DNA of 64,000 bases from Candidatus Gottesmanbacteria bacterium (GCA_963790805.1 CAWBPL010000002.1:1020860-1084859); one strand, 5' to 3'. Shown: positions 1 to 64,000, counted from the stretch's first letter. Notes: generated by a model not told the origin, from the sequence alone. Program-made: numbers and translations.

Positions 1-358
<358 letters not shown>

Positions 359-2383
359 TTATCTGCCGACGAATTTAACCACAAAGGGTGCGATAAGAAG
401 CGCCACAATTTGGATGATCTTCATCATCGGATTGAGGGCTGGTCCTGCGGTATCCTTTAGGGGATCGCCGACCGTATCTCCGACGACTGCGGCTTTATGC
501 GTATCGCTGCCTTTTCCGCCGAATGCACCGTCTTCAATATATTTTTTCGCATTATCCCACGCTCCTCCGGATGTGCACATGAAAAGCGCCAAACCCAGGC
601 CTGATGCGACAATACCGCCCAAGAATCCACCCAAACTTTCTGCGCCCAAAAGGCTGACCAGAATCGGTGACCCTACGACGATGATGGCTGGGACGACGAG
701 TTCCCGTTGTGCTGCCGCCGTGACGATTTCCACTGCTTTGGAATAATCAGGAAGCGTTTTACCTTCCATGATACCTTTAATCGTTCTGAATTGCCGGCGG
801 ACTTCCTCAACTACCTCAAATGCCGCCCGCCCGACCGACCCGATGAGTCGTGAACTGAATAAGTACGGGAGTGCCGCTCCGATCAATACACCAACAAACA
901 CTTTCGGATTGGCAATGTTGACGGATTTAAGTCCTGTCACTTCAAAATATGTCGCAAATAACGAACAGGCCGCTACTGCTGCCGATCCGACCGCAAAGCC
1001 TTTTGTCAGTGCCTTTGTCGTATTTCCGACGGCATCAAGACTGTTTGTGACTTCAACGGCTTTCCCTTTGAGCCCTGCCATTTCAACCATTCCTTGGGCG
1101 TTGTCGGCAATTGGGCCGAAGGTATCCAAAGACATAATGATACCGGTGGTAGCCAGCATACCCATGCCCGCTAACGAAATTCCATAAAATCCAAGGAACG
1201 CGTAGCCGACATATACTGTAACCGCCACGATGATAACATTGAAAAATGTTGACTCCATGCCGACCGAAATACCGCTTATAAGGTTAGTTCCTGCACCGGT
1301 TTTGGATGCGGTTGCTATACTGACAACAGGTTTTTCTCCCGGTCCTGTATAGTATTTTGTGACAAACAGAAGCACAAGCATGGACATGATACCTGCGACG
1401 GCAGCATATCCTGCTCTTGGTTCGTTTAAGAGATATACGGCAAGACCCATGAAAATAATGATTGCCGATACAGCGGACACAACAAATCCGCGGATAAGCG
1501 GATTAATCGGGTTTTCCTTATCGTTTTTCGCCTTGACAAAAAACGTTCCGAGAATTGATGTGATAATTGCCGCGGCTCTGGCAAGCAGCGGAAACACGAC
1601 GCCCTTCAGTCCGAACATAGCTCCACCTAAAATCATGGATGCAACAACAGTTACTTCATACGATTCAAAGACGTCAGCTGCCATGCCGGCACAGTCTCCG
1701 ACATTGTCCCCGACGTTGTCCGCGATCGTTGCGGGATTTCGAGGGTCATCTTCAGGGATGCCAACTTCGACTTTTCCCACGAGATCCGCGCCAACATCAG
1801 CTGCTTTCGTAAAAATTCCGCCGCCTACCCGCATGAAGAGTGTTAACAAAGCTGCTCCAAAGCCGTATCCTACTAATACGCCTGTGGCGTGTTGTGCCAC
1901 AGCCGCCGGTCCCTGTGAAATGAAACTAAAATAGCTCCACATGTAAATGAGTGATACGCCCATAAGTCCTACACCAACAACCAGCATACCGTTCACCGTT
2001 CCTGCTCCGAATGCGACACGAAGCGCCGGATTAAGTCCTTTTTGCGCATTGTTTGCAGTTCTGACATTTGCCCGTACGGCAATCCACATACCAAAATAAC
2101 CGATAAGAGCGCTTCCTATGGCACCTAAAAGAAAAGTTGTTCCCGTCCCCACTCCCAAGGTGAGGCTGATAACGATGGCAAGAACAATCATGATGGGGAT
2201 AACAAGTTTAAATTGACGTGCCAGATATGCCATTGCACCTTCACGCACTGCTTTGGCAATTGCCTGTAATTTCGGACTTCCTTCTTCTTCTTTGAGAACC
2301 TGTCGCGTGAGAATATAACCGTAAACGAGCGCAAGGATTGCGGTGAGTGGTGCGACAAAAAGTGCGACGAGTTGTATATCCAT
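359..2383 (-). CDS. hppA: Membrane-integral H+-translocating pyrophosphatase
   Basis: 674-aa polytopic ORF with M-PPase signatures (GGGIFTKAADVGADLVGKVE, DNVGDNVGDCAGMAADVFESY, DTVGDPLKDTAGPALN). The GNTTKA motif has Lys at the position associated with K+-independent enzymes. Confidence 0.95.
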   Translation of the reverse strand: MDIQLVALFVAPLTAILALVYGYILTRQVLKEEEGSPKLQAIAKAVREGAMAYLARQFKLVIPIMIVLAIVISLTLGVGTGTTFLLGAIGSALIGYFGMWIAVRANVRTANNAQKGLNPALRVAFGAGTVNGMLVVGVGLMGVSLIYMWSYFSFISQGPAAVAQHATGVLVGYGFGAALLTLFMRVGGGIFTKAADVGADLVGKVEVGIPEDDPRNPATIADNVGDNVGDCAGMAADVFESYEVTVVASMILGGAMFGLKGVVFPLLARAAAIITSILGTFFVKAKNDKENPINPLIRGFVVSAVSAIIIFMGLAVYLLNEPRAGYAAVAGIMSMLVLLFVTKYYTGPGEKPVVSIATASKTGAGTNLISGISVGMESTFFNVIIVAVTVYVGYAFLGFYGISLAGMGMLATTGIIMSLDTFGPIADNAQGMVEMAGLKGKAVEVTNSLDAVGNTTKALTKGFAVGSAAVAACSLFATYFEVTGLKSVNIANPKVFVGVLIGAALPYLFSSRLIGSVGRAAFEVVEEVRRQFRTIKGIMEGKTLPDYSKAVEIVTAAAQRELVVPAIIVVGSPILVSLLGAESLGGFLGGIVASGLGLALFMCTSGGAWDNAKKYIEDGAFGGKGSDTHKAAVVGDTVGDPLKDTAGPALNPMMKIIQIVALLIAPFVVKFVGR

Positions 2384-2416
2384 AGAATGAGTCCTCCTTA
2401 CAATAAATTCTTTCTA

Positions 2417-4336
2417 TTATATATCTAAAGTGGCTGACTTTGCATGGGTCTGAATAAAGCGCTTCCTTGGAGGCACTTCATCGCCCATCAGCATACTAAA
2501 TACGCCGTCAGCCGCAACTGCATCCGCAATCATAACCTGTCTCATGACGCGGTTTTTGGGATTCATGGTTGTTTCCCATAACTGTTCTGGGTTCATTTCT
2601 CCTAACCCTTTGTATCGTTGAATATTCGGGATTCCCTTAATATCTTTTGCATTGGTTTTAAGGATAGTATCACGTTCTTCGTCGGAATATGCATAAAATA
2701 TCTGTTTGCCGACGGTTATTTTGAAAAGCGGCGGTTGAGCGATATACAGATGCCCCTTTTCTATAATATAGGGCAAATGTCGGAAAAAGAATGTAAGAAG
2801 AAGCGTCATGATGTGTTCGCCGTCAACATCCGCATCGGTCATGATGATGATCCGATGATAGCGGAGTTTTTCGGGATTCAGGCTTTCTGCGATTCCCATA
2901 CCCAGTGCAATGACCAGCGCTTTGAGCTCTTCGAACTCGACGATTTTATCCAATCGTGCCCGTTCTGTATTGAGTACTTTTCCGCGAAGCGGGAGAATTG
3001 CCTGAAACTTGCGGTCCCTTCCCTGTTTGGCGCTGCCTCCGGCTGAATCTCCTTCAACGATAAATAATTCTGATACAGACGGGTCTTTTTCCTGACAGTC
3101 GGCAAGTTTGCCCGGCAGTGACGACCCCTCCAGAGCCCCTTTTCGAATGATGGCGTCTTTGGCGGCTTTCGCAGCAAGCCGGGCTTTTGCAGCTAAATAC
3201 ACTTTCTCGAGTATCTTTCTTCCTTCTGCGGGATTTTCTTCAAAATAGGTATCGAGACCTTCTTTGACTGCTGTTTGGACGAATGGCTGAATTTCGGCAT
3301 TCCCGAGTTTCCCTTTTGTCTGGCCTTCAAATTGAAGATTTTGGGATGGCATCTTGACGTAAACGACAGCTGTCAATCCCTCACGCGTATCATCGCCGGT
3401 TATGCTGTCGTCTCCATTTTTATTTGCGCCTATTTTTTTAGCGTAGTCATTTACTGCACGGGTTAATGCCATGCGGAAGCCGGTCAAATGCGTGCCTCCC
3501 TCAACGGTATAGATGACGTTCACGTAGGATTCAACGGTTTCAGAAAATCCGTCATTATATTGTATGGTCACCTCAACCTCAGTTGATCCGTCATCAGATG
3601 TTTTTTTAATGGTAATGGGGTCATGAAGGACGATTTTATTGCGGTTTAGTGCTTTTACCAGTGAGGATATGCCGCCTTCAAAATAGTAATGCGCAACTTC
3701 GTCTGTCCTTTCGTCGACAAGATGAAATGCGAGCCGTGCAATGAGGTACGCCCGATCGCGAACCTGCTTTTTTACCATATCAAAATTGAGCGAAATGCCC
3801 TCTTTAAAAATTTCCGTATCCGGCAGAAATGTAACGATCGTGCCGGTATCCTTCGAGGTTCCGGTTTTTTTTACAGGGCCTTGCGGCACTCCCCGCTTGT
3901 GCGTTTGTTCAAATATGCCGCCATCGCGGTGGACTTCGACGTGTAAAGAACTCGAAAGTGCGTTGACCACAGATGCGCCGACGCCATGAAGACCGCCGGA
4001 AACTTTATATGCCTTGCCTTCAAATTTACCGCCGGCGTGGAGTTTGGTTAACACCAGTTGCATCGCGGGGACGTTATATTTAGGAACCTTATCAACGGGA
4101 ATTCCCCGCCCGTCATCCCGAACGGTAGCGCTATCGTCTTTGTGAATGGTTATCCAGACGTTTTTGGCAAATCCCGCTAGTGCTTCGTCGATCGAGTTAT
4201 CTATGATCTCATTTAAGCAGTGGTGAACGCCCGCCAAAGACGTCGTTCCGATATACATGGCCGGCCGTTTTCTGACCGGTTCCAGACCTTCCAATACGAC
4301 AATTTGTTCGCCTGTATAATCTGATGTTTTAGCCAT
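2417..4336 (-). CDS. gyrB: DNA gyrase subunit B
   Basis: 639 aa with a GHKL ATPase N-terminus (GLEPVRKRPAMYIGTT, HHCLNEIIDNSIDEA), a Toprim region (ELFIVEGDSAGGSAKQGRDR) and PLRGK(V)LN. Confidence 0.97.
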   Translation of the reverse strand: MAKTSDYTGEQIVVLEGLEPVRKRPAMYIGTTSLAGVHHCLNEIIDNSIDEALAGFAKNVWITIHKDDSATVRDDGRGIPVDKVPKYNVPAMQLVLTKLHAGGKFEGKAYKVSGGLHGVGASVVNALSSSLHVEVHRDGGIFEQTHKRGVPQGPVKKTGTSKDTGTIVTFLPDTEIFKEGISLNFDMVKKQVRDRAYLIARLAFHLVDERTDEVAHYYFEGGISSLVKALNRNKIVLHDPITIKKTSDDGSTEVEVTIQYNDGFSETVESYVNVIYTVEGGTHLTGFRMALTRAVNDYAKKIGANKNGDDSITGDDTREGLTAVVYVKMPSQNLQFEGQTKGKLGNAEIQPFVQTAVKEGLDTYFEENPAEGRKILEKVYLAAKARLAAKAAKDAIIRKGALEGSSLPGKLADCQEKDPSVSELFIVEGDSAGGSAKQGRDRKFQAILPLRGKVLNTERARLDKIVEFEELKALVIALGMGIAESLNPEKLRYHRIIIMTDADVDGEHIMTLLLTFFFRHLPYIIEKGHLYIAQPPLFKITVGKQIFYAYSDEERDTILKTNAKDIKGIPNIQRYKGLGEMNPEQLWETTMNPKNRVMRQVMIADAVAADGVFSMLMGDEVPPRKRFIQTHAKSATLDI

Positions 4337-4612
4337 TGCGTTTTGAAGAGCGCTTATATTTCTATCTCTTTCTAGAAAAAAAAGAAGCCTTAAAGCTCTA
4401 AAACCATTCTACACTATCGATATATAGTTGTCTAGACGGTTAAGACCATCTTTTTGGTCGATTATAAAGAGATTGATCTGACGATATAAAATGAATTCTT
4501 TGCACGATTTGCCGTTCTTTTTATGCTCTTGTCAGAATCCTGTCGCGCGAATACTACCTCGCCCGCAATTGAGCATTGAAAAACGGTTCCCACTCGTCGT
4601 AGGATACGAGTA

Positions 4613-5245
4613 ATGGATACTTCGTACGGCATATTGGTGTTGGTTCGTCACGGCGAATCGAAGTGGAACGCAAAAAACGTTTGGACAGGGTTAACCGATA
4701 TCGGATTGACACAAAAAGGCGAGGATGAGGCACGGGAAGCGGCACGAGAGCTGAAAGACATCCATTTTGATCAGGCGTTTACGTCGCTTCTTACGCGTGC
4801 TTCCGAAACACTCCGGATAATTCTTGAAACGTTGGGTATCCCTCATCTTCCCGTGACAAGCGATTCAGCGCTCAACGAACGGGATTACGGGGTCTATACC
4901 GGTAAAAATAAATTTGAAATAAAAGCCAGTTTGGGTGACGGGGAATTTTTAAAGCTTCGGCGCGGGTGGGATTATCCCATCAAAGAGGGCGAGAGCCTTA
5001 AACAGGTGTACGGACGCGTTATCCCCTACTTTGACTCTGTTATTGCGCCATTATTGCGCGAAGGGAAACATATTCTTGTTGTTGCTCATGGAAACAGCCT
5101 GCGGGCGCTGATGAAGAAACTGGATAACGTGTCGGATGAGCAGATAGCCAACGTTGAGCTTGTTACCGGAGAAATTGTCGTCTATCACATAAACTCCGAG
5201 GGCCGGGTCATTTTTCAGGAAAAACGTCGTACGGCGGGTGGATAG
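4613..5245 (+). CDS. gpmA: 2,3-bisphosphoglycerate-dependent phosphoglycerate mutase family (short form)
   Basis: LVLVRHGESKWNAKNVWTGLTD (RHGE histidine-phosphatase motif) and a C-terminal VVAHGNSLRAL. Confidence 0.8.
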   Translation: MDTSYGILVLVRHGESKWNAKNVWTGLTDIGLTQKGEDEAREAARELKDIHFDQAFTSLLTRASETLRIILETLGIPHLPVTSDSALNERDYGVYTGKNKFEIKASLGDGEFLKLRRGWDYPIKEGESLKQVYGRVIPYFDSVIAPLLREGKHILVVAHGNSLRALMKKLDNVSDEQIANVELVTGEIVVYHINSEGRVIFQEKRRTAGG

Positions 5246-5903
5246 AAAGAAATACTGTGTCAAGGACGAGTTTCGGATTGACGTTCAGTTCTAATTCCTT
5301 TTGCGCACCAAGAAGAAGCCTCAAGAGTTTGGTAAGCGTTTTGCGTTTTTCGTTTCCTTTGGCGTCCAAAGCGGCAGATGCGAGTAACTGTGTTGCGGCT
5401 TCAATCGCCTGAGCGGTCCATTCTTTTGCCTGCAGTCTGTCTTTGGCAATCGTTTCAATATATATAAGTTTTTGACCGTTGGAGCCGGCCAGCAGCTGTT
5501 TTAACGCCGTATTCATTTCCGGAATCGCCGGCGCCCTATCGCTGGAGCGGCAATTTACCAGTTCACAGCGAGATACGATTGTCGGCAGAAGCGAAGCCGT
5601 AGAGGGAGCTTCACAAAGTACGAAGACATGTTTTGGCGGCTCTTCCAATAACTTAAGAAGTGCGTTTTGTGCTTCTTGGGTTAGGCGATCGGCCCGTCTG
5701 ATTATGCCGACGCTTTGCGGTGATTGCATTGGGGCGAGGGACAGCCGTTGTTGAAAAAGTCTGACTGCGTCAATGCCGACGCGTTCCTCTTCTTCTCCAA
5801 GCATTACTTGATCGACTTGTGCAGTCTTCCATTTGGTAAGATATTCTTCGATTGTTGTTTCCCGAAGTTTAGCGGTCCCTCCAGTAATGAGATATGCATG
5901 CAT
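5208..5903 (-). CDS. holB: DNA polymerase III delta-prime-like clamp-loader subunit (short)
   Basis: HAYLITGG start, QNALLKLLEEPP and TIVSRC motifs. The likely start is the internal Met (MHAYLITGG) at 5903. It overlaps gpmA convergently by 38 nt. Confidence 0.7.
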   Translation of the reverse strand: MHAYLITGGTAKLRETTIEEYLTKWKTAQVDQVMLGEEEERVGIDAVRLFQQRLSLAPMQSPQSVGIIRRADRLTQEAQNALLKLLEEPPKHVFVLCEAPSTASLLPTIVSRCELVNCRSSDRAPAIPEMNTALKQLLAGSNGQKLIYIETIAKDRLQAKEWTAQAIEAATQLLASAALDAKGNEKRKTLTKLLRLLLGAQKELELNVNPKLVLDTVFLSIHPPYDVFPEK

Positions 5904-6005
5904 AGTAGATAATCTTGCAATATTATGAATAACCATCAATAATAGATGGTAGCGACGTTTCGTCGTTTATTGTAAATTGGTTTGAGGTAAATGTAAATTA
6001 TCGTT

Positions 6006-7727
6006 ATGCCAGGAACTGCCCAAGAGGTATTAGCCATACTCGTTGCTGATCATCACATTAGTCAGTCGGAAGCTGATCTGGTGACGACTGAATCGTTGTC
6101 GAGCGGCGAGCCTATAGATGAAATATTAAAAAAGAAACACCTCGTTGCCGATATCGATTTTGCAAAAGCGAAAGCAAAATCGTTGGGTATCCCCTTTGTG
6201 ACGTTGGAAGGACGTCCAATTTCGCCTGATGTAGTGAAATATCTGCCTGAGCCGGTTGTTCGCCGGTATACCGTTTTGCCATTTCAGTTTGACAGCCAGA
6301 CGAATGAACTTTCGGTTGCGATGGAAGACCCCTTAGATTTTCAGGTGATAGAATTTTTGGAGAAAAAAGCTGGTAAGTCTATTCGGGCGTATATGGCCCT
6401 TAAAGACGATATATTATTGGCTCTTGAGACCGCCTATACGGAAAATTTGGGTGAAGACGTAACGGCCGCCCTCAAAGAGACCGAGACCTCCGAAATAAAA
6501 ACCTATGAAGCCGGTCGTCTGGGAGAAGTTATCCGTGAAGCACCTATTGCCCAAATAGTGTCCGCAACGCTCGAGCAGGCTATGCACCTTCGTGCATCGG
6601 ATGTGCATATAGAGCCTCAAGACGGCGATACGCGAATTCGATATCGCGTTGATGGCATTTTACAGGAACGGCTGGTGCTGCCGAAACGCCTCCATGATGC
6701 AGTGGTATCGCGTATAAAAATTTTGGCGAATATGAAAATAGATGAAAAACGGATTCCGCAGGACGGGCGGTTTAATTTTAAAATGGGTGATTCTGAAGTG
6801 GATCTTCGTGTTTCAACGCTTCCGACTGTTCACGGCGAAAAAATCGTCATGCGGCTTCTTAAGAAATCAGGTGGCATTCCAACGCTTCCGGAATTAGGGC
6901 TTCGCGGATTAGCATTGAAAAATCTTGAAACGACGATAGCGAAACCGCACGGCATTATATTGGTAACTGGGCCTACGGGTTCCGGTAAAACGACCACTCT
7001 CTACGCGGTATTATCGAAACTCAACAACTCGAAGGTGAACATAATGACGCTTGAGGATCCTGTCGAGTATCAGATATCCGGCGTCAATCAGGTGCAAATA
7101 AATCCGCAGGCGGGTCTTACGTTTGCCACCGGTCTTCGGTCTTTTTTACGGCAGGACCCCAATATTATTCTGGTCGGCGAAATTCGCGATCGAGAAACGA
7201 CTGAGCTTGCAATTCAGGCAGCCCTGACAGGTCATCTCGTATTTTCGACACTGCATACTAATGATGCGGCAGGCGCAATTCCGCGGCTTCTTGATTTGGG
7301 TGCAGAACCGTTTTTGGTGACTTCAGCTCTGAACGGTGTAGTGGGTCAGCGAATAGCAAGAAGAATTTGTCCGCAGTGTAAGGAAGAATATGAGCCGGAT
7401 GAGGTGGTCGCAAAAGACATCCGATTGGTACTCGGCAGTTTAATTCCTGAGGGTAAAGCAATGAAGCTCTATCGTGGGAAGGGAACAGTCAATGATCAAC
7501 CGTGTCAAACGTGTAACGGCGCGACGTTTTGGGGACGCATCGGTATATTTGAGGTATTCCCTGTTTTGGATAGCATTGGTAAACTGGTATTAAAGAGGGC
7601 GGCGGTTAATGAAATTCAAGAGCAGGCGGTGAAGGAAGGCATGATCACCATGAAGCAAGACGGATATCTCAAAGCATTAGAAGGTGTTACTACAGTTGAG
7701 GAGGTATTGCGCGTCGCGCAAGATTAA
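6006..7727 (+). CDS. pilB: Type IV pilus assembly ATPase (PilB/GspE family)
   Basis: 573 aa with an N-terminal GSPII/MshEN-like domain, Walker A GPTGSGKTTT, Asp/His boxes, and the tetracysteine CPQC..CQTC typical of PilB. Confidence 0.9.
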   Translation: MPGTAQEVLAILVADHHISQSEADLVTTESLSSGEPIDEILKKKHLVADIDFAKAKAKSLGIPFVTLEGRPISPDVVKYLPEPVVRRYTVLPFQFDSQTNELSVAMEDPLDFQVIEFLEKKAGKSIRAYMALKDDILLALETAYTENLGEDVTAALKETETSEIKTYEAGRLGEVIREAPIAQIVSATLEQAMHLRASDVHIEPQDGDTRIRYRVDGILQERLVLPKRLHDAVVSRIKILANMKIDEKRIPQDGRFNFKMGDSEVDLRVSTLPTVHGEKIVMRLLKKSGGIPTLPELGLRGLALKNLETTIAKPHGIILVTGPTGSGKTTTLYAVLSKLNNSKVNIMTLEDPVEYQISGVNQVQINPQAGLTFATGLRSFLRQDPNIILVGEIRDRETTELAIQAALTGHLVFSTLHTNDAAGAIPRLLDLGAEPFLVTSALNGVVGQRIARRICPQCKEEYEPDEVVAKDIRLVLGSLIPEGKAMKLYRGKGTVNDQPCQTCNGATFWGRIGIFEVFPVLDSIGKLVLKRAAVNEIQEQAVKEGMITMKQDGYLKALEGVTTVEEVLRVAQD

Positions 7728-7729
7728 CT

Positions 7730-8782
7730 ATGGATATTTTTCAATTATTCTCTGAAGCAATTCGTTTAAAAGCATCTGATTTACATATCATTGCCGGTTA
7801 TCCGCCCATGTTGAGAGTTGATGGCAAGTTAGCGCCCGTCGAAGGCACGGCAGTTTTGACTCCCGAAGATACCGCGCAATATATAAATCGGATATTGACG
7901 AGCACTCAAAAAGAGCTTTTCCAAACAAATAAAGAGATTGATTTTTCTATCGGGGTGCAAGGAGGAAGATTTCGCGTCAACGTCTATAACCAGAAAAGTT
8001 CGGTCGGAGCTGACTTTCGATTAATTCCGAATGTTATTCGGTCAATAGACCAATTGGGGTTACCTCCCATTTGTCACGATTTCGCGAAACTTCGGCAGGG
8101 GTTTGTTCTTGTTACAGGGCCAACCGGTCATGGAAAATCAACGACTTTAGCCGCCATGATAAATAAAATAAACGAGACGCATGCGCATCACATTGTTACC
8201 ATCGAAGATCCGATTGAGTACATATACCCGCGAGGTCTTTCAATTATTTCCCAGAGGGAGATGCACCAAGATAGCCATTCATGGAGTGTTGCGCTTCGCA
8301 GTGTTCTTCGGGAAGATCCCGATGTTGTTCTTGTCGGTGAGATGCGGGATCTTGAGACTATTCAGGCCGCGCTGACGATTGCGGAAACCGGTCATTTGGT
8401 GTTTGCGACTCTTCATACCAATTCGGCAGCGCAAACGGTGGACAGAATTGTTGACGTGTTTCCTGAAAATCAACAGGTTCAGGTGCGACTGCAGCTGGCT
8501 GCAGTTATTGAGGGAGTATTATCGCTTCGTCTTGTTCCAGCGGCATCGGGAGGCCGCATCGTCGTTGCTGAAATTATGACAGGAACGCCGGCAATCCGAA
8601 CGACCATCCGAGACGGCAAGACACACCTCATCGATAATATTATCCAAACATCTGCTGAGCTTGGCATGATGCCTTTGGAGACCGCTCTTGCAAATGCCGT
8701 AAAGCAGGGAAAAATTAGCGTGGAAACGGCCACTTCATATGCCGTACATCCGGAAGAGTTAGGCAGAATTTTGAAACTCTAA
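7730..8782 (+). CDS. pilT: Pilus retraction ATPase PilT
   Basis: 350 aa with ASDLHI, Walker A GPTGHGKSTT, LREDPDVVLVGEMRD and GHLVFATLHTNSA. Confidence 0.9.
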   Translation: MDIFQLFSEAIRLKASDLHIIAGYPPMLRVDGKLAPVEGTAVLTPEDTAQYINRILTSTQKELFQTNKEIDFSIGVQGGRFRVNVYNQKSSVGADFRLIPNVIRSIDQLGLPPICHDFAKLRQGFVLVTGPTGHGKSTTLAAMINKINETHAHHIVTIEDPIEYIYPRGLSIISQREMHQDSHSWSVALRSVLREDPDVVLVGEMRDLETIQAALTIAETGHLVFATLHTNSAAQTVDRIVDVFPENQQVQVRLQLAAVIEGVLSLRLVPAASGGRIVVAEIMTGTPAIRTTIRDGKTHLIDNIIQTSAELGMMPLETALANAVKQGKISVETATSYAVHPEELGRILKL

Positions 8783-8792
8783 CTGATACAGT

Positions 8793-10004
8793 ATGGCGCT
8801 CTTTCAATATAAAGCACGAAATCCTGAGGGAAAAATTATTACGGGGCTCGTTGAAGCCCCAAGCGAATCGATCGCCTCCAGATTGCTTCACGATAAACAA
8901 CTGTTTGTTATTGGCGTATCCCGCTCCTCGGAACAGTTTTCATTTGCCAGTTTCAGGCAACAATTCGAGCGGATAGGATTTAATGATATAGTCAATTTTA
9001 CGCGGCAGCTTGCGACGATGATGACTGCAGGATTGTCGCTACCAGAGGCTTTAACCATTCTTCGTTCGCAAACTACAAATAAAGTATTCGCGGCGATGCT
9101 TCAGGATGTCGAACATCAGGTGGTGAGCGGTGGATCATTGGCTGATTCTCTGGCGAAGTATCCCAAAATATTTTCCAATACCTATATTGCGTTGGTTCGG
9201 GCCGGTGAGTCCTCAGGTACAATGGACCGGGTTCTTATGCGGCTTGCGGATATTCTTGAGTCTCAACGGGAATTTCGAAGCCGTGTTCAGGGAGCCATGG
9301 TATATCCAATTATTATCATTATTGCGATGGTTGCGGTTGTTTTCATTATGATGACAGTGGTTGTACCGAAGCTTACCGACCTCTACAAGGATTTTAATAT
9401 GAAATTGCCGCTTTCAACAAGGATGCTTATGGGCGTTTCGTCGTTTTTTGTCCATTGGTGGTGGCTGATGATTCTGACGATTGTCGGTGTGGTTGTCTTC
9501 TTCCAGCGCTGGCGCAAAACACCAGAAGGTGAACTGGTTGTTGACACGCTTATACTCAAAATTCCCCTTTTCGGTGATCTTCAAAAAAAGATTATGCTTG
9601 TGGAATTTACGCGTACTCTTGGTATGCTTATTGCCTCCGGCATTCATATTCTTGAGGGCTTACGAATTCTTCGTGAGTCTCTTGATAATGTCATTTTTCG
9701 TAATGCGATAACTGAAATTGCCAAAAAAGTCGAAAAAGGATTTCCTTTGGGTGACACGTTTTCGCAATATGAAGTATTCCCTCCCATTGTTTCTCAAATG
9801 ATGAAAGTCGGTGAGGAGACCGGTAAGCTTGATGATACGCTTCTTCGGTTATCCACGTATTTTGAAACAGAATCAGATCACCTTGTGAAGGGCCTCACAA
9901 CCGCCATTGAACCGCTTATTATGGTAGTTTTGGGAGTGGGTGTGGGATTTATCGTTATATCCGTTATTACTCCCATATATAACTTAACAAGTTCCTTTCA
10001 ATAA
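8793..10004 (+). CDS. pilC: Type IV pilus platform protein PilC/GspF
   Basis: 403 aa with two GspF repeats and three TM segments. It follows pilB-pilT in the usual operon order. Confidence 0.9.
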   Translation: MALFQYKARNPEGKIITGLVEAPSESIASRLLHDKQLFVIGVSRSSEQFSFASFRQQFERIGFNDIVNFTRQLATMMTAGLSLPEALTILRSQTTNKVFAAMLQDVEHQVVSGGSLADSLAKYPKIFSNTYIALVRAGESSGTMDRVLMRLADILESQREFRSRVQGAMVYPIIIIIAMVAVVFIMMTVVVPKLTDLYKDFNMKLPLSTRMLMGVSSFFVHWWWLMILTIVGVVVFFQRWRKTPEGELVVDTLILKIPLFGDLQKKIMLVEFTRTLGMLIASGIHILEGLRILRESLDNVIFRNAITEIAKKVEKGFPLGDTFSQYEVFPPIVSQMMKVGEETGKLDDTLLRLSTYFETESDHLVKGLTTAIEPLIMVVLGVGVGFIVISVITPIYNLTSSFQ

Positions 10005-10070
10005 AAGGGTCGGGGCCAGTGCTTGACAACGGTGAAGTCAAGATGATACACCATATACAGAGGTACAAAT

Positions 10071-10631
10071 ATGAAACATACTGCCCTTCTTTGGTCATCT
10101 CGTAGAGGTTTTACGCTTATCGAGCTTCTCATCGTCATTGCACTTTTGGGAGCACTTGCTGTAGGGCTTCTTGCTACGATTGATCCGTTTGAACAACTGA
10201 AAAAAGGCCGCGACACCTCGACAAGAAATACAGTATCAGAGTTTTATGATGCGACGCTTCGGTATCATTCCACGAAAGGTCAATTGCCATGGGCCACAGC
10301 ATCGCCGGCCACGTTTCAGGGAGTTCCAATATATCCGACTGCCGACGGAGGGGGTAATTTAACTGCCTATGCACAGAATCTGGTTGATACCGGTGAATTA
10401 AAAGACAAGTTTGTTGAATTGGCAGGTACGGGAAATCTGGCAAAAATTTTTGTTTCATCAACAGCTCCGGAACAGGTAGCAGTGTGTTTTATGCCTGAAT
10501 CAAAGAGTTTCCAGATGGATCCGGCCACTATATATACCCAACAAGGGTATAGCGGAGATCAGGGGGATCCCAACTGTAAATCACTGAAGAATTCCCTGAC
10601 CGGAGATAATTGTTATTTCTGTGTGCAATAA
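10071..10631 (+). CDS. Type IV pilin, candidate major subunit
   Basis: Class III signal RRGFTLIELLIVIALLG (G/F cleavage site, Glu+5) and C-terminal Cys residues (CKSL..NCYFC) able to form a D-region-like loop. It is the first pilin after pilC and has its own 66-nt upstream spacer. Confidence 0.85.
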   Translation: MKHTALLWSSRRGFTLIELLIVIALLGALAVGLLATIDPFEQLKKGRDTSTRNTVSEFYDATLRYHSTKGQLPWATASPATFQGVPIYPTADGGGNLTAYAQNLVDTGELKDKFVELAGTGNLAKIFVSSTAPEQVAVCFMPESKSFQMDPATIYTQQGYSGDQGDPNCKSLKNSLTGDNCYFCVQ

Positions 10632-10668
10632 AGCAGCTGCCTAGACATCCTTTGCGCATATCTGTTTC

Positions 10669-12647
10669 ATGAGCAGCATACTTGCTATTTTTAGCTTCAT
10701 TCTGTTTGTATGTTTTCAGGCGCAGCACATCACTCCAGGTGACGGCGGCGATCTTTTAACGGCGGCGGCAACCCGTGGCGTCCCCCACCCTCCGGGGTAT
10801 CCACTCTATACGATGCTCGGTTGGTTATTAAGTCATATCCCAGCCGGTACGATTGTATGGCGCATTGGATTATTGTCTTCAATCCCTCACGCGCTCGTCG
10901 TGGGATTGATGTACGTTATTGTTCTGCGATTAACGCGGCGTAGGAGCGCAGGGGTATTCGCCTCTTTGCTTCTTATCGGAAATTATCTGTTTTTTCTCTA
11001 CAGCGTAACGCCGGAAGTATTCGCGCTGTTGGATTTTTTTGTCATTGTACTAACGTATTTAGCCCTTCGCTGGCAAAAATCGCACGACATGCGTTTTCTC
11101 GATGGCATTTTTTTATTGCGGGATTGTCGCTTACCCATCATCAGGTGATTTTCTTTTTCTTTCCGGCACTTGCAGTATTTTTTTGGCTGCAAAAACGATA
11201 TATACATTTTTCGACAATACTCATTCCTTCTATCGGATCGTTTCTGTTGGGGTTACTACCCTATATGTATATCCCTCTGGCGGCGCGCGGGAATTCGATC
11301 ATTAATTGGGATCGCGCGACGACGTGGACGAATTTTATTCGACTGCTCACGCGGATGGATTACGGTACGTTTCATTCCGGAATCGCGATGGGACAGTTGC
11401 CTTTGCAGCGATTGATTCAGGTGCAAACATATGTACAGTATGTGATTCTAGATTTTACATGGGTAGGTATTTTTCTTCTCTTGATTGGATTTATTGGATT
11501 ATGGCGATTGAATAAACACATGTTTTGGTTGCTTCTTGTTGCCGCGTTTAGTTTGGGACCTGCATTTATGTTTTACGCAAGTTTCCCGCTTGTTAGTCGA
11601 TTTTCACTTGCTACATATGAGCGATTTTTATTGCCTTCGTATGTGCTTGTTGTTGTCGTTATCGGATTTGGATTTTCCGTTGTTTTAGGTTGGGTACAAC
11701 GGCGAGTACGTAAGCTCGCAGCGTCGCCTACCATGGTAGCCCGTACGTTTTTAGCAATATGTTTTTTGTACCCTTTGACGATGAGCGCGCTCTCAGTCTG
11801 GAAATTAGCGGGCTTCAGCGAGGACCGGTCGGCTGAAAATTTAGCTATGGATGTATTGACGAGTTTACCCAAAGGCAGTGTTTTGCTTTTGGATCGCGAT
11901 ACAGAGTTATTTACATCTCAATATATGCGGTATGTCGAGCATGTGCGCGACGATGTCGTTCTTCTTCATGCCATTCGGTTATCATCACCTGATTATCAAC
12001 AGGTGGTTGGGCGCGTATATCCCACCCTGCCGCTGCCTAAAAAAATCGACGAACAATCGTTTGCAACATTTCTACAACTCATGGCGACACGGTCTCATGT
12101 GTTTTCCACCACAAAATATACGGTAGAAGATTCATGGCAATGGATGCCGTACGGATTGGTATATCAATTGGTTAAGAAAAATGATGCGTTAACAATTGCT
12201 TCAATGAACGATAAAAACGCCCACATTTGGGCTACCGTGCATAATCCGGCTTCCGATCGACTGGCAAAATACGATTTAATGCTTACCGATGTTGGAGACA
12301 TCTATGCGTCAGCGCGACTCGAATTTGGTAAAAGCCTTCTTACGTCCAACGATTTTTCCGGTGCAAAAGAGCAAATCACCAAAGCGATCGCGTACAACGG
12401 TGATACGGATATTGCGGATGCATATATGTACCGAGGTGTAAGCGAATATTTTCTTAAAGAATGCGGGAGCGCGCTTGTAGATTTTGAAACATCACAAAAC
12501 ATCGCGTATTCACCGAATAAACAGATATTTTTATATGAAGCTATGACCTACCGTGACTGTGTGGGCGACTTGAAGCGCGCCCAACAGCTTTTCGATCGTT
12601 ATTCGTCAGAGCAAGTAGATACTCAAACTCCATTGCAAAAATTGTAA
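10669..12647 (+). CDS. DUF2723 / TMEM260-like GT-C membrane glycosyltransferase with a C-terminal TPR-like region, interrupted by a 1-nt frameshift
   Basis: The N-terminal motif GDGGDLLTAAATRGVPHPPGYPLYTMLGWL is the DUF2723 signature. ORFs 10669..11148 (frame 1) and 11124..12647 (frame 3) join across the T7 run at 11108-11114, reading ..LDGIF/FIAGLSLTHHQ... Confidence 0.7.
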
Positions 12648-14790
12648 TACCCAACGAGATGACGCTTATCCATGCACCCAATAGAAAACTTTTTGGTAAA
12701 TAATAGATTTTGACCGTATGTGAGCCTTTAGGGAGTAAGACACCGATATGCTTGATATTTACAGGAAACACTTCAATTTCTTTTCCATCAATCGTTGCGT
12801 GCCAACCGGGATAATACGTTTGGGTGAGTACAAGTATTGATTTTTCTCCGGTCGTTCGCGTTTTAATTGAGTATTCCCCTTCGTGTGAGGCGACAATTGT
12901 TGCAGCGCCATCTCCTGAGGTTGATAGTACATCGCGATCATTTTCAACAAGAACCGTTTTGCCTGGCACAAACGCCTCTTCCTGTATTGCGTTAACGGCA
13001 TCGTTAATGGTGGTGACCTTCATTGTTTGAGTAGCTATATAGACAGACGCAGCTGCCTGACTATTTTCAAAAAGGAGGATTCTATGCGACGGGTCGGTAA
13101 GTTCCACTTTTTGCCGTAATCCGGTATTTTGTACCGACAGGGTGCTAATGACGTTGTCAACGGCGAGCATATTGAGTAATTTACTGCCTGTTGCGCTTAT
13201 GGTCGCGTAAGAATCATCCGTCGTAATGGTTTGATCCAATAAATCATTAAATACTTGGGATCTTCTCAGTGTTCGCCCAACATAATCCTTGATTTGAGAA
13301 ACCTGCCAAAGCATATTTTTGTCCGGTGTCAGGGTATTGCGAAGGATAAACGACGGATCAACATTGGCTTTCGATAAGGACCAGCCTTTTAGCTGATAGG
13401 TATTGTTATAGAGAAGTTCCCCGCCGATTGTCAGCGTATAGCCGGGAAGCATGTATGGAATAAATGACGGCGGTTTCAACCATTCTGAGGCTTGTTCTAT
13501 GGCATGATACGGAGACCAGATGAGAAATATAGTCAAAATTTGGATAACTATGGCAAATATCGCACAAAGCCACGTTATCCGTTTTTGAATATAAGTCATA
13601 AAAAGCGCATGAAGGGAATGAACGCTTATGACGATAAGAGCGATAATGAAAAGCCAGATAAAGCGCGACGGGACGCGAAATATCGTAAACGGCCAGAACG
13701 AGAAAATAAAATACAGCGGTGAGTTTCGTCCTGTCATAAGAAGGAACGACGCGATGAGGATAAGCAGAAAAAATACAATTGAAGATGTTGCTGAACTGCG
13801 ACGTATTTTTTTGCCGCCATGCCATAAACGGATGGCAACAAAGCCGAGGATACTAAGGAGCGGAACAATGCCGATATATGCCGTGTTTTCCCAAAAAATA
13901 CTTCCGTTAAATACAACATAATTCGGATATGTGCCTGTTGCCGGATTACCGAGGAGGTACGGATCTATAAGTGTCAGAAGGTGTTTAAAGGGGTATGAAA
14001 ATATTGTCGCCTGATCAGGTAAAAATTGATTGGTAGTAATGTTCGAAAGAAATTCGACTGATGGAACTATCTGTATTGCGGCTATTGCCATTGCCATTAT
14101 ACCTGCCACGACGAGTTTGGTCGTTGTGAAAAATTTATGAGAGGCGGATTTCAGAAGCCACGCCCAATAGGCCGCGATGAAAAGAAGCGTGATAAACGTA
14201 CTCTGAGGAAATCCGATAAGTATTTGTTGCGCAAGTACTAATGTAAGCCAGCCCGCATATTTCCACTGTCTTGATGTTGCGAGTTTATGCGTGAGAACCG
14301 CAATAAGGGGAAACAGCGAAAGACTTTGAATAAGTGTTAGATGAGTAAGCTGAACAATGCTGTACCCTGATAATGCCATTGTTATAGATCCGAAGAGTGA
14401 TGGCAATGGATGGTAGTTGAGACTGCGTAACCACCAGTACATACCCCACCCTATGATACAAAGCGTGAGAACGATAGAAATATTGTATGCATATATTGTT
14501 GGCAGAAATCGAAAGAGAATGAGATTCGGGAGGTAGAACGTTCCCATTTCTCCTGTTGCGTATAAGGGAACGCCGCCGCCGATTTGCGAATCCCAGAGTG
14601 GCAAATGACCGCTTTTTAATTCATTCGCATAAAAATATTTCGTCGCATAGCTAAATACGGCATCGCTTTCTCCAAAGTCCGGCGTAATTATAAGTCTGGG
14701 AGCAGGAATAAATAGTCGAAGAAAAAACAATGCGACGACGACCGCAATGGTTATCAATGCATAACGATCGAGCATTCTTTGATTGTTCAT
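12541..14790 (-). CDS. YfhO-like polytopic membrane protein (GT-C-type glycosyltransferase family)
   Basis: About 750 aa with more than 12 TM segments and a large C-terminal extracytoplasmic domain. The N-terminal FGESDAVFSYATKYFYANELKSGHLPLWDSQIGGGVPL resembles YfhO. The likely ATG is at 14790 (MNNQRML). The 3' end overlaps the DUF2723 gene convergently by 107 nt. Confidence 0.55.
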   Translation of the reverse strand: MNNQRMLDRYALITIAVVVALFFLRLFIPAPRLIITPDFGESDAVFSYATKYFYANELKSGHLPLWDSQIGGGVPLYATGEMGTFYLPNLILFRFLPTIYAYNISIVLTLCIIGWGMYWWLRSLNYHPLPSLFGSITMALSGYSIVQLTHLTLIQSLSLFPLIAVLTHKLATSRQWKYAGWLTLVLAQQILIGFPQSTFITLLFIAAYWAWLLKSASHKFFTTTKLVVAGIMAMAIAAIQIVPSVEFLSNITTNQFLPDQATIFSYPFKHLLTLIDPYLLGNPATGTYPNYVVFNGSIFWENTAYIGIVPLLSILGFVAIRLWHGGKKIRRSSATSSIVFFLLILIASFLLMTGRNSPLYFIFSFWPFTIFRVPSRFIWLFIIALIVISVHSLHALFMTYIQKRITWLCAIFAIVIQILTIFLIWSPYHAIEQASEWLKPPSFIPYMLPGYTLTIGGELLYNNTYQLKGWSLSKANVDPSFILRNTLTPDKNMLWQVSQIKDYVGRTLRRSQVFNDLLDQTITTDDSYATISATGSKLLNMLAVDNVISTLSVQNTGLRQKVELTDPSHRILLFENSQAAASVYIATQTMKVTTINDAVNAIQEEAFVPGKTVLVENDRDVLSTSGDGAATIVASHEGEYSIKTRTTGEKSILVLTQTYYPGWHATIDGKEIEVFPVNIKHIGVLLPKGSHTVKIYYLPKSFLLGAWISVISLGITIFAMEFEYLLALTNNDRKAVGRASSRPHSHGRS

Positions 14791-14873
14791 GGTTGAAAGT
14801 GTATAGATTTTCCTATGAGTTCGCAAGGCACTAATCTCTTGACAACAGTGGCATTGCAGCTGACACTAGAAGT

Positions 14874-15623
14874 ATGGTTGTTTTCGTTAGCATCTTAGGC
14901 CTACTTATAGGATCATTCTTAAATGTGCTTATTGATCGGTTGCCCAAAGGCCAAAATGTTTTCTGGGGAAGGTCACACTGTGATTATTGTAAACGGACGC
15001 TTCGATGGTATGAACTCATCCCCTTGGTTTCGTTTTTCTGGCAACGGGGAAAATGTGTACGGTGCCACCGCTCGCTTTCTTGGCAATATCCTCTTATTGA
15101 AGCGATGACGGGAATCGGATATTTTTTGATCTGGGGTATGTTTAATCAATCTACAACTTTACTTGTCGCTTCGCTCATCCTATTCAGTTCCCTGCTTGTC
15201 ATTACGATTTCCGATTTAAAATACCAAATCATTCCCGACAGCATGATCATAACGGGAGGTATCGGTACGATTCTCCTTTTTTTGAACAACGTATCGTATG
15301 CTTTTATTGCCGAACACGTTCTTACCGGACTCGCGACGTCTGTATTTTTTCTGTTTCTCTGGCTTCTCACGAAAAAGCGCGGCATAGGACTGGGTGATGT
15401 AAAAATTTCCTTTTTATTGGGCCTCTTGCTAGGGTATCCAGAGATTATCATGGCGCTCTATATAGCATTCTTGACTGGGGCAATCGTGGGTGTCATACTG
15501 ATTTTAGGGGGTAAAAAGAAACTCAAAAGCAAAATTGCTTTTGGTCCGTTTCTTATTCTTGGCGTAGCCGGAACGCTCTGTTTCAACCCGATTTTATTAT
15601 CATTATGGCACACAATATTCTAA
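14874..15623 (+). CDS. pilD: Prepilin peptidase (A24 family)
   Basis: Zinc-ribbon CDYCKRTLRWYELIPLVSFFWQRGKCVRC, a polytopic body, and the GLGDVK aspartyl-protease motif. Confidence 0.9.
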   Translation: MVVFVSILGLLIGSFLNVLIDRLPKGQNVFWGRSHCDYCKRTLRWYELIPLVSFFWQRGKCVRCHRSLSWQYPLIEAMTGIGYFLIWGMFNQSTTLLVASLILFSSLLVITISDLKYQIIPDSMIITGGIGTILLFLNNVSYAFIAEHVLTGLATSVFFLFLWLLTKKRGIGLGDVKISFLLGLLLGYPEIIMALYIAFLTGAIVGVILILGGKKKLKSKIAFGPFLILGVAGTLCFNPILLSLWHTIF

Positions 15624-16051
15624 ATAAACGTGCGGGTTTTACGCTTTTGGAGCTTCTCATCGTAATAGCCATTATCGGTATTCTTATTTCTGTCGGCGTT
15701 GTTTCCTATTCACAGGCGCAAAAGAAGTCGAGAAACAGCAGAAGGCGAAGCGATATTAAAGCGCTTCAAAATGCGTGGGAGCAATATTACGCAGACCATA
15801 ACAGTACGTACCCCAACGTCAATGGCGGTTGTCCCGATGCGAGCGCCATGTCAACGTATCTGCCGGCGGGGTTTCCAACCGATCCCAAGGACGGATCATC
15901 ATATATTGTCTCCTGCGGCACTCAACTTGCGCCATCCTACATATTTTGTGCTGCCCTAGAAGGAGAGACGGGAAACGCGGACGGAACGGGAAATTATAAT
16001 CCCTCCGCTCCTGCGGTCAAAGATCATTTTTGTGCATCAAATTTGCAATAA
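15605..16051 (+). CDS. Type IV pilin-like protein
   Basis: Prepilin signal KRAGFTLLELLIVIAIIGIL and paired Cys residues in the C-terminal half. Confidence 0.8.
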   Translation: MAHNILNKRAGFTLLELLIVIAIIGILISVGVVSYSQAQKKSRNSRRRSDIKALQNAWEQYYADHNSTYPNVNGGCPDASAMSTYLPAGFPTDPKDGSSYIVSCGTQLAPSYIFCAALEGETGNADGTGNYNPSAPAVKDHFCASNLQ

Positions 16052-16052
16052 C

Positions 16053-16535
16053 ATGACAAAACAAACGCACAGCCTCGGATTTACTCTTTTGGAGTTATTG
16101 GTGACCGTCACGATTATTGCGATTCTGACGTTGATAGGTATTGTATCGTATGCTTCCGTAAACAGACGGTCGCGCGACGTGAAGCGGAAAAGCGATTTAG
16201 AGGAAATTCGATCAGCTCTTGAAATGTACCGTTCAGATAACGTGAATGGAGGTGTTTACCCATCGGAGGGAAACGGAAGTTGGACGCCAGCCGGCAGTCT
16301 GAAAGCTGATTTGGTGTCGACGTATATTCCTGCGGTACCTGACGATCCTAACGGTACTAATCATTATCAGTATATGGGTATCCAGACAAATAACGTGTAC
16401 AGTTCTTATTGTTTGTGCGCTTGTCTCGAAAGTAATAATTGCGACGGTACGAATCCGGCAAATATCGTTTCAAATACATGCCCAAATACAGTCAGTACGA
16501 GGGTAGATTGTAATTATTACCTCAAAAATCCATGA
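16053..16535 (+). CDS. Type IV pilin-like protein
   Basis: HSLGFTLLELLVTVTIIAIL and a Cys-rich C-terminus. The start was moved to the internal Met (MTKQTH) just after the upstream stop. Confidence 0.75.
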   Translation: MTKQTHSLGFTLLELLVTVTIIAILTLIGIVSYASVNRRSRDVKRKSDLEEIRSALEMYRSDNVNGGVYPSEGNGSWTPAGSLKADLVSTYIPAVPDDPNGTNHYQYMGIQTNNVYSSYCLCACLESNNCDGTNPANIVSNTCPNTVSTRVDCNYYLKNP

Positions 16536-17029
16536 AAGGGTTTACCCTTATCGAAGTGATGGTATCCGTAGCGGTTGCTCTGTTGGTTACGGGATTCATC
16601 ATTGCGAATTATAATTCGTATAACGACGTTCAGGTGTTAAAACAGGCCGCGTTAACACTTAAAAATAACCTGCGGTTTGCGCAATCAAAAGCGATGAACG
16701 GGCAAATACCGACTCCCACACCCATGAATGCACCGCCGATTTGTTCCACGTTGGTTGGATATACCGTCACGTTTACTCCGCCATCTTCTTATACGATTCA
16801 GGCTTTTTGTGATCCAGAGGGTTTGCAGGGAGATAAACTATTGATACCACTACCGGGTGGCGTTACATTTTCAACCTCTACTCCGCCTCCGGCTCTGATA
16901 ACATTTAACGTATTGTCACGAGGTACCACCTTACCCAGCGTGACAACAATAACGCTGACGGGATTTAATAAAACATATTCGTTACAGGTAAGCCCGAGCG
17001 GCGATGTCAGCGATTTGGGATTGAAGTAA
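16532..17029 (+). CDS. Minor pilin / pseudopilin-like protein
   Basis: MKGFTLIEVMVSVAVALLV at the N-terminus. The start overlaps the previous stop (ATGA coupling). Confidence 0.7.
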   Translation: MKGFTLIEVMVSVAVALLVTGFIIANYNSYNDVQVLKQAALTLKNNLRFAQSKAMNGQIPTPTPMNAPPICSTLVGYTVTFTPPSSYTIQAFCDPEGLQGDKLLIPLPGGVTFSTSTPPPALITFNVLSRGTTLPSVTTITLTGFNKTYSLQVSPSGDVSDLGLK

Positions 17030-17035
17030 TCGTAT

Positions 17036-17497
17036 ATGAAAAACTACAGAACGAGAGGTCAAACAATTATTGAGGTAATCGTTGTTATCGGTATCGTTGT
17101 TGTTTTGACAACGGGACTCATTGCGGGAACAACATCCTCTTTAAAGTCAGCACAAAGCGATCGATCCCGCAGCGAAGCCGTCAAGTACGCGCAGGAGGGA
17201 ATTGAGGTTGCGCGACAGTTGCGTGACGAGAATTGGGATACGTTTTTTAGTTATGGCGGTTCGGTGTATTGCTTAGGGAGTGATGCAAAGGGGAATACGA
17301 ATTTTGTTGTTTCAACAGGTGGTCAATGTCCAACCAACATAATGATGCAAGATGGAACGCTGAGTATTTTTACGAGGAGCGTGCAGTTTGCGTGGCAAGG
17401 AAACAGCGGTATGCAGATTGTCGTAACCGTTTCATATCCTGAGAATTCTCAAACAAAAAATGTACAGCTGACAACATATTTAACGCAATGGCGATAA
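17036..17497 (+). CDS. Minor pilin-like protein (degenerate signal)
   Basis: RGQTIIEVIVVIGIVVV has Glu+5 and a hydrophobic helix, but G-Q replaces the usual G-F. Confidence 0.55.
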   Translation: MKNYRTRGQTIIEVIVVIGIVVVLTTGLIAGTTSSLKSAQSDRSRSEAVKYAQEGIEVARQLRDENWDTFFSYGGSVYCLGSDAKGNTNFVVSTGGQCPTNIMMQDGTLSIFTRSVQFAWQGNSGMQIVVTVSYPENSQTKNVQLTTYLTQWR

Positions 17498-17501
17498 TTG
17501 T

Positions 17502-18065
17502 ATGATGAGAAGGAAAATTGTTCGTCAATCAGGTGGTTTTACCTTATTGGAAACTCTTGTAGCCATTAGTGCTATAGCAACAGTTGGTATATTAATAACG
17601 CAGGTGTTTTTTACGACTACCCGTTCAAATACAAAGGCTGAATTATTAAAAGATGTAAAACAGAACGGTGATTATGCAATGGAGATTATGAGTCGAACGA
17701 TACGAAATTCGGTGGCGGTCATTTCCGATTGTGCGGCGACGGGAACGGCGCTTGATGCGCTGGAATTAGAAAATTTCGACGGCAATAATACGCAGTTTAG
17801 CTGTTTTTTTGATGGCAAAGAGACCCGTATCGCTTCTACAAGTGCAACAACCGGAAGTTCAGAGTACTTAACGAGTTCAAACGTGACCTTAGGCGGTGCG
17901 TCCTGTGACGATACCGCAAATACGCTAAAATTTACCTGCACGTCATATGCAGATCAGCCGCCAAAAATTACTATTCAGTTTCAACTCGCTCAAAGTACTA
18001 TTGCGAGCGGTCAATTTGAACAGGCAAACATCTCTTTCCAAACGACAGTATCGCCAAGGAATTAG
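17502..18065 (+). CDS. Minor pilin-like protein
   Basis: SGGFTLLETLVAISAIA prepilin-type N-terminus. Confidence 0.7.
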   Translation: MMRRKIVRQSGGFTLLETLVAISAIATVGILITQVFFTTTRSNTKAELLKDVKQNGDYAMEIMSRTIRNSVAVISDCAATGTALDALELENFDGNNTQFSCFFDGKETRIASTSATTGSSEYLTSSNVTLGGASCDDTANTLKFTCTSYADQPPKITIQFQLAQSTIASGQFEQANISFQTTVSPRN

Positions 18066-18110
18066 TCTTGTAAATGGTATCGTATATTTATTACAATAGT
18101 ATAAGCTGGT

Positions 18111-18938
18111 ATGAAACAGAGATTTTCTTCTGGTCAGGTGGTGCTTATCACTCTTCTTGTTTTAACGATCGCAACGACGGTTGCGCTATCCCTGATCGCC
18201 CGCACGACTACCGATACGACGATTACGAATCAGGTCGAAGAGTCTTCCAAGGCGTTTAGTGCTGCAGAGGCAGGAGTTGAAGAAGCCCTCAAGACAGGGA
18301 ATCCAAGCACCCAAGTGTTATCCTCGGGTGTATCGTATAACGTGAATGTTGGATCGGTTGGGGGTGCGACGGGTGTCTATGCTTTTCCTAAAATTACTCA
18401 AAAAGGCACGACGGAAACGCTTTGGCTTGTTGAGCATAATCAAACCACAGGAGCGCTTGATGAAACGACTCCATATCGGGGTTCTTCGATAGATGTTTGC
18501 TGGAGTAGCGGGGATGTTATACCGGCGCTTCTGGTGACGATTTTATACAAAGACCACATATCTCAAACATATCGCGTAGTAAAGCAGGCGTACGATCCGG
18601 ACCCAGTGCGTGCGGCAACTGATAAATTTAGCTCAACCTATATTCCGGGAGGATGCAGCGATACAAACACAACGTACAAAGAAACAATCACATTTGCGCC
18701 GGCGATAGATCCTGCAAATGACACGCTTATTGCGCTTCGAATTCGACCGCTCTTTAACGATACGAGGATAGAAATTGATAGCGGCGATATTCAACTAGCC
18801 AAACAAGGTGACCGGATTGAATCAACGGGTACAACAACAGAGGGGATAAACAGGAAAATAATCGTGTATCAGCAGTATCGTGCACCTGCAAGTGTATTTG
18901 ATGCCGCTTTGTATAGTGAAAATTCATTAAGTTATTAA
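18111..18938 (+). CDS. PilX-like pilus-associated protein
   Basis: N-terminal SSGQVVLITLLVLTIATTVALSL hydrophobic helix without Glu+5, positioned after the minor pilins. The assignment rests on context only. Confidence 0.4.
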   Translation: MKQRFSSGQVVLITLLVLTIATTVALSLIARTTTDTTITNQVEESSKAFSAAEAGVEEALKTGNPSTQVLSSGVSYNVNVGSVGGATGVYAFPKITQKGTTETLWLVEHNQTTGALDETTPYRGSSIDVCWSSGDVIPALLVTILYKDHISQTYRVVKQAYDPDPVRAATDKFSSTYIPGGCSDTNTTYKETITFAPAIDPANDTLIALRIRPLFNDTRIEIDSGDIQLAKQGDRIESTGTTTEGINRKIIVYQQYRAPASVFDAALYSENSLSY

Positions 18939-18986
18939 AGAAAGGTGCATAACATTTAAGAGTACAGAATACGCAAAGCTGCCCAT

Positions 18987-20006
18987 ATGAATACTACAGT
19001 CGGTCTGGATATAGGTTCCCACAGTATTAAGCTTATTGAAATTGCGAAAGAAGGCAACCAAATCGCATTATTAGCTGCAGGAAGCATGCCGACTCCTCCA
19101 AAGTCTATGACGTCTTCCTTGCAGGTGGATCTGGAAGCGGCTGCAATTGCGATCAAACAGCTCGTTCGCGATACTGGGACAAAATCCCATGAGGTTTCTA
19201 TCGCTCTGCCTGAATCCAAAGTGTTTACCCGTGTTATAGAGGTTCCCCAACTCTCGACGCGTGAGCTTACAAGCGCTATTAAATGGGAGGCCGAGCAATA
19301 TATCCCGTTACCGCTCGATCAAGTGAATGTTGACTTTACAGTACTTCGAGACAGTCAGGTTACTGGAACCAATAAAATGGAGGTTTTACTTGTCGCGGCA
19401 CCCAAATCATTAATGGATAAATATTTAACCATCCTTGAGTTTGCAGGACTTACCGCGGTGGGAGCTGAAACTGAGATTATCGCGACTTCACGCGCAATCG
19501 CCCGCTCCATTCCCAATGTGCGGAACGTTATGGTAGCATCACTCGGCGCGCAAACGACAGATATAGCAATATTAAACAATGGTATTTTGACATTTACTCG
19601 ATCCGTGAGTGCCGGAGGGGAAGCGATTACTCGGGCAATTGCCCAGAGCTTAGATTTTAATCTCACGCAGGCGGAAGAGTATAAGCGGACATACGGGTTA
19701 CAAAAAGATAAACTTGAAGGAAAAATAGTGAATGCCACGAAACCCATTATGGATACCATCGTCAACGAAATGAAACGGTCAGTGGCATTTTATGAGGAAA
19801 AATATAAAGATCAGCATATCGAAACGATTATGTTAAGCGGCGGGACTTCTCGGTTGCCTGGCATGGTTATTTATTTGGCAGAAAGCATGAATTTCGAAGT
19901 ACAGTTAGCAAATCCATGGATTGGCATCGCGCGCGATTCCCGATTTAATGTGTTAAACGCCGAAGGACCTAATTTTTGTATTGCGGTTGGTCTCGCGTTG
20001 CGATAA
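18987..20006 (+). CDS. pilM: Pilus assembly protein PilM (actin-like ATPase fold)
   Basis: 339 aa with VGLDIGSHSIKLIE (phosphate-1 motif) and LSGGTSRLPG. It has the usual position before the pilN/O-like genes. Confidence 0.8.
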   Translation: MNTTVGLDIGSHSIKLIEIAKEGNQIALLAAGSMPTPPKSMTSSLQVDLEAAAIAIKQLVRDTGTKSHEVSIALPESKVFTRVIEVPQLSTRELTSAIKWEAEQYIPLPLDQVNVDFTVLRDSQVTGTNKMEVLLVAAPKSLMDKYLTILEFAGLTAVGAETEIIATSRAIARSIPNVRNVMVASLGAQTTDIAILNNGILTFTRSVSAGGEAITRAIAQSLDFNLTQAEEYKRTYGLQKDKLEGKIVNATKPIMDTIVNEMKRSVAFYEEKYKDQHIETIMLSGGTSRLPGMVIYLAESMNFEVQLANPWIGIARDSRFNVLNAEGPNFCIAVGLALR

Positions 20007-20014
20007 ATATTATT

Positions 20015-20563
20015 ATGGCATCCTCACAGAACACGATTAATCTTATTCGTACTAAAACCAGCTCGTCTCCCCAACTGGAGGCTATTGAGGCAAGTTTGAA
20101 AAAGACCGGTTATGTAGGTTTGATCGGTTTTTTGAGCGTAAGTTTCGTTCTTGTCGTCGTGTATCTCTTTTTTTTCCAGGAAAAAAACCGTTTGCAGACA
20201 ATCCATGAGAGTCTTACGAATCAATTGATCGCTAACTCCCAAAAAGAGGCAATGTACGTTTCCATAAAGGATAGGACAAATATCGTGTCAAAAGCATTAA
20301 CGAGTCAAAGGCCATGGACGCAATTGTTAGACCAAATAACTTCATTTGTACAGCCTCCGACACTGTCGGATATATCCGTAGATGATCAGGGTAAAATTAC
20401 CATGAGTATAAAAGCGGATTCGGTTGATTCGATGCTTCAAGTTATTAACGGGATTATTGCAGAAACGCAAAATAACGAAATTGTTAATCCACAACTTGTT
20501 TCGTTTCAGCTTGGTAAAAACGACAGCATTCAATCAACGATATCTTTTTTTGGTGTATTTTGA
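20015..20563 (+). CDS. PilN-like bitopic membrane protein
   Basis: Short cytoplasmic N-terminus (INLIR), a single TM segment, then a periplasmic-type domain. It follows pilM directly. The start was chosen at the internal Met. Confidence 0.5.
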   Translation: MASSQNTINLIRTKTSSSPQLEAIEASLKKTGYVGLIGFLSVSFVLVVVYLFFFQEKNRLQTIHESLTNQLIANSQKEAMYVSIKDRTNIVSKALTSQRPWTQLLDQITSFVQPPTLSDISVDDQGKITMSIKADSVDSMLQVINGIIAETQNNEIVNPQLVSFQLGKNDSIQSTISFFGVF

Positions 20564-21312
20564 CGCGTATGAAAGAAGTAAATAAATTTTTTCAAACATA
20601 TCGGGAACTCATTATAGCCGTTTCGATGATCGCGGTAACCATTGTCGGAATCATTTTTGGTATCATACCAGCAGTCGATAAAACGATTGCACTTCGTGAT
20701 GAAACTCAAAGTCTTTCGACGAGTAATAATACACTTCAAACAAAACTCAATTTATTAAATGCCAACGACGAATCTGTATATCGAGACCAACTTCAAGAAT
20801 TAATCGCAGCCGTTCCTACCGATAAATCTTTAACAACGCTTTTTTCAACAATCGATGGGGTCAGCGCGTTAAGCGGTATTACTGTTTCAGATTTGACGCT
20901 CTCAAATCCAGGTTCTCTTGCTACCGGATCAGCGACGAAGCAATCAAACGAAGAAAAGCAAATAGGCAGCAACCTCTTACCGTTTACGGTCACGGTTGTA
21001 GGAAGTTATGATCAGGTACATTCTTTTTTGTTGCAAGTTGTTCAGGTACGAAGATTTTTTAGAGTCAGAAACTTTGAGATATCATTTGAAGATATGGCGA
21101 ATATTATAGTTCATATTGGTATGGATGCATATTACTTTCCTTTATCATCGAGCATTGTGTCGGCTGATACTCCTTTGGCCCCAATGACACAAAAAGAGCT
21201 CGATGTTATTGCAACCATTCAAAAAATGCCCGTTGTAGGACAAAACACCCTCACCCCCTCCGGCGCCGCACCAACTATCGGATCACCGCGGGCAGATCTT
21301 TTTTCTCCTTAA
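20560..21312 (+). CDS. PilO-like bitopic membrane protein
   Basis: Single TM segment, then a coiled-coil (LQTKLNLLN) and an alpha/beta domain. It is coupled to the preceding gene by an overlapping start and stop. Confidence 0.45.
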   Translation: MTRMKEVNKFFQTYRELIIAVSMIAVTIVGIIFGIIPAVDKTIALRDETQSLSTSNNTLQTKLNLLNANDESVYRDQLQELIAAVPTDKSLTTLFSTIDGVSALSGITVSDLTLSNPGSLATGSATKQSNEEKQIGSNLLPFTVTVVGSYDQVHSFLLQVVQVRRFFRVRNFEISFEDMANIIVHIGMDAYYFPLSSSIVSADTPLAPMTQKELDVIATIQKMPVVGQNTLTPSGAAPTIGSPRADLFSP

Positions 21313-21973
21313 GTTGCCTTTTTGCGGTTTGAGAGTAAGTCGGGCCTGCGAAGTTTTGTACGCTTGTGAGCTTGAGCGGTTCTCCAATGAAGAATTTTTA
21401 TTATGATCACCCGACAACAGTATTGACGGCACTTTCAGCGTTTTGTATATTTCGGGTCTGGTGAATTGAGGGTATTCCAAAAAGTTTTCGAGAAAACGAT
21501 TCATCTTCTGTGGCGACAGGTTGTTTGAGTACGCCATGCAGTAACCGTACGACGCTATCGACAATGACCATGGCTGCTATTTCACCGCCGGTGAGAATGT
21601 AGTCTCCAATGGAAATTTCATCGTCAACGAGCGAGCGCACGCGATCATCGATCGTTTCGTAATGGCCGCAAAGAAGAATGAGGTGCTCATATGCGCTTAA
21701 TTGTTTTGCTTTCGATTGTTTATACGCTTCGCCCTGAGGGTCCAAAAGGATCGTTCTGGTTTTACTGTGCGGATGCATTTGTTTGGCATATTCCAGAGCT
21801 TTATCAAGGATGTCGACGCGCATGATCATACCGTGTCCCCCGCCATACGGACGGTCGTCAACACTTTTATACTGGTCGTCTGAAAAATCGCGGATATTTA
21901 TATAGTTTACACGTACAAGATGTTGGTCGGTTGCTCGTTTGATAATTGATTGATCAAAGGGGCCGCGAAACAT
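21309..21973 (-). CDS. trmD: tRNA (guanine37-N1)-methyltransferase, reading frame broken twice by 1-nt insertions
   Basis: The N-terminal 160 aa are typical TrmD (DDRPYGGGHGMIM, LLCGHYETIDDRV, ISIGDYILTGGE). The motif LEYPQFTRPEIYKTLKVPSILLSGDHNK continues in the +1 frame. ILHWRTAQAHKRTKLRRPDLL then continues in the next +1 frame, ending at TAA 21311-21309. The shifts fall at A4 21493-21496 and T5 21395-21399. Confidence 0.85.
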
Positions 21974-22019
21974 TTCGGGGAATAGCGTACAAATGACTTA
22001 TATGAAGCATACAAGATTA

Positions 22020-22268
22020 TTATTCAGCCGGTTGTTTTTCTTCCGCAAGAACTACGTCAACGAAGAGATTTTCTTTCGTCGCCATGAGCTTCATAAGGTC
22101 ACGAAGGGCCTTGATGATTCTGCCGCTTTTTCCGATGATTTTGCCGAAATCTTCTTCGTGCGCATGAATGGTCAGAAGTACTCTAGAATCCTCTTTTTCT
22201 TCGTCAACGACGATTGATTCGGGGTGATCAACGATATTTTCCAACAAAAACTGCAACGTTTTTTTCAT
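22020..22268 (-). CDS. KH-domain RNA-binding protein (UPF0109/YlqC-like)
   Basis: 82 aa with a GKIIGKSGRIIKALR GXXG KH motif. It occupies the conserved position between rpsP and trmD. Confidence 0.8.
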   Translation of the reverse strand: MKKTLQFLLENIVDHPESIVVDEEKEDSRVLLTIHAHEEDFGKIIGKSGRIIKALRDLMKLMATKENLFVDVVLAEEKQPAE

Positions 22269-22271
22269 GGA

Positions 22272-22497
22272 TTATTTCAACAGGTTCGCGACAGCCGGTG
22301 TTATCTGGGCTCCGTTTTTCTGCCAATATTCAATACGGTCTTTTTTTAGCTGAATCTGAGGAGGTTTCACAAGTGGATTATAATACCCCAATATCTCAAC
22401 CTCTCTTCCCGTTTCGTCGTTTGCCCTCTTCAATGGCAACGATCCGGTACGTTTTTCGATTTGTGGCACCTGTCTGCGCGAGTCGAATTTTTAGCAT
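22272..22497 (-). CDS. rpsP: 30S ribosomal protein S16, reading frame broken by a 1-nt insertion
   Basis: ATG at 22497 gives MLKIRLAQTGATNRKTYRIVAIEEGKRRNG, then a premature stop. The +1 frame continues as REVEILGYYNPLVKPPQIQLKKDRIEYWQKNGAQ. The shift lies near the C3 run at 22408-22410. Confidence 0.85.
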
Positions 22498-22511
22498 AGG
22501 AAGCTATTTTA

Positions 22512-23198
22512 TCATGCTTTTCCCATCTTCTCAAGCGCGTCGTATGCTGCTGCCTGTTCTGCTTCCTGTTTAGATTTTCCTGATCCGGATCCCAAAGGTG
22601 ATCCGTTTGCCGTTGCCTGCACCCAGAATGTCTTTGCATGATCAGGCCCTTCGCTTTTTATTACTTGGTACGTGGGAGAAATTCTTGATTCCTGCTGGAT
22701 AATTTCCTGAAGAAGGCTTTTATAATCGACATACGCTTTGGTATTTACAATTTCTTTCGTCTTTGGAAACAAATACGTGAGAAGAAACAACCTGACCGTG
22801 TCGACGCCCTTATCAAGAAACATGGCGCCTAAAAGCGCCTCAAATACATCTGCAAGGAGGGACGGGTTATTTCTGCCTCCTGAGGCTTCTTCGCCATGAC
22901 TTAACAGCAGAAGCTCTCCGAGATGCAGCGTGCGCGCGACGTCCGCAAGACTATTTGTTTTTACAAGACTTGAGCGGATGTTGGTAAGTGTTCCTTCAGG
23001 ATAATCGGGATATTGCTCATAAAGGAAATGGGACGTTAAAAACGATAAAACGGAGTCACCCAAAAATTCCAGCCGTTCGTTTGAAACGCGTTTGCTTTTA
23101 ACCTCATTCAAATGTGATCGGTGCACAAAGGCACGCTCGAGTAAGCTTTTGTCGTTAAATGAGACGTTAATCGTTTTTTGTAAATCATCAAACGTCAT
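22512..23198 (-). CDS. rnc: Ribonuclease III
   Basis: [12 protein letters not shown] signature and a C-terminal dsRBD ([18 protein letters not shown]). Confidence 0.95.
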
Positions 23199-23542
23199 GT
23201 TTGTTCTTTTAGAATTGATCCCAATACGCCGTTCACAAATTTTGCGCTGTTATCGTTGCCGTAGGCTTTGGCAAGCTCGACCGCTTCATCTATAACGACT
23301 TTGGACGGCTCTTTATGCGCGGATAATTCAAATGCCGCGAGCCGTAAGATCGCCAAATCGATGTGCGCAATTTTGGGAAGTGGCCACTGCTGAGCAGCTT
23401 TCTGAATTTGCGTATCGAGTGTGGGAAGCATTTTTACAATATCAGCAATCTCGGGATCTGATTGGGGTTGAAAACTGAGAGCAAATAATTTTTGCATCCG
23501 CTCTATGCGTTTCTGGTGTCTGGGATCATTGGGGGTTTTCAT
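23195..23542 (-). CDS. nusB: NusB-family antitermination protein
   Basis: [10 protein letters not shown] and [27 protein letters not shown]. The start is set at the second ATG (MKTPND), which has GAGG upstream. Confidence 0.8.
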
Positions 23543-23609
23543 GAATACACGCCTCATGAATTACGAATCATGAATTAAAACAGTATTGAAAAGTTTTAAT
23601 TCCTCATTC

Positions 23610-23816
23610 TTAACTCTGTGTTTTTTTTGCTTTTTTAACTTTTTGTTTTACACGTTCCTGTCCGTTGTATGTTCCGCAATTTGGGCATACGCGATGCGGG
23701 AGTTTAAGGGCACCGCACTGAGGGCATTTTATGAGTCCCAGAAGCCCAAGTTTAATCGCGGCTTTGCGTTTGCCGCCTCTTCGTGTACTGTGTCGTCTTT
23801 TTGGTAATGGAGCCAT
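23610..23816 (-). CDS. rpmF: 50S ribosomal protein L32
   Basis: MAPLPKRRHSTRRGGKR and a CPQCG..CPNCG zinc ribbon. Confidence 0.9.
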   Translation of the reverse strand: MAPLPKRRHSTRRGGKRKAAIKLGLLGLIKCPQCGALKLPHRVCPNCGTYNGQERVKQKVKKAKKTQS

Positions 23817-23829
23817 AGGATAATCTTAT

Positions 23830-25938
23830 TTAATCCTGCGTAATAGCCCTTATTGTACCTTTTCTGGCTTTCTCTCTCAAGAGGGGAAATGCAGCAAGGC
23901 TCGGATCGGCGGTTTTTAACGCCGTAAGGGCGGTTTGGGTTTCCTCGATTGTTTTCATGTCGGTGAGGCTGGCAATTTTCAGATTTGGAATTCCATGCTG
24001 TCGGGTTCCTAAAAGTTCGCCGGCTCCCCGCAGTTTCAAATCAATTTCCGCAAGTTCAGGTCCGCTATAGACATGTTCCAATGATTTAAGCCGTTCGATC
24101 GTATGGGGATCTTCATTGTTCGTGAACAAAAGGCAACAGGATGATAGTGTCCCTCTTCCGACCCTGCCGCGCAGCTGGTGGAGCTGACCCAAGCCGAATC
24201 GGTCAGCGGCCTCGACCATCATGATGGTCGCGTTTGGAATGTCGATGCCGACTTCAACAACGGGAGTGGCGACGAGGATTACAGTTTTTTTATCACGGAA
24301 CGCATCCAGCGCTTTCGATTTTTCCTGCGGTTTCAGACGACCATGAAGAAGACCAAGTGAAAATTTCGGGAATATTGATAACAGTTTTTTATACTCCTCG
24401 GTTACCGCTTTCACGGAAACAAGGCTTTCCGATTCCGACTCCTCAATAAGAGGACAGATGATAAATGCCTGTCCGCCGGTTTTTTCCAGTTGTTCCGTAA
24501 TCCATGCATACGCGGATTTGCGCTTTTCCTGCGGAACGACCCACGTTTTTACTTTCATCCTTCCCTTGGGCATTTGGGTCAGCGTTGAAAGATCCATGTG
24601 GCCTAACATGGTTTTGGCGACAGTTCTTGGAATTGGGGTTGCCGTCATGGTAAGTAAATGCGGTATTTTCCCGCTTTCGTTTTTTTCCGTAAGCTTGCTT
24701 CGCTGCGATACGCCGAACCGGTGCTGTTCGTCAATGATCACCAGCCCCAAGCGGTTAAACGTAAGGGATTCTGAGAGAAGCGCATGAGTTCCGATAACGA
24801 CAGACAGTTCATCTGTCATCGCCGGTTCAATCTTCGTCTGATGTTTTGTGCGGGTTTTAGGGAGCGATTTAATATTTCCCGTCATAAGATCGACGCGAAT
24901 ATGAAGTGGCGTCAGTAACTTCGAGATGGTTTCATAATGCTGTTCGGCCAGTATTTGCGTCGGCGCCATGAGAACGGATTGGAAGCCATTTCTGTACGCG
25001 ACATACATGGCGATAGCTGCAACGACCGTTTTTCCTGAACCCACATCTCCCTCAAGTAATCGGTTCATCGGAAAAGTCTTCGTAAGATCAGCACATATGT
25101 GTTCAAGTGCGTTTTTTTGATCGCCCGTGAGCTCAAAAGGCAATGAATCAACGAGTGACGCGACATCTTCTTCAGGAATCGAAAACTGGTACGCCGACTG
25201 TTCTTTCTGGCGGGTATAGCGCTGTTCATACGCCCTCGCTTGGAGAATGAGCAATTCATCAAACGAAAGTCTTCGTCTGGCGTTTTGGGCTGCTTCAAGG
25301 GCTTCAGGAAAATGAATCGTTTGAAGAGCACTTCCCAGTGGCATAAGGTGTTGAGACGCTAAAATATTTGACGGTACGAATTCTTCTACGGTCGGTACGA
25401 CTTGTTCCAGTAAAAACGCAATCCTTCCCCGCATCCATTTTGACGATACGCCTTCAGTTTCAGGATATACCGGAACGAGTCTGCCGGTGTGAAGTGATAC
25501 GCCGGAATCTTCATCCGCGAGAACTTCATACTGCGGTGAATTCATGACCATTTTGTGGCCGAACCACGAAATTTCTCCGGACAGCCGAATGGTGAGTCCT
25601 TCGCGAATGACACTTCGCAAATACGGTTGATTAAACCAGATGACCGATAAACTTCCCGTATCGTCGGAAACTCTGGCTTCCTGTAAACGTTTTCCGGTTT
25701 TGGTAATAAACGCGCTGAACTTTTCGACCAATCCTTTTATCGTGACCGTTTCGCCGGGCTGGACTTCTGCAATTGTTGAGACCAGTGAAAAATCATCGTA
25801 TCGAAACGGCACGTGATACAAAAGGTCCTGTACGGTTTCGATACCCAGCCGTGACAAGCGTGATGCCATAGTCGGGCCGATGCGCGGGACAAAACGGATG
25901 GGAGTATCAAGAGAAATATCCATGATGTGATTATACAT
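23830..25938 (-). CDS. recG: ATP-dependent DNA helicase RecG
   Basis: 702 aa with a wedge/OB N-terminus, LLEGDVGSGKT (motif I), DEQHRFG (motif II) and QLHQLRGRVGRG (motif VI). Confidence 0.9.
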   Translation of the reverse strand: MYNHIMDISLDTPIRFVPRIGPTMASRLSRLGIETVQDLLYHVPFRYDDFSLVSTIAEVQPGETVTIKGLVEKFSAFITKTGKRLQEARVSDDTGSLSVIWFNQPYLRSVIREGLTIRLSGEISWFGHKMVMNSPQYEVLADEDSGVSLHTGRLVPVYPETEGVSSKWMRGRIAFLLEQVVPTVEEFVPSNILASQHLMPLGSALQTIHFPEALEAAQNARRRLSFDELLILQARAYEQRYTRQKEQSAYQFSIPEEDVASLVDSLPFELTGDQKNALEHICADLTKTFPMNRLLEGDVGSGKTVVAAIAMYVAYRNGFQSVLMAPTQILAEQHYETISKLLTPLHIRVDLMTGNIKSLPKTRTKHQTKIEPAMTDELSVVIGTHALLSESLTFNRLGLVIIDEQHRFGVSQRSKLTEKNESGKIPHLLTMTATPIPRTVAKTMLGHMDLSTLTQMPKGRMKVKTWVVPQEKRKSAYAWITEQLEKTGGQAFIICPLIEESESESLVSVKAVTEEYKKLLSIFPKFSLGLLHGRLKPQEKSKALDAFRDKKTVILVATPVVEVGIDIPNATIMMVEAADRFGLGQLHQLRGRVGRGTLSSCCLLFTNNEDPHTIERLKSLEHVYSGPELAEIDLKLRGAGELLGTRQHGIPNLKIASLTDMKTIEETQTALTALKTADPSLAAFPLLREKARKGTIRAITQD

Positions 25939-25946
25939 TGATGCGT

Positions 25947-26054
25947 CTACCTGCCGAGTGTGAGAAGCGGTAAAAATGCCGATGCGATAAGCGCGAGGGA
26001 TGAAATGACGACAATGACTTTCCAGAATTTTTCGTGTTTGCGAAAAAAGTTCAT
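25947..26054 (-). CDS. Possible 35-aa single-TM small protein (not in the ORF track)
   Basis: My translation is MNFFRKHEKFWKVIVVISSLALIASAFLPLLTLGR. It exactly fills the tyrS-recG gap. No homology support is available. Confidence 0.2.
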   Translation of the reverse strand: MNFFRKHEKFWKVIVVISSLALIASAFLPLLTLGR

Positions 26055-26055
26055 A

Positions 26056-27255
26056 TCACTTACCGATTTTAACAGCTTTTCGGCCCACCTTAAAGATGTC
26101 GTTTGCTTTTAATGAAAGTGGTTCCTTCGGATTAGTAATTGTGACGTCATTAATACTCACTGATCCTTGAGTTACGAGTCGGCGGGCATCTGAATTGCTT
26201 TGTGCAAGTTTAAGGGCCGTTAAATAGTCAATTGCCCCTACAGTTGAAGGTAATGCGCTTAAGGAAACTGTTGGCAGGTTGGATTCCTGCAAGTTACCCT
26301 TTTGAAATCTCATTTCAAACTCTTTTTGCGCGCTTTGTGCAGATCCTTCGTCATTAAATTGTTTCGTCAGCTCCAACGCGAGCATTTTTTTGTAAACCAT
26401 CGGGTTTCCGCCTTCGCTCATCCGTTTTTCCATATCTTTAATGGTTTCTGTTGGCGTGTCGGTTAACAGCGTAAAACACGGAACAATTGCGTCATCTCCG
26501 AGCGACATGATTTTGGCATAAAATTCATTTGGGAGGTCGGTAAGACCAATGACGTTCCCTTCGGTTTTCCCGATTTTAACGCCCTTGGAATCCGTAAGAA
26601 GCGGCACAGTCATGACGAATTTTTCCTTGCCGAGCATATTTTTCACCAGCGTTCGTCCGGCTAACATATTAAACATCTGATCTGATCCGCCCAATTCCAA
26701 ATCCACTTTCATTGCGACAGAATCATACCCTTGTAGTAATGGATACAAAAATTCCCGTAAATTAATCGGGTCCCCCGCTTTCATACGGACTTGGTACATG
26801 TCCCGTTCAATCATTTGCTGAACAGTGAAGTGCTCCGCAAGTCCTAAAATATCTTCTAGTTTTAACTGGGTGAGCCAGTCGCCGTTATAGCGGATCTCCG
26901 CAGCATTCGGCCCGTCGAAGCGGACAATTTTTGCAGCCTGCATGACGTAATCCTTTGCATTCGCACGAAGTTCGTCACGTGATAGAAATTTTTCCCGTGC
27001 TCTTGTTTTTCCGGACGGATCCCCCGCCTGACCGGTACCATCCCCTATTAAAAATATTACGTGATGACCAAGCTCCTGCCATTGTTTCAATTTCCGAAGT
27101 CCCACCGCGTGCCCGATGTGGAACTGCATGCCTGTGGGATCAAATCCCTGATAGAGCGTCAGTTTTTTGTCGCTTCTTAGCACCTTTTCCAGCGCCTCTC
27201 GCGACGGATAGATTGAATCGACGCCTCTTGTTAATAAATGTTCGATTGGGTCCAT
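26056..27255 (-). CDS. tyrS: Tyrosyl-tRNA synthetase
   Basis: YQGFDPTGMQFHIGHAVG (HIGH), a KIGKT variant of KMSKS, and a C-terminal S4-like domain (ARRLVTQGSVSINDV). Confidence 0.88.
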   Translation of the reverse strand: MDPIEHLLTRGVDSIYPSREALEKVLRSDKKLTLYQGFDPTGMQFHIGHAVGLRKLKQWQELGHHVIFLIGDGTGQAGDPSGKTRAREKFLSRDELRANAKDYVMQAAKIVRFDGPNAAEIRYNGDWLTQLKLEDILGLAEHFTVQQMIERDMYQVRMKAGDPINLREFLYPLLQGYDSVAMKVDLELGGSDQMFNMLAGRTLVKNMLGKEKFVMTVPLLTDSKGVKIGKTEGNVIGLTDLPNEFYAKIMSLGDDAIVPCFTLLTDTPTETIKDMEKRMSEGGNPMVYKKMLALELTKQFNDEGSAQSAQKEFEMRFQKGNLQESNLPTVSLSALPSTVGAIDYLTALKLAQSNSDARRLVTQGSVSINDVTITNPKEPLSLKANDIFKVGRKAVKIGK

Positions 27256-27348
27256 AATACTTTCTTAACTATAGCATAACTTCGTATTGCTATCCATAAA
27301 TAGCGTCGTCTATTTGTCAAAATCCGCAAAGGTGGATAGAATGAAGTT

Positions 27349-29949
27349 ATGGTCGAAATGTTCTCTCTGTTTCACGAGCGACAGCTTCGTCGCCGTTTTA
27401 ATTTCCGCCGTGTTCGGACACGCACGTGGGCGACGATCGCGATGTACGCGTTTGGCGCATTGGTTGTATTGTCGCTTTTTATCGGCATTTTATTTGCATG
27501 GTACGCAAAAGACTTGCCGCGACCCGATAAGGTGCAACGGACAAACGGACTCTCAACGGTTATTTTAGACCGCAACGGCCAGACGCTCTATGATATTTAC
27601 CAAAATCAAAACAGGCTTCCCGTACAATTTGCGGATATTCCGACGTATTTGAAAGAAGGAACAATATCGGTTGAGGATAAAGATTTTTACAAGCATCCGG
27701 GGATTTCAGTGACTGGTATACTTCGTTCAATATTAAGCATTATTACGTTTCAGGGTGTCGAAGGCGGATCCACGCTGACGCAACAACTTGTAAAAAACGT
27801 TTTATTGACCAATGAGCGTACGCTTCCCAGAAAAATCAAAGAAGCAATACTCGCCATCCAAATTGAGCATAAATATACCAAGGACGAAATTCTTCAAATG
27901 TATTTGAATGAAGCTCCCTACGGTGGAACTGCGTTTGGTGTGGAATCCGCGGCGGAATATTATTTCAGTAAATCCGTCAAAGATCTGAATCTTGTCGAAT
28001 GCGCCATTTTAGCCGGTTTACCGCAATCCCCGTCCGCCTATTCCCCGTTCACCGGTCAACCAAAAGCATATGTTTGGAGGACCCAGCAGGTGTTGCGGCG
28101 CATGCAGGAAGACGGATATATTACCTCCATTCAGGAGACGGAAGCGGACAAGGCCCTTAATACAGTACAGTTTGCCGAGGATAACGGGAGTCTGCGTGCT
28201 CCCCATTTTGTTGCCTATGTGAAAGATCAGCTTGTTGAAAAATTCGGGACGCAGACGGTTGAGGGCGGCGGGCTCAAAGTAACAACGACGCTTGACTGGA
28301 ATTTACAGGATAAAGCGCAGCAAATCGTAAAGGATGAAGTGACGAAAGCAAAATACTTAAAAGTATCAAACGGCGCTGCGGTTGTTATCGATCCGCAAAC
28401 CGGAGAAATACTGGCTATGGTCGGGTCAAAAGATTATACGGCCACAGATAGCGGCGGGTACAAATTTAACGTAGCGGTTCAGGGGCTACGTCAGCCGGGA
28501 AGTTCCATAAAACCGTTTACGTACGCAACGGCATTCAAAAAAGGCTATACGGCGGCAACGGTACTTACTGATGTTGATACAAAATATCCCTCAGGCGATC
28601 CGAAAATACCCGAGTATGAGCCAAAAAATTATGACGGAAAGTTTCGGGGTCCTATGCAACTGCGATATGCACTTGGTAATTCAATAAATACAATCGCGGT
28701 GAAAGTAAGCGCGCTTGTCGGAGTTAAGGACGCGTTGCAAACTGCGTATGACATGGGCATAACAACGCTTGAACCAACGGCGGATAATTTAAAACGCTTG
28801 GGACTTTCGATGACCTTAGGGGGAGGTGAAGTGACGCTTCTGGATTTGACGAGCGCCTATGGAGCGTTCGCAACCGGAGGGATGCGGCAACCTCCCGTTT
28901 CTATTTTGAAAGTTGAAGACCCCAACGGTAAAGTGTTGTATCAATATACGCCTGTCGCTCCGACACGGGTGCTTCCCCAAGACGTCGCGTACATGATTTC
29001 GGATGTACTTTCCGACAACGATGCCAGAAAAGATGAATTCGGTTCACACTCCTATCTGTATGTGCCAGGGCATACTGTTGCCGCAAAAACCGGTACCACC
29101 GACGATAAGCGGGATAACTGGACAGAGGGATACACTCCGACCGTTGTCGTCGGAGCTTGGGTTGGCAACAATGACAATTCGCCGATGAATCCGGCTTTGG
29201 CTTCGGGTATTACGGGAGCGGCGCCGATTTGGAACCGCATCATGACGGCAGCGCTCGCCGGAAAAAAAGATGAGCCGTTTGTAAGGCCCAGCGATATCGT
29301 CGAGATGGATGTAGATGCCTATGGCGGAGGTCTTCCGATTTCCGGTCAGCCGACGCGGAAGGAACGCTTTATTAAAGGAACAGAGCCGACCGGTCCGTCT
29401 CCTATTTATGATAATGTAAAAATTTCCCGTCACGACAGCAGTAAACTTGCTAATTCCGTAGAAATAGCTCAGGGGAATTATGATACGAAACTGTACGTTG
29501 TTATTAAAGAAAATGATCCGGTTTCCTCGGATGGCCAGAACAGATGGCAGCAGGCCATTGATGCATGGATTGCCGGTCAATCGGATCCAAAATTTCATCC
29601 GCCGACGGATACCTATCAGGGTTCGGATGCTGTTGCCGTATCGATTAAGGATCCGACCGATATGGAACAGGTTAATACAAATGATGTTTCGGTCCGCGTG
29701 GAGTCGGCAAGCACCAATACGATTACGAAGGTTGATATTTATGTTGACGGAACACAAGTAGCTGAGCAATCAAGCGGGAATTTTACCGTCACCGTTCACA
29801 TAGCCAATGGTTCGCATTCCTTGGGAGCCCGCGCGTATGATAATAAAGGAAACAGTACAGAGCAGGATATTCATATTGGCGTGAATCAGGCGTATGCGAC
29901 TCCGACCCCAACGCCGACCTTGACCCCAACGCCGACGCCTTCTATTTAA
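27349..29949 (+). CDS. Bifunctional class A penicillin-binding protein (GT51 transglycosylase + transpeptidase) with a C-terminal Ig-like domain and Thr/Pro tail
   Basis: EDKDFYKHPG, GGSTLTQQLVKN and RKIKE (GT51 motifs). SSIKP (SxxK), SIN and KTGTT (transpeptidase motifs). The protein ends in ATPTPTPTLTPTPTPSI. Confidence 0.9.
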   Translation: MVEMFSLFHERQLRRRFNFRRVRTRTWATIAMYAFGALVVLSLFIGILFAWYAKDLPRPDKVQRTNGLSTVILDRNGQTLYDIYQNQNRLPVQFADIPTYLKEGTISVEDKDFYKHPGISVTGILRSILSIITFQGVEGGSTLTQQLVKNVLLTNERTLPRKIKEAILAIQIEHKYTKDEILQMYLNEAPYGGTAFGVESAAEYYFSKSVKDLNLVECAILAGLPQSPSAYSPFTGQPKAYVWRTQQVLRRMQEDGYITSIQETEADKALNTVQFAEDNGSLRAPHFVAYVKDQLVEKFGTQTVEGGGLKVTTTLDWNLQDKAQQIVKDEVTKAKYLKVSNGAAVVIDPQTGEILAMVGSKDYTATDSGGYKFNVAVQGLRQPGSSIKPFTYATAFKKGYTAATVLTDVDTKYPSGDPKIPEYEPKNYDGKFRGPMQLRYALGNSINTIAVKVSALVGVKDALQTAYDMGITTLEPTADNLKRLGLSMTLGGGEVTLLDLTSAYGAFATGGMRQPPVSILKVEDPNGKVLYQYTPVAPTRVLPQDVAYMISDVLSDNDARKDEFGSHSYLYVPGHTVAAKTGTTDDKRDNWTEGYTPTVVVGAWVGNNDNSPMNPALASGITGAAPIWNRIMTAALAGKKDEPFVRPSDIVEMDVDAYGGGLPISGQPTRKERFIKGTEPTGPSPIYDNVKISRHDSSKLANSVEIAQGNYDTKLYVVIKENDPVSSDGQNRWQQAIDAWIAGQSDPKFHPPTDTYQGSDAVAVSIKDPTDMEQVNTNDVSVRVESASTNTITKVDIYVDGTQVAEQSSGNFTVTVHIANGSHSLGARAYDNKGNSTEQDIHIGVNQAYATPTPTPTLTPTPTPSI

Positions 29950-31159
29950 GGTGTTTGATCATTTCCGTAACAATGACGCCTGCTATGATTGTTTTCGGTG
30001 CACGCGGGATATGTTTGTTCTGACCATCTGAATGAATAACATGTACCTCGTTATAATCCGAACCGATTCCCTGATTTGCCTTTCCGACATCGTTGGCGAC
30101 GATCATGTCTGCATGAGCCCTGTGTAGACGCTTCGAAGCAACACCTATAAGCGTTTTGTCAGATAAGCGGTATTCAGCTTTGAATGCAACAAGAAACACG
30201 TTCGGGTTTATGGTTTTCACGGCATCAAGAATTTTTGTTTGCGGCTCAAGTTCAAGCGACAGCGGCGTCTCGCTTGATGACTTCCCCGCCTGCGAGTTTT
30301 TGACTTTGAAATCCGATACGGCTGCGGCATGAATGAAAATATCGCAATGCGAAAGATTTGTTTTTATTAATTGGCGAAGGCTTTCGGCTGTTGTAAATGA
30401 TTGTTCCTTGATACCATATCGTGAGTGGGCAGCACTGTCGGATCGAAGAAGGAGTACGTCGGCTCCGCGCAGAAAACATTCGTCGGCGATCGCAATGCCC
30501 ATCTTGCCCGAGCTTCGATTCGTTATAACGCGTACGTCATCAATAGGCTCAATGGTGCCGCCCGCCGTTATGATGACTCTTTTTCCTTTTAAATCGGAAG
30601 TTGTTTTTATGAACCGGAAAACTTCCTCTTCAATGGAAGCAAGCGTCGGCAGTCTTCCTTCCCCTTCATAGCCGCATGCGAGCATCCCCTTATCAGGACC
30701 AAATGTATGGATGCCAAGCGTGTGAAGCGTCTCTATATTTCGCTGCGTTGCGGGATTATTCCACATAAAGACGTTCATGGATGGACAAACGAGAATGGGA
30801 CAGGTCGCGGCAAGTGCAGTCGTCGTTACGTAATCATCCGCAATGCCTGCGGCAATTTTGGCGATTACGTTGGCGGTAGCCGGTACGACAACAAAGAGGC
30901 TTGCGCGGTTGGCTAAATCAATATGCTCGACGTGCCGGTTCGCGAGGATTTCTGTTGCTTTAAATGAATCGTCAAAAAGCTGCGTGTACACACGATGTTC
31001 GCTTGCGCTTTTCAATTCGTTGGCGTCGACAATGCGGGTAGCCGAAGGAGTCATGATGACCCTGACGTCGAAGTTTCGTTTGCTAAGATTTGTGACGAGT
31101 TCGGGAGTTTTGACTGCCGCAATGCCGCCGGTTATACCGATGAGAATCATTTGTTTCAT
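29942..31159 (-). CDS. coaBC: Bifunctional phosphopantothenoylcysteine decarboxylase / phosphopantothenate-cysteine ligase
   Basis: 405 aa with an N-terminal flavoprotein domain (ILIGITGGIAAVKTPEL, PATANVIAKIAAGIADD) and a C-terminal DFP domain (ITNRSSGKMG). Confidence 0.9.
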   Translation of the reverse strand: MKQMILIGITGGIAAVKTPELVTNLSKRNFDVRVIMTPSATRIVDANELKSASEHRVYTQLFDDSFKATEILANRHVEHIDLANRASLFVVVPATANVIAKIAAGIADDYVTTTALAATCPILVCPSMNVFMWNNPATQRNIETLHTLGIHTFGPDKGMLACGYEGEGRLPTLASIEEEVFRFIKTTSDLKGKRVIITAGGTIEPIDDVRVITNRSSGKMGIAIADECFLRGADVLLLRSDSAAHSRYGIKEQSFTTAESLRQLIKTNLSHCDIFIHAAAVSDFKVKNSQAGKSSSETPLSLELEPQTKILDAVKTINPNVFLVAFKAEYRLSDKTLIGVASKRLHRAHADMIVANDVGKANQGIGSDYNEVHVIHSDGQNKHIPRAPKTIIAGVIVTEMIKHLK

Positions 31160-31202
31160 GGGAAGCTATTGTATCAGCCGAAACCGATTGAGACAAACAT
31201 GG

Positions 31203-33224
31203 TTATGCAGTTTTAAGTGTTGCACCGAATTTACTTTCCACCATGGCAATCAGTTTTTCTCTAATCGGCCGTACGTCAATGTCGGTTAAATTCCGCTTAA
31301 GGTCCTGGTAGGTGACATGAAATGTCCGTGTGTTCTCATGTGCATCCAGAAGCCTTACATCAACGACAAGCGGATGTATTTTTTTGCATGATTCAATGAC
31401 CGGCCCGACCGTAAATCCAAGCGGGACGATAAAGGCTAAATCCTCAACAGCCGGCGGAAATTTCGGAATCGGATGATATATGCTTACCGGATTTGCCTGT
31501 GCGAATAAGGTATCCAGACGTAACTCAAGTACAGTTACCGGTTTTTTTATACCGGCCGTTTGTAAAAGTACTGTATCAATAGCTCCGACTATCCCCAAGT
31601 CACCAAAGCCGAACTGCTCTTCGGCATACTGTTCATTTATTTTGCCTTGAGATGATGTCGGGAATTTTATACCTAAATGCTGAAATATTGCCTGTGCCAA
31701 CCCTTTGAGACGGGCGAGTTCGTTTCCGGTTACGGCGACCATAAGTAGCGGTCGTTCTTTGGGTAAATCATTTGGGCGCCATTCATACACAATGGAAAGT
31801 TCAAAAAGAGACAATGAATCGCGCGTATGCAAATTCTGACCAACCGCGGAAAGCATACTCGGTAATACGCTCGGTCTCATATAGACCCAGTCCTGTGAGA
31901 GCGGATTTTCAATGGTATATGCGCGGTTCGTCGGTAAATGAAACATCTCCATGAGTTTTTTGGAAATCATGGAATAGGTATATGTTTCCGTGTATCCCCA
32001 GTCGCGTAACCGGTGTTTTAATTCTTCTTCCCGTGAAAGATTAACGTTCGGCATGACGACCGGAGGTTCCCGCTGGGGCAAATGGGTTTCTATTTTGTGG
32101 TAACCGTATATACGCGCCACTTCTTCGATAACATCAACGTCAAGCGTTACGTCGCGTCTGAAACTTGGCACGATGACGGAAACATCTCTTGCTGTTGTGG
32201 AAGTACGAAATCCGAGTGACTCCAGAATCGATACGATTTCCACATCCGGCAACGTGGTACCGATATAGGACACGAGTTTTTCTTTGGTTACTGAAACGGT
32301 ATATGGTTTATAGGGTTTCGGATAGAGATCATAGAGCTCGCTTGCGATGATGCCTTTTGTGAGCTTCATCATGAGATCTATACCCGTTATTATGGCGGGA
32401 AGCACGAGTTCAGGATCCAGCGATTTTTCGAAAAGAGCTCCGGCTTCGGTTCTGTGGGCGAGACTCATTGACGTTCGCCGGATATTAACAGGATTGTACG
32501 TTTGCATGAAAAGAATGACCGTTTTTGTCTTATCGCTGATATCGGAGTTTTCTCCTCCCATAATGCCACAGAGGTCAATAAGGCGACCGGAGCTGTCCTC
32601 TATAACGATGTCGCCGCCGGGAAGCGCATGTGTTTTTCCATCAAGCGTGGTCAGTTTTTCGCCTTTTTTGGAAGCGCGAAGTTTCATGACCGCTTTGGCG
32701 CCGATTGGCCTGATCTTGTCAAAATCAAACGCATGAACGGGTTGTCCGTACATTTTCATTATGTAGTTGGTGACGTCAACGACGTTATTGATGGACCGTA
32801 TTCCTGTTTCTTCTAGACGTTTTGCCATCCATGACGGTGAAGAAGAAACGGTAACATGTTCAATAACAATTGCGGTAAATCGCGGATTAAGAATGGGATC
32901 CGTCGTGATTGCAAGCACCTTATCGTTTGATTTGGGTAAATGGGCAACGGCTTTTTTTGTATCAATACGATATGGATCTTTTTCGAGCTGCGCTTTTTTT
33001 CCAAAGCGAGGCAATATCGCTGCAGCTTCCCGTGCGACGCCGACTATCGACATGCTGTCGGGCCTGTTCGTCGTGATTTCAACGTCATAGACGGTTTCTC
33101 GGCCGACTTGGTTCATGCGCTCGACAGAGGGGCCGCAGAGCGAAAGATACTCCTTTATTTCCTTTGGCGTCGCATCGGTTTTTAAAAAGTCGCGTAACCA
33201 GTTGTCAGGAACCAATATATTCAT
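31203..33224 (-). CDS. pheT: Phenylalanyl-tRNA synthetase beta subunit (no N-terminal tRNA-binding OB domain)
   Basis: 673 aa with B3/4 and B5 domains (TNRPDSMSIVGVAREAA, IMGGENS) and a C-terminal FDX-ACB domain. It lies adjacent to pheS. Confidence 0.9.
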   Translation of the reverse strand: MNILVPDNWLRDFLKTDATPKEIKEYLSLCGPSVERMNQVGRETVYDVEITTNRPDSMSIVGVAREAAAILPRFGKKAQLEKDPYRIDTKKAVAHLPKSNDKVLAITTDPILNPRFTAIVIEHVTVSSSPSWMAKRLEETGIRSINNVVDVTNYIMKMYGQPVHAFDFDKIRPIGAKAVMKLRASKKGEKLTTLDGKTHALPGGDIVIEDSSGRLIDLCGIMGGENSDISDKTKTVILFMQTYNPVNIRRTSMSLAHRTEAGALFEKSLDPELVLPAIITGIDLMMKLTKGIIASELYDLYPKPYKPYTVSVTKEKLVSYIGTTLPDVEIVSILESLGFRTSTTARDVSVIVPSFRRDVTLDVDVIEEVARIYGYHKIETHLPQREPPVVMPNVNLSREEELKHRLRDWGYTETYTYSMISKKLMEMFHLPTNRAYTIENPLSQDWVYMRPSVLPSMLSAVGQNLHTRDSLSLFELSIVYEWRPNDLPKERPLLMVAVTGNELARLKGLAQAIFQHLGIKFPTSSQGKINEQYAEEQFGFGDLGIVGAIDTVLLQTAGIKKPVTVLELRLDTLFAQANPVSIYHPIPKFPPAVEDLAFIVPLGFTVGPVIESCKKIHPLVVDVRLLDAHENTRTFHVTYQDLKRNLTDIDVRPIREKLIAMVESKFGATLKTA

Positions 33225-33320
33225 ATTTTTTTTGTCATCGCGAGACCGTTCTAACGGCGTGGCGATCTCATTAAATAGATTGTCGCGTCGCTTGCGCTCC
33301 TCGCAATGACATTGTCTATT

Positions 33321-34430
33321 TTAAAATTGCTCCAGAAATCTGACATCATTATTGTAAAGAAGCCGGATATCATCAAGCTTGGTGCCGGCTTTCATCATAA
33401 ACGTGCGTTCCACTCCCCAACCGAATGCAAAACCATTGTAAAGAGACGTATCAATCCCCCCGTTTTTGAGTACATTCGGGTGCACCATACCGGCTCCGCC
33501 CAGCTCAAGCCAACCCTCTTTACAAAGTTTACAGCCGCGCCCCAAACATACGCCGCAGCTGATATCGACTTCAAAAGACGGTTCGGTAAACTGAAAGTGA
33601 AAAGGCCGGATGCGGGCTTTCCGCTCGGGACCAAAAAATTGTTTGACGAAATAATCCAATACGCCTTTCAGATGGCCGATGGAAACTTGTTTATCGATAT
33701 AGAGTCCTTCAAACTGATGAAACATCGGCGTGTGAGATACATCAATCTGCCGGCGGTAGCATTTTGCGATATTGATCATTCGAATCGGCAATTTACCCTT
33801 TTCCATTTCGCGTACCTGACCGTTACTGGTATGAGGTGTTAATACAATGGTTTGTTTTTTGGGATCATTGACTGGCCTGCCGGCTAAAGCTCTAGCGGAG
33901 GCCGGATATTCGATAAAAAACGTTTCCCACTCATCGCGCGCCGCATGTTCCTTTGGCATATTGAGTGATTCAAACGCATACCAGTCCCAGTCCACTTCGG
34001 GGTGACGTACGCGGGTAAAGCTTATGCGTTCAAATATCCGCGTTATTTCTTCGATGGCCTGAGACACGATGTGCAGATGGCCCATTGGAGGCAAAATTCC
34101 CGGCATGGTTACATCGAGATTCTGCGATTGAACGGCTTGATTTGCTGTGCTCTGTTGTCCTTGATGGTCCCGCAGCGCGGTTTCAATGGTTCCTTTCACC
34201 TGATTGAGCATCGTACCGACTTGTGAGCGCTCTTGGGGCGTCACGTCTTTAATTTTTCTTCCGATGCGCGAAAATTCACTTTTATTGCCTAAGAGTTCGA
34301 TTCGCAATATTTCTGAGGATTTGTTGCTCTTTTTTATGGTTTCAACCGCTTCGCCGCCGACTTCCAGAATAAGCCCGATGAGAGCTGAAGATGGAAGTTG
34401 GGCTTCTGTATTTGGTTGTTGTGAATCCAT
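33321..34430 (-). CDS. pheS: Phenylalanyl-tRNA synthetase alpha subunit
   Basis: Class II motifs: HPEVDWDWYAFESL.., LTPHTSNGQVR, FHQFEGL, GWGVERTFM. Confidence 0.92.
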   Translation of the reverse strand: MDSQQPNTEAQLPSSALIGLILEVGGEAVETIKKSNKSSEILRIELLGNKSEFSRIGRKIKDVTPQERSQVGTMLNQVKGTIETALRDHQGQQSTANQAVQSQNLDVTMPGILPPMGHLHIVSQAIEEITRIFERISFTRVRHPEVDWDWYAFESLNMPKEHAARDEWETFFIEYPASARALAGRPVNDPKKQTIVLTPHTSNGQVREMEKGKLPIRMINIAKCYRRQIDVSHTPMFHQFEGLYIDKQVSIGHLKGVLDYFVKQFFGPERKARIRPFHFQFTEPSFEVDISCGVCLGRGCKLCKEGWLELGGAGMVHPNVLKNGGIDTSLYNGFAFGWGVERTFMMKAGTKLDDIRLLYNNDVRFLEQF

Positions 34431-34489
34431 ATTCTTTTATATGTATTGTACGTTTTGTAATTATGCGTTACAAGATTGCTTATTCTTAC

Positions 34490-34520
34490 AAAAAAACCTC
34501 CGGTTGGAGGTTTTTGTTTT
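34490..34520 (-). terminator. Intrinsic (bidirectional-type) terminator downstream of rplT
   Basis: The sequence is A7-CCTCC-GGTT-GGAGG-T5GT4. This is a 5-6 bp GC stem flanked by A and T runs, so a U-tract follows the stem on either strand. Confidence 0.55.
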
Positions 34521-34597
34521 ATTCTTCTTTACGACAAAAACCTCACGATTTGGAGGCTGCAAAAAAGAATGCAAAAAATTGATTTTTTGTCATAGAT

Positions 34598-34948
34598 TTA
34601 GTTTACTGTTTTAACTTTTTCAAGTATTGCGGCAAATGCTTCCGGATTTTCTACGATAAGGTTTGCAAGAATTTTCCGGTCGACCTCAACGTTACTGGCC
34701 TTCAGCTTGCTGATGAATGCGCTATAGGAAAGCCCGTTTTGTTTCACGGTTTCCGATATGCGGGTGATCCAGAGCTGCCGGAAATCGCGCTTTCTGAGTT
34801 TTCGCCCTGTGTGTGCATGTTCTCCGGCATGGAGGTATGCTTGCTTGGCCACGCGTATGAGCCGGCGTTTCGTCATCCGGTAGCCTTTATTGGCTTCGAA
34901 TATTTTCTTATGTTTTGCGTGTGATGGTACTCCTCTTTTTACTCTCAT
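34598..34948 (-). CDS. rplT: 50S ribosomal protein L20
   Basis: MRVKRGVPSHAKHKKIFEANKGYR..RDFRQLWITRI. Confidence 0.95.
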   Translation of the reverse strand: MRVKRGVPSHAKHKKIFEANKGYRMTKRRLIRVAKQAYLHAGEHAHTGRKLRKRDFRQLWITRISETVKQNGLSYSAFISKLKASNVEVDRKILANLIVENPEAFAAILEKVKTVN

Positions 34949-35057
34949 ATATACCTTTCTTTTTTAGGTTTGTTTATCAAACCAAACTAAAATCAATTAT
35001 ACCCATGCAATTCTGATTGCAGTGGGTAGATCTCCTTTACCCCGATTAAATCGGGGT

Positions 35058-35255
35058 TTATGTTTTTAAATATTGCTTAATCATTCGTTTATACCGTGTG
35101 TTTGTGATTTCCTGCGGTGCATCCTGTCTTCGTTGCCGCGCCTTGTTTTTGCGACTTCGCAAATGTCTCGCGCCCTGTGTGCGATGCATCACTTTACCGC
35201 CTTTGGTAATTTTGAACCGTCTTCGCACTATTTTTTTAGTTTTCATTTTCGGCAT
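35058..35255 (-). CDS. rpmI: 50S ribosomal protein L35
   Basis: MPKMKTKKIVRRRFKITKGGKVMHRTQGARHL. Confidence 0.9.
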   Translation of the reverse strand: MPKMKTKKIVRRRFKITKGGKVMHRTQGARHLRSRKNKARQRRQDAPQEITNTRYKRMIKQYLKT

Positions 35256-35257
35256 AA

Positions 35258-35770
35258 TTATTCTTTCTTTTTTTCAGAAACGATCATGGCAGCGAGCGTT
35301 CTTCCCTCAAAATGAGGTTCACGGACAGTTCTCACCGAGTTAGCCGCTTTTATAAACCGATTCATGACATCAAATCCGAATTCTTTCCGTGTAATTTCCC
35401 TGCCTCTAAAAAATACGACTATTTTTACCTGATTCCCGTCTTTTAAAAACTCCTGTGCTTGGGCAACCCGCGTATCAAAGTCATGCTGGCCGATAAAGGG
35501 TCGTAAACGAATTTCCTTTACGCCGACATTTTTTTGACTTTTCCTCGACTCCCGCTCTTTTTTCGCTTCCTGATATTTAAATTTTTTAAAATCGATGAGC
35601 TTGGCTACCGGCGGGTTGGCATTGGCGGCAATTTCAACAACATCAATACCCAATTCTTTGGCCCGTTGCAGGGCTTCAATTTTACTTACCACGCCAATCT
35701 GCTTTCCGTTCTCGTCAAGCAATCGTAATTGCTGACTGGCGATCTGGTAATTTAGGCGATAATGTCTAAT
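35258..35770 (-). CDS. infC: Translation initiation factor IF-3 with an inferred AUU start
   Basis: NYQIASQQLRLLDENGKQIGVV, PPVAKLIDFKKFKYQ and KEIRLRPFIGQHD. There is no ATG/GTG/TTG near the conserved N-terminus. An in-frame ATT at 35770-35768 shares one nucleotide with the thrS stop codon. Confidence 0.88.
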   Translation of the reverse strand: MRHYRLNYQIASQQLRLLDENGKQIGVVSKIEALQRAKELGIDVVEIAANANPPVAKLIDFKKFKYQEAKKERESRKSQKNVGVKEIRLRPFIGQHDFDTRVAQAQEFLKDGNQVKIVVFFRGREITRKEFGFDVMNRFIKAANSVRTVREPHFEGRTLAAMIVSEKKKE

Positions 35771-37553
35771 GTTTGTGCTCAATCTCACTCCCAAGACGGT
35801 TGGCGAAAGTCTCAAGATTTTGAGTTTTGAGGTCTTCGCCTTTCCGAGTTCTGACACTTATACTGTCAGAACCAGCTTCTCGATCCCCTATTATACCTAA
35901 ATACGGGACTTTTTGTAAAGTATGGAAGCGGATTTTCGCCTGCATGGACTCGTTTCTGTCATCTACTTCGACCCGAATTCCCTTTTCTTTCAGGAATGCT
36001 GCCGCCTTTGCCGCCGCCTCGTTATGGCGTTCTGCAATAGGAATAACCACAACCTGCGTCGGGCTTAACCACAGCGGGAATGCGCCGGCATATTTTTCGA
36101 TAAGAAATGCCATCGTTCGCTCAACGGCACCGAGCGATGACCTGTGAACGACTACCGGCTCTTTTTCTTTGCCGTCGCTATCGATATATTTCAGTTCAAA
36201 GCGTTTCGGCATGACAAAATCGTACTGCACGGTAAATGCCGTTTCCTCTTTGCCCATCACGTTTTTCACCTGCACGTCGATTTTCGGTCCGTAAAAAGCC
36301 GCTTCATTCGGTGCTTCATAAAACGGAGCTTTCGTCTCAACCAGTACGTTTCGTAATACCTCTTCCGCGTGATCCCATGCCGCGTCATCTTTATAATATT
36401 TTTTTGTGTCCGAGCGGTCGCCGAGAGACAAGCGGTAGCGGTAATCCTCGCCCTTTTTCATACCAAGCGTTTCATTCACAAAATCAATAAGATCCAGAAC
36501 TTTCTTTACCTCATCGCTGGCCTGATCAGGCTTACACACGATGTGTGCATCGGCCAGACAAAACATCCTCACGCGCATAAGTCCCGTGAGTTCTCCGCTT
36601 TTTTCATAACGGTACTGCGGTGAAAGCTCAGCAAATCTGATCGGGAGGTTCCGGTAACTTCGGGGCTCCGATTTATAGAGCATGAAATGGTGCGGGCACG
36701 TCATCGGGCGTAAGATAAGCTCTTCTTCATCGACTTTCATCGGCGGATACATCGTATCTTTATAATACGGATAGTGGCCCGAGGTTCTGTATAAATCCAC
36801 TTTGGCGAGGGGCGGCGTAACGACATGGTCATATCCGCGTTTGAGCTCTTCATCCACGATAAACCGTTCAAGTTCGCGCCGGATTGTTGCTCCTTTGGCC
36901 GTAAACATCGGCAACCCTTTGCCGACAAGGTCAGCGAACACGAAAAGACCTAAATCGCGGCCGATTTTCCTGTGATCGCGCTTCTTAGCTTCTTCGATGA
37001 GGTTGAGGTATGCATCGAGTGCTTTCTTGTTGGGAAAGCACGTTCCGTAAATCCTCGTCAGCATTTTGTTTTTCTCGCTCCCGTGCCAGTACGCGCCGGC
37101 AATAGAGAGAAGTTTAAACGGTCCGACTTTACCTGTAGATTCGACATGGGGGCCGCTGCAAAGATCTAAATCCATGTCCCCGATTTTGTAGATGGAAACT
37201 TTTTCGCCGCGTTTTTCTATGTCAGTTATCCATTCCATTTTATACGGGTTATCTTTGAATAATTCCTTGGCTTTCGCAGGCGTTATATATTCCTGCTGCA
37301 TCGCCAGATTTGCGCCGATTAATCTGTTCATTTCCTTTTCGATTTTGGGGAAATCCTCCTCCGATATCTTTTCGTCGAGGTCAAAATCAAAATAAAATCC
37401 GTCAGCAGTGGCCGGACCCATGGCTTTTTTCAGCTTGGGGTACAGATTTTGCATTGCCGTGTGAAGTACATGCTCTGCCGTATGGCGCATGCTCCAAAGA
37501 CGATAGTCTTCTTTTGATAATTGCTGTAATTTTTCATCAAGTACTTGTGACAT
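35766..37553 (-). CDS. thrS: Threonyl-tRNA synthetase (starts at the editing/second additional domain, no TGS domain)
   Basis: 595 aa with HTAEHVL, class II core motifs (RFAELSPQYRYE, MRVRMFCLADAH) and a C-terminal anticodon-binding domain. Confidence 0.95.
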   Translation of the reverse strand: MSQVLDEKLQQLSKEDYRLWSMRHTAEHVLHTAMQNLYPKLKKAMGPATADGFYFDFDLDEKISEEDFPKIEKEMNRLIGANLAMQQEYITPAKAKELFKDNPYKMEWITDIEKRGEKVSIYKIGDMDLDLCSGPHVESTGKVGPFKLLSIAGAYWHGSEKNKMLTRIYGTCFPNKKALDAYLNLIEEAKKRDHRKIGRDLGLFVFADLVGKGLPMFTAKGATIRRELERFIVDEELKRGYDHVVTPPLAKVDLYRTSGHYPYYKDTMYPPMKVDEEELILRPMTCPHHFMLYKSEPRSYRNLPIRFAELSPQYRYEKSGELTGLMRVRMFCLADAHIVCKPDQASDEVKKVLDLIDFVNETLGMKKGEDYRYRLSLGDRSDTKKYYKDDAAWDHAEEVLRNVLVETKAPFYEAPNEAAFYGPKIDVQVKNVMGKEETAFTVQYDFVMPKRFELKYIDSDGKEKEPVVVHRSSLGAVERTMAFLIEKYAGAFPLWLSPTQVVVIPIAERHNEAAAKAAAFLKEKGIRVEVDDRNESMQAKIRFHTLQKVPYLGIIGDREAGSDSISVRTRKGEDLKTQNLETFANRLGSEIEHKH

Positions 37554-37571
37554 ATGCCTCCTTGAGCCATC

Positions 37572-37635
37572 AAAAAACCGTTCTTCGTTGCGCCTCCGAT
37601 ATGATCAGAGAGTTTCCAGCGCAAATTGAACGGTA
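37572..37635 (-). promoter_or_regulatory. Long hairpin followed by a U-run in the thrS 5' leader (candidate attenuator/operator)
   Basis: On the minus strand: ACCGTTC-AA-TTTGCGC-[25-nt loop]-GCGCAA-CGAA-GAACGGT-TTTTTT. It is followed immediately by AAGGAGG and the thrS ATG. Confidence 0.35.
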
Positions 37636-37776
37636 CTTAATTTTTTCTATCTTTTCGCCGATAGAGCGCTTCTCTTTGAGGTTGGTTAAGTCTCATGTTT
37701 ATCCCGATTTGATCGGGATTGCGAGAAGTACATGTATCGTATCATAACGGGTAATAATGTCAATGAAGGTTCATTA

Positions 37777-38349
37777 TTAAGCATCGCGTTGCCCTTTAGG
37801 TTTGACAACGAACGGCTTAATGTTGGATACGTCAGCCGGCGTATTTTTAAAGGTGAAAATGATTTTATCAATGTAATTGATGAGATCTTCAAAGTAATAA
37901 ACGTCAGTGACGCGGACATCTTCATTGCCTGTTAGCGCCTCTACGTCAATGGTTCCGATTTTCAGCGCTCGAAAGAGCATATTGGGTGCGTAGGCTTTAG
38001 CTTTGAGCGCTACGTTCCAGAAAAGGACACGCTGGGTGCTGAAAAACGGCGAGGTAACCTCAAAGCGGATAATCCGGCGGTCTGTAATGAACGTTTTTGA
38101 TTTGTTGTGGACGGTAACATTCCACCAGATTCCGATAACCAAAAGAAGAAGCGATACGATGAGTCCGACTATATGCAGTGCTGAAGCCGCCGCAGGGACA
38201 ATAGTGCCGATGACAAATAAAACGGCAAAAAAGAAAACCGCTAAGAAAATGATACGGGCAATTGCGAGACGCTCTGCAATCGGATGCGGATGTATGGTAT
38301 AGAGTACCCGCTCGCCCTCCTGCTGGCCGTTAAAGACGGTTTCGTTCAT
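37777..38349 (-). CDS. Membrane protein with two TM helices and a C-terminal bacterial PH-like (YdbS/YdbT-type) region
   Basis: 190 aa with two adjacent hydrophobic helices after a short N-terminal segment. The family call is tentative. Confidence 0.4.
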   Translation of the reverse strand: MNETVFNGQQEGERVLYTIHPHPIAERLAIARIIFLAVFFFAVLFVIGTIVPAAASALHIVGLIVSLLLLVIGIWWNVTVHNKSKTFITDRRIIRFEVTSPFFSTQRVLFWNVALKAKAYAPNMLFRALKIGTIDVEALTGNEDVRVTDVYYFEDLINYIDKIIFTFKNTPADVSNIKPFVVKPKGQRDA

Positions 38350-38384
38350 ACCCCCTATTGTACAGTTTTTTTGGACAGGATCAA

Positions 38385-38984
38385 TCAGGGCGCAGGCGTT
38401 GCGTACACGACTCTCCGTTTCTGGTCAAAAGTTCCGGCGCAGGTGTACATGGTTAACTGGTTATTATTGCTTAACACGGCCTGCACATCGTGCTGGTCTA
38501 CATCGCGCGATTGGCTCACGACGTAGCGCTTCCACGTATTTTGGTATTGAATCTCGACAGCATCGCCGGGTTTAAGAAGATAAAGATCGCGCCAGAGCGT
38601 TCTCCAGTCGTGGGCATAGAGAATAACGTTCCCCTGCCCCGGCAAGGCTGATGTTGAAAGCCACGCCACGGCATCGCCGAAGAGATCCCACGTGTTGCCG
38701 TTGATGTGGGCACTCCTAATCGGTAGATTTTTGTTGATTTTCGGGATATTAATAGCAGTGGGAACGTTTGTTGACGAGTAGGACGGCTGTTTTGTCACCG
38801 CGGAAGTTAACTTGGCGGAAGCTGTGGCAGTTGACGTAAGACTCACCTGATGCGGCTGCGCGTTACGTGATATCCAGCTTTGAATTGAAACAATGGCTGT
38901 GGTTGCGAAGTAGACAGTAAGTCCCGTCACGACAGAAACGATCACTAAAAACACGGAGGTGTTTTGCGGTTTAGGAATTTTCAT
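38385..38984 (-). CDS. Sortase-family transpeptidase
   Basis: N-terminal TM anchor, a His in NVILYAHDW, the catalytic Cys in QLTMYTCAG (TLxTC-like), and a downstream Arg in KRRVVYA. Its start overlaps the stop of the LAATG protein by 14 nt. Confidence 0.8.
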   Translation of the reverse strand: MKIPKPQNTSVFLVIVSVVTGLTVYFATTAIVSIQSWISRNAQPHQVSLTSTATASAKLTSAVTKQPSYSSTNVPTAINIPKINKNLPIRSAHINGNTWDLFGDAVAWLSTSALPGQGNVILYAHDWRTLWRDLYLLKPGDAVEIQYQNTWKRYVVSQSRDVDQHDVQAVLSNNNQLTMYTCAGTFDQKRRVVYATPAP

Positions 38985-39636
38985 GAGCCCGCATGAGCCC
39001 TTCGCCCAGCAGGAAAATAACCAGAGATGCAGTGGCCGACAGCATAATCTTTATAAACTGATCGTTGGTGCCGGTTGCTGCAAGGGTGTCTGTTGAGGCA
39101 CCAAGAACCTGTCCGCCTGAAGAGTTTCCCCCTGGCGGCGCTGTACAGGACGGGCAACTGGATCCGCCGTCACTTCTGCCGTCACCGGGTCCACCTGGAT
39201 TAGAAGGAGGCGGTACGGGTGTTGAGGTTGGCGTCAGACAATCAGGTGAATTGCTGTCGGTAGTGCACGGGTCAACAGTCGGCGTGGGTGTGACACAATT
39301 TTCCTGATCGGGATTACAGAACGGTGTCGGTGTAGGCGTTGGGCTATCACAAGGATGATCACTATTACATATTGGTGTGGGGGTAGGTGTTACCGTTGGT
39401 GTCGGCGTTGGGCTACTGCAAGGATGATCAACGTTACATATGGGGGTCGGCGTTGGTGTCGGGCTGGTGCAGGTATCATCGCCATTGGGAGAACTACCAT
39501 CGCGGTCTCCGTCACAATCGAGGGTCGGTGTGGGAGTCGGTGTTGTTTCCGCAGCATGTACCCGACGTACTCTCACAAATCCGCTCACTACGAGAAAAAA
39601 TAAAATCAGAATCAGTCCCGAGATTTTTAGCTTCAT
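38971..39636 (-). CDS. Secreted Thr/Pro-rich, Cys-loop repeat protein with a C-terminal LAATG cell-wall sorting signal
   Basis: Signal peptide MKLKISGLILILFFLVV. Repeats of TPTPTP(I/F)CN(V/S/P)D(H/Q)..C. The C-terminus is LAATG followed by a hydrophobic helix and RAHENS. Confidence 0.7.
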   Translation of the reverse strand: MKLKISGLILILFFLVVSGFVRVRRVHAAETTPTPTPTLDCDGDRDGSSPNGDDTCTSPTPTPTPICNVDHPCSSPTPTPTVTPTPTPICNSDHPCDSPTPTPTPFCNPDQENCVTPTPTVDPCTTDSNSPDCLTPTSTPVPPPSNPGGPGDGRSDGGSSCPSCTAPPGGNSSGGQVLGASTDTLAATGTNDQFIKIMLSATASLVIFLLGEGLMRAHENS

Positions 39637-39747
39637 GAAAGTACAATTAATTAAGTCTTGTAATATATATAACATTTAAAATGTAATTTACACAACAGAT
39701 CAGTTTTTAGAAAGAACTATATCACTCTATAGAATGAAGAGATTTGA

Positions 39748-40272
39748 TTAATTTATACGAAAGGCGTACACGTGATTTGCGGGGTCTGATCTCAAAATTT
39801 TCCAGTTGGGAAAAATAAAACTATTCGAAACAACGACTGTCCCCTTCTTCAGCTCACCTGCCAATTTCTTCTCTAATTGTTTCATCCGCCACGGCAATAA
39901 ATACACGAATACAACATCGGCGTTTTCTATTGGTGCTCCCCAGAAACTTCTTGCGACCACATGAACGGATTTCTTGTACGGAGAAAACAACGCTTTCATA
40001 CTGGTAAACAAAACAAGAAACGGATTAATTTCATAGCCGATTGCGATTTTGGCTCCCCTTTCGGCGGCAAGAAACAAAAGCCTGCCGTCGCCGGATCCCA
40101 GATCATATACCGTCTGCCCTTTTTTAATGTTGGCAAGCGCAATCATAGACTTAGCTGCTTTATTCGTCGAGGGCACAAACGGCGCACCGGTGATAAACGC
40201 GATGGTCAGGTAGAAAAAAAAGACGGCAAACGCAAGTTGAAAGAGGGTGAAAAGGATCGAAAGAATAAGCAT
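39748..40272 (-). CDS. Membrane-anchored class I SAM-dependent methyltransferase
   Basis: N-terminal TM segment, then GAPFVPS and the VYDLGSGDGRLL motif I (GxGxG). Confidence 0.7.
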   Translation of the reverse strand: MLILSILFTLFQLAFAVFFFYLTIAFITGAPFVPSTNKAAKSMIALANIKKGQTVYDLGSGDGRLLFLAAERGAKIAIGYEINPFLVLFTSMKALFSPYKKSVHVVARSFWGAPIENADVVFVYLLPWRMKQLEKKLAGELKKGTVVVSNSFIFPNWKILRSDPANHVYAFRIN

Positions 40273-40363
40273 AGGGAGATTATACCGTTAAATACCAATT
40301 TCCTCATCAATACGGTCACTATGGGGCGTACGCAGGCTCAAAATCTATATACAACATTTTCAA

Positions 40364-40846
40364 CTAACTGAGCTTCGCAATTCTTTCTCTCGATTTATTT
40401 TGGAATTCTCTCAAAGCTGTTTGCGGTGACATCCCAGCTATCGAGTGCATGACGATAACTTCATCAGTGGAACGTTTATACCGTGCAAACATAATCGCTA
40501 TAACTGGCCATCCATTCAAATTACATAATTGCGTCATAATTTCACGAGTCATTGGATCATCTGGAACATGGAGCTGTTGAATTCGATCATTTATATTAAG
40601 GCGAAGAATTCGAGAATGGTATTCAGCCATCTTGCCTTTTTCATTTGGATCTGTTGTGAGTATTGCACAATAAGGATCTACACCTGCTGCTTTTGGTGGA
40701 AATAACGCAGCAGCGACCCTAGTTATTGTTGCGTCATTTTGAAGAGGCCCTTCAAGTACGAAGTTACTTACGTCATTTTCAGGCCCCTGATTCGTAAATT
40801 CTTCAATACGTTGCGCTATTCCTAAAAGATCCGGTTTCTCTTCCAT
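40364..40846 (-). CDS. Hypothetical cytoplasmic protein (160 aa), no recognisable domain
   Basis: Long ORF on the same strand as the surrounding cluster. No signal peptide or known motif was seen. Confidence 0.45.
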   Translation of the reverse strand: MEEKPDLLGIAQRIEEFTNQGPENDVSNFVLEGPLQNDATITRVAAALFPPKAAGVDPYCAILTTDPNEKGKMAEYHSRILRLNINDRIQQLHVPDDPMTREIMTQLCNLNGWPVIAIMFARYKRSTDEVIVMHSIAGMSPQTALREFQNKSRERIAKLS

Positions 40847-40897
40847 ACAGAGTAGTATATCGTACTATAGGTTATAAATCAACGGGAGAAATGAATG

Positions 40898-43174
40898 TTA
40901 CAGAAGTAACATTTGTATGGCCTGCAGACGCTTTTGCCATGAGCTTTGCTGAAAAAGCAATATAAGCCCTTTTTTATCCTTGAGGGCCCGCAGTGCGATA
41001 TATTCCGGCAATAATAAAACAAGCACGAGTAATGCGTACAGGATGTTGGTATCGTCCGCTTTTTTCGTTGTCGCCCCCAACACCTGCGCGTGTGTCGGCG
41101 CCTCCCCTGATACGATGAACGTCGGCGGGTTTGAGGTCGATGCTCCCCCCGATACTGAACCTGCGACAGTAAAACCGCTGTCGGCTGATGCTGAAATGGT
41201 TTCGTTATCGGGTCCGACGGTTCCGGTCACTACTGCATGGGCGACATAATCTCCCGGAGGCGTTTGCAAAGAAAGCACGAATCCGGTGGTAAGCTTGACT
41301 CCGTGACTCGGCTGGATATCGCCTAAAGAAAATGTCTGGCCGCCGCGGTCAACGCCGTCTTTAAAAAGATGCAGACTCAGGTTTGCGCCGTAGACTTTGC
41401 CCGTTCCCGGATTTTTGGTCGTGATAAAAAACGTTACGGTGTCGCCCGGCAGCACAAACGCTCCCACATTATTGGCATTGGTAACTGTCAGTTGTCCGCC
41501 GGTTTCCTGAGGCGTGGAACCGCTTGAATTTGATGAGGCATTTGATTGAACTGCTGCGGGCGTTGGAGTTGCTTCTGCAGCCGCAAGAGACTTCGCATCC
41601 CCGACATTGCCGTTCCACGTGCCGAAGATATTGATGAATCCGAAGAATGCCGTGGTACGGTACAAAATGGTGTTGACGAGATTGATGATCGAAACATCGC
41701 TTAGGGCATTCCCTGTCTGTATATTTGCACTTCCTCCTGTTGCCGAATTATTGCCGGTGTTAGCAAGAGAGTTGATGCTGTTGTCGACGTAGGCGGAATT
41801 GTTGACGGTAATGATATTTGAACCATTGGAATCAGTCGTATTCGGAGCGGTATTGGTTATGTTTAACGTTCCCGTTGCCCCGCTGGGTATACTTCCCCAG
41901 CCGGTAAACAGACCTTCCCATGTGCCGAAAGAATTGATATCCAGCGAAAATACGTCGCCGCCGATCACAGTCGTATTGACGAGATTTGTGATATCGACCT
42001 GACTGGCCGCGTCGCCGGTTTGTATAAGTCCGCTTTCGGTCGCGGTTATCGAATTATCGCCGGTATTTGCCTGCGAATTAACAGAATTGATGATCGTTGC
42101 ACTATTCGTTGCGGTAAAATTTGTATTGCATGCGCTACAGGGGTCGGTCGCCGGAGCGCTGACAGGCGAGGGCAAAATAATGTCGCCGTTTAACGTGCCG
42201 AAAATATTTATGGTAATAACGTGAATGATCGAATCAATGGAAACGAAATTCACTCGGTTTAAAAGTGACACCAGTGAATACGCGTCTCCCGTATTGATCT
42301 CGGCGCCTCCAGTTGCTGTTGCCGAATTGTTACCTGAGTTTGCAACTGAATTGACCGTATTGGTTAAGGATGCCTGATTGGTGACGGAGGTAATGTGCAG
42401 ATTGATGGTGTTGTCATTGGGATGCGCACTTACGATTGCCGCGATAAAGGAAGCCGGATCGGACAGATCGAGCGATGCATTCTGGTCGACATAGAGATTA
42501 ATTGTCTGATTGATGATTTGCGAATTTACCGATGTTGTATTTACAGAGTTGTCGACTGTCGTTATGGCGGCGGCAGTACCGGTCATGACCGACACTGTCG
42601 GGGTCGGCGCTGGCGAAGTTGAATTTCCACCTGAAGAATCGTTTGATGATTGCTGACTTGAATCACCCGTTACCGTCACTGCATTGTCGCCGCTGTTTGC
42701 TGAAGATGTCGAGTCGTTTAAGACGTCTCCCGTGTTGGTGATTGATGGATCATCTGTCGCCGTCGGGTTATTTGTCTGGTCCGGCGTCGGCGTAAGGCTC
42801 GGTGTGTCTGTCGGCGTACCGGTCGGTGTATCGGCGGACGTTATGGTTGGATCCGGTGTTGGAGTTGGGGTATCAGTTGGCGTATCCGTTGGTGTTATTG
42901 TGCTTTCCGGCGTAACTGTATCGGCTGGCGTCGGTGATGATTGGTTAACTGTATTGTTGCCTGTATCTGCTGTTGTGTTCGCCGTGGTATCGCTAGAGCT
43001 GGTGTTTGTTACCGTCGTTTGCTGTGTTTGTGGCGTATCTGATGGCGTTGGAGTTGAATCATCGGCGAATACCGCGAAGCGTGCGGCATTGCTGCCGATA
43101 AGCATGACGACAAGCGCTATCGAAAGCGCTTTCGAAAAATATTTTCCCGACTTTTTAATACTGTTCTGTTTCAC
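40898..43174 (-). CDS. Large cell-surface repeat protein: signal anchor, Thr/Pro/Asn-rich spacer, three ~65-aa N/T/G-rich repeats, a DUF11/CARDB-like beta-sandwich, and a C-terminal hydrophobic anchor
   Basis: Repeats at about aa 268-330, 358-425 and 460-522 share N[ST][IV]NSxAN[ST]G[DN]NS[AI]T..G..I.TG[DN]A.S.V...N.VN......IN.FGT..G. LTVTNANNVGAFVLPGDTVTFFITTKNPG resembles the DUF11 'conserved repeat domain'. The tail is QVLGATTKKADD + TM + KDKK. Confidence 0.65.
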   Translation of the reverse strand: MKQNSIKKSGKYFSKALSIALVVMLIGSNAARFAVFADDSTPTPSDTPQTQQTTVTNTSSSDTTANTTADTGNNTVNQSSPTPADTVTPESTITPTDTPTDTPTPTPDPTITSADTPTGTPTDTPSLTPTPDQTNNPTATDDPSITNTGDVLNDSTSSANSGDNAVTVTGDSSQQSSNDSSGGNSTSPAPTPTVSVMTGTAAAITTVDNSVNTTSVNSQIINQTINLYVDQNASLDLSDPASFIAAIVSAHPNDNTINLHITSVTNQASLTNTVNSVANSGNNSATATGGAEINTGDAYSLVSLLNRVNFVSIDSIIHVITINIFGTLNGDIILPSPVSAPATDPCSACNTNFTATNSATIINSVNSQANTGDNSITATESGLIQTGDAASQVDITNLVNTTVIGGDVFSLDINSFGTWEGLFTGWGSIPSGATGTLNITNTAPNTTDSNGSNIITVNNSAYVDNSINSLANTGNNSATGGSANIQTGNALSDVSIINLVNTILYRTTAFFGFINIFGTWNGNVGDAKSLAAAEATPTPAAVQSNASSNSSGSTPQETGGQLTVTNANNVGAFVLPGDTVTFFITTKNPGTGKVYGANLSLHLFKDGVDRGGQTFSLGDIQPSHGVKLTTGFVLSLQTPPGDYVAHAVVTGTVGPDNETISASADSGFTVAGSVSGGASTSNPPTFIVSGEAPTHAQVLGATTKKADDTNILYALLVLVLLLPEYIALRALKDKKGLILLFQQSSWQKRLQAIQMLLL

Positions 43175-43245
43175 AAAAATTATTCATCCCTTCCCGTCCC
43201 GGGGAGAGACACATGACGTCCCTCCCCGTGACCAGAAGGATAGGT

Positions 43246-43608
43246 TTAAAAACTAAAACCGTTAACAGTCGTTGTGTTGACTGTTGAAAGAACAACATTA
43301 CCTGATGATGCGCTTCCGTGACCGCTTGATTTTGCAACTGCGACGACATTATTTGTCAATCCGCTCATGTTGCTGACCATTACGCCAAAACCTGAAAGGT
43401 TGTTGGTATTCACGACACTTTCCACATCATTCAAAGCAGAAGCGGAGCCGCCTCCCGAGTGATGGGAAGAGCCTGTAGCGACGCTGATTGCTTTGACGTT
43501 GTTCACTAAAGTGCTAAAGTTTGCTACTGTAACACCTCCGACTGATGCAAATGCCGGAACTGCTGCGAGAGCAAATCCGACTGCTGCGAAACCCAATTTC
43601 TTCAACAT
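43246..43608 (-). CDS. Small secreted Gly/Ser/Asn/Val-rich two-repeat protein (candidate fibre subunit)
   Basis: Signal peptide ending AFA. Two approximately 45-aa repeats: VTVANFSTLVNNVKAISVATGSSHHSGGGSAS and VMVSNMSGLTNNVVAVAKSSGHGSASSGN. A strong SD (GGAGGTGA) lies upstream. Confidence 0.6.
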   Translation of the reverse strand: MLKKLGFAAVGFALAAVPAFASVGGVTVANFSTLVNNVKAISVATGSSHHSGGGSASALNDVESVVNTNNLSGFGVMVSNMSGLTNNVVAVAKSSGHGSASSGNVVLSTVNTTTVNGFSF

Positions 43609-44033
43609 ATGTTTATTTCACCTCCCTTCTTCTTGTAAATTTCCTGAATACTTCAGGTTGCAATGGAAAAGGCAACTCCCCTGAGTGCCGGTGAGAATGT
43701 GTACGTGCCCAATACCGTACTGAGTGTTCATTGATGATTTATGTTGTAGGAGCAGGAAAATTTAATACGGATTCCTGACAGTTATAGAATGTACGATTTA
43801 CGGGAAGAGAGAATTTTATAGGGCGCGCGTTTGATAGTTTGCTGAGTATCATAGTAAAACTCATGCTGTTATAAGCTGATCCACACACTATAACGATTTG
43901 TATGATACATTACAATATACAATTGTTCACTGCGTCTATTTTTGTCTATTCAACTTACTTGGATTTTTACAACCTGTCAATAGGTCGTACTATATCAATT
44001 TTTTCAGACGGTCCCATAGGGATTGAAGAAGCG

Positions 44034-44252
44034 TTATTTCGTATTCTCTTTTACCAGATTCCAGATAAAAAAGGAGATAAATGAAACGGTGAAGCAAATA
44101 ATTCCGAACGTATCTTCTCTTGGGTACGGCAGTAAATGTGTCAGGGGCCACGCAAGGGTTTTTGGATGTATCCACGAATTCATTGCGATGTAAAGCCATC
44201 CCAATAAGCCAAAAACAAATCCCGTGAGTGAGAGAGATTTAAGTATTTTCAT
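44034..44252 (-). CDS. Small two-TM membrane protein
   Basis: MKILKSLSLTGFVFGLLGWLYIAM.. and a second helix, FGIICFTVSFISFFIW. It lies immediately downstream of the hydrolase gene. Confidence 0.4.
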   Translation of the reverse strand: MKILKSLSLTGFVFGLLGWLYIAMNSWIHPKTLAWPLTHLLPYPREDTFGIICFTVSFISFFIWNLVKENTK

Positions 44253-44253
44253 G

Positions 44254-45579
44254 TTACTGGCTTCCCGTAATTGCATTTTGGAATATGGTATACGCGGGTT
44301 TTTTACTCCAGTCGAATCTCATCAGTCCGAAAAAGTTTTCAGGGGTAGACGTACTGGTTCCATTATCATGAAGACTATACCAAAAGAACGGACCCGCCGG
44401 TTTGGCTATTTGTGAGTACTGTGATAAAGCGTCTTGCATCATGAGAGATTGTGCATCTTCCGTCATATAATCGCTTCCGTAGGTAAAGTCCAACTGTGTC
44501 GTGCTATGTGCCACCCCCGGCCCGCCGGTCGGGGCCCCATACTCGGTTAACCAAATTGGTTTTTGTCCGTCACCGTACGAATTCATAATTGACCGGATTG
44601 TCCCTATTTGTTGCCAGCTATTCCATGAGGCAGGATACGAAGCGACCACCGGATAGGAATAGGGATGAAGCGCAATTGCATCAAAATCTTTCGTCGTATC
44701 CAATGTATATAACGACTGAATAAAAGTAGTCGGTGCAATATTATTACTTTCATCACCCGCAGCCGCTAGTCCGCCACTTAAAACAAACGCTGATGGATCA
44801 ACGCGTTTTATATTGGCGTAAGCAGATTTTAATATGTCGATATAAGAACTGACATTTGGCGATGGTTTCCAAGAAAAATAATAGTTTGGCTCATTCCAAA
44901 TTTCCCAATAATGAATACCTAAGGGGGCATAATGGCTGGCCACCTGTCCTGAGAACACGCCGAATGTATTAGGGTCAGCAGGAGCACAGGAATATGTGCC
45001 TTTACAGGCTGAAAGTTGTGCCCATGTCGGTGTATAGGTGATAATTCCAAGCGATTTTATTCCATATTTAGCTGCAGTTTGGGCAACCAGATCCGTTCCG
45101 CTCCAATCGAATGTGCTAGATCCGCTTTTTTGAATAACTCCCCAATCAAAATCATAACGCACCCAAGAGACACCCAAATTTTTTAATTGGCTGAAATATG
45201 TGTCAAGGTCAGTTTGACCAAGATATGACAAGCCACCACCAGCAGCGATACCGTATTGATTTTGTTTTGCTATAACGATCGGAACGGGAGTTGGTATCGG
45301 GGTGGGCGTCGGGGTCGGTTTTTTGGTCGGTGTCGGGGTTGGGCTGTTTCTATAACGATTGGTCCTCGATCCAAGGACATCCTGCGGATTTAGTCCGGAT
45401 TTATATAACGCTTCACTTAAGTGAGGACCGTGAAAGAGAGGAGGAATAATTGTGGGAGAAAAAAGCAATTGCTTCACTGCCAAACCCGCGATGAGTAAAA
45501 AAGCAAATAATGGTACAAATAGCCACCTGCGGTGTGTCGTTTTAGTGTGATGTCTCACCTTTTTATATTTCCGTTTCAT
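44254..45579 (-). CDS. Membrane-anchored clan GH-A (GH5/GH39-like) TIM-barrel glycoside hydrolase
   Basis: N-terminal TM segment and a PTPTPTKKPTPTPTPIPTP linker. HYWEIWNEPN (acid/base Glu) and IWLTEYGAPTG (nucleophile Glu). Confidence 0.7.
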   Translation of the reverse strand: MKRKYKKVRHHTKTTHRRWLFVPLFAFLLIAGLAVKQLLFSPTIIPPLFHGPHLSEALYKSGLNPQDVLGSRTNRYRNSPTPTPTKKPTPTPTPIPTPVPIVIAKQNQYGIAAGGGLSYLGQTDLDTYFSQLKNLGVSWVRYDFDWGVIQKSGSSTFDWSGTDLVAQTAAKYGIKSLGIITYTPTWAQLSACKGTYSCAPADPNTFGVFSGQVASHYAPLGIHYWEIWNEPNYYFSWKPSPNVSSYIDILKSAYANIKRVDPSAFVLSGGLAAAGDESNNIAPTTFIQSLYTLDTTKDFDAIALHPYSYPVVASYPASWNSWQQIGTIRSIMNSYGDGQKPIWLTEYGAPTGGPGVAHSTTQLDFTYGSDYMTEDAQSLMMQDALSQYSQIAKPAGPFFWYSLHDNGTSTSTPENFFGLMRFDWSKKPAYTIFQNAITGSQ

Positions 45580-45699
45580 AGGATATTGTATATTTTATAC
45601 TATTTTTCGTCGAAAATGTAAGAGAAATTACAGTTTATCCGGTGTATATACCAATCTTACTCAGATTTGCAACTTTTTTAAAGTGAAAAATCTGATTAG

Positions 45700-46998
45700 A
45701 TGGGTCTATACTCAAAAATTAGTTACAAACCTGATTTTTTTGAGTATAATACAGATATGGGCCGTCTAATCAAGCTATATAACCATTTTCATCAGGATTC
45801 GCTGTACCGCAATTCGATCTATTTGATGCTAAGTACTGCTGTCATGGCGTTCTTCGGATTTTTCTTTTGGATAATTAACGCCAGATTATATTCTGCTGAA
45901 GCAGTCGGTATTGCTACCGCTCTCATATCCGTTATGACGCTTATTTCCAATTTAAGTTTATTGGGTTTAGGGAATGGTTTAATCAGATATCTTCCGAACT
46001 CGGAAACGAAAAATAGTCAGATCAATACTTCCCTCACAGTTGTGACGTGTGCAGCTGTTATATTTTCGCTGTTATATCTTATATTTTTGGAAATTTTTTC
46101 CCCGAAATTACTGTTTATACGTGAAAATATGATATTTGCCGTCCTTTTTATCATTTTCATCGCATCTACGTCTTTTGGATTTATACTGGAAAATGTTTTT
46201 ATAGCCTATCAATCCGCACACTATGTATTGATTAAAAATTTCATACTAAGCATTGGCAAAATAGTATTCACGATTCTCTTAATTTCGTTTGGAGCATATG
46301 GGATATTTATGTCGGTTGGTATTGCTACTATAGTTGCGATCATCATAAGCCTTTATTTCGTGGTTTCCCATTTCCACAATAAAATACAAATTCAAATTGA
46401 TAATATTTCCCTGAAAAAAATGATTAGATTTTCTTTGGGATATTATGCGTCCGTCATTATTTCAGGATTACCCTCAACTATTATGCCGATTTTAATCATT
46501 AATTCCATGGGCGCAAAATTTTCAGCGTATTTTTATATGGACTTAATGATTGCAAATTTACTTTATATCATTCCTCTAGCCACGTCCCAGTCATTATTTG
46601 CGGAAGGATCTTATAGCGAACTTCAGCTGAACGAACATATACAAAAGTCTGTTCGTATGATTACTCTCTTTCTCATTCCGGCAATGCTGGCAATTATTTT
46701 CCTCGGAAGGTTTATTCTTTTGGCATTCGGTAAACAATATTCCAGTGACGGGATTATCCTTCTGCAATTATTTGCGGTAAGCGGAATATTCATTTCCATT
46801 AATTATATAGGTGATGCCGTATTGAAAGTTAAACGTAAGATAAGATATTCTATCATGATTAATTCAGTCTATACGATAATTATATTAGGTTTAAGTTATC
46901 TTTTTGCTTCAAAAGGGTTAGTGGGAATAGGACTTGCATGGATTGCCGGAAACATAGTCGCGAGTGGTATGTATATTTTGACTCTGATTAAAAATTGA
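45700..46998 (+). CDS. Wzx-type polysaccharide/oligosaccharide flippase (MOP superfamily)
   Basis: 432 aa with about 12-14 TM segments. The N-terminal SLYRNSIYLMLSTAVMAFFGFFFWIINARLY is typical of this family. An alternative start is the Met at 45757. Confidence 0.7.
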   Translation: MGLYSKISYKPDFFEYNTDMGRLIKLYNHFHQDSLYRNSIYLMLSTAVMAFFGFFFWIINARLYSAEAVGIATALISVMTLISNLSLLGLGNGLIRYLPNSETKNSQINTSLTVVTCAAVIFSLLYLIFLEIFSPKLLFIRENMIFAVLFIIFIASTSFGFILENVFIAYQSAHYVLIKNFILSIGKIVFTILLISFGAYGIFMSVGIATIVAIIISLYFVVSHFHNKIQIQIDNISLKKMIRFSLGYYASVIISGLPSTIMPILIINSMGAKFSAYFYMDLMIANLLYIIPLATSQSLFAEGSYSELQLNEHIQKSVRMITLFLIPAMLAIIFLGRFILLAFGKQYSSDGIILLQLFAVSGIFISINYIGDAVLKVKRKIRYSIMINSVYTIIILGLSYLFASKGLVGIGLAWIAGNIVASGMYILTLIKN

Positions 46999-47007
46999 CT
47001 GAGTCTA

Positions 47008-47904
47008 TTATCTATATTTTGATAAATCGATTAGCTTTCCAAGCTGATAATCTACTTCGGGCGGGTCAAAAGTCTCTAGTCCATTAGCTGGTGTAAAAGT
47101 CAACTCTCCGAAATATATACTATTATTAACTGAATATAAATCCACTCTAACAAAAGGGAAAGGTTTCGATAATTTCGAAGCAATGTCAATCATTTCATCA
47201 AGTTTAGGAGGTTTTTTTAATATCTTTATTGATTGAGGATATCCGTTATAAATAAAAGGTAATTTTCGCCAATGCAGATCCATGAAGTCATCTTTCATTT
47301 CTGAGTATCTGTCTGAAATAACTTCAATGATATGCGGTTTTCCATTAAAACAGAAAATTTTATAATCAATCAGGCTACCCGACTCATCCTCCAAATATTT
47401 TTCGCACAGTATCTTCGGTTTACAAAACTTATATTGAATTTCTCTTGTTTTCTTATAAAAATCTTCATTAATCCAGTTAGTTAGTGTGTTTCTCACCATA
47501 GCGATATCCAAAGATGATTTATCTTTACAAATATAATTATACCCCTGACCATGAGTCGCCTTTAAAACGAATTGTCGCGGTAGTTTGTTGAAGTTAATTT
47601 CATCAGATTTTCCCCACATTCCTACAAGCGGTATAAGGTATTTTTCTCCAATAGTTTTACGTATGAAATCCCTTATCTCATATTTATCTACGTATTCGGT
47701 ATATTTTTCTAAACCTCCATAGAGCTTGATCCACTGGATTTTTTCTGAGAATGTTATTGGGTTCCTTATGTTCGGAAGGGTTTTCCTCAAAGTATAGTAG
47801 TTAAGAAGAACAAACAGTTTGTCGGGCAAATATATAAGAATCCTCTTCTTAATTATCTCATCAATTATAAATACAATGATTTTACTTTCACGCAAATTTT
47901 TCAT
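47008..47904 (-). CDS. TupA-like ATP-grasp protein
   Basis: ITFSEKIQWIKLYG, YVDKYEIRDFI and FVLKATHGQGYNYICKD match the ATPgrasp_TupA pattern found in teichuronopeptide and glycan clusters. Confidence 0.6.
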   Translation of the reverse strand: MKNLRESKIIVFIIDEIIKKRILIYLPDKLFVLLNYYTLRKTLPNIRNPITFSEKIQWIKLYGGLEKYTEYVDKYEIRDFIRKTIGEKYLIPLVGMWGKSDEINFNKLPRQFVLKATHGQGYNYICKDKSSLDIAMVRNTLTNWINEDFYKKTREIQYKFCKPKILCEKYLEDESGSLIDYKIFCFNGKPHIIEVISDRYSEMKDDFMDLHWRKLPFIYNGYPQSIKILKKPPKLDEMIDIASKLSKPFPFVRVDLYSVNNSIYFGELTFTPANGLETFDPPEVDYQLGKLIDLSKYR

Positions 47905-47909
47905 ATTTT

Positions 47910-48995
47910 TTATCTTAAAGTTACAGTTTTATAAACCTCATAAGTTTGGTCCGCTATTCTATTCCATGAAAAACTTTGTGCATACTTAAAGACGCTTTCT
48001 CCCATCTCAACTAAAAATTTTCTATTTTTAATAGCTCTTTTCATTGCTTGATAGAGAGCCGTTATATTATTTGGTTCGTACAAAAATACCCCATTCTTAG
48101 GTATGTCTTTAAGATTTCCTAAATTGGGACATATTATTGGTTTCCCAAACGATTGAGCTAAAATCACAGAACCGCTAGTTGTTATTTCTTTGACGGGATA
48201 AACAACGACATCTGCGCAATTATAATAATATTGCACAAAATTATTTTCTATAAAGCTATTATAAATTTTTACGTTGTTTGTATATTTATTTTTAAATACA
48301 TTTAATTTCCGGTTTAAGTCTTCGTCATAACAGCGTCCCGCTATAAGAAGTTTTGCATTTTTATTTTTAATGCATATTTTTTTGAAAGCTTCCAATAAAT
48401 CTTCAACCCCTTTATAACGTTCGATTAAACCAAAAAATAGGAATATAAAATCAGTTGTTTTGTAGCCTAAATATTTTCTTGCATCATTTCTATTAATGTT
48501 GTTTTCATAAACATCAATATAATTCCCATGTGGGATAATATACGAGTTTGTAGTATTTATTCCCAAATCTCGCATCTGTTTAATAGTAGTTTCTGAATGA
48601 ACAATTTTAGCCTCACATAACTTTGAAAAGGTATTTCGAATATAAGTTTCATTTAGAAATCTATGATCGCCAGGTAGCGCATTATGTACGGTCCAAACTA
48701 ATTTATAACCAATTACCTTTATTAAAATTAGTATATAGAGAAAATATATAGTAAAAAACAATCTAGATAAAAAATTACTGTATTTACCAATGCTAAAAAG
48801 GTAGGTCCAATGAAGATGAAATATTTCATAGCCTATTATTTTATAGTAGACAATTTGAAAAGGTAAGAAGAAAATACCAATATAGCGAAAGTATTTTGGA
48901 GGTAATAGATATTTGAAAACCACTTTGTTTGAGAGCTTTTGATATAAAAGCTCTTGATATGGATTAGGATCTTTCGGATACACTAAAACCTTCAT
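47910..48995 (-). CDS. Glycosyltransferase, GT4-like (GT-B fold)
   Basis: C-terminal half has RYKGVEDLLEAF..LLIAGR and a YPV.EITTSGSVILAQSFGKPII (E-x7-E-like) region. Confidence 0.7.
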   Translation of the reverse strand: MKVLVYPKDPNPYQELLYQKLSNKVVFKYLLPPKYFRYIGIFFLPFQIVYYKIIGYEIFHLHWTYLFSIGKYSNFLSRLFFTIYFLYILILIKVIGYKLVWTVHNALPGDHRFLNETYIRNTFSKLCEAKIVHSETTIKQMRDLGINTTNSYIIPHGNYIDVYENNINRNDARKYLGYKTTDFIFLFFGLIERYKGVEDLLEAFKKICIKNKNAKLLIAGRCYDEDLNRKLNVFKNKYTNNVKIYNSFIENNFVQYYYNCADVVVYPVKEITTSGSVILAQSFGKPIICPNLGNLKDIPKNGVFLYEPNNITALYQAMKRAIKNRKFLVEMGESVFKYAQSFSWNRIADQTYEVYKTVTLR

Positions 48996-51286
48996 TTAAA
49001 CACCTCCGAACTTCCGTTATTGTAAATTAAATTTTTATTCTCATTTAGGAATTCCAACGGAAATGTATATACTAAACTCATATTTCTATACTCAACGTCT
49101 GTCCTTCCGCGCACTATATTTGCGTAGCTTGAATAAACATATGAGTTTTTCGTAATAACCGATGGTACTATATTATAGTTAATTGAATTTATTTGACCGA
49201 AAGAATAGAGCCGTAAAGCAGCGAATTCGTCAGCAAATATAGGACTTTTTATATCTCTATGCTTACTTAACCAGACAGCCGAATTCACTTCTGATTGATG
49301 CGAGTAAAATTTATCGTAATCATATCCAAAATTATTTAAATGCATGTAAGCGTAACCGCCAAAGAGCTGAAAAAAATATCCTGAGACACACAAAAAATAT
49401 AAAATAAATATTACCCCAATTAAATATAGTCTTAATTTTTCGTTTATAAACCTAAGTAATAGAAAACAGCCATAAATAGTTGGTAATGAAAGCAAAATGA
49501 GTATTTGGAGATATAACCTTGTCAGGTTATAATCCTGCGATATTATAGGCAAAATGTACATCATTAGAATTACTCCGACACCTACTAAGCATAAAACGAG
49601 ATAGTCCCTATCTACTATTGTTTTATTAAGTTTGCTAAATACAAGATAGAATATTCCTATAATAACGAAGACTCTTGTCAGCAGCTTCACAATGTCCAGA
49701 AAGTTAAAGAATTGACTAGTAAAAGGAATAATTATTTTCGGTTTCACCTGTATTTCATTTACTGGTAACAATTGAACATTTAAGAAAGTATTGTACTTAT
49801 AACTTGAATTTATCGTTCTGTCTGAAATCATAGTCATTTCATTTATATATTTATGTATATTTACGAGAGTATTATCGTTTGGTACTGAAAATATAGACAG
49901 CGACGCTTGTATTTCTTCGCTCCTCATATCAGCAGAAAACATTTGTTTCATATTCAGCGTAGTTTTATTAATTACTTGGAATAAATCATTGGCTGATTTT
50001 GTCAATTGCGTCCCCCAAAGAAACGTAAAAAGAATAATTAATATGATAGGAATAAATCTTAAATTGTAAGTAATTGGTATATCTTTTTGATTACGAAGCC
50101 TAAAAAATGTATATATATTTTTTGTGAATTTAAGATTAACAGTTTTTTTATAAACTAAAAGGATAATATATGAAAGAAGATAAATACCTATAGCCACATA
50201 AGTCGTTGAATAATGGGCAACTATCATAGAAAACCCAAAAAGCACAAACATAAAATCTTTTGTTTTTTGAGTAATATTTTTAGTAAATATAACGAGCAAT
50301 GTTAGGGTAAAAAACAAGAAGGCAATTTCTTGTCGAGCTAAAGCTGGCATCGGTTGAATAAATAAGGGTTGAGCAATAAAGAAGAATACGGCTAAGAAAC
50401 TAACAATCGCCGAGGTATATTTTTTATAAATACAGTACATTGTTACTGGAACAATACTAAAGATCAATTGATAAATAACTTTATATATATATTCATCATT
50501 AACATTCGTGATCCTAGAGATGATAGTTGGCAAAATCGTAAGACTTAAGCACGAGTTATATGTATGTTTAATTAAGTCTGGACTCCAATATCCTGCGGAT
50601 TTAGTAATTTGGAATATACGGTATTCTTCATTAATGTCCCAGCCTGATATATGCCAGCTCCTCAAGGAATACATTAACAACAATGAAATACTCATCAAAA
50701 CAATTGCTAACGGATAAATATTGCTATCTAGTTTTTTTTGAAATATCGCTACAAGAAAGACATATCCTGCGATTCCTCCCAGCAAGATCATGGTAAAAAT
50801 ATTTGATCCTCCATTGTTCAGGCTGACTGCCCCGAATATGCTCAGAGGCACGAACAATACCGGAATACATGAAAAAATCCAATTAAGTGCTGACATTCCG
50901 GCCAATTTTATTTCATACGATATGTCTTTACTTTGAAAATATGCAAGGATCCCAATAACGGACATTACATAAGATAAGGTTATGGAAATCGGCCGAAGAG
51001 AAAGCGGATTGCTGATGCTTATGAGCGGGAGAACCCAGTTAACCAAAAGTCCTCCAAACATCAAAAATGTAAGACTCAATCCGATTGTATAAACTAAATA
51101 TTCCCAGAACTCTAACTTTCTGATTTTGAGCGCTAGCATTATTAATAATCCCGGGATTATAGTGAGAAAAAGAAAGGAAAAAATTTGCCTCAAATAGAAA
51201 AATTGGACGTTAAAATAGACTAATAAATTAGTCATGAGTCCAAATACAACAATTGCGGCAAAAATTCTATTTCTGGTATTTTTCAT
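48992..51286 (-). CDS. 764-aa polytopic membrane protein (DUF2206-like / candidate glycan polymerase or GT-C transferase)
   Basis: More than 15 predicted TM helices plus a C-terminal soluble domain, embedded between glycosyltransferase genes with overlapping start and stop codons. Confidence 0.5.
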   Translation of the reverse strand: MKNTRNRIFAAIVVFGLMTNLLVYFNVQFFYLRQIFSFLFLTIIPGLLIMLALKIRKLEFWEYLVYTIGLSLTFLMFGGLLVNWVLPLISISNPLSLRPISITLSYVMSVIGILAYFQSKDISYEIKLAGMSALNWIFSCIPVLFVPLSIFGAVSLNNGGSNIFTMILLGGIAGYVFLVAIFQKKLDSNIYPLAIVLMSISLLLMYSLRSWHISGWDINEEYRIFQITKSAGYWSPDLIKHTYNSCLSLTILPTIISRITNVNDEYIYKVIYQLIFSIVPVTMYCIYKKYTSAIVSFLAVFFFIAQPLFIQPMPALARQEIAFLFFTLTLLVIFTKNITQKTKDFMFVLFGFSMIVAHYSTTYVAIGIYLLSYIILLVYKKTVNLKFTKNIYTFFRLRNQKDIPITYNLRFIPIILIILFTFLWGTQLTKSANDLFQVINKTTLNMKQMFSADMRSEEIQASLSIFSVPNDNTLVNIHKYINEMTMISDRTINSSYKYNTFLNVQLLPVNEIQVKPKIIIPFTSQFFNFLDIVKLLTRVFVIIGIFYLVFSKLNKTIVDRDYLVLCLVGVGVILMMYILPIISQDYNLTRLYLQILILLSLPTIYGCFLLLRFINEKLRLYLIGVIFILYFLCVSGYFFQLFGGYAYMHLNNFGYDYDKFYSHQSEVNSAVWLSKHRDIKSPIFADEFAALRLYSFGQINSINYNIVPSVITKNSYVYSSYANIVRGRTDVEYRNMSLVYTFPLEFLNENKNLIYNNGSSEVFK

Positions 51287-52448
51287 TTTTTGTATTTTTA
51301 TAAATATCCTCTATTATTTTCACCATTCTATTTGTAATATTTTCCCATGTAGATTGTCTTACTCTCAATTTAATATCGCCCTCACTTATATTCTTATGAA
51401 ACGCATATTTGATTGTTTTGATGAGGTTATTATTATTAATATCTTCGTTGTAGATGAATATATTGGGGTAACCCAAGCTTTGGACTTCGGCTAAATTGGA
51501 GGAAACTATTTTTTTCCCAAGAGCAGAATATTCAAAAATTTTTATAGGGCTCGCGGCATCTTTAAATATGTTCTTTTTAGAAATATTAAGGCAAACCTCA
51601 CAAGAATTTACTATTTCAAATAATCTATCCCTATCCCAAACATTACCTAACAATTTAATATTTTCCTCTAAATGTAGTTCTTTAATAAGATTTTTAGCTT
51701 TTGATATCAAAGGACCGTCTCCGATTACGATCAGTTGAACATCTTCATAGACCTTCTTTAATACGAAGATTACCCTTAACAAATTAAGTAAACCTGACCA
51801 TTTTCCAAAATAACTTACATAAACCAGTGAATGACTCCCAAAATTATATTTCTTCGTGCCGTATTTTTTCGATAAGACCCAAGATTCAACGCCATTTGGT
51901 ATTTTATGAACATTGCTATTTAACTTTTGAGCTTGATCAACGAGAATATCGGATACAGCGAATACGGCTTTAGCTCTTATAATCTGATTACTAACTGTAT
52001 TTTTAACATCCAAAAATTTGTAAGCTAACTTATAAAATATCGAGCCATAAAGTTGTGCATATGCTTCGTAGTAATCGTTCAGGTCCCTAATTATTGGTAA
52101 ATCAAGCGGTGGATCTGTTTCGTTAGTAAAACTTTGAGATATTATTATATCTATATTAAAATCGTTAAATATTTTTCTCACTTGTTTTTGAAAAAGCCAC
52201 TTATTAACGATCGGAAAAAAAAATGGTAATCTTCTAATTTTATGAATTGTTATATTTTCATTTTTAAATTTTTTACAATTCCAAGAATTCCTTAAATTAA
52301 ATAACACGTTTTTAAGCGTTATCGGGTAAGGCATATCCCATAAAATCAGATGCACTTCATTTTTTAATGCCAAATATTTTGATATTTGATACCTTCGACC
52401 ATATAAGGTCGGAAGCATGGGAATAATAAGTATTCTTAGATGTTTCAT
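51267..52448 (-). CDS. Glycosyltransferase, GT4-like
   Basis: GT-B architecture with LIVIGDGPL.., ASPIKIFEYSALGKKIV. Confidence 0.65.
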   Translation of the reverse strand: MKHLRILIIPMLPTLYGRRYQISKYLALKNEVHLILWDMPYPITLKNVLFNLRNSWNCKKFKNENITIHKIRRLPFFFPIVNKWLFQKQVRKIFNDFNIDIIISQSFTNETDPPLDLPIIRDLNDYYEAYAQLYGSIFYKLAYKFLDVKNTVSNQIIRAKAVFAVSDILVDQAQKLNSNVHKIPNGVESWVLSKKYGTKKYNFGSHSLVYVSYFGKWSGLLNLLRVIFVLKKVYEDVQLIVIGDGPLISKAKNLIKELHLEENIKLLGNVWDRDRLFEIVNSCEVCLNISKKNIFKDAASPIKIFEYSALGKKIVSSNLAEVQSLGYPNIFIYNEDINNNNLIKTIKYAFHKNISEGDIKLRVRQSTWENITNRMVKIIEDIYKNTKNEKYQK

Positions 52449-53575
52449 ATGAAATATATCCTCTCTAGGTGATTTACAATTTTATTCCAGTCATATGTAT
52501 TCACGAGATCCAAACAAGCCGTATTCATTTTTTTGCCCATCTTTATTGCCCTTATTATTTTCACTTGCAAGTATTTTTCATTAAGATTTGTAACATGACC
52601 ATTCTTGTTTTCCTTAATTAATTCTGTTGCCGCATTATTTTTATTCTTTACCGTAATTACGGGTATTCCGCATGCATTTGCTTCCAAAATTACTATTCCA
52701 AAACCTTCACGAATTGAAGGCAGGACAAATACTTTGGAAGACTTCATTAATGAATAAATATCGTCCTGTTTTGACAGAAAACCAGTAAATTTTATATTTC
52801 TATCAACTTTTAACTTGTGAGAAAGTGCAAGTAGTTTAGCCTTTTCTGGGCCATCTCCGACTATCAAGCACTTAATGAGTGGGTTTTCATTTCTAAGAAG
52901 ATTCACTGACTTAATTAATACATCCACATTTTTGAAATTCATTAATCTTCCCGCATAAATAACGTCAGATTGTATTTTAGAGGGCGATATATTGTTAATT
53001 GCCTTCAGGTCAATGCCATTTGGTACAACCTCTATGTTTTTCTTATAATGTAGCTCGTTTCTTATTCGTCGAGCTGTAGTTTTTGATACAGCTATAATTT
53101 TATCTGGCAATTGAGCAGATATTATTTCTACCAAATATCCAAAAATCCACAACGCACCCAAATATTTTTGCCAGTAATCTCTTCCCCAAACTTCATGCCA
53201 AGTAGAATCTAGTTTTTTACCCTTCAGGAGACAAACGATTTTAACAGTGAAAAGAGAAAAATATGGAAATCCGCAACAATCTATTATGTCAAAATCTCCT
53301 TTTATGAGCTTTAAACAGTTAATTCCGAAGTATAAAGCCTGCCATATTGAACGCCTACCATCTTTTGTGTATAGGGGTTTGGATGGACAAATTCCATGGA
53401 GATACAATCCTTCTTTTTGAATTACATCAGGACCATCCCAAGATTTCATCCCATACAAATGAACTTCATAGCCTTTTATAGCTAAACGTTTCGCTATTTC
53501 ATAGTATCTTTTTTCCCCTCCGCCCTTTGTATACGGATAAATAGCGTCATAAACTAAAGCAATTTTCTTAGCCAT
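52445..53575 (-). CDS. Glycosyltransferase, GT4 family
   Basis: KIALVYDAIYPYTKGGGEKR, LIVGDGPEK and PSIREGFGIVILEANACGIPVI (EX7E). Confidence 0.8.
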   Translation of the reverse strand: MAKKIALVYDAIYPYTKGGGEKRYYEIAKRLAIKGYEVHLYGMKSWDGPDVIQKEGLYLHGICPSKPLYTKDGRRSIWQALYFGINCLKLIKGDFDIIDCCGFPYFSLFTVKIVCLLKGKKLDSTWHEVWGRDYWQKYLGALWIFGYLVEIISAQLPDKIIAVSKTTARRIRNELHYKKNIEVVPNGIDLKAINNISPSKIQSDVIYAGRLMNFKNVDVLIKSVNLLRNENPLIKCLIVGDGPEKAKLLALSHKLKVDRNIKFTGFLSKQDDIYSLMKSSKVFVLPSIREGFGIVILEANACGIPVITVKNKNNAATELIKENKNGHVTNLNEKYLQVKIIRAIKMGKKMNTACLDLVNTYDWNKIVNHLERIYFI

Positions 53576-53584
53576 ATTTTACCC

Positions 53585-54331
53585 TTATAATTCACCGATT
53601 ATTAACATTGCACTATTAACAAATTGTCCCGTCGTTAGTGACAATTTTTTATTAATCAGATGACTAACATTTCCAAAACCATCTTTCAGTGTGTTTAATT
53701 TTTCTTTCCCCGCTCTCATACGGTACTCAATAGGAATTTCCGCGCATTTAAAACCTTTGATATGTGCTTCAATTTTTAATTCCTGCGAAAAAGGCATTCC
53801 GGAAGATGTTACGTTGAGTTGCTTCCAGATTGACCGCTTAAATATCCACATTCCGGACTGCGAGTCTTTATAAGGCCATTTGAAGAGCAGTTTTGTTAAC
53901 AGCGTTAGGACTCGGTTTCCGAATCGATGGGAAGCGCTCATTGTCTCTGTATTTAAATTCGTCAGACGGTCTGTATTTATAAAATCCAAGTCTTCCCGTT
54001 CCATCCGAAGTAATATTTCCGGCAACATATCTAAAGGATAGGTTTGGTCAGCATCGCCGGTAGCAATTACATCACCGCTTGCATTTGCAAAGCCCGCTTT
54101 ATATGCATTTCCGTACCCGCGGATAGGCATAACAAATACGGTTGCTCCGTGATCCTTCGCAATCTTGCCTGTATCATCTGTGGAATAGTTATCAATTACC
54201 AATATTTCCGTTTTGTAACCAATCTGTTCAAGCTTTTCGAGCGGAATCTCACGAATAACAGGACCTATGCCCTTTTCTTCGTTTAAGGCTGGTATGACAA
54301 TTGTTAATGTTTTTAATTGAGTATTTTCCAT
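53585..54331 (-). CDS. GT2 glycosyltransferase (polyprenol-phosphate sugar synthase-like)
   Basis: LTIVIPALNEEKGIG, VIDNYSTDDT and GDADQTYP (DxD). Confidence 0.85.
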   Translation of the reverse strand: MENTQLKTLTIVIPALNEEKGIGPVIREIPLEKLEQIGYKTEILVIDNYSTDDTGKIAKDHGATVFVMPIRGYGNAYKAGFANASGDVIATGDADQTYPLDMLPEILLRMEREDLDFINTDRLTNLNTETMSASHRFGNRVLTLLTKLLFKWPYKDSQSGMWIFKRSIWKQLNVTSSGMPFSQELKIEAHIKGFKCAEIPIEYRMRAGKEKLNTLKDGFGNVSHLINKKLSLTTGQFVNSAMLIIGEL

Positions 54332-54334
54332 ATT

Positions 54335-54799
54335 TTATGGCTCAATCCAAAAATCTATCGTCTGGTTTCGGCCGAGTAATGACACCTGAATTTTCATTCT
54401 TCCGCTCGCGGAAGATAATACGTAACTCTCAGAAACCGTTTTGAATTGGTTTTGGAAAAGCGTGGCAGATCCTGTTGCTAACGTTTTACTTGCTTTGTCA
54501 TCAGTTGCCGTAATTTCGTAATCATAGGTCATGGTTCGATATTCCAGGTTGTGGATGGTGAATTTGAATGACTGTGTTTTTTTAAGTTCAATCGTTTTAG
54601 GCAGACTGTTGTGATCATCAAAATAGAGTTCTGTAAACGTTTCCGGTTTGACGGTCGTAGCCATCGCGATCGCCCCCTTTACCGAAGGACTTGAAACGGC
54701 AAAAAGAATCCCGCGTATGATGATACATACGGCAATCGTGGCTAGAGCGCTTGTTATGATGAGCCGATAGTTTAACGTGATATTTTTTAGATTATTCAT
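54335..54799 (-). CDS. Hypothetical N-terminally anchored extracytoplasmic protein
   Basis: A single TM segment (LIITSALATIAVCIIIRGILFAV) followed by a beta-rich domain. It is the second gene of the glycan operon. Confidence 0.5.
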   Translation of the reverse strand: MNNLKNITLNYRLIITSALATIAVCIIIRGILFAVSSPSVKGAIAMATTVKPETFTELYFDDHNSLPKTIELKKTQSFKFTIHNLEYRTMTYDYEITATDDKASKTLATGSATLFQNQFKTVSESYVLSSASGRMKIQVSLLGRNQTIDFWIEP

Positions 54800-54809
54800 A
54801 CGAAATGAT

Positions 54810-54989
54810 TTAAAAAGTTTTATTCGATTCTATAAATTTATCGAGATCTTTTTTATCAACGCGATAAGATCGGCCAAATCGGATAGCGAGGATTTTTTTG
54901 CTTTTAATATACCGGTAGATTGTCAGCAAATTCAGCTGCAGTTCGTCTGCAACCTCACGAGGAGTTAAGAGTTGATTGTTAGAACTCAT
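54810..54989 (-). CDS. 59-aa excisionase/MerR-type helix-turn-helix DNA-binding protein (not in the ORF track)
   Basis: My translation is MSSNNQLLTPREVADELQLNLLTIYRYIKSKKILAIRFGRSYRVDKKDLDKFIESNKTF. It matches the HTH_17 pattern (LT..E.A..L......Y.......P..R.G...R....D...). Confidence 0.6.
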   Translation of the reverse strand: MSSNNQLLTPREVADELQLNLLTIYRYIKSKKILAIRFGRSYRVDKKDLDKFIESNKTF

Positions 54990-55161
54990 AGTATATTATT
55001 AGAGGATTGATAATAGTATATTTATCGATATTTTGCAATGCCTGAATATACTTACGTTCGCTGGACATTGTCGTAGGATACAATAATGTGAGATAGATTA
55101 CAATTAGGAAAATTGGCGCGGAAGATCCGGCTAAGCACAATTGTTGTATAATTACGGGTAT

Positions 55162-55235
55162 GGATCTGTAGCTCAGCTGGTTAGAGCGTTGCATTCACAT
55201 TGCAAAGGTCAGAGGTTCGAATCCTCTCAGATCCA
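55162..55235 (+). tRNA. tRNA-Val (anticodon CAC)
   Basis: Hand-folded cloverleaf: acceptor GGATCTG/CAGATCC, D arm GCTC-AGCTGGTTA-GAGC, anticodon stem TTGCA/TGCAA with loop TTCACAT, T arm AGAGG-TTCGAAT-CCTCT. CCA is not encoded. Confidence 0.9.
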
Positions 55236-55239
55236 CCCT

Positions 55240-55848
55240 TCAACCGGCTTGGGTGGCAAGAGTTCGCTCATTGGAAAGGCCAAACGTGGTACCGTGTTTC
55301 TTATACATTCCCCAGTAGCCGCGTTTTTGTTTTCTATTTGAATACAGTGCCAGCCACGTTCTGCTGTCATCCACCTGTTCGCGAAGGGCTCTCAAAACTG
55401 AGCGGATGCGCTCGAAGAAATTTTTGTGATAAATCCCCGGATCAACGGGTACTTCGCTGACGGTTTTTTGTATATCCGAATTGAGGTTTTTGACTGAAGC
55501 GGCTAATGCCTTTAGTTCCATCCGGACAGCGTCGATTTGTTCTTTAAGCTGCGGTTCGGTAGGAGTAACCCACGGCTCGCGGGCTCTCATTTCAGGGCGC
55601 CGGAAGCCCGGCCATGGCGTTCGTTCTTTGCTAAAATCAATCGGTTTGTTGGGTCGCAATTCGCCCTGCGGTTTTATCGGTGCGCCGAAAAGCGACGTGA
55701 GCGCGTCCGAGGCGATTTTGCCTGTGACGTCTTTACTCACCGTTTTCCCAACACCGCTACCCAGCGTCCGAAGAGATTCCAGAATGCTGTCGTTATGCGA
55801 TGTCGACGGTTTTTTTGGCTGATTATTTTGAAATGCCGTGTCGTCCAT
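55240..55848 (-). CDS. Hypothetical protein (202 aa)
   Basis: Long ORF with normal composition, a coiled-coil middle and a basic C-terminus (KQKRGYWGMYKKHGTTFGLSNER). I cannot name a domain with confidence. Confidence 0.55.
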   Translation of the reverse strand: MDDTAFQNNQPKKPSTSHNDSILESLRTLGSGVGKTVSKDVTGKIASDALTSLFGAPIKPQGELRPNKPIDFSKERTPWPGFRRPEMRAREPWVTPTEPQLKEQIDAVRMELKALAASVKNLNSDIQKTVSEVPVDPGIYHKNFFERIRSVLRALREQVDDSRTWLALYSNRKQKRGYWGMYKKHGTTFGLSNERTLATQAG

Positions 55849-55889
55849 AGGCGTATTTTACTACAGGCTGGACTTGCAAGCAAATATTA

Positions 55890-56747
55890 TTATACAGAGG
55901 CTAAAAAGTCAATTGTTTTCTGGCGCCGGAGCACTGAGGCGATGTAATAGCGCTGGGATTGAAGCGATTGCTTCTCGGCGTCTGTTTTTGCGGTTTTAAT
56001 AACGGTATCAATGTCATCGTCCGATACCAGTATACCCTCTTTGTCCGCTACTTCTTCCAAAGCAAACTCCAGTGCCAGTGTCCGCTGGGATTGCGCTTCA
56101 TATTCCTTGCGGACGCTCTCTGAGGTTCGTCCGGTTGAAGAAAGATACTGCTCGACAGACATGCCGAGCTTCCGCGTCTGATCGATAAGATCGGATAGCA
56201 GGCGGTTTACCTCGTGTTCAAGAAGCAGTGCCGGTACATCAATGGTTACGTTGTCATACAAAGCCTTAAGGATTTCATCGAGCGTTGGTTTTTGCGGTTT
56301 GTCCTTTTCTTCGTCTTTGGGGGCTTGTCCGGGAACCCAGATTTTTTTCGCTTTTGTTGCTTTCAGGTCCGCGATCGCTTTTTTATATTCCCCCAGTTTC
56401 ACTGACGGTTTTTCACACGTAAGCGCCCGAATAATCCAGTCTTTCTTTTCGGTTGCTTCCTTCAGCTCAATTTTAGGCGTTACAATCGGTTTCAGTTTGA
56501 GTTCTTCTACCGCTTTTCCATACACATCGGGGATTAACCGTTGGAGAACTTCTTCATATACTTTTGTTTTATCCAGTTTTTCCTCAACGACCGCACGCGG
56601 CGCTTTGCCTTTTCTGAATCCCGCGACTTCGGCTTCTTTCACCATGTCGGACACAACGACGTCGTACGATTTGGCAACGTCAAGCCACGGGACGGTAATG
56701 AGAATTTCTATTGTGCCGTCGGTAAGGCGTTGGAGAGTGGTTTTCAT
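55890..56747 (-). CDS. tig: Trigger factor lacking the central FKBP/PPIase domain
   Basis: The N-terminal ribosome-binding domain carries the GFRKGKAP signature. It joins directly through a Lys/Pro-rich linker to the C-terminal helical arm domain. Length is 285 aa against about 430 aa for canonical trigger factor. Confidence 0.8.
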   Translation of the reverse strand: MKTTLQRLTDGTIEILITVPWLDVAKSYDVVVSDMVKEAEVAGFRKGKAPRAVVEEKLDKTKVYEEVLQRLIPDVYGKAVEELKLKPIVTPKIELKEATEKKDWIIRALTCEKPSVKLGEYKKAIADLKATKAKKIWVPGQAPKDEEKDKPQKPTLDEILKALYDNVTIDVPALLLEHEVNRLLSDLIDQTRKLGMSVEQYLSSTGRTSESVRKEYEAQSQRTLALEFALEEVADKEGILVSDDDIDTVIKTAKTDAEKQSLQSQRYYIASVLRRQKTIDFLASV

Positions 56748-56792
56748 GGAAGGAATTGTATCACACCGAAAGGTGGTCCGCCAGCCGGCGGA

Positions 56793-57191
56793 TTAAAATC
56801 CGAGCGTTAAGTCAAGGTCAGGAGGCGAAAGCCGCGGGTCCAGAAGCACTGCATTTTGTACCGTATCTGGAAGCGATGTCACGTTTTTTTCAAAATCCAT
56901 GAATGCGCTTTGCGTTGCATAGGATGTAAGAATAAGTACCGGCGTCGGTGTCGGCGTTAAGGTCGGTGTCGGCGTCGGAACGGCTGCTACTTTGGGTTGT
57001 TGGTGCGAAATATACACAAGAGATCCCACAACAAGCACAAGGATGATCACTGCAACAATGATGATTGGCCTAAACTTCGCCATGTCAAAGGCGCTCGGCT
57101 TCTGAGGCGCCGGCGGGCTTGCGACCGGTCCGTACACCGGCGGCTCCTGGGACTGCGGCATAATCGGTGGGTTTGGCGTTGATTCTTCCAT
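56793..57191 (-). CDS. Pro-rich bitopic membrane protein with a PTPTPTLTPTPTP linker
   Basis: Pro-rich cytoplasmic N-terminus, a TM segment (IIIVAVIILVLVVGSLVYI), a Thr/Pro linker, then a small extracytoplasmic domain. Confidence 0.5.
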   Translation of the reverse strand: MEESTPNPPIMPQSQEPPVYGPVASPPAPQKPSAFDMAKFRPIIIVAVIILVLVVGSLVYISHQQPKVAAVPTPTPTLTPTPTPVLILTSYATQSAFMDFEKNVTSLPDTVQNAVLLDPRLSPPDLDLTLGF

Positions 57192-57193
57192 AG

Positions 57194-58003
57194 TTAGTTT
57201 ACGTATTTCAGGGCGGTTTTCAATTCTCCAAGAAAAGAAGCCCCCTCCTTTAAATACTCCCGTGCATCCGCGACTTCCTGCGTCATAGACGTATATTTCT
57301 GATTTAAATCCTGCATGTCGACCGCATCAAGCTGCGTGTTTTCCTGAGTTAATGAATCGTATTTTTGCTGATAATACGTTTGTTTATCGACGATCTGAAG
57401 TACCCAGCGGTTAATCGTCTGTTGTTTTTGCGGGGTAAACGTTCCGCCGAAATTCGCGATTATCGACTGGGCGGCCTGCAGATCTTTGGTATAAAAGCTA
57501 TTAAGAATAGAGAGTTGTCCCAACGAAAGGCCGATTAATATCTGACGGATTGATACCTGCAATACCTGATAATGGGAAGACAGCTGGGTGGATACCTGCG
57601 TGACATCGTCGATGGATCCGGCAGCGGGAATAAGTTGCGCGTGGTTATTTAAAAATGTTATCTCGTTGGCTATAAGCTGCTGGTAGAGTTGTTTTGTCGA
57701 AGCCGTCAATCCCTGATCTTCGTTCAATTTCTCGTTGAGAAGCAGTAAATACGACCTTAAAAGCGCATCCCGTTGCGTCAGCATGACTTTCGTTTTCGCG
57801 AGAGCATCGGATTGAGCGCTTAATGATTGAAATTTCTGATATTGATTTTTTGCCACCTGAAAATCGTTATAATTCTGGCGGTAGACGTCATACTGATAGA
57901 GATAATCCTGATAGGCTTGCGTGGAAGTGGCAAAGACGGGTTTTAAAGCGACGGTAAGTGCAAGAATCTCCAAAACAATAAGGAGGGACAGGATCTTCCT
58001 CAT
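57194..58003 (-). CDS. Secreted Gln-rich coiled-coil protein
   Basis: Signal peptide MRKILSLLIVLEILALTVALKPVFA, followed by helical heptad-like, Q/L-rich sequence. Confidence 0.5.
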   Translation of the reverse strand: MRKILSLLIVLEILALTVALKPVFATSTQAYQDYLYQYDVYRQNYNDFQVAKNQYQKFQSLSAQSDALAKTKVMLTQRDALLRSYLLLLNEKLNEDQGLTASTKQLYQQLIANEITFLNNHAQLIPAAGSIDDVTQVSTQLSSHYQVLQVSIRQILIGLSLGQLSILNSFYTKDLQAAQSIIANFGGTFTPQKQQTINRWVLQIVDKQTYYQQKYDSLTQENTQLDAVDMQDLNQKYTSMTQEVADAREYLKEGASFLGELKTALKYVN

Positions 58004-58292
58004 ACGTTCTCATCGTAGCATCAAGCGTGCGCGGTGGTCAAGAGAACGTTCTTTGAAGCCGCTTTGTTAATCTGAATTATCATTGGAAACGGAGAAAATC
58101 TGTCTATTGATGAAATTATGAAGCAAATTGGAAGCTCCCCTGTGCGCTATTTGCGTATCACGTGTTTTTATAGCATTTCACCGCTGACTGCAAGTAAGTC
58201 TCAGCCATACACGGGACAACATGGTGGTTGGAGGACTAACCATTTGCACATTTAGCGCCTTTTAACAGTCGATGATATAATATAGCACTAGT

Positions 58293-64000: not shown

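Follow-up and report, generated by a model that had tools for sequence, protein, structure and literature searches.

Why do two genes for predicted GT-C-type membrane glycosyltransferases lie inside a type IV pilus gene cluster, between the major pilin and the prepilin peptidase? We addressed this question in a stretch of 64,000 nucleotides from a Candidatus Gottesmanbacteria bacterium (GCA_963790805.1 CAWBPL010000002.1:1020860-1084859), called the window below. The arrangement had been described in an earlier note on this DNA, which suggested a dedicated pilin glycosylation step. The features that bear on the question are as follows.

6006-7727, plus strand: pilB, type IV pilus motor (Pfam T2SSE and MshEN)
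7730-8782, plus strand: pilT, type IV pilus motor (Pfam T2SSE)
8793-10004, plus strand: pilC, type IV pilus platform (Pfam T2SSF)
10071-10631, plus strand: major prepilin, 186 amino acids (N_methyl PF07963, TIGR02532)
10669-11148, plus strand: 5' piece of the TMEM260-like/DUF2723 predicted GT-C gene, frame 1, 159 codons (Pfam PF11028)
11108-11114, plus strand: T7 homopolymer, the point of frame loss
11115-12647, plus strand: 3' piece of the TMEM260-like gene, frame 3 (orthologue alignment)
12541-12647: 107 nt shared by the convergent 3' ends of the two GT-C genes (gene coordinates)
12541-14790, minus strand: YfhO-family predicted GT-C gene, 749 amino acids (Pfam PF09586)
14791-14873: divergent spacer between YfhO and pilD, 83 nt (gene coordinates)
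14874-15623, plus strand: pilD, prepilin peptidase (A24_N_bact and Peptidase_A24)
15605-18065, plus strand: five prepilin-like minor pilin genes (N_methyl, two matches weak, and T2SSG)
18111-18938, plus strand: PilX_N-like gene (PilX_N)
18987-21312, plus strand: pilM, pilN-like gene and pilO (PilM_2 and PilO Pfam matches)
53585-54331, minus strand: GT2 gene, dolichyl-/polyprenyl-phosphate hexose synthase-like (Pfam Glycos_transf_2 and NCBIfam)

The gene calls and Pfam matches reproduced the order pilB-pilT-pilC-pilin ... pilD-pilins-pilMNO on the plus strand. The type IV pilus gene set comprises assembly and retraction ATPases, platform, prepilin peptidase, PilM/N/O and prepilins. Coordinates and Pfam matches likewise place the TMEM260-like and YfhO genes between the major pilin and pilD, and their convergent 107-nt 3' overlap, with the former ending at 12647 and the latter occupying 12541-14790 on the minus strand, is exactly as described. 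The reported absence of the pilQ secretin also stood, since a Pfam search found no secretin family among the pilus-cluster genes. However, the word operon was too strong, because YfhO is on the opposite strand. This means that pilD and the genes after it need a promoter of their own in the 83-nt spacer, which presumably holds promoters for both YfhO and pilD. We found no convincing consensus promoter in this spacer and, in the 37 nt between the pilin stop and the TMEM260-like start, no convincing attenuating terminator of the kind found in Pseudomonas cassettes.

The TMEM260-like gene had been described as one continuous reading frame at 10669..12647, but it is split into pieces of 159 and 507 codons. 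Frame 1 runs from 10669 to a TGA stop at 11148 (159 amino acids), while the frame 3 remainder is listed from a TTG at 11124 (507 amino acids). The frames join in the T7 run, which is one base short compared with orthologues. Adding a T in silico (T8) reopens a 667-codon frame and gives an intact 659-amino-acid protein, which reads ...RFLDGIF-FIAGLSLTHHQ... at the junction and aligns without gaps to intact orthologues of 650 to 670 amino acids. The frameshift represents either loss of the first glycosylation step proposed below or a homopolymer error in the assembly. We lean slightly against the first of these, a decaying cassette in which the TMEM260-like gene has truly become a pseudogene, so that its product does not modify the pilin here, whatever the role of the cassette in relatives. 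Such decay would account for the frameshift in the T7 run and for the source genome's own annotation, which calls a 460-amino-acid C-terminal product only. In addition, contigs from run ERR11594402 match the window without a mismatch or indel along 15.7 kb, a span that takes in eight other homopolymers of at least 7 nt, so the assembly is not generally indel-prone. No other intragenic homopolymer frameshift appeared in the 64 kb in a crude homopolymer-editing scan, which flags mostly ordinary gene junctions and is weak evidence on assembly quality. However, apart from the frameshift the two pieces look exactly like their orthologues and show neither additional stops nor decay, and homopolymer length is the commonest assembly error. 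The frameshift also falls within the 850 nt (10597-11445) left uncovered by the two independent Logan contigs, which flank it and break off at 10596 and 11446. Look-ups with the pilin and the 159-amino-acid reading frame gave no match in an independent assembly. We also considered a programmed -1 ribosomal slip, which would yield the full-length enzyme from the gene as it stands. The sequence T_TTT_TTA (11108-11114) is a canonical X_XXY_YYZ slippery heptamer in the zero frame, and a -1 shift there lands in the correct downstream frame. However, the orthologues listed are all full-length (623 to 699 amino acids), the source genome's own call excepted; the 24 that were aligned are uninterrupted across the junction; and the next 90 nt show no more folding than shuffled sequences do (z=-1.5). 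Programmed frameshifting is thus unsupported, and we regard it as extremely improbable.

We then considered what the repaired protein is. It is a full-length orthologue of Gottesmanbacteria proteins of ~650 amino acids and matches PF11028 across the frameshift junction (83.5 bits, E=2e-23; cut-off, 24.2 bits), while the NCBIfam models gave no match. A profile of the orthologues matched human TMEM260 (9rql_A) at E=1.2e-63, with profile positions 8-464 aligned to chain residues 34-490. The 5' piece encodes TM1-TM4 and the GD25GGD28...HPPGYP loop, and the 3' piece encodes the remaining transmembrane helices and an extracytoplasmic C-terminal domain that is alpha/beta plus TPR-like, with TPR matches at ~553-620 of the orthologue profile. 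D25 aligns with D52 of the human protein (GGD52SGE), where the D52A substitution abolishes activity (PMC10214176). Both D25 and D28, as well as HPPGY, are invariant in a 25-sequence orthologue alignment. Among homologues checked, GDxG[DE] was found in 224 of 232 and HPPGY in all 232, and the Asp equivalent to D52 is also present in the Eisenbacteria sequences examined. The AF2 model (pLDDT 86, pTM 0.84) has about 11 transmembrane helices, and its top Foldseek matches were PglB, ArnT, DPY19 and EmbA/B, at modest TM-scores of 0.41-0.51. Together, the Pfam match, the GT-C matches of the model and the conserved D52 equivalent bear out the GT-C signature that had been claimed, and the TMEM260-like protein is a predicted GT-C enzyme.

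The likeness to human TMEM260 is extensive: the whole transmembrane domain is homologous, the catalytic Asp is the same, and both proteins combine 11 transmembrane helices with a TPR-like domain. The human enzyme O-mannosylates folded protein domains from a polyprenol-phosphate sugar donor (PMC10214176). They differ in setting, since the human enzyme works in the ER on the IPT domains of plexins, cMET and RON, whereas here the proposed acceptor is a bacterial pilin. Alternatively, the protein could be nonenzymatic and aid pilus assembly or stability, its outward-facing TPR domain serving as a scaffold like that of PilF/PilW-type proteins. Consistent with this, the C-terminal TPR-like repeats are present, the Eisenbacteria orthologue weakly matches TIGR02521 PilW (E=7e-5, far below cut-off), and PilF (2ho1) appears at low Foldseek rank. 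However, a protein that served purely as a scaffold would not be expected to keep the catalytic Asp and the entire GDxGD...HPPGYP loop invariant. The gene is also missing from most CPR pilus loci, and CPR pilus clusters have no secretin for it to pilot. We therefore consider a scaffold role quite unlikely.

The second protein matches PF09586 with 74.7 bits (cut-off, 28.5 bits), and this family is annotated on nearly all of its orthologues. Its first outer loop contains TPD38FGxSD43, in which D38 and D43 are invariant among orthologues; we infer that these are putative catalytic residues. Foldseek matched the AF2 model (pLDDT 87, pTM 0.88) to AftD, STT3/OST, PglB, AglB and Pmt4, and a PDB sequence search with the YfhO profile gave no match. 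On the Pfam match, the structural matches and the invariant first-loop Asp, the YfhO protein is also a predicted GT-C enzyme, as had been proposed. The earlier assignment of the family to teichoic acid glycosylation holds in part: such enzymes exist, but the family also glycosylates proteins, and the streptococcal members PgtC2, PgfM1 and PgfM2 O-glycosylate surface proteins (PMC12041528). The window protein shares PF09586, the GT-C fold and first-loop acidic residues with these enzymes and with YfhO of B. subtilis and Listeria. It differs in that its matches to PgfM1 and PgfM2 are weak and C-terminal only (E~1e-6, far below cut-offs), and a location in a pilus cluster with convergent overlap onto another GT-C gene is not described for the family. 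YfhO enzymes are partnered by a GT2 that supplies Und-P-sugar (PMC12041528). This partner, of the CsbB/GtrB/PgfS type, is usually encoded next to them. No GT2 is adjacent in the window. In one relative (L014) a Dpm1-like GT2 immediately precedes YfhO, and two others (L011 and L034) have GT2 genes nearby.

Is the association with the pilus conserved? The same set of pilBTC, pilin, TMEM260-like gene, convergent YfhO, pilD, minor pilins and pilMNO recurs in Gottesman-, Woese-, Levy- and Curtissbacteria-type genomes. The pilin lies 0-145 nt upstream of the TMEM260-like start in at least 22 CPR loci, which are not phylogenetically independent, and the pilins are orthologous. The linkage is kept in relatives down to ~25-30% protein identity. 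It also recurs in an unrelated diderm lineage: Eisenbacteria-type orthologues with 52-71% identity show the same order of pilin and TMEM260-like gene, in loci that all have pilB, pilC, pilin, TMEM260-like gene, minor pilins and pilM...secretin. A tblastn search of plasmids with the Eisenbacteria orthologue gave no match. The pilus-linked CPR and Eisenbacteria proteins formed separate clusters in a neighbour-joining tree, which is crude and was used for this separation only. Outside these lineages, 49 TMEM260-like loci, the majority from other phyla, were screened over distances of up to +/-10 kb, and none had a pilin-like motif nearby. On this absence and the conserved synteny we reject chance adjacency, and the linkage to pilus genes expected from the earlier note holds in CPR loci and beyond.

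Of the two genes, YfhO has the looser link to the pilus. In some lineages YfhO is absent or its slot holds a PMT_2-like GT-C gene instead, and in L083 YfhO is codirectional rather than convergent. Among 19 relatives whose two genes converge, 17 show an overlap, of 11-302 nt. The cassette as a whole was found in 8 of 34 pilD-anchored CPR loci; that it is missing from the other 26 indicates that it is not needed for pilus assembly. Its presence follows the type of pilin, as the P-x-SKSFQ-DP type occurs in five of six cassette-bearing but only 1 of 26 cassette-free loci. The cassette is an optional accessory, restricted to certain lineages, that accompanies a single type of pilin. In this respect it resembles the pilA-accessory cassettes of P. 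aeruginosa.

From this context and from homology, we lean toward reading the locus as an accessory O-glycosylation cassette dedicated to the pilin and acting at the outer face of the cytoplasmic membrane. The proposed acceptor is the major prepilin (10071-10631), which has the leader ...SSRRG|FTLIELL, four Cys residues and a conserved loop, C-x-x-P-E-S-K-S-F-Q-x-D-P. It is also conceivable, although we think it rather unlikely, that both GT-C proteins are general envelope or surface-protein glycosyltransferases acting on Ser/Thr-rich secreted proteins, an S-layer or wall polymers. Adjacency to the pilus would then reflect clustering or coregulation of surface-structure genes, and the pilin would be not the substrate or not the sole one. 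YfhO-type enzymes are known to modify teichoic acids as well as numerous membrane proteins, the latter in disordered stretches rich in Ser/Thr (PMC12041528). Secreted proteins with Ser/Thr/Pro-rich tracts, the kind of acceptor typical of these enzymes in streptococci, are encoded in the window (38385-39675 and 40898-43174). None of the cluster's pilins has a disordered tail that is strongly Ser/Thr-rich, and the presence of YfhO at the locus varies. However, a general role fits poorly with a TMEM260-like start 0-145 nt from the major pilin stop in two unrelated lineages, or with a cassette that covaries with pilin type. Furthermore, TMEM260 is not a broad enzyme but protein specific, acting on folded domains (PMC10214176), and in other phyla TMEM260-like genes do not neighbour pilins, so the pilus-linked clades look specialized.

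If the pilin is the substrate, the families suggest the following pathway. A cytoplasmic GT2 would charge polyprenyl phosphate with a hexose, which would then be flipped outward on its lipid carrier. In the first step, the TMEM260-like enzyme, with its 11 transmembrane helices and its catalytic Asp in the first outer loop, would transfer the sugar to a Ser/Thr of the pilin, possibly the conserved Ser of the P-x-S-K loop. Its outward alpha/beta plus TPR-like domain would recognize the membrane-anchored, folded pilin before assembly. In the second step, the other GT-C enzyme (YfhO here, PMT_2-like elsewhere) would add a sugar or modify other sites or pilins, which would diversify the glycan. The pilus cluster contains no GT2 or flippase gene; the nearest candidate lies 40 kb off, in a separate glycan island. 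This GT2 (53585-54331) matches the NCBIfam dolichyl-phosphate hexose transferase and AglJ models at E~4e-35, both below curated cut-offs, and PpgS at 2e-16. It is a candidate maker of the lipid-linked donor, with a loose association with the cassette. The P-x-S-K loop is a candidate acceptor loop, and it can be named together with the catalytic residues to mutate.

Two pilin glycosylation systems invite comparison. Both TfpO/PilO (P. aeruginosa group I) and PglL (Neisseria) reside in the membrane and attach glycans to the pilin outside the cytoplasm, but they belong to an O-antigen-ligase-like family and use Und-PP-linked oligosaccharides. In contrast, neither the TMEM260-like nor the YfhO protein has a Wzy_C/O-antigen-ligase-type Pfam domain. 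Like tfpO, the gene for TfpW lies directly after pilA, and TfpW, a GT-C enzyme with a TPR domain, glycosylates the pilin (10.1101/2020.04.19.049825). TfpW, the D-arabinofuranosyltransferase of P. aeruginosa group IV pilins, is the closer parallel: it has ~650 amino acids, 11 transmembrane helices and a large TPR domain outside the cytoplasm, and acidic residues in its first outer loop are essential (10.1101/2020.04.19.049825). It too is an optional accessory gene tied to a particular pilin type (10.1101/2020.04.19.049825; PMC11841053). However, the published TfpW motifs, DDX in loop 1 and YX6PFX7P in loop 4, were found neither in the window protein nor in the eight homologues checked for both, and none of 232 homologues had DD in the first 90 amino acids. 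What the window protein has is the signature of TMEM260, GDxG[DE]...HPPGYP; the distinction from TfpW is drawn by the published motifs only. The window also differs in showing no D-Araf pathway genes and in having a second GT-C partner. A full-text literature search found no paper tying DUF2723/TMEM260 to pilins, and no function was reported for bacterial TMEM260 homologues in the literature searched. With the TfpW motifs absent as well, these families appear to be new to pilin glycosylation, in line with the earlier note's remark that they are not normally linked to it.

These comparisons lead us to propose a concrete function for bacterial DUF2723/TMEM260 homologues. We suggest, tentatively, that TMEM260-like enzymes of at least two lineages, the monoderm CPR Microgenomates and the diderm Eisenbacteria, are dedicated pilin O-glycosyltransferases that form a third system beside TfpO/PglL and TfpW, a two-enzyme relay in which the second GT-C enzyme is swappable. 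If true, this would be the first function for bacterial relatives of a human disease gene, and it would hint that the metazoan domain-specific O-mannosyltransferase descends from pilus-decorating enzymes. In CPR bacteria, type IV pili are the principal surface organelles, and cultivated members need them to attach to hosts; pilin glycosylation in the group is expressly called unexplored (PMC11623550). In Pseudomonas, accessory pilin glycosylation shields against pilus-specific phages (PMC11841053). By analogy, a conserved yet optional cassette that covaries with pilin type suggests that pilin glycosylation may play a similar arms-race role in CPR bacteria.

The type IV pilus cluster in the window, which belongs to Candidatus Gottesmanbacteria (CPR/Patescibacteria) by best protein hits, carries a cassette of two inserted genes between the major pilin gene and pilD.

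Genes of the type IV pilus cluster and the inserted cassette
6006-7727, + strand: pilB
7730-8782, + strand: pilT
8793-10004, + strand: pilC
10071-10631, + strand: prepilin, 186 aa, leader ...RRG|FTLIELL
10669-12647, + strand: TMEM260-like/DUF2723 gene, frameshifted (PF11028, 83.5 bits)
12541-14790, - strand (opposite): YfhO-family gene (PF09586, 74.7 bits)
14874-15623, + strand: pilD, 3' of the two inserted genes
15605-18065, + strand: five prepilin-like genes after pilD
ending at 21312, + strand: PilX_N-like gene, then pilM, a pilN-like gene and pilO

We found no secretin family among the genes of this cluster. The two inserted genes are convergent, with stop codons at 12645-12647 (TMEM260-like) and 12541-12543 (YfhO), and they therefore overlap by 107 nt, as the earlier note had reported. 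Its coordinates and family assignments were also right, but it missed a frameshift that keeps the TMEM260-like gene from being a single open reading frame. A tail-to-tail coding overlap of 11-302 nt is conserved in 17 of 19 convergent relatives (L002-L017, L033, L085), even at a protein identity of only ~30%; a compacted genome or antisense/transcriptional coupling may be the cause. At another compared locus, L083, YfhO is codirectional rather than convergent.

The TMEM260-like gene is split: frame 1 runs from the ATG at 10669 to a TGA at 11146-11148 (159 aa), and the rest lies in frame 3. The source genome annotation represents it by a 460-aa C-terminal product only (P0001). We located the apparent frame loss in a T7 run at 11108-11114, where T8 gives ...RFLDGIF-FIAGLSLTHHQ... 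and a repaired product of 659 aa that aligns end to end, gapless at the junction, with intact orthologues of 650-670 aa (42-53% identity). Over 15.7 kb, contigs from an independent run, ERR11594402, are identical to the window and free of indels; these contigs end at 10596 and 11446, and the critical 850 nt with the frameshift are therefore uncovered. This stretch (10597-11445) contains three T-runs and the frameshift, and its flanks match perfectly. The break at 10596 coincides with the end of the pilin gene, and strain-level polymorphism, affecting the C terminus of the pilin and the beginning of the enzyme gene, could explain the gap. That the gene is a decaying pseudogene in this genome specifically is a serious possibility, falling just short of probable, and the enzyme may then have lost its activity in this bacterium; a homopolymer error in the assembly is the other reading. 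In formal terms T_TTT_TTA would also permit a programmed -1 slip, but 24 aligned orthologues read uninterrupted through the position, and the RNA downstream folds no better than shuffles.

An orthologue profile matched the solved structure of human TMEM260 (9rql) across the whole membrane domain (E=1.2e-63). GD25GGD28...HPPGYP of the window protein aligned with the TMEM260 loop GGD52SGE...HPPGYP, in which D52A abolishes activity (PMC10214176). D25, D28 and HPPGY were invariant in a 25-sequence orthologue alignment; among 232 homologues, 224 had GDxG[DE] and all had HPPGY. Because this catalytic loop is invariant, it is unlikely that the TPR domain makes the protein a scaffold. The AF2 model (pLDDT 86, pTM 0.84) has ~11 TM helices, then an alpha/beta plus TPR-like domain, and its best PDB matches, at modest TM-scores, were PglB, ArnT, DPY19 and EmbA/B. 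The model of the YfhO-like protein (pLDDT 87, pTM 0.88) matched AftD, STT3/OST, PglB, AglB and Pmt4, and the motif TPD38FGxSD43 after its first helix was invariant. Both proteins thus bear the GT-C signatures that the earlier note had attributed to them. The streptococcal YfhO-family enzymes PgtC2, PgfM1 and PgfM2 are experimentally established protein O-glycosyltransferases that cooperate with GT2 partners making Und-P-sugar (PMC12041528). The window YfhO protein matched the PgfM1 and PgfM2 models weakly.

We then compared 80 loci from species-representative genomes, anchored on the TMEM260-like protein, with the pilus proteins of the window. The order pilBTC, pilin, TMEM260-like, YfhO (convergent), pilD, minor pilins, pilMNO recurred in Gottesman-, Woese-, Levy- and Curtissbacteria-type and other Microgenomates genomes, and it persisted down to TMEM260-like proteins of ~25-30% identity. 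A prepilin motif lay directly upstream of the TMEM260-like gene on the same strand, 0-145 nt away, at 22 CPR loci; at three further CPR loci the upstream pilin was backed by partial or tblastn matches only. The linkage to pilus genes noted earlier therefore holds among relatives. In other lineages, for the most part different phyla (Verrucomicrobiota, Gemmatimonadota, Elusimicrobiota and Planctomycetota among them), 49 loci had no prepilin motif within up to +/-10 kb of the TMEM260-like gene. In a crude neighbor-joining tree, the pilus-linked CPR proteins grouped together, with those of Candidatus Eisenbacteria clustering apart.

In Eisenbacteria, a diderm phylum, pilB, pilC and a pilin gene directly precede the TMEM260-like gene at L080. 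The orthologue family of the L080 protein is large, and all three orthologues examined (52-71% identity) shared one operon layout, in which a cytochrome c554-like gene and an unknown gene are followed by pilB, pilC, a 126-aa pilin, the TMEM260-like gene, three minor pilins, and then an NHL-repeat protein, pilM, a pilO-like gene and a secretin. Thus, a pilin gene followed by a TMEM260-like gene occurs in a monoderm and a diderm lineage that are distant from each other. Neither pilT nor pilD was found in the Eisenbacteria-type stretches (L163, L164, L165 and L080; about 200-14000 in each), so this operon may be a T2SS-like or specialized pilus system. The only other hint of such linkage beyond these two clades was a single prepilin-like motif ~1 kb downstream of the gene in an Elusimicrobia locus (L081, 8566-8751).

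A second survey, of JGI metagenomes, was anchored on pilD and covered 34 loci whose sequence upstream of this gene reached at least 4.5 kb. The TMEM260-like gene was present in 8 of these and YfhO in 6; the four closest relatives all had both, and most other CPR loci ran pilC, pilin, pilD with no insertion. Therefore, the cassette is optional and lineage specific. Its second slot, between the TMEM260-like gene and pilD, also varies: in L022 and L024 pilD follows directly, and four other relatives have a membrane protein of ~385 aa where YfhO is missing.

Second-slot ~385-aa membrane proteins
L018, 11953-13104
L021, 11224-12423
L031, 10249-11397
L038, 11982-13130

Two of these were scanned, and the PMT_2 match, just above the curated cut-off in L018 and below it in L021, points to another GT-C family.

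Among the 32 pilD-anchored loci having both pilC and pilD, the pilin C-terminal half C..P-x-SKSFQ-x-DP...C..CxWC[VT]Q occurred in 5 of 6 with the cassette versus 1 of 26 without (Fisher's exact p ~2e-4, for loci that are not phylogenetically independent). L114, a CPR locus with a pilC-pilD gap of 667 nt, has this pilin type (…DPDSKSESSKPETKY…CYWCAQ) without a TMEM260-like gene and may have lost the cassette. Of 21 CPR pilins preceding a TMEM260-like gene, 19 had the P-x-S-K loop Ser.

As for the sugar donor, YfhO is immediately preceded by a codirectional gene for a 236-aa Dpm1-like GT2 in one relative (L014), and GT2 genes also occur nearby in L011 and L034. The sole candidate donor synthase in the window is a GT2 at 53585-54331 resembling dolichyl-phosphate hexose transferase, AglJ and PpgS, in a separate low-GC glycan island. 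This island (45700-54799; GC 0.29-0.33 versus ~0.45) holds glycan biosynthesis genes: a Wzx-like flippase, a TupA-like ATP-grasp, three GT4s, a 15-TM DUF2206 protein, the AglJ/dolichyl-phosphate-hexose-transferase-like GT2 and a DUF1616 protein. The mainly archaeal distribution of several of these families suggests that the island was acquired horizontally.

The analysis established, in silico, the gene order and its conserved synteny, the family membership and predicted fold of the proteins, their conserved catalytic residues and the covariation with pilin type. We consider it slightly more likely than not that pilins are a substrate of the TMEM260-like enzyme, and are less confident of the same for YfhO. 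A GT2 would produce a polyprenyl-phosphate-hexose, and the lipid-linked sugar would be flipped outward. The outward-facing TPR-like domain of the TMEM260-like enzyme would bind the membrane-anchored pilin before assembly, and the enzyme would move the sugar to a pilin Ser/Thr, speculatively the Ser of the P-x-S-K loop as a candidate site; the second GT-C enzyme would extend or diversify the modification. General surface-protein or envelope glycosylation by the cassette enzymes is improbable by comparison, though it would fit pilins without a strongly Ser/Thr-rich tail and the presence of possible O-glycosylation acceptors elsewhere in the window.

Predicted secreted or membrane-anchored proteins with Ser/Thr/Pro-rich tracts
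38385-38984, - strand
38971-39675, - strand
40898-43174, - strand

None of these three had a Pfam match; their tracts include TTPTPTPT and STPTPSDTPQTQQTTVTNTSSS.

Functionally, the closest analogue of the proposed pilin modification is Pseudomonas aeruginosa TfpW. This GT-C enzyme of 646 aa has 11 TM helices and, in the periplasm, a TPR domain; its gene directly follows pilA, and it glycosylates pilin (10.1101/2020.04.19.049825). However, when compared by published motifs, the window protein and its homologues lack the DDX (loop 1) and YX6PFX7P (loop 4) of TfpW and bear the TMEM260 signature instead. The concept of pilin accessory cassettes is established, and such cassettes protect their hosts from pilus-specific phages (PMC11841053). 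In the literature searched, DUF2723 was mentioned only in the TMEM260 paper, and no paper mentioned both TMEM260 and pilin; a recent Saccharibacteria pilus study regards the glycosylation of CPR pilins as no more than a prediction, still unexplored. The pilin glycosylation proposed in the earlier note thus gains from the pilus linkage and GT-C signatures but is qualified by the frameshift in this genome. Our data partly support a putative GT-C accessory glycosyltransferase that is encoded next to a pilin gene, has a swappable GT-C partner and comes from a family with no earlier link to pili. Bacterial TMEM260 homologues thereby acquire a function that can be tested, and the cassette points to pilus glycosylation in CPR.
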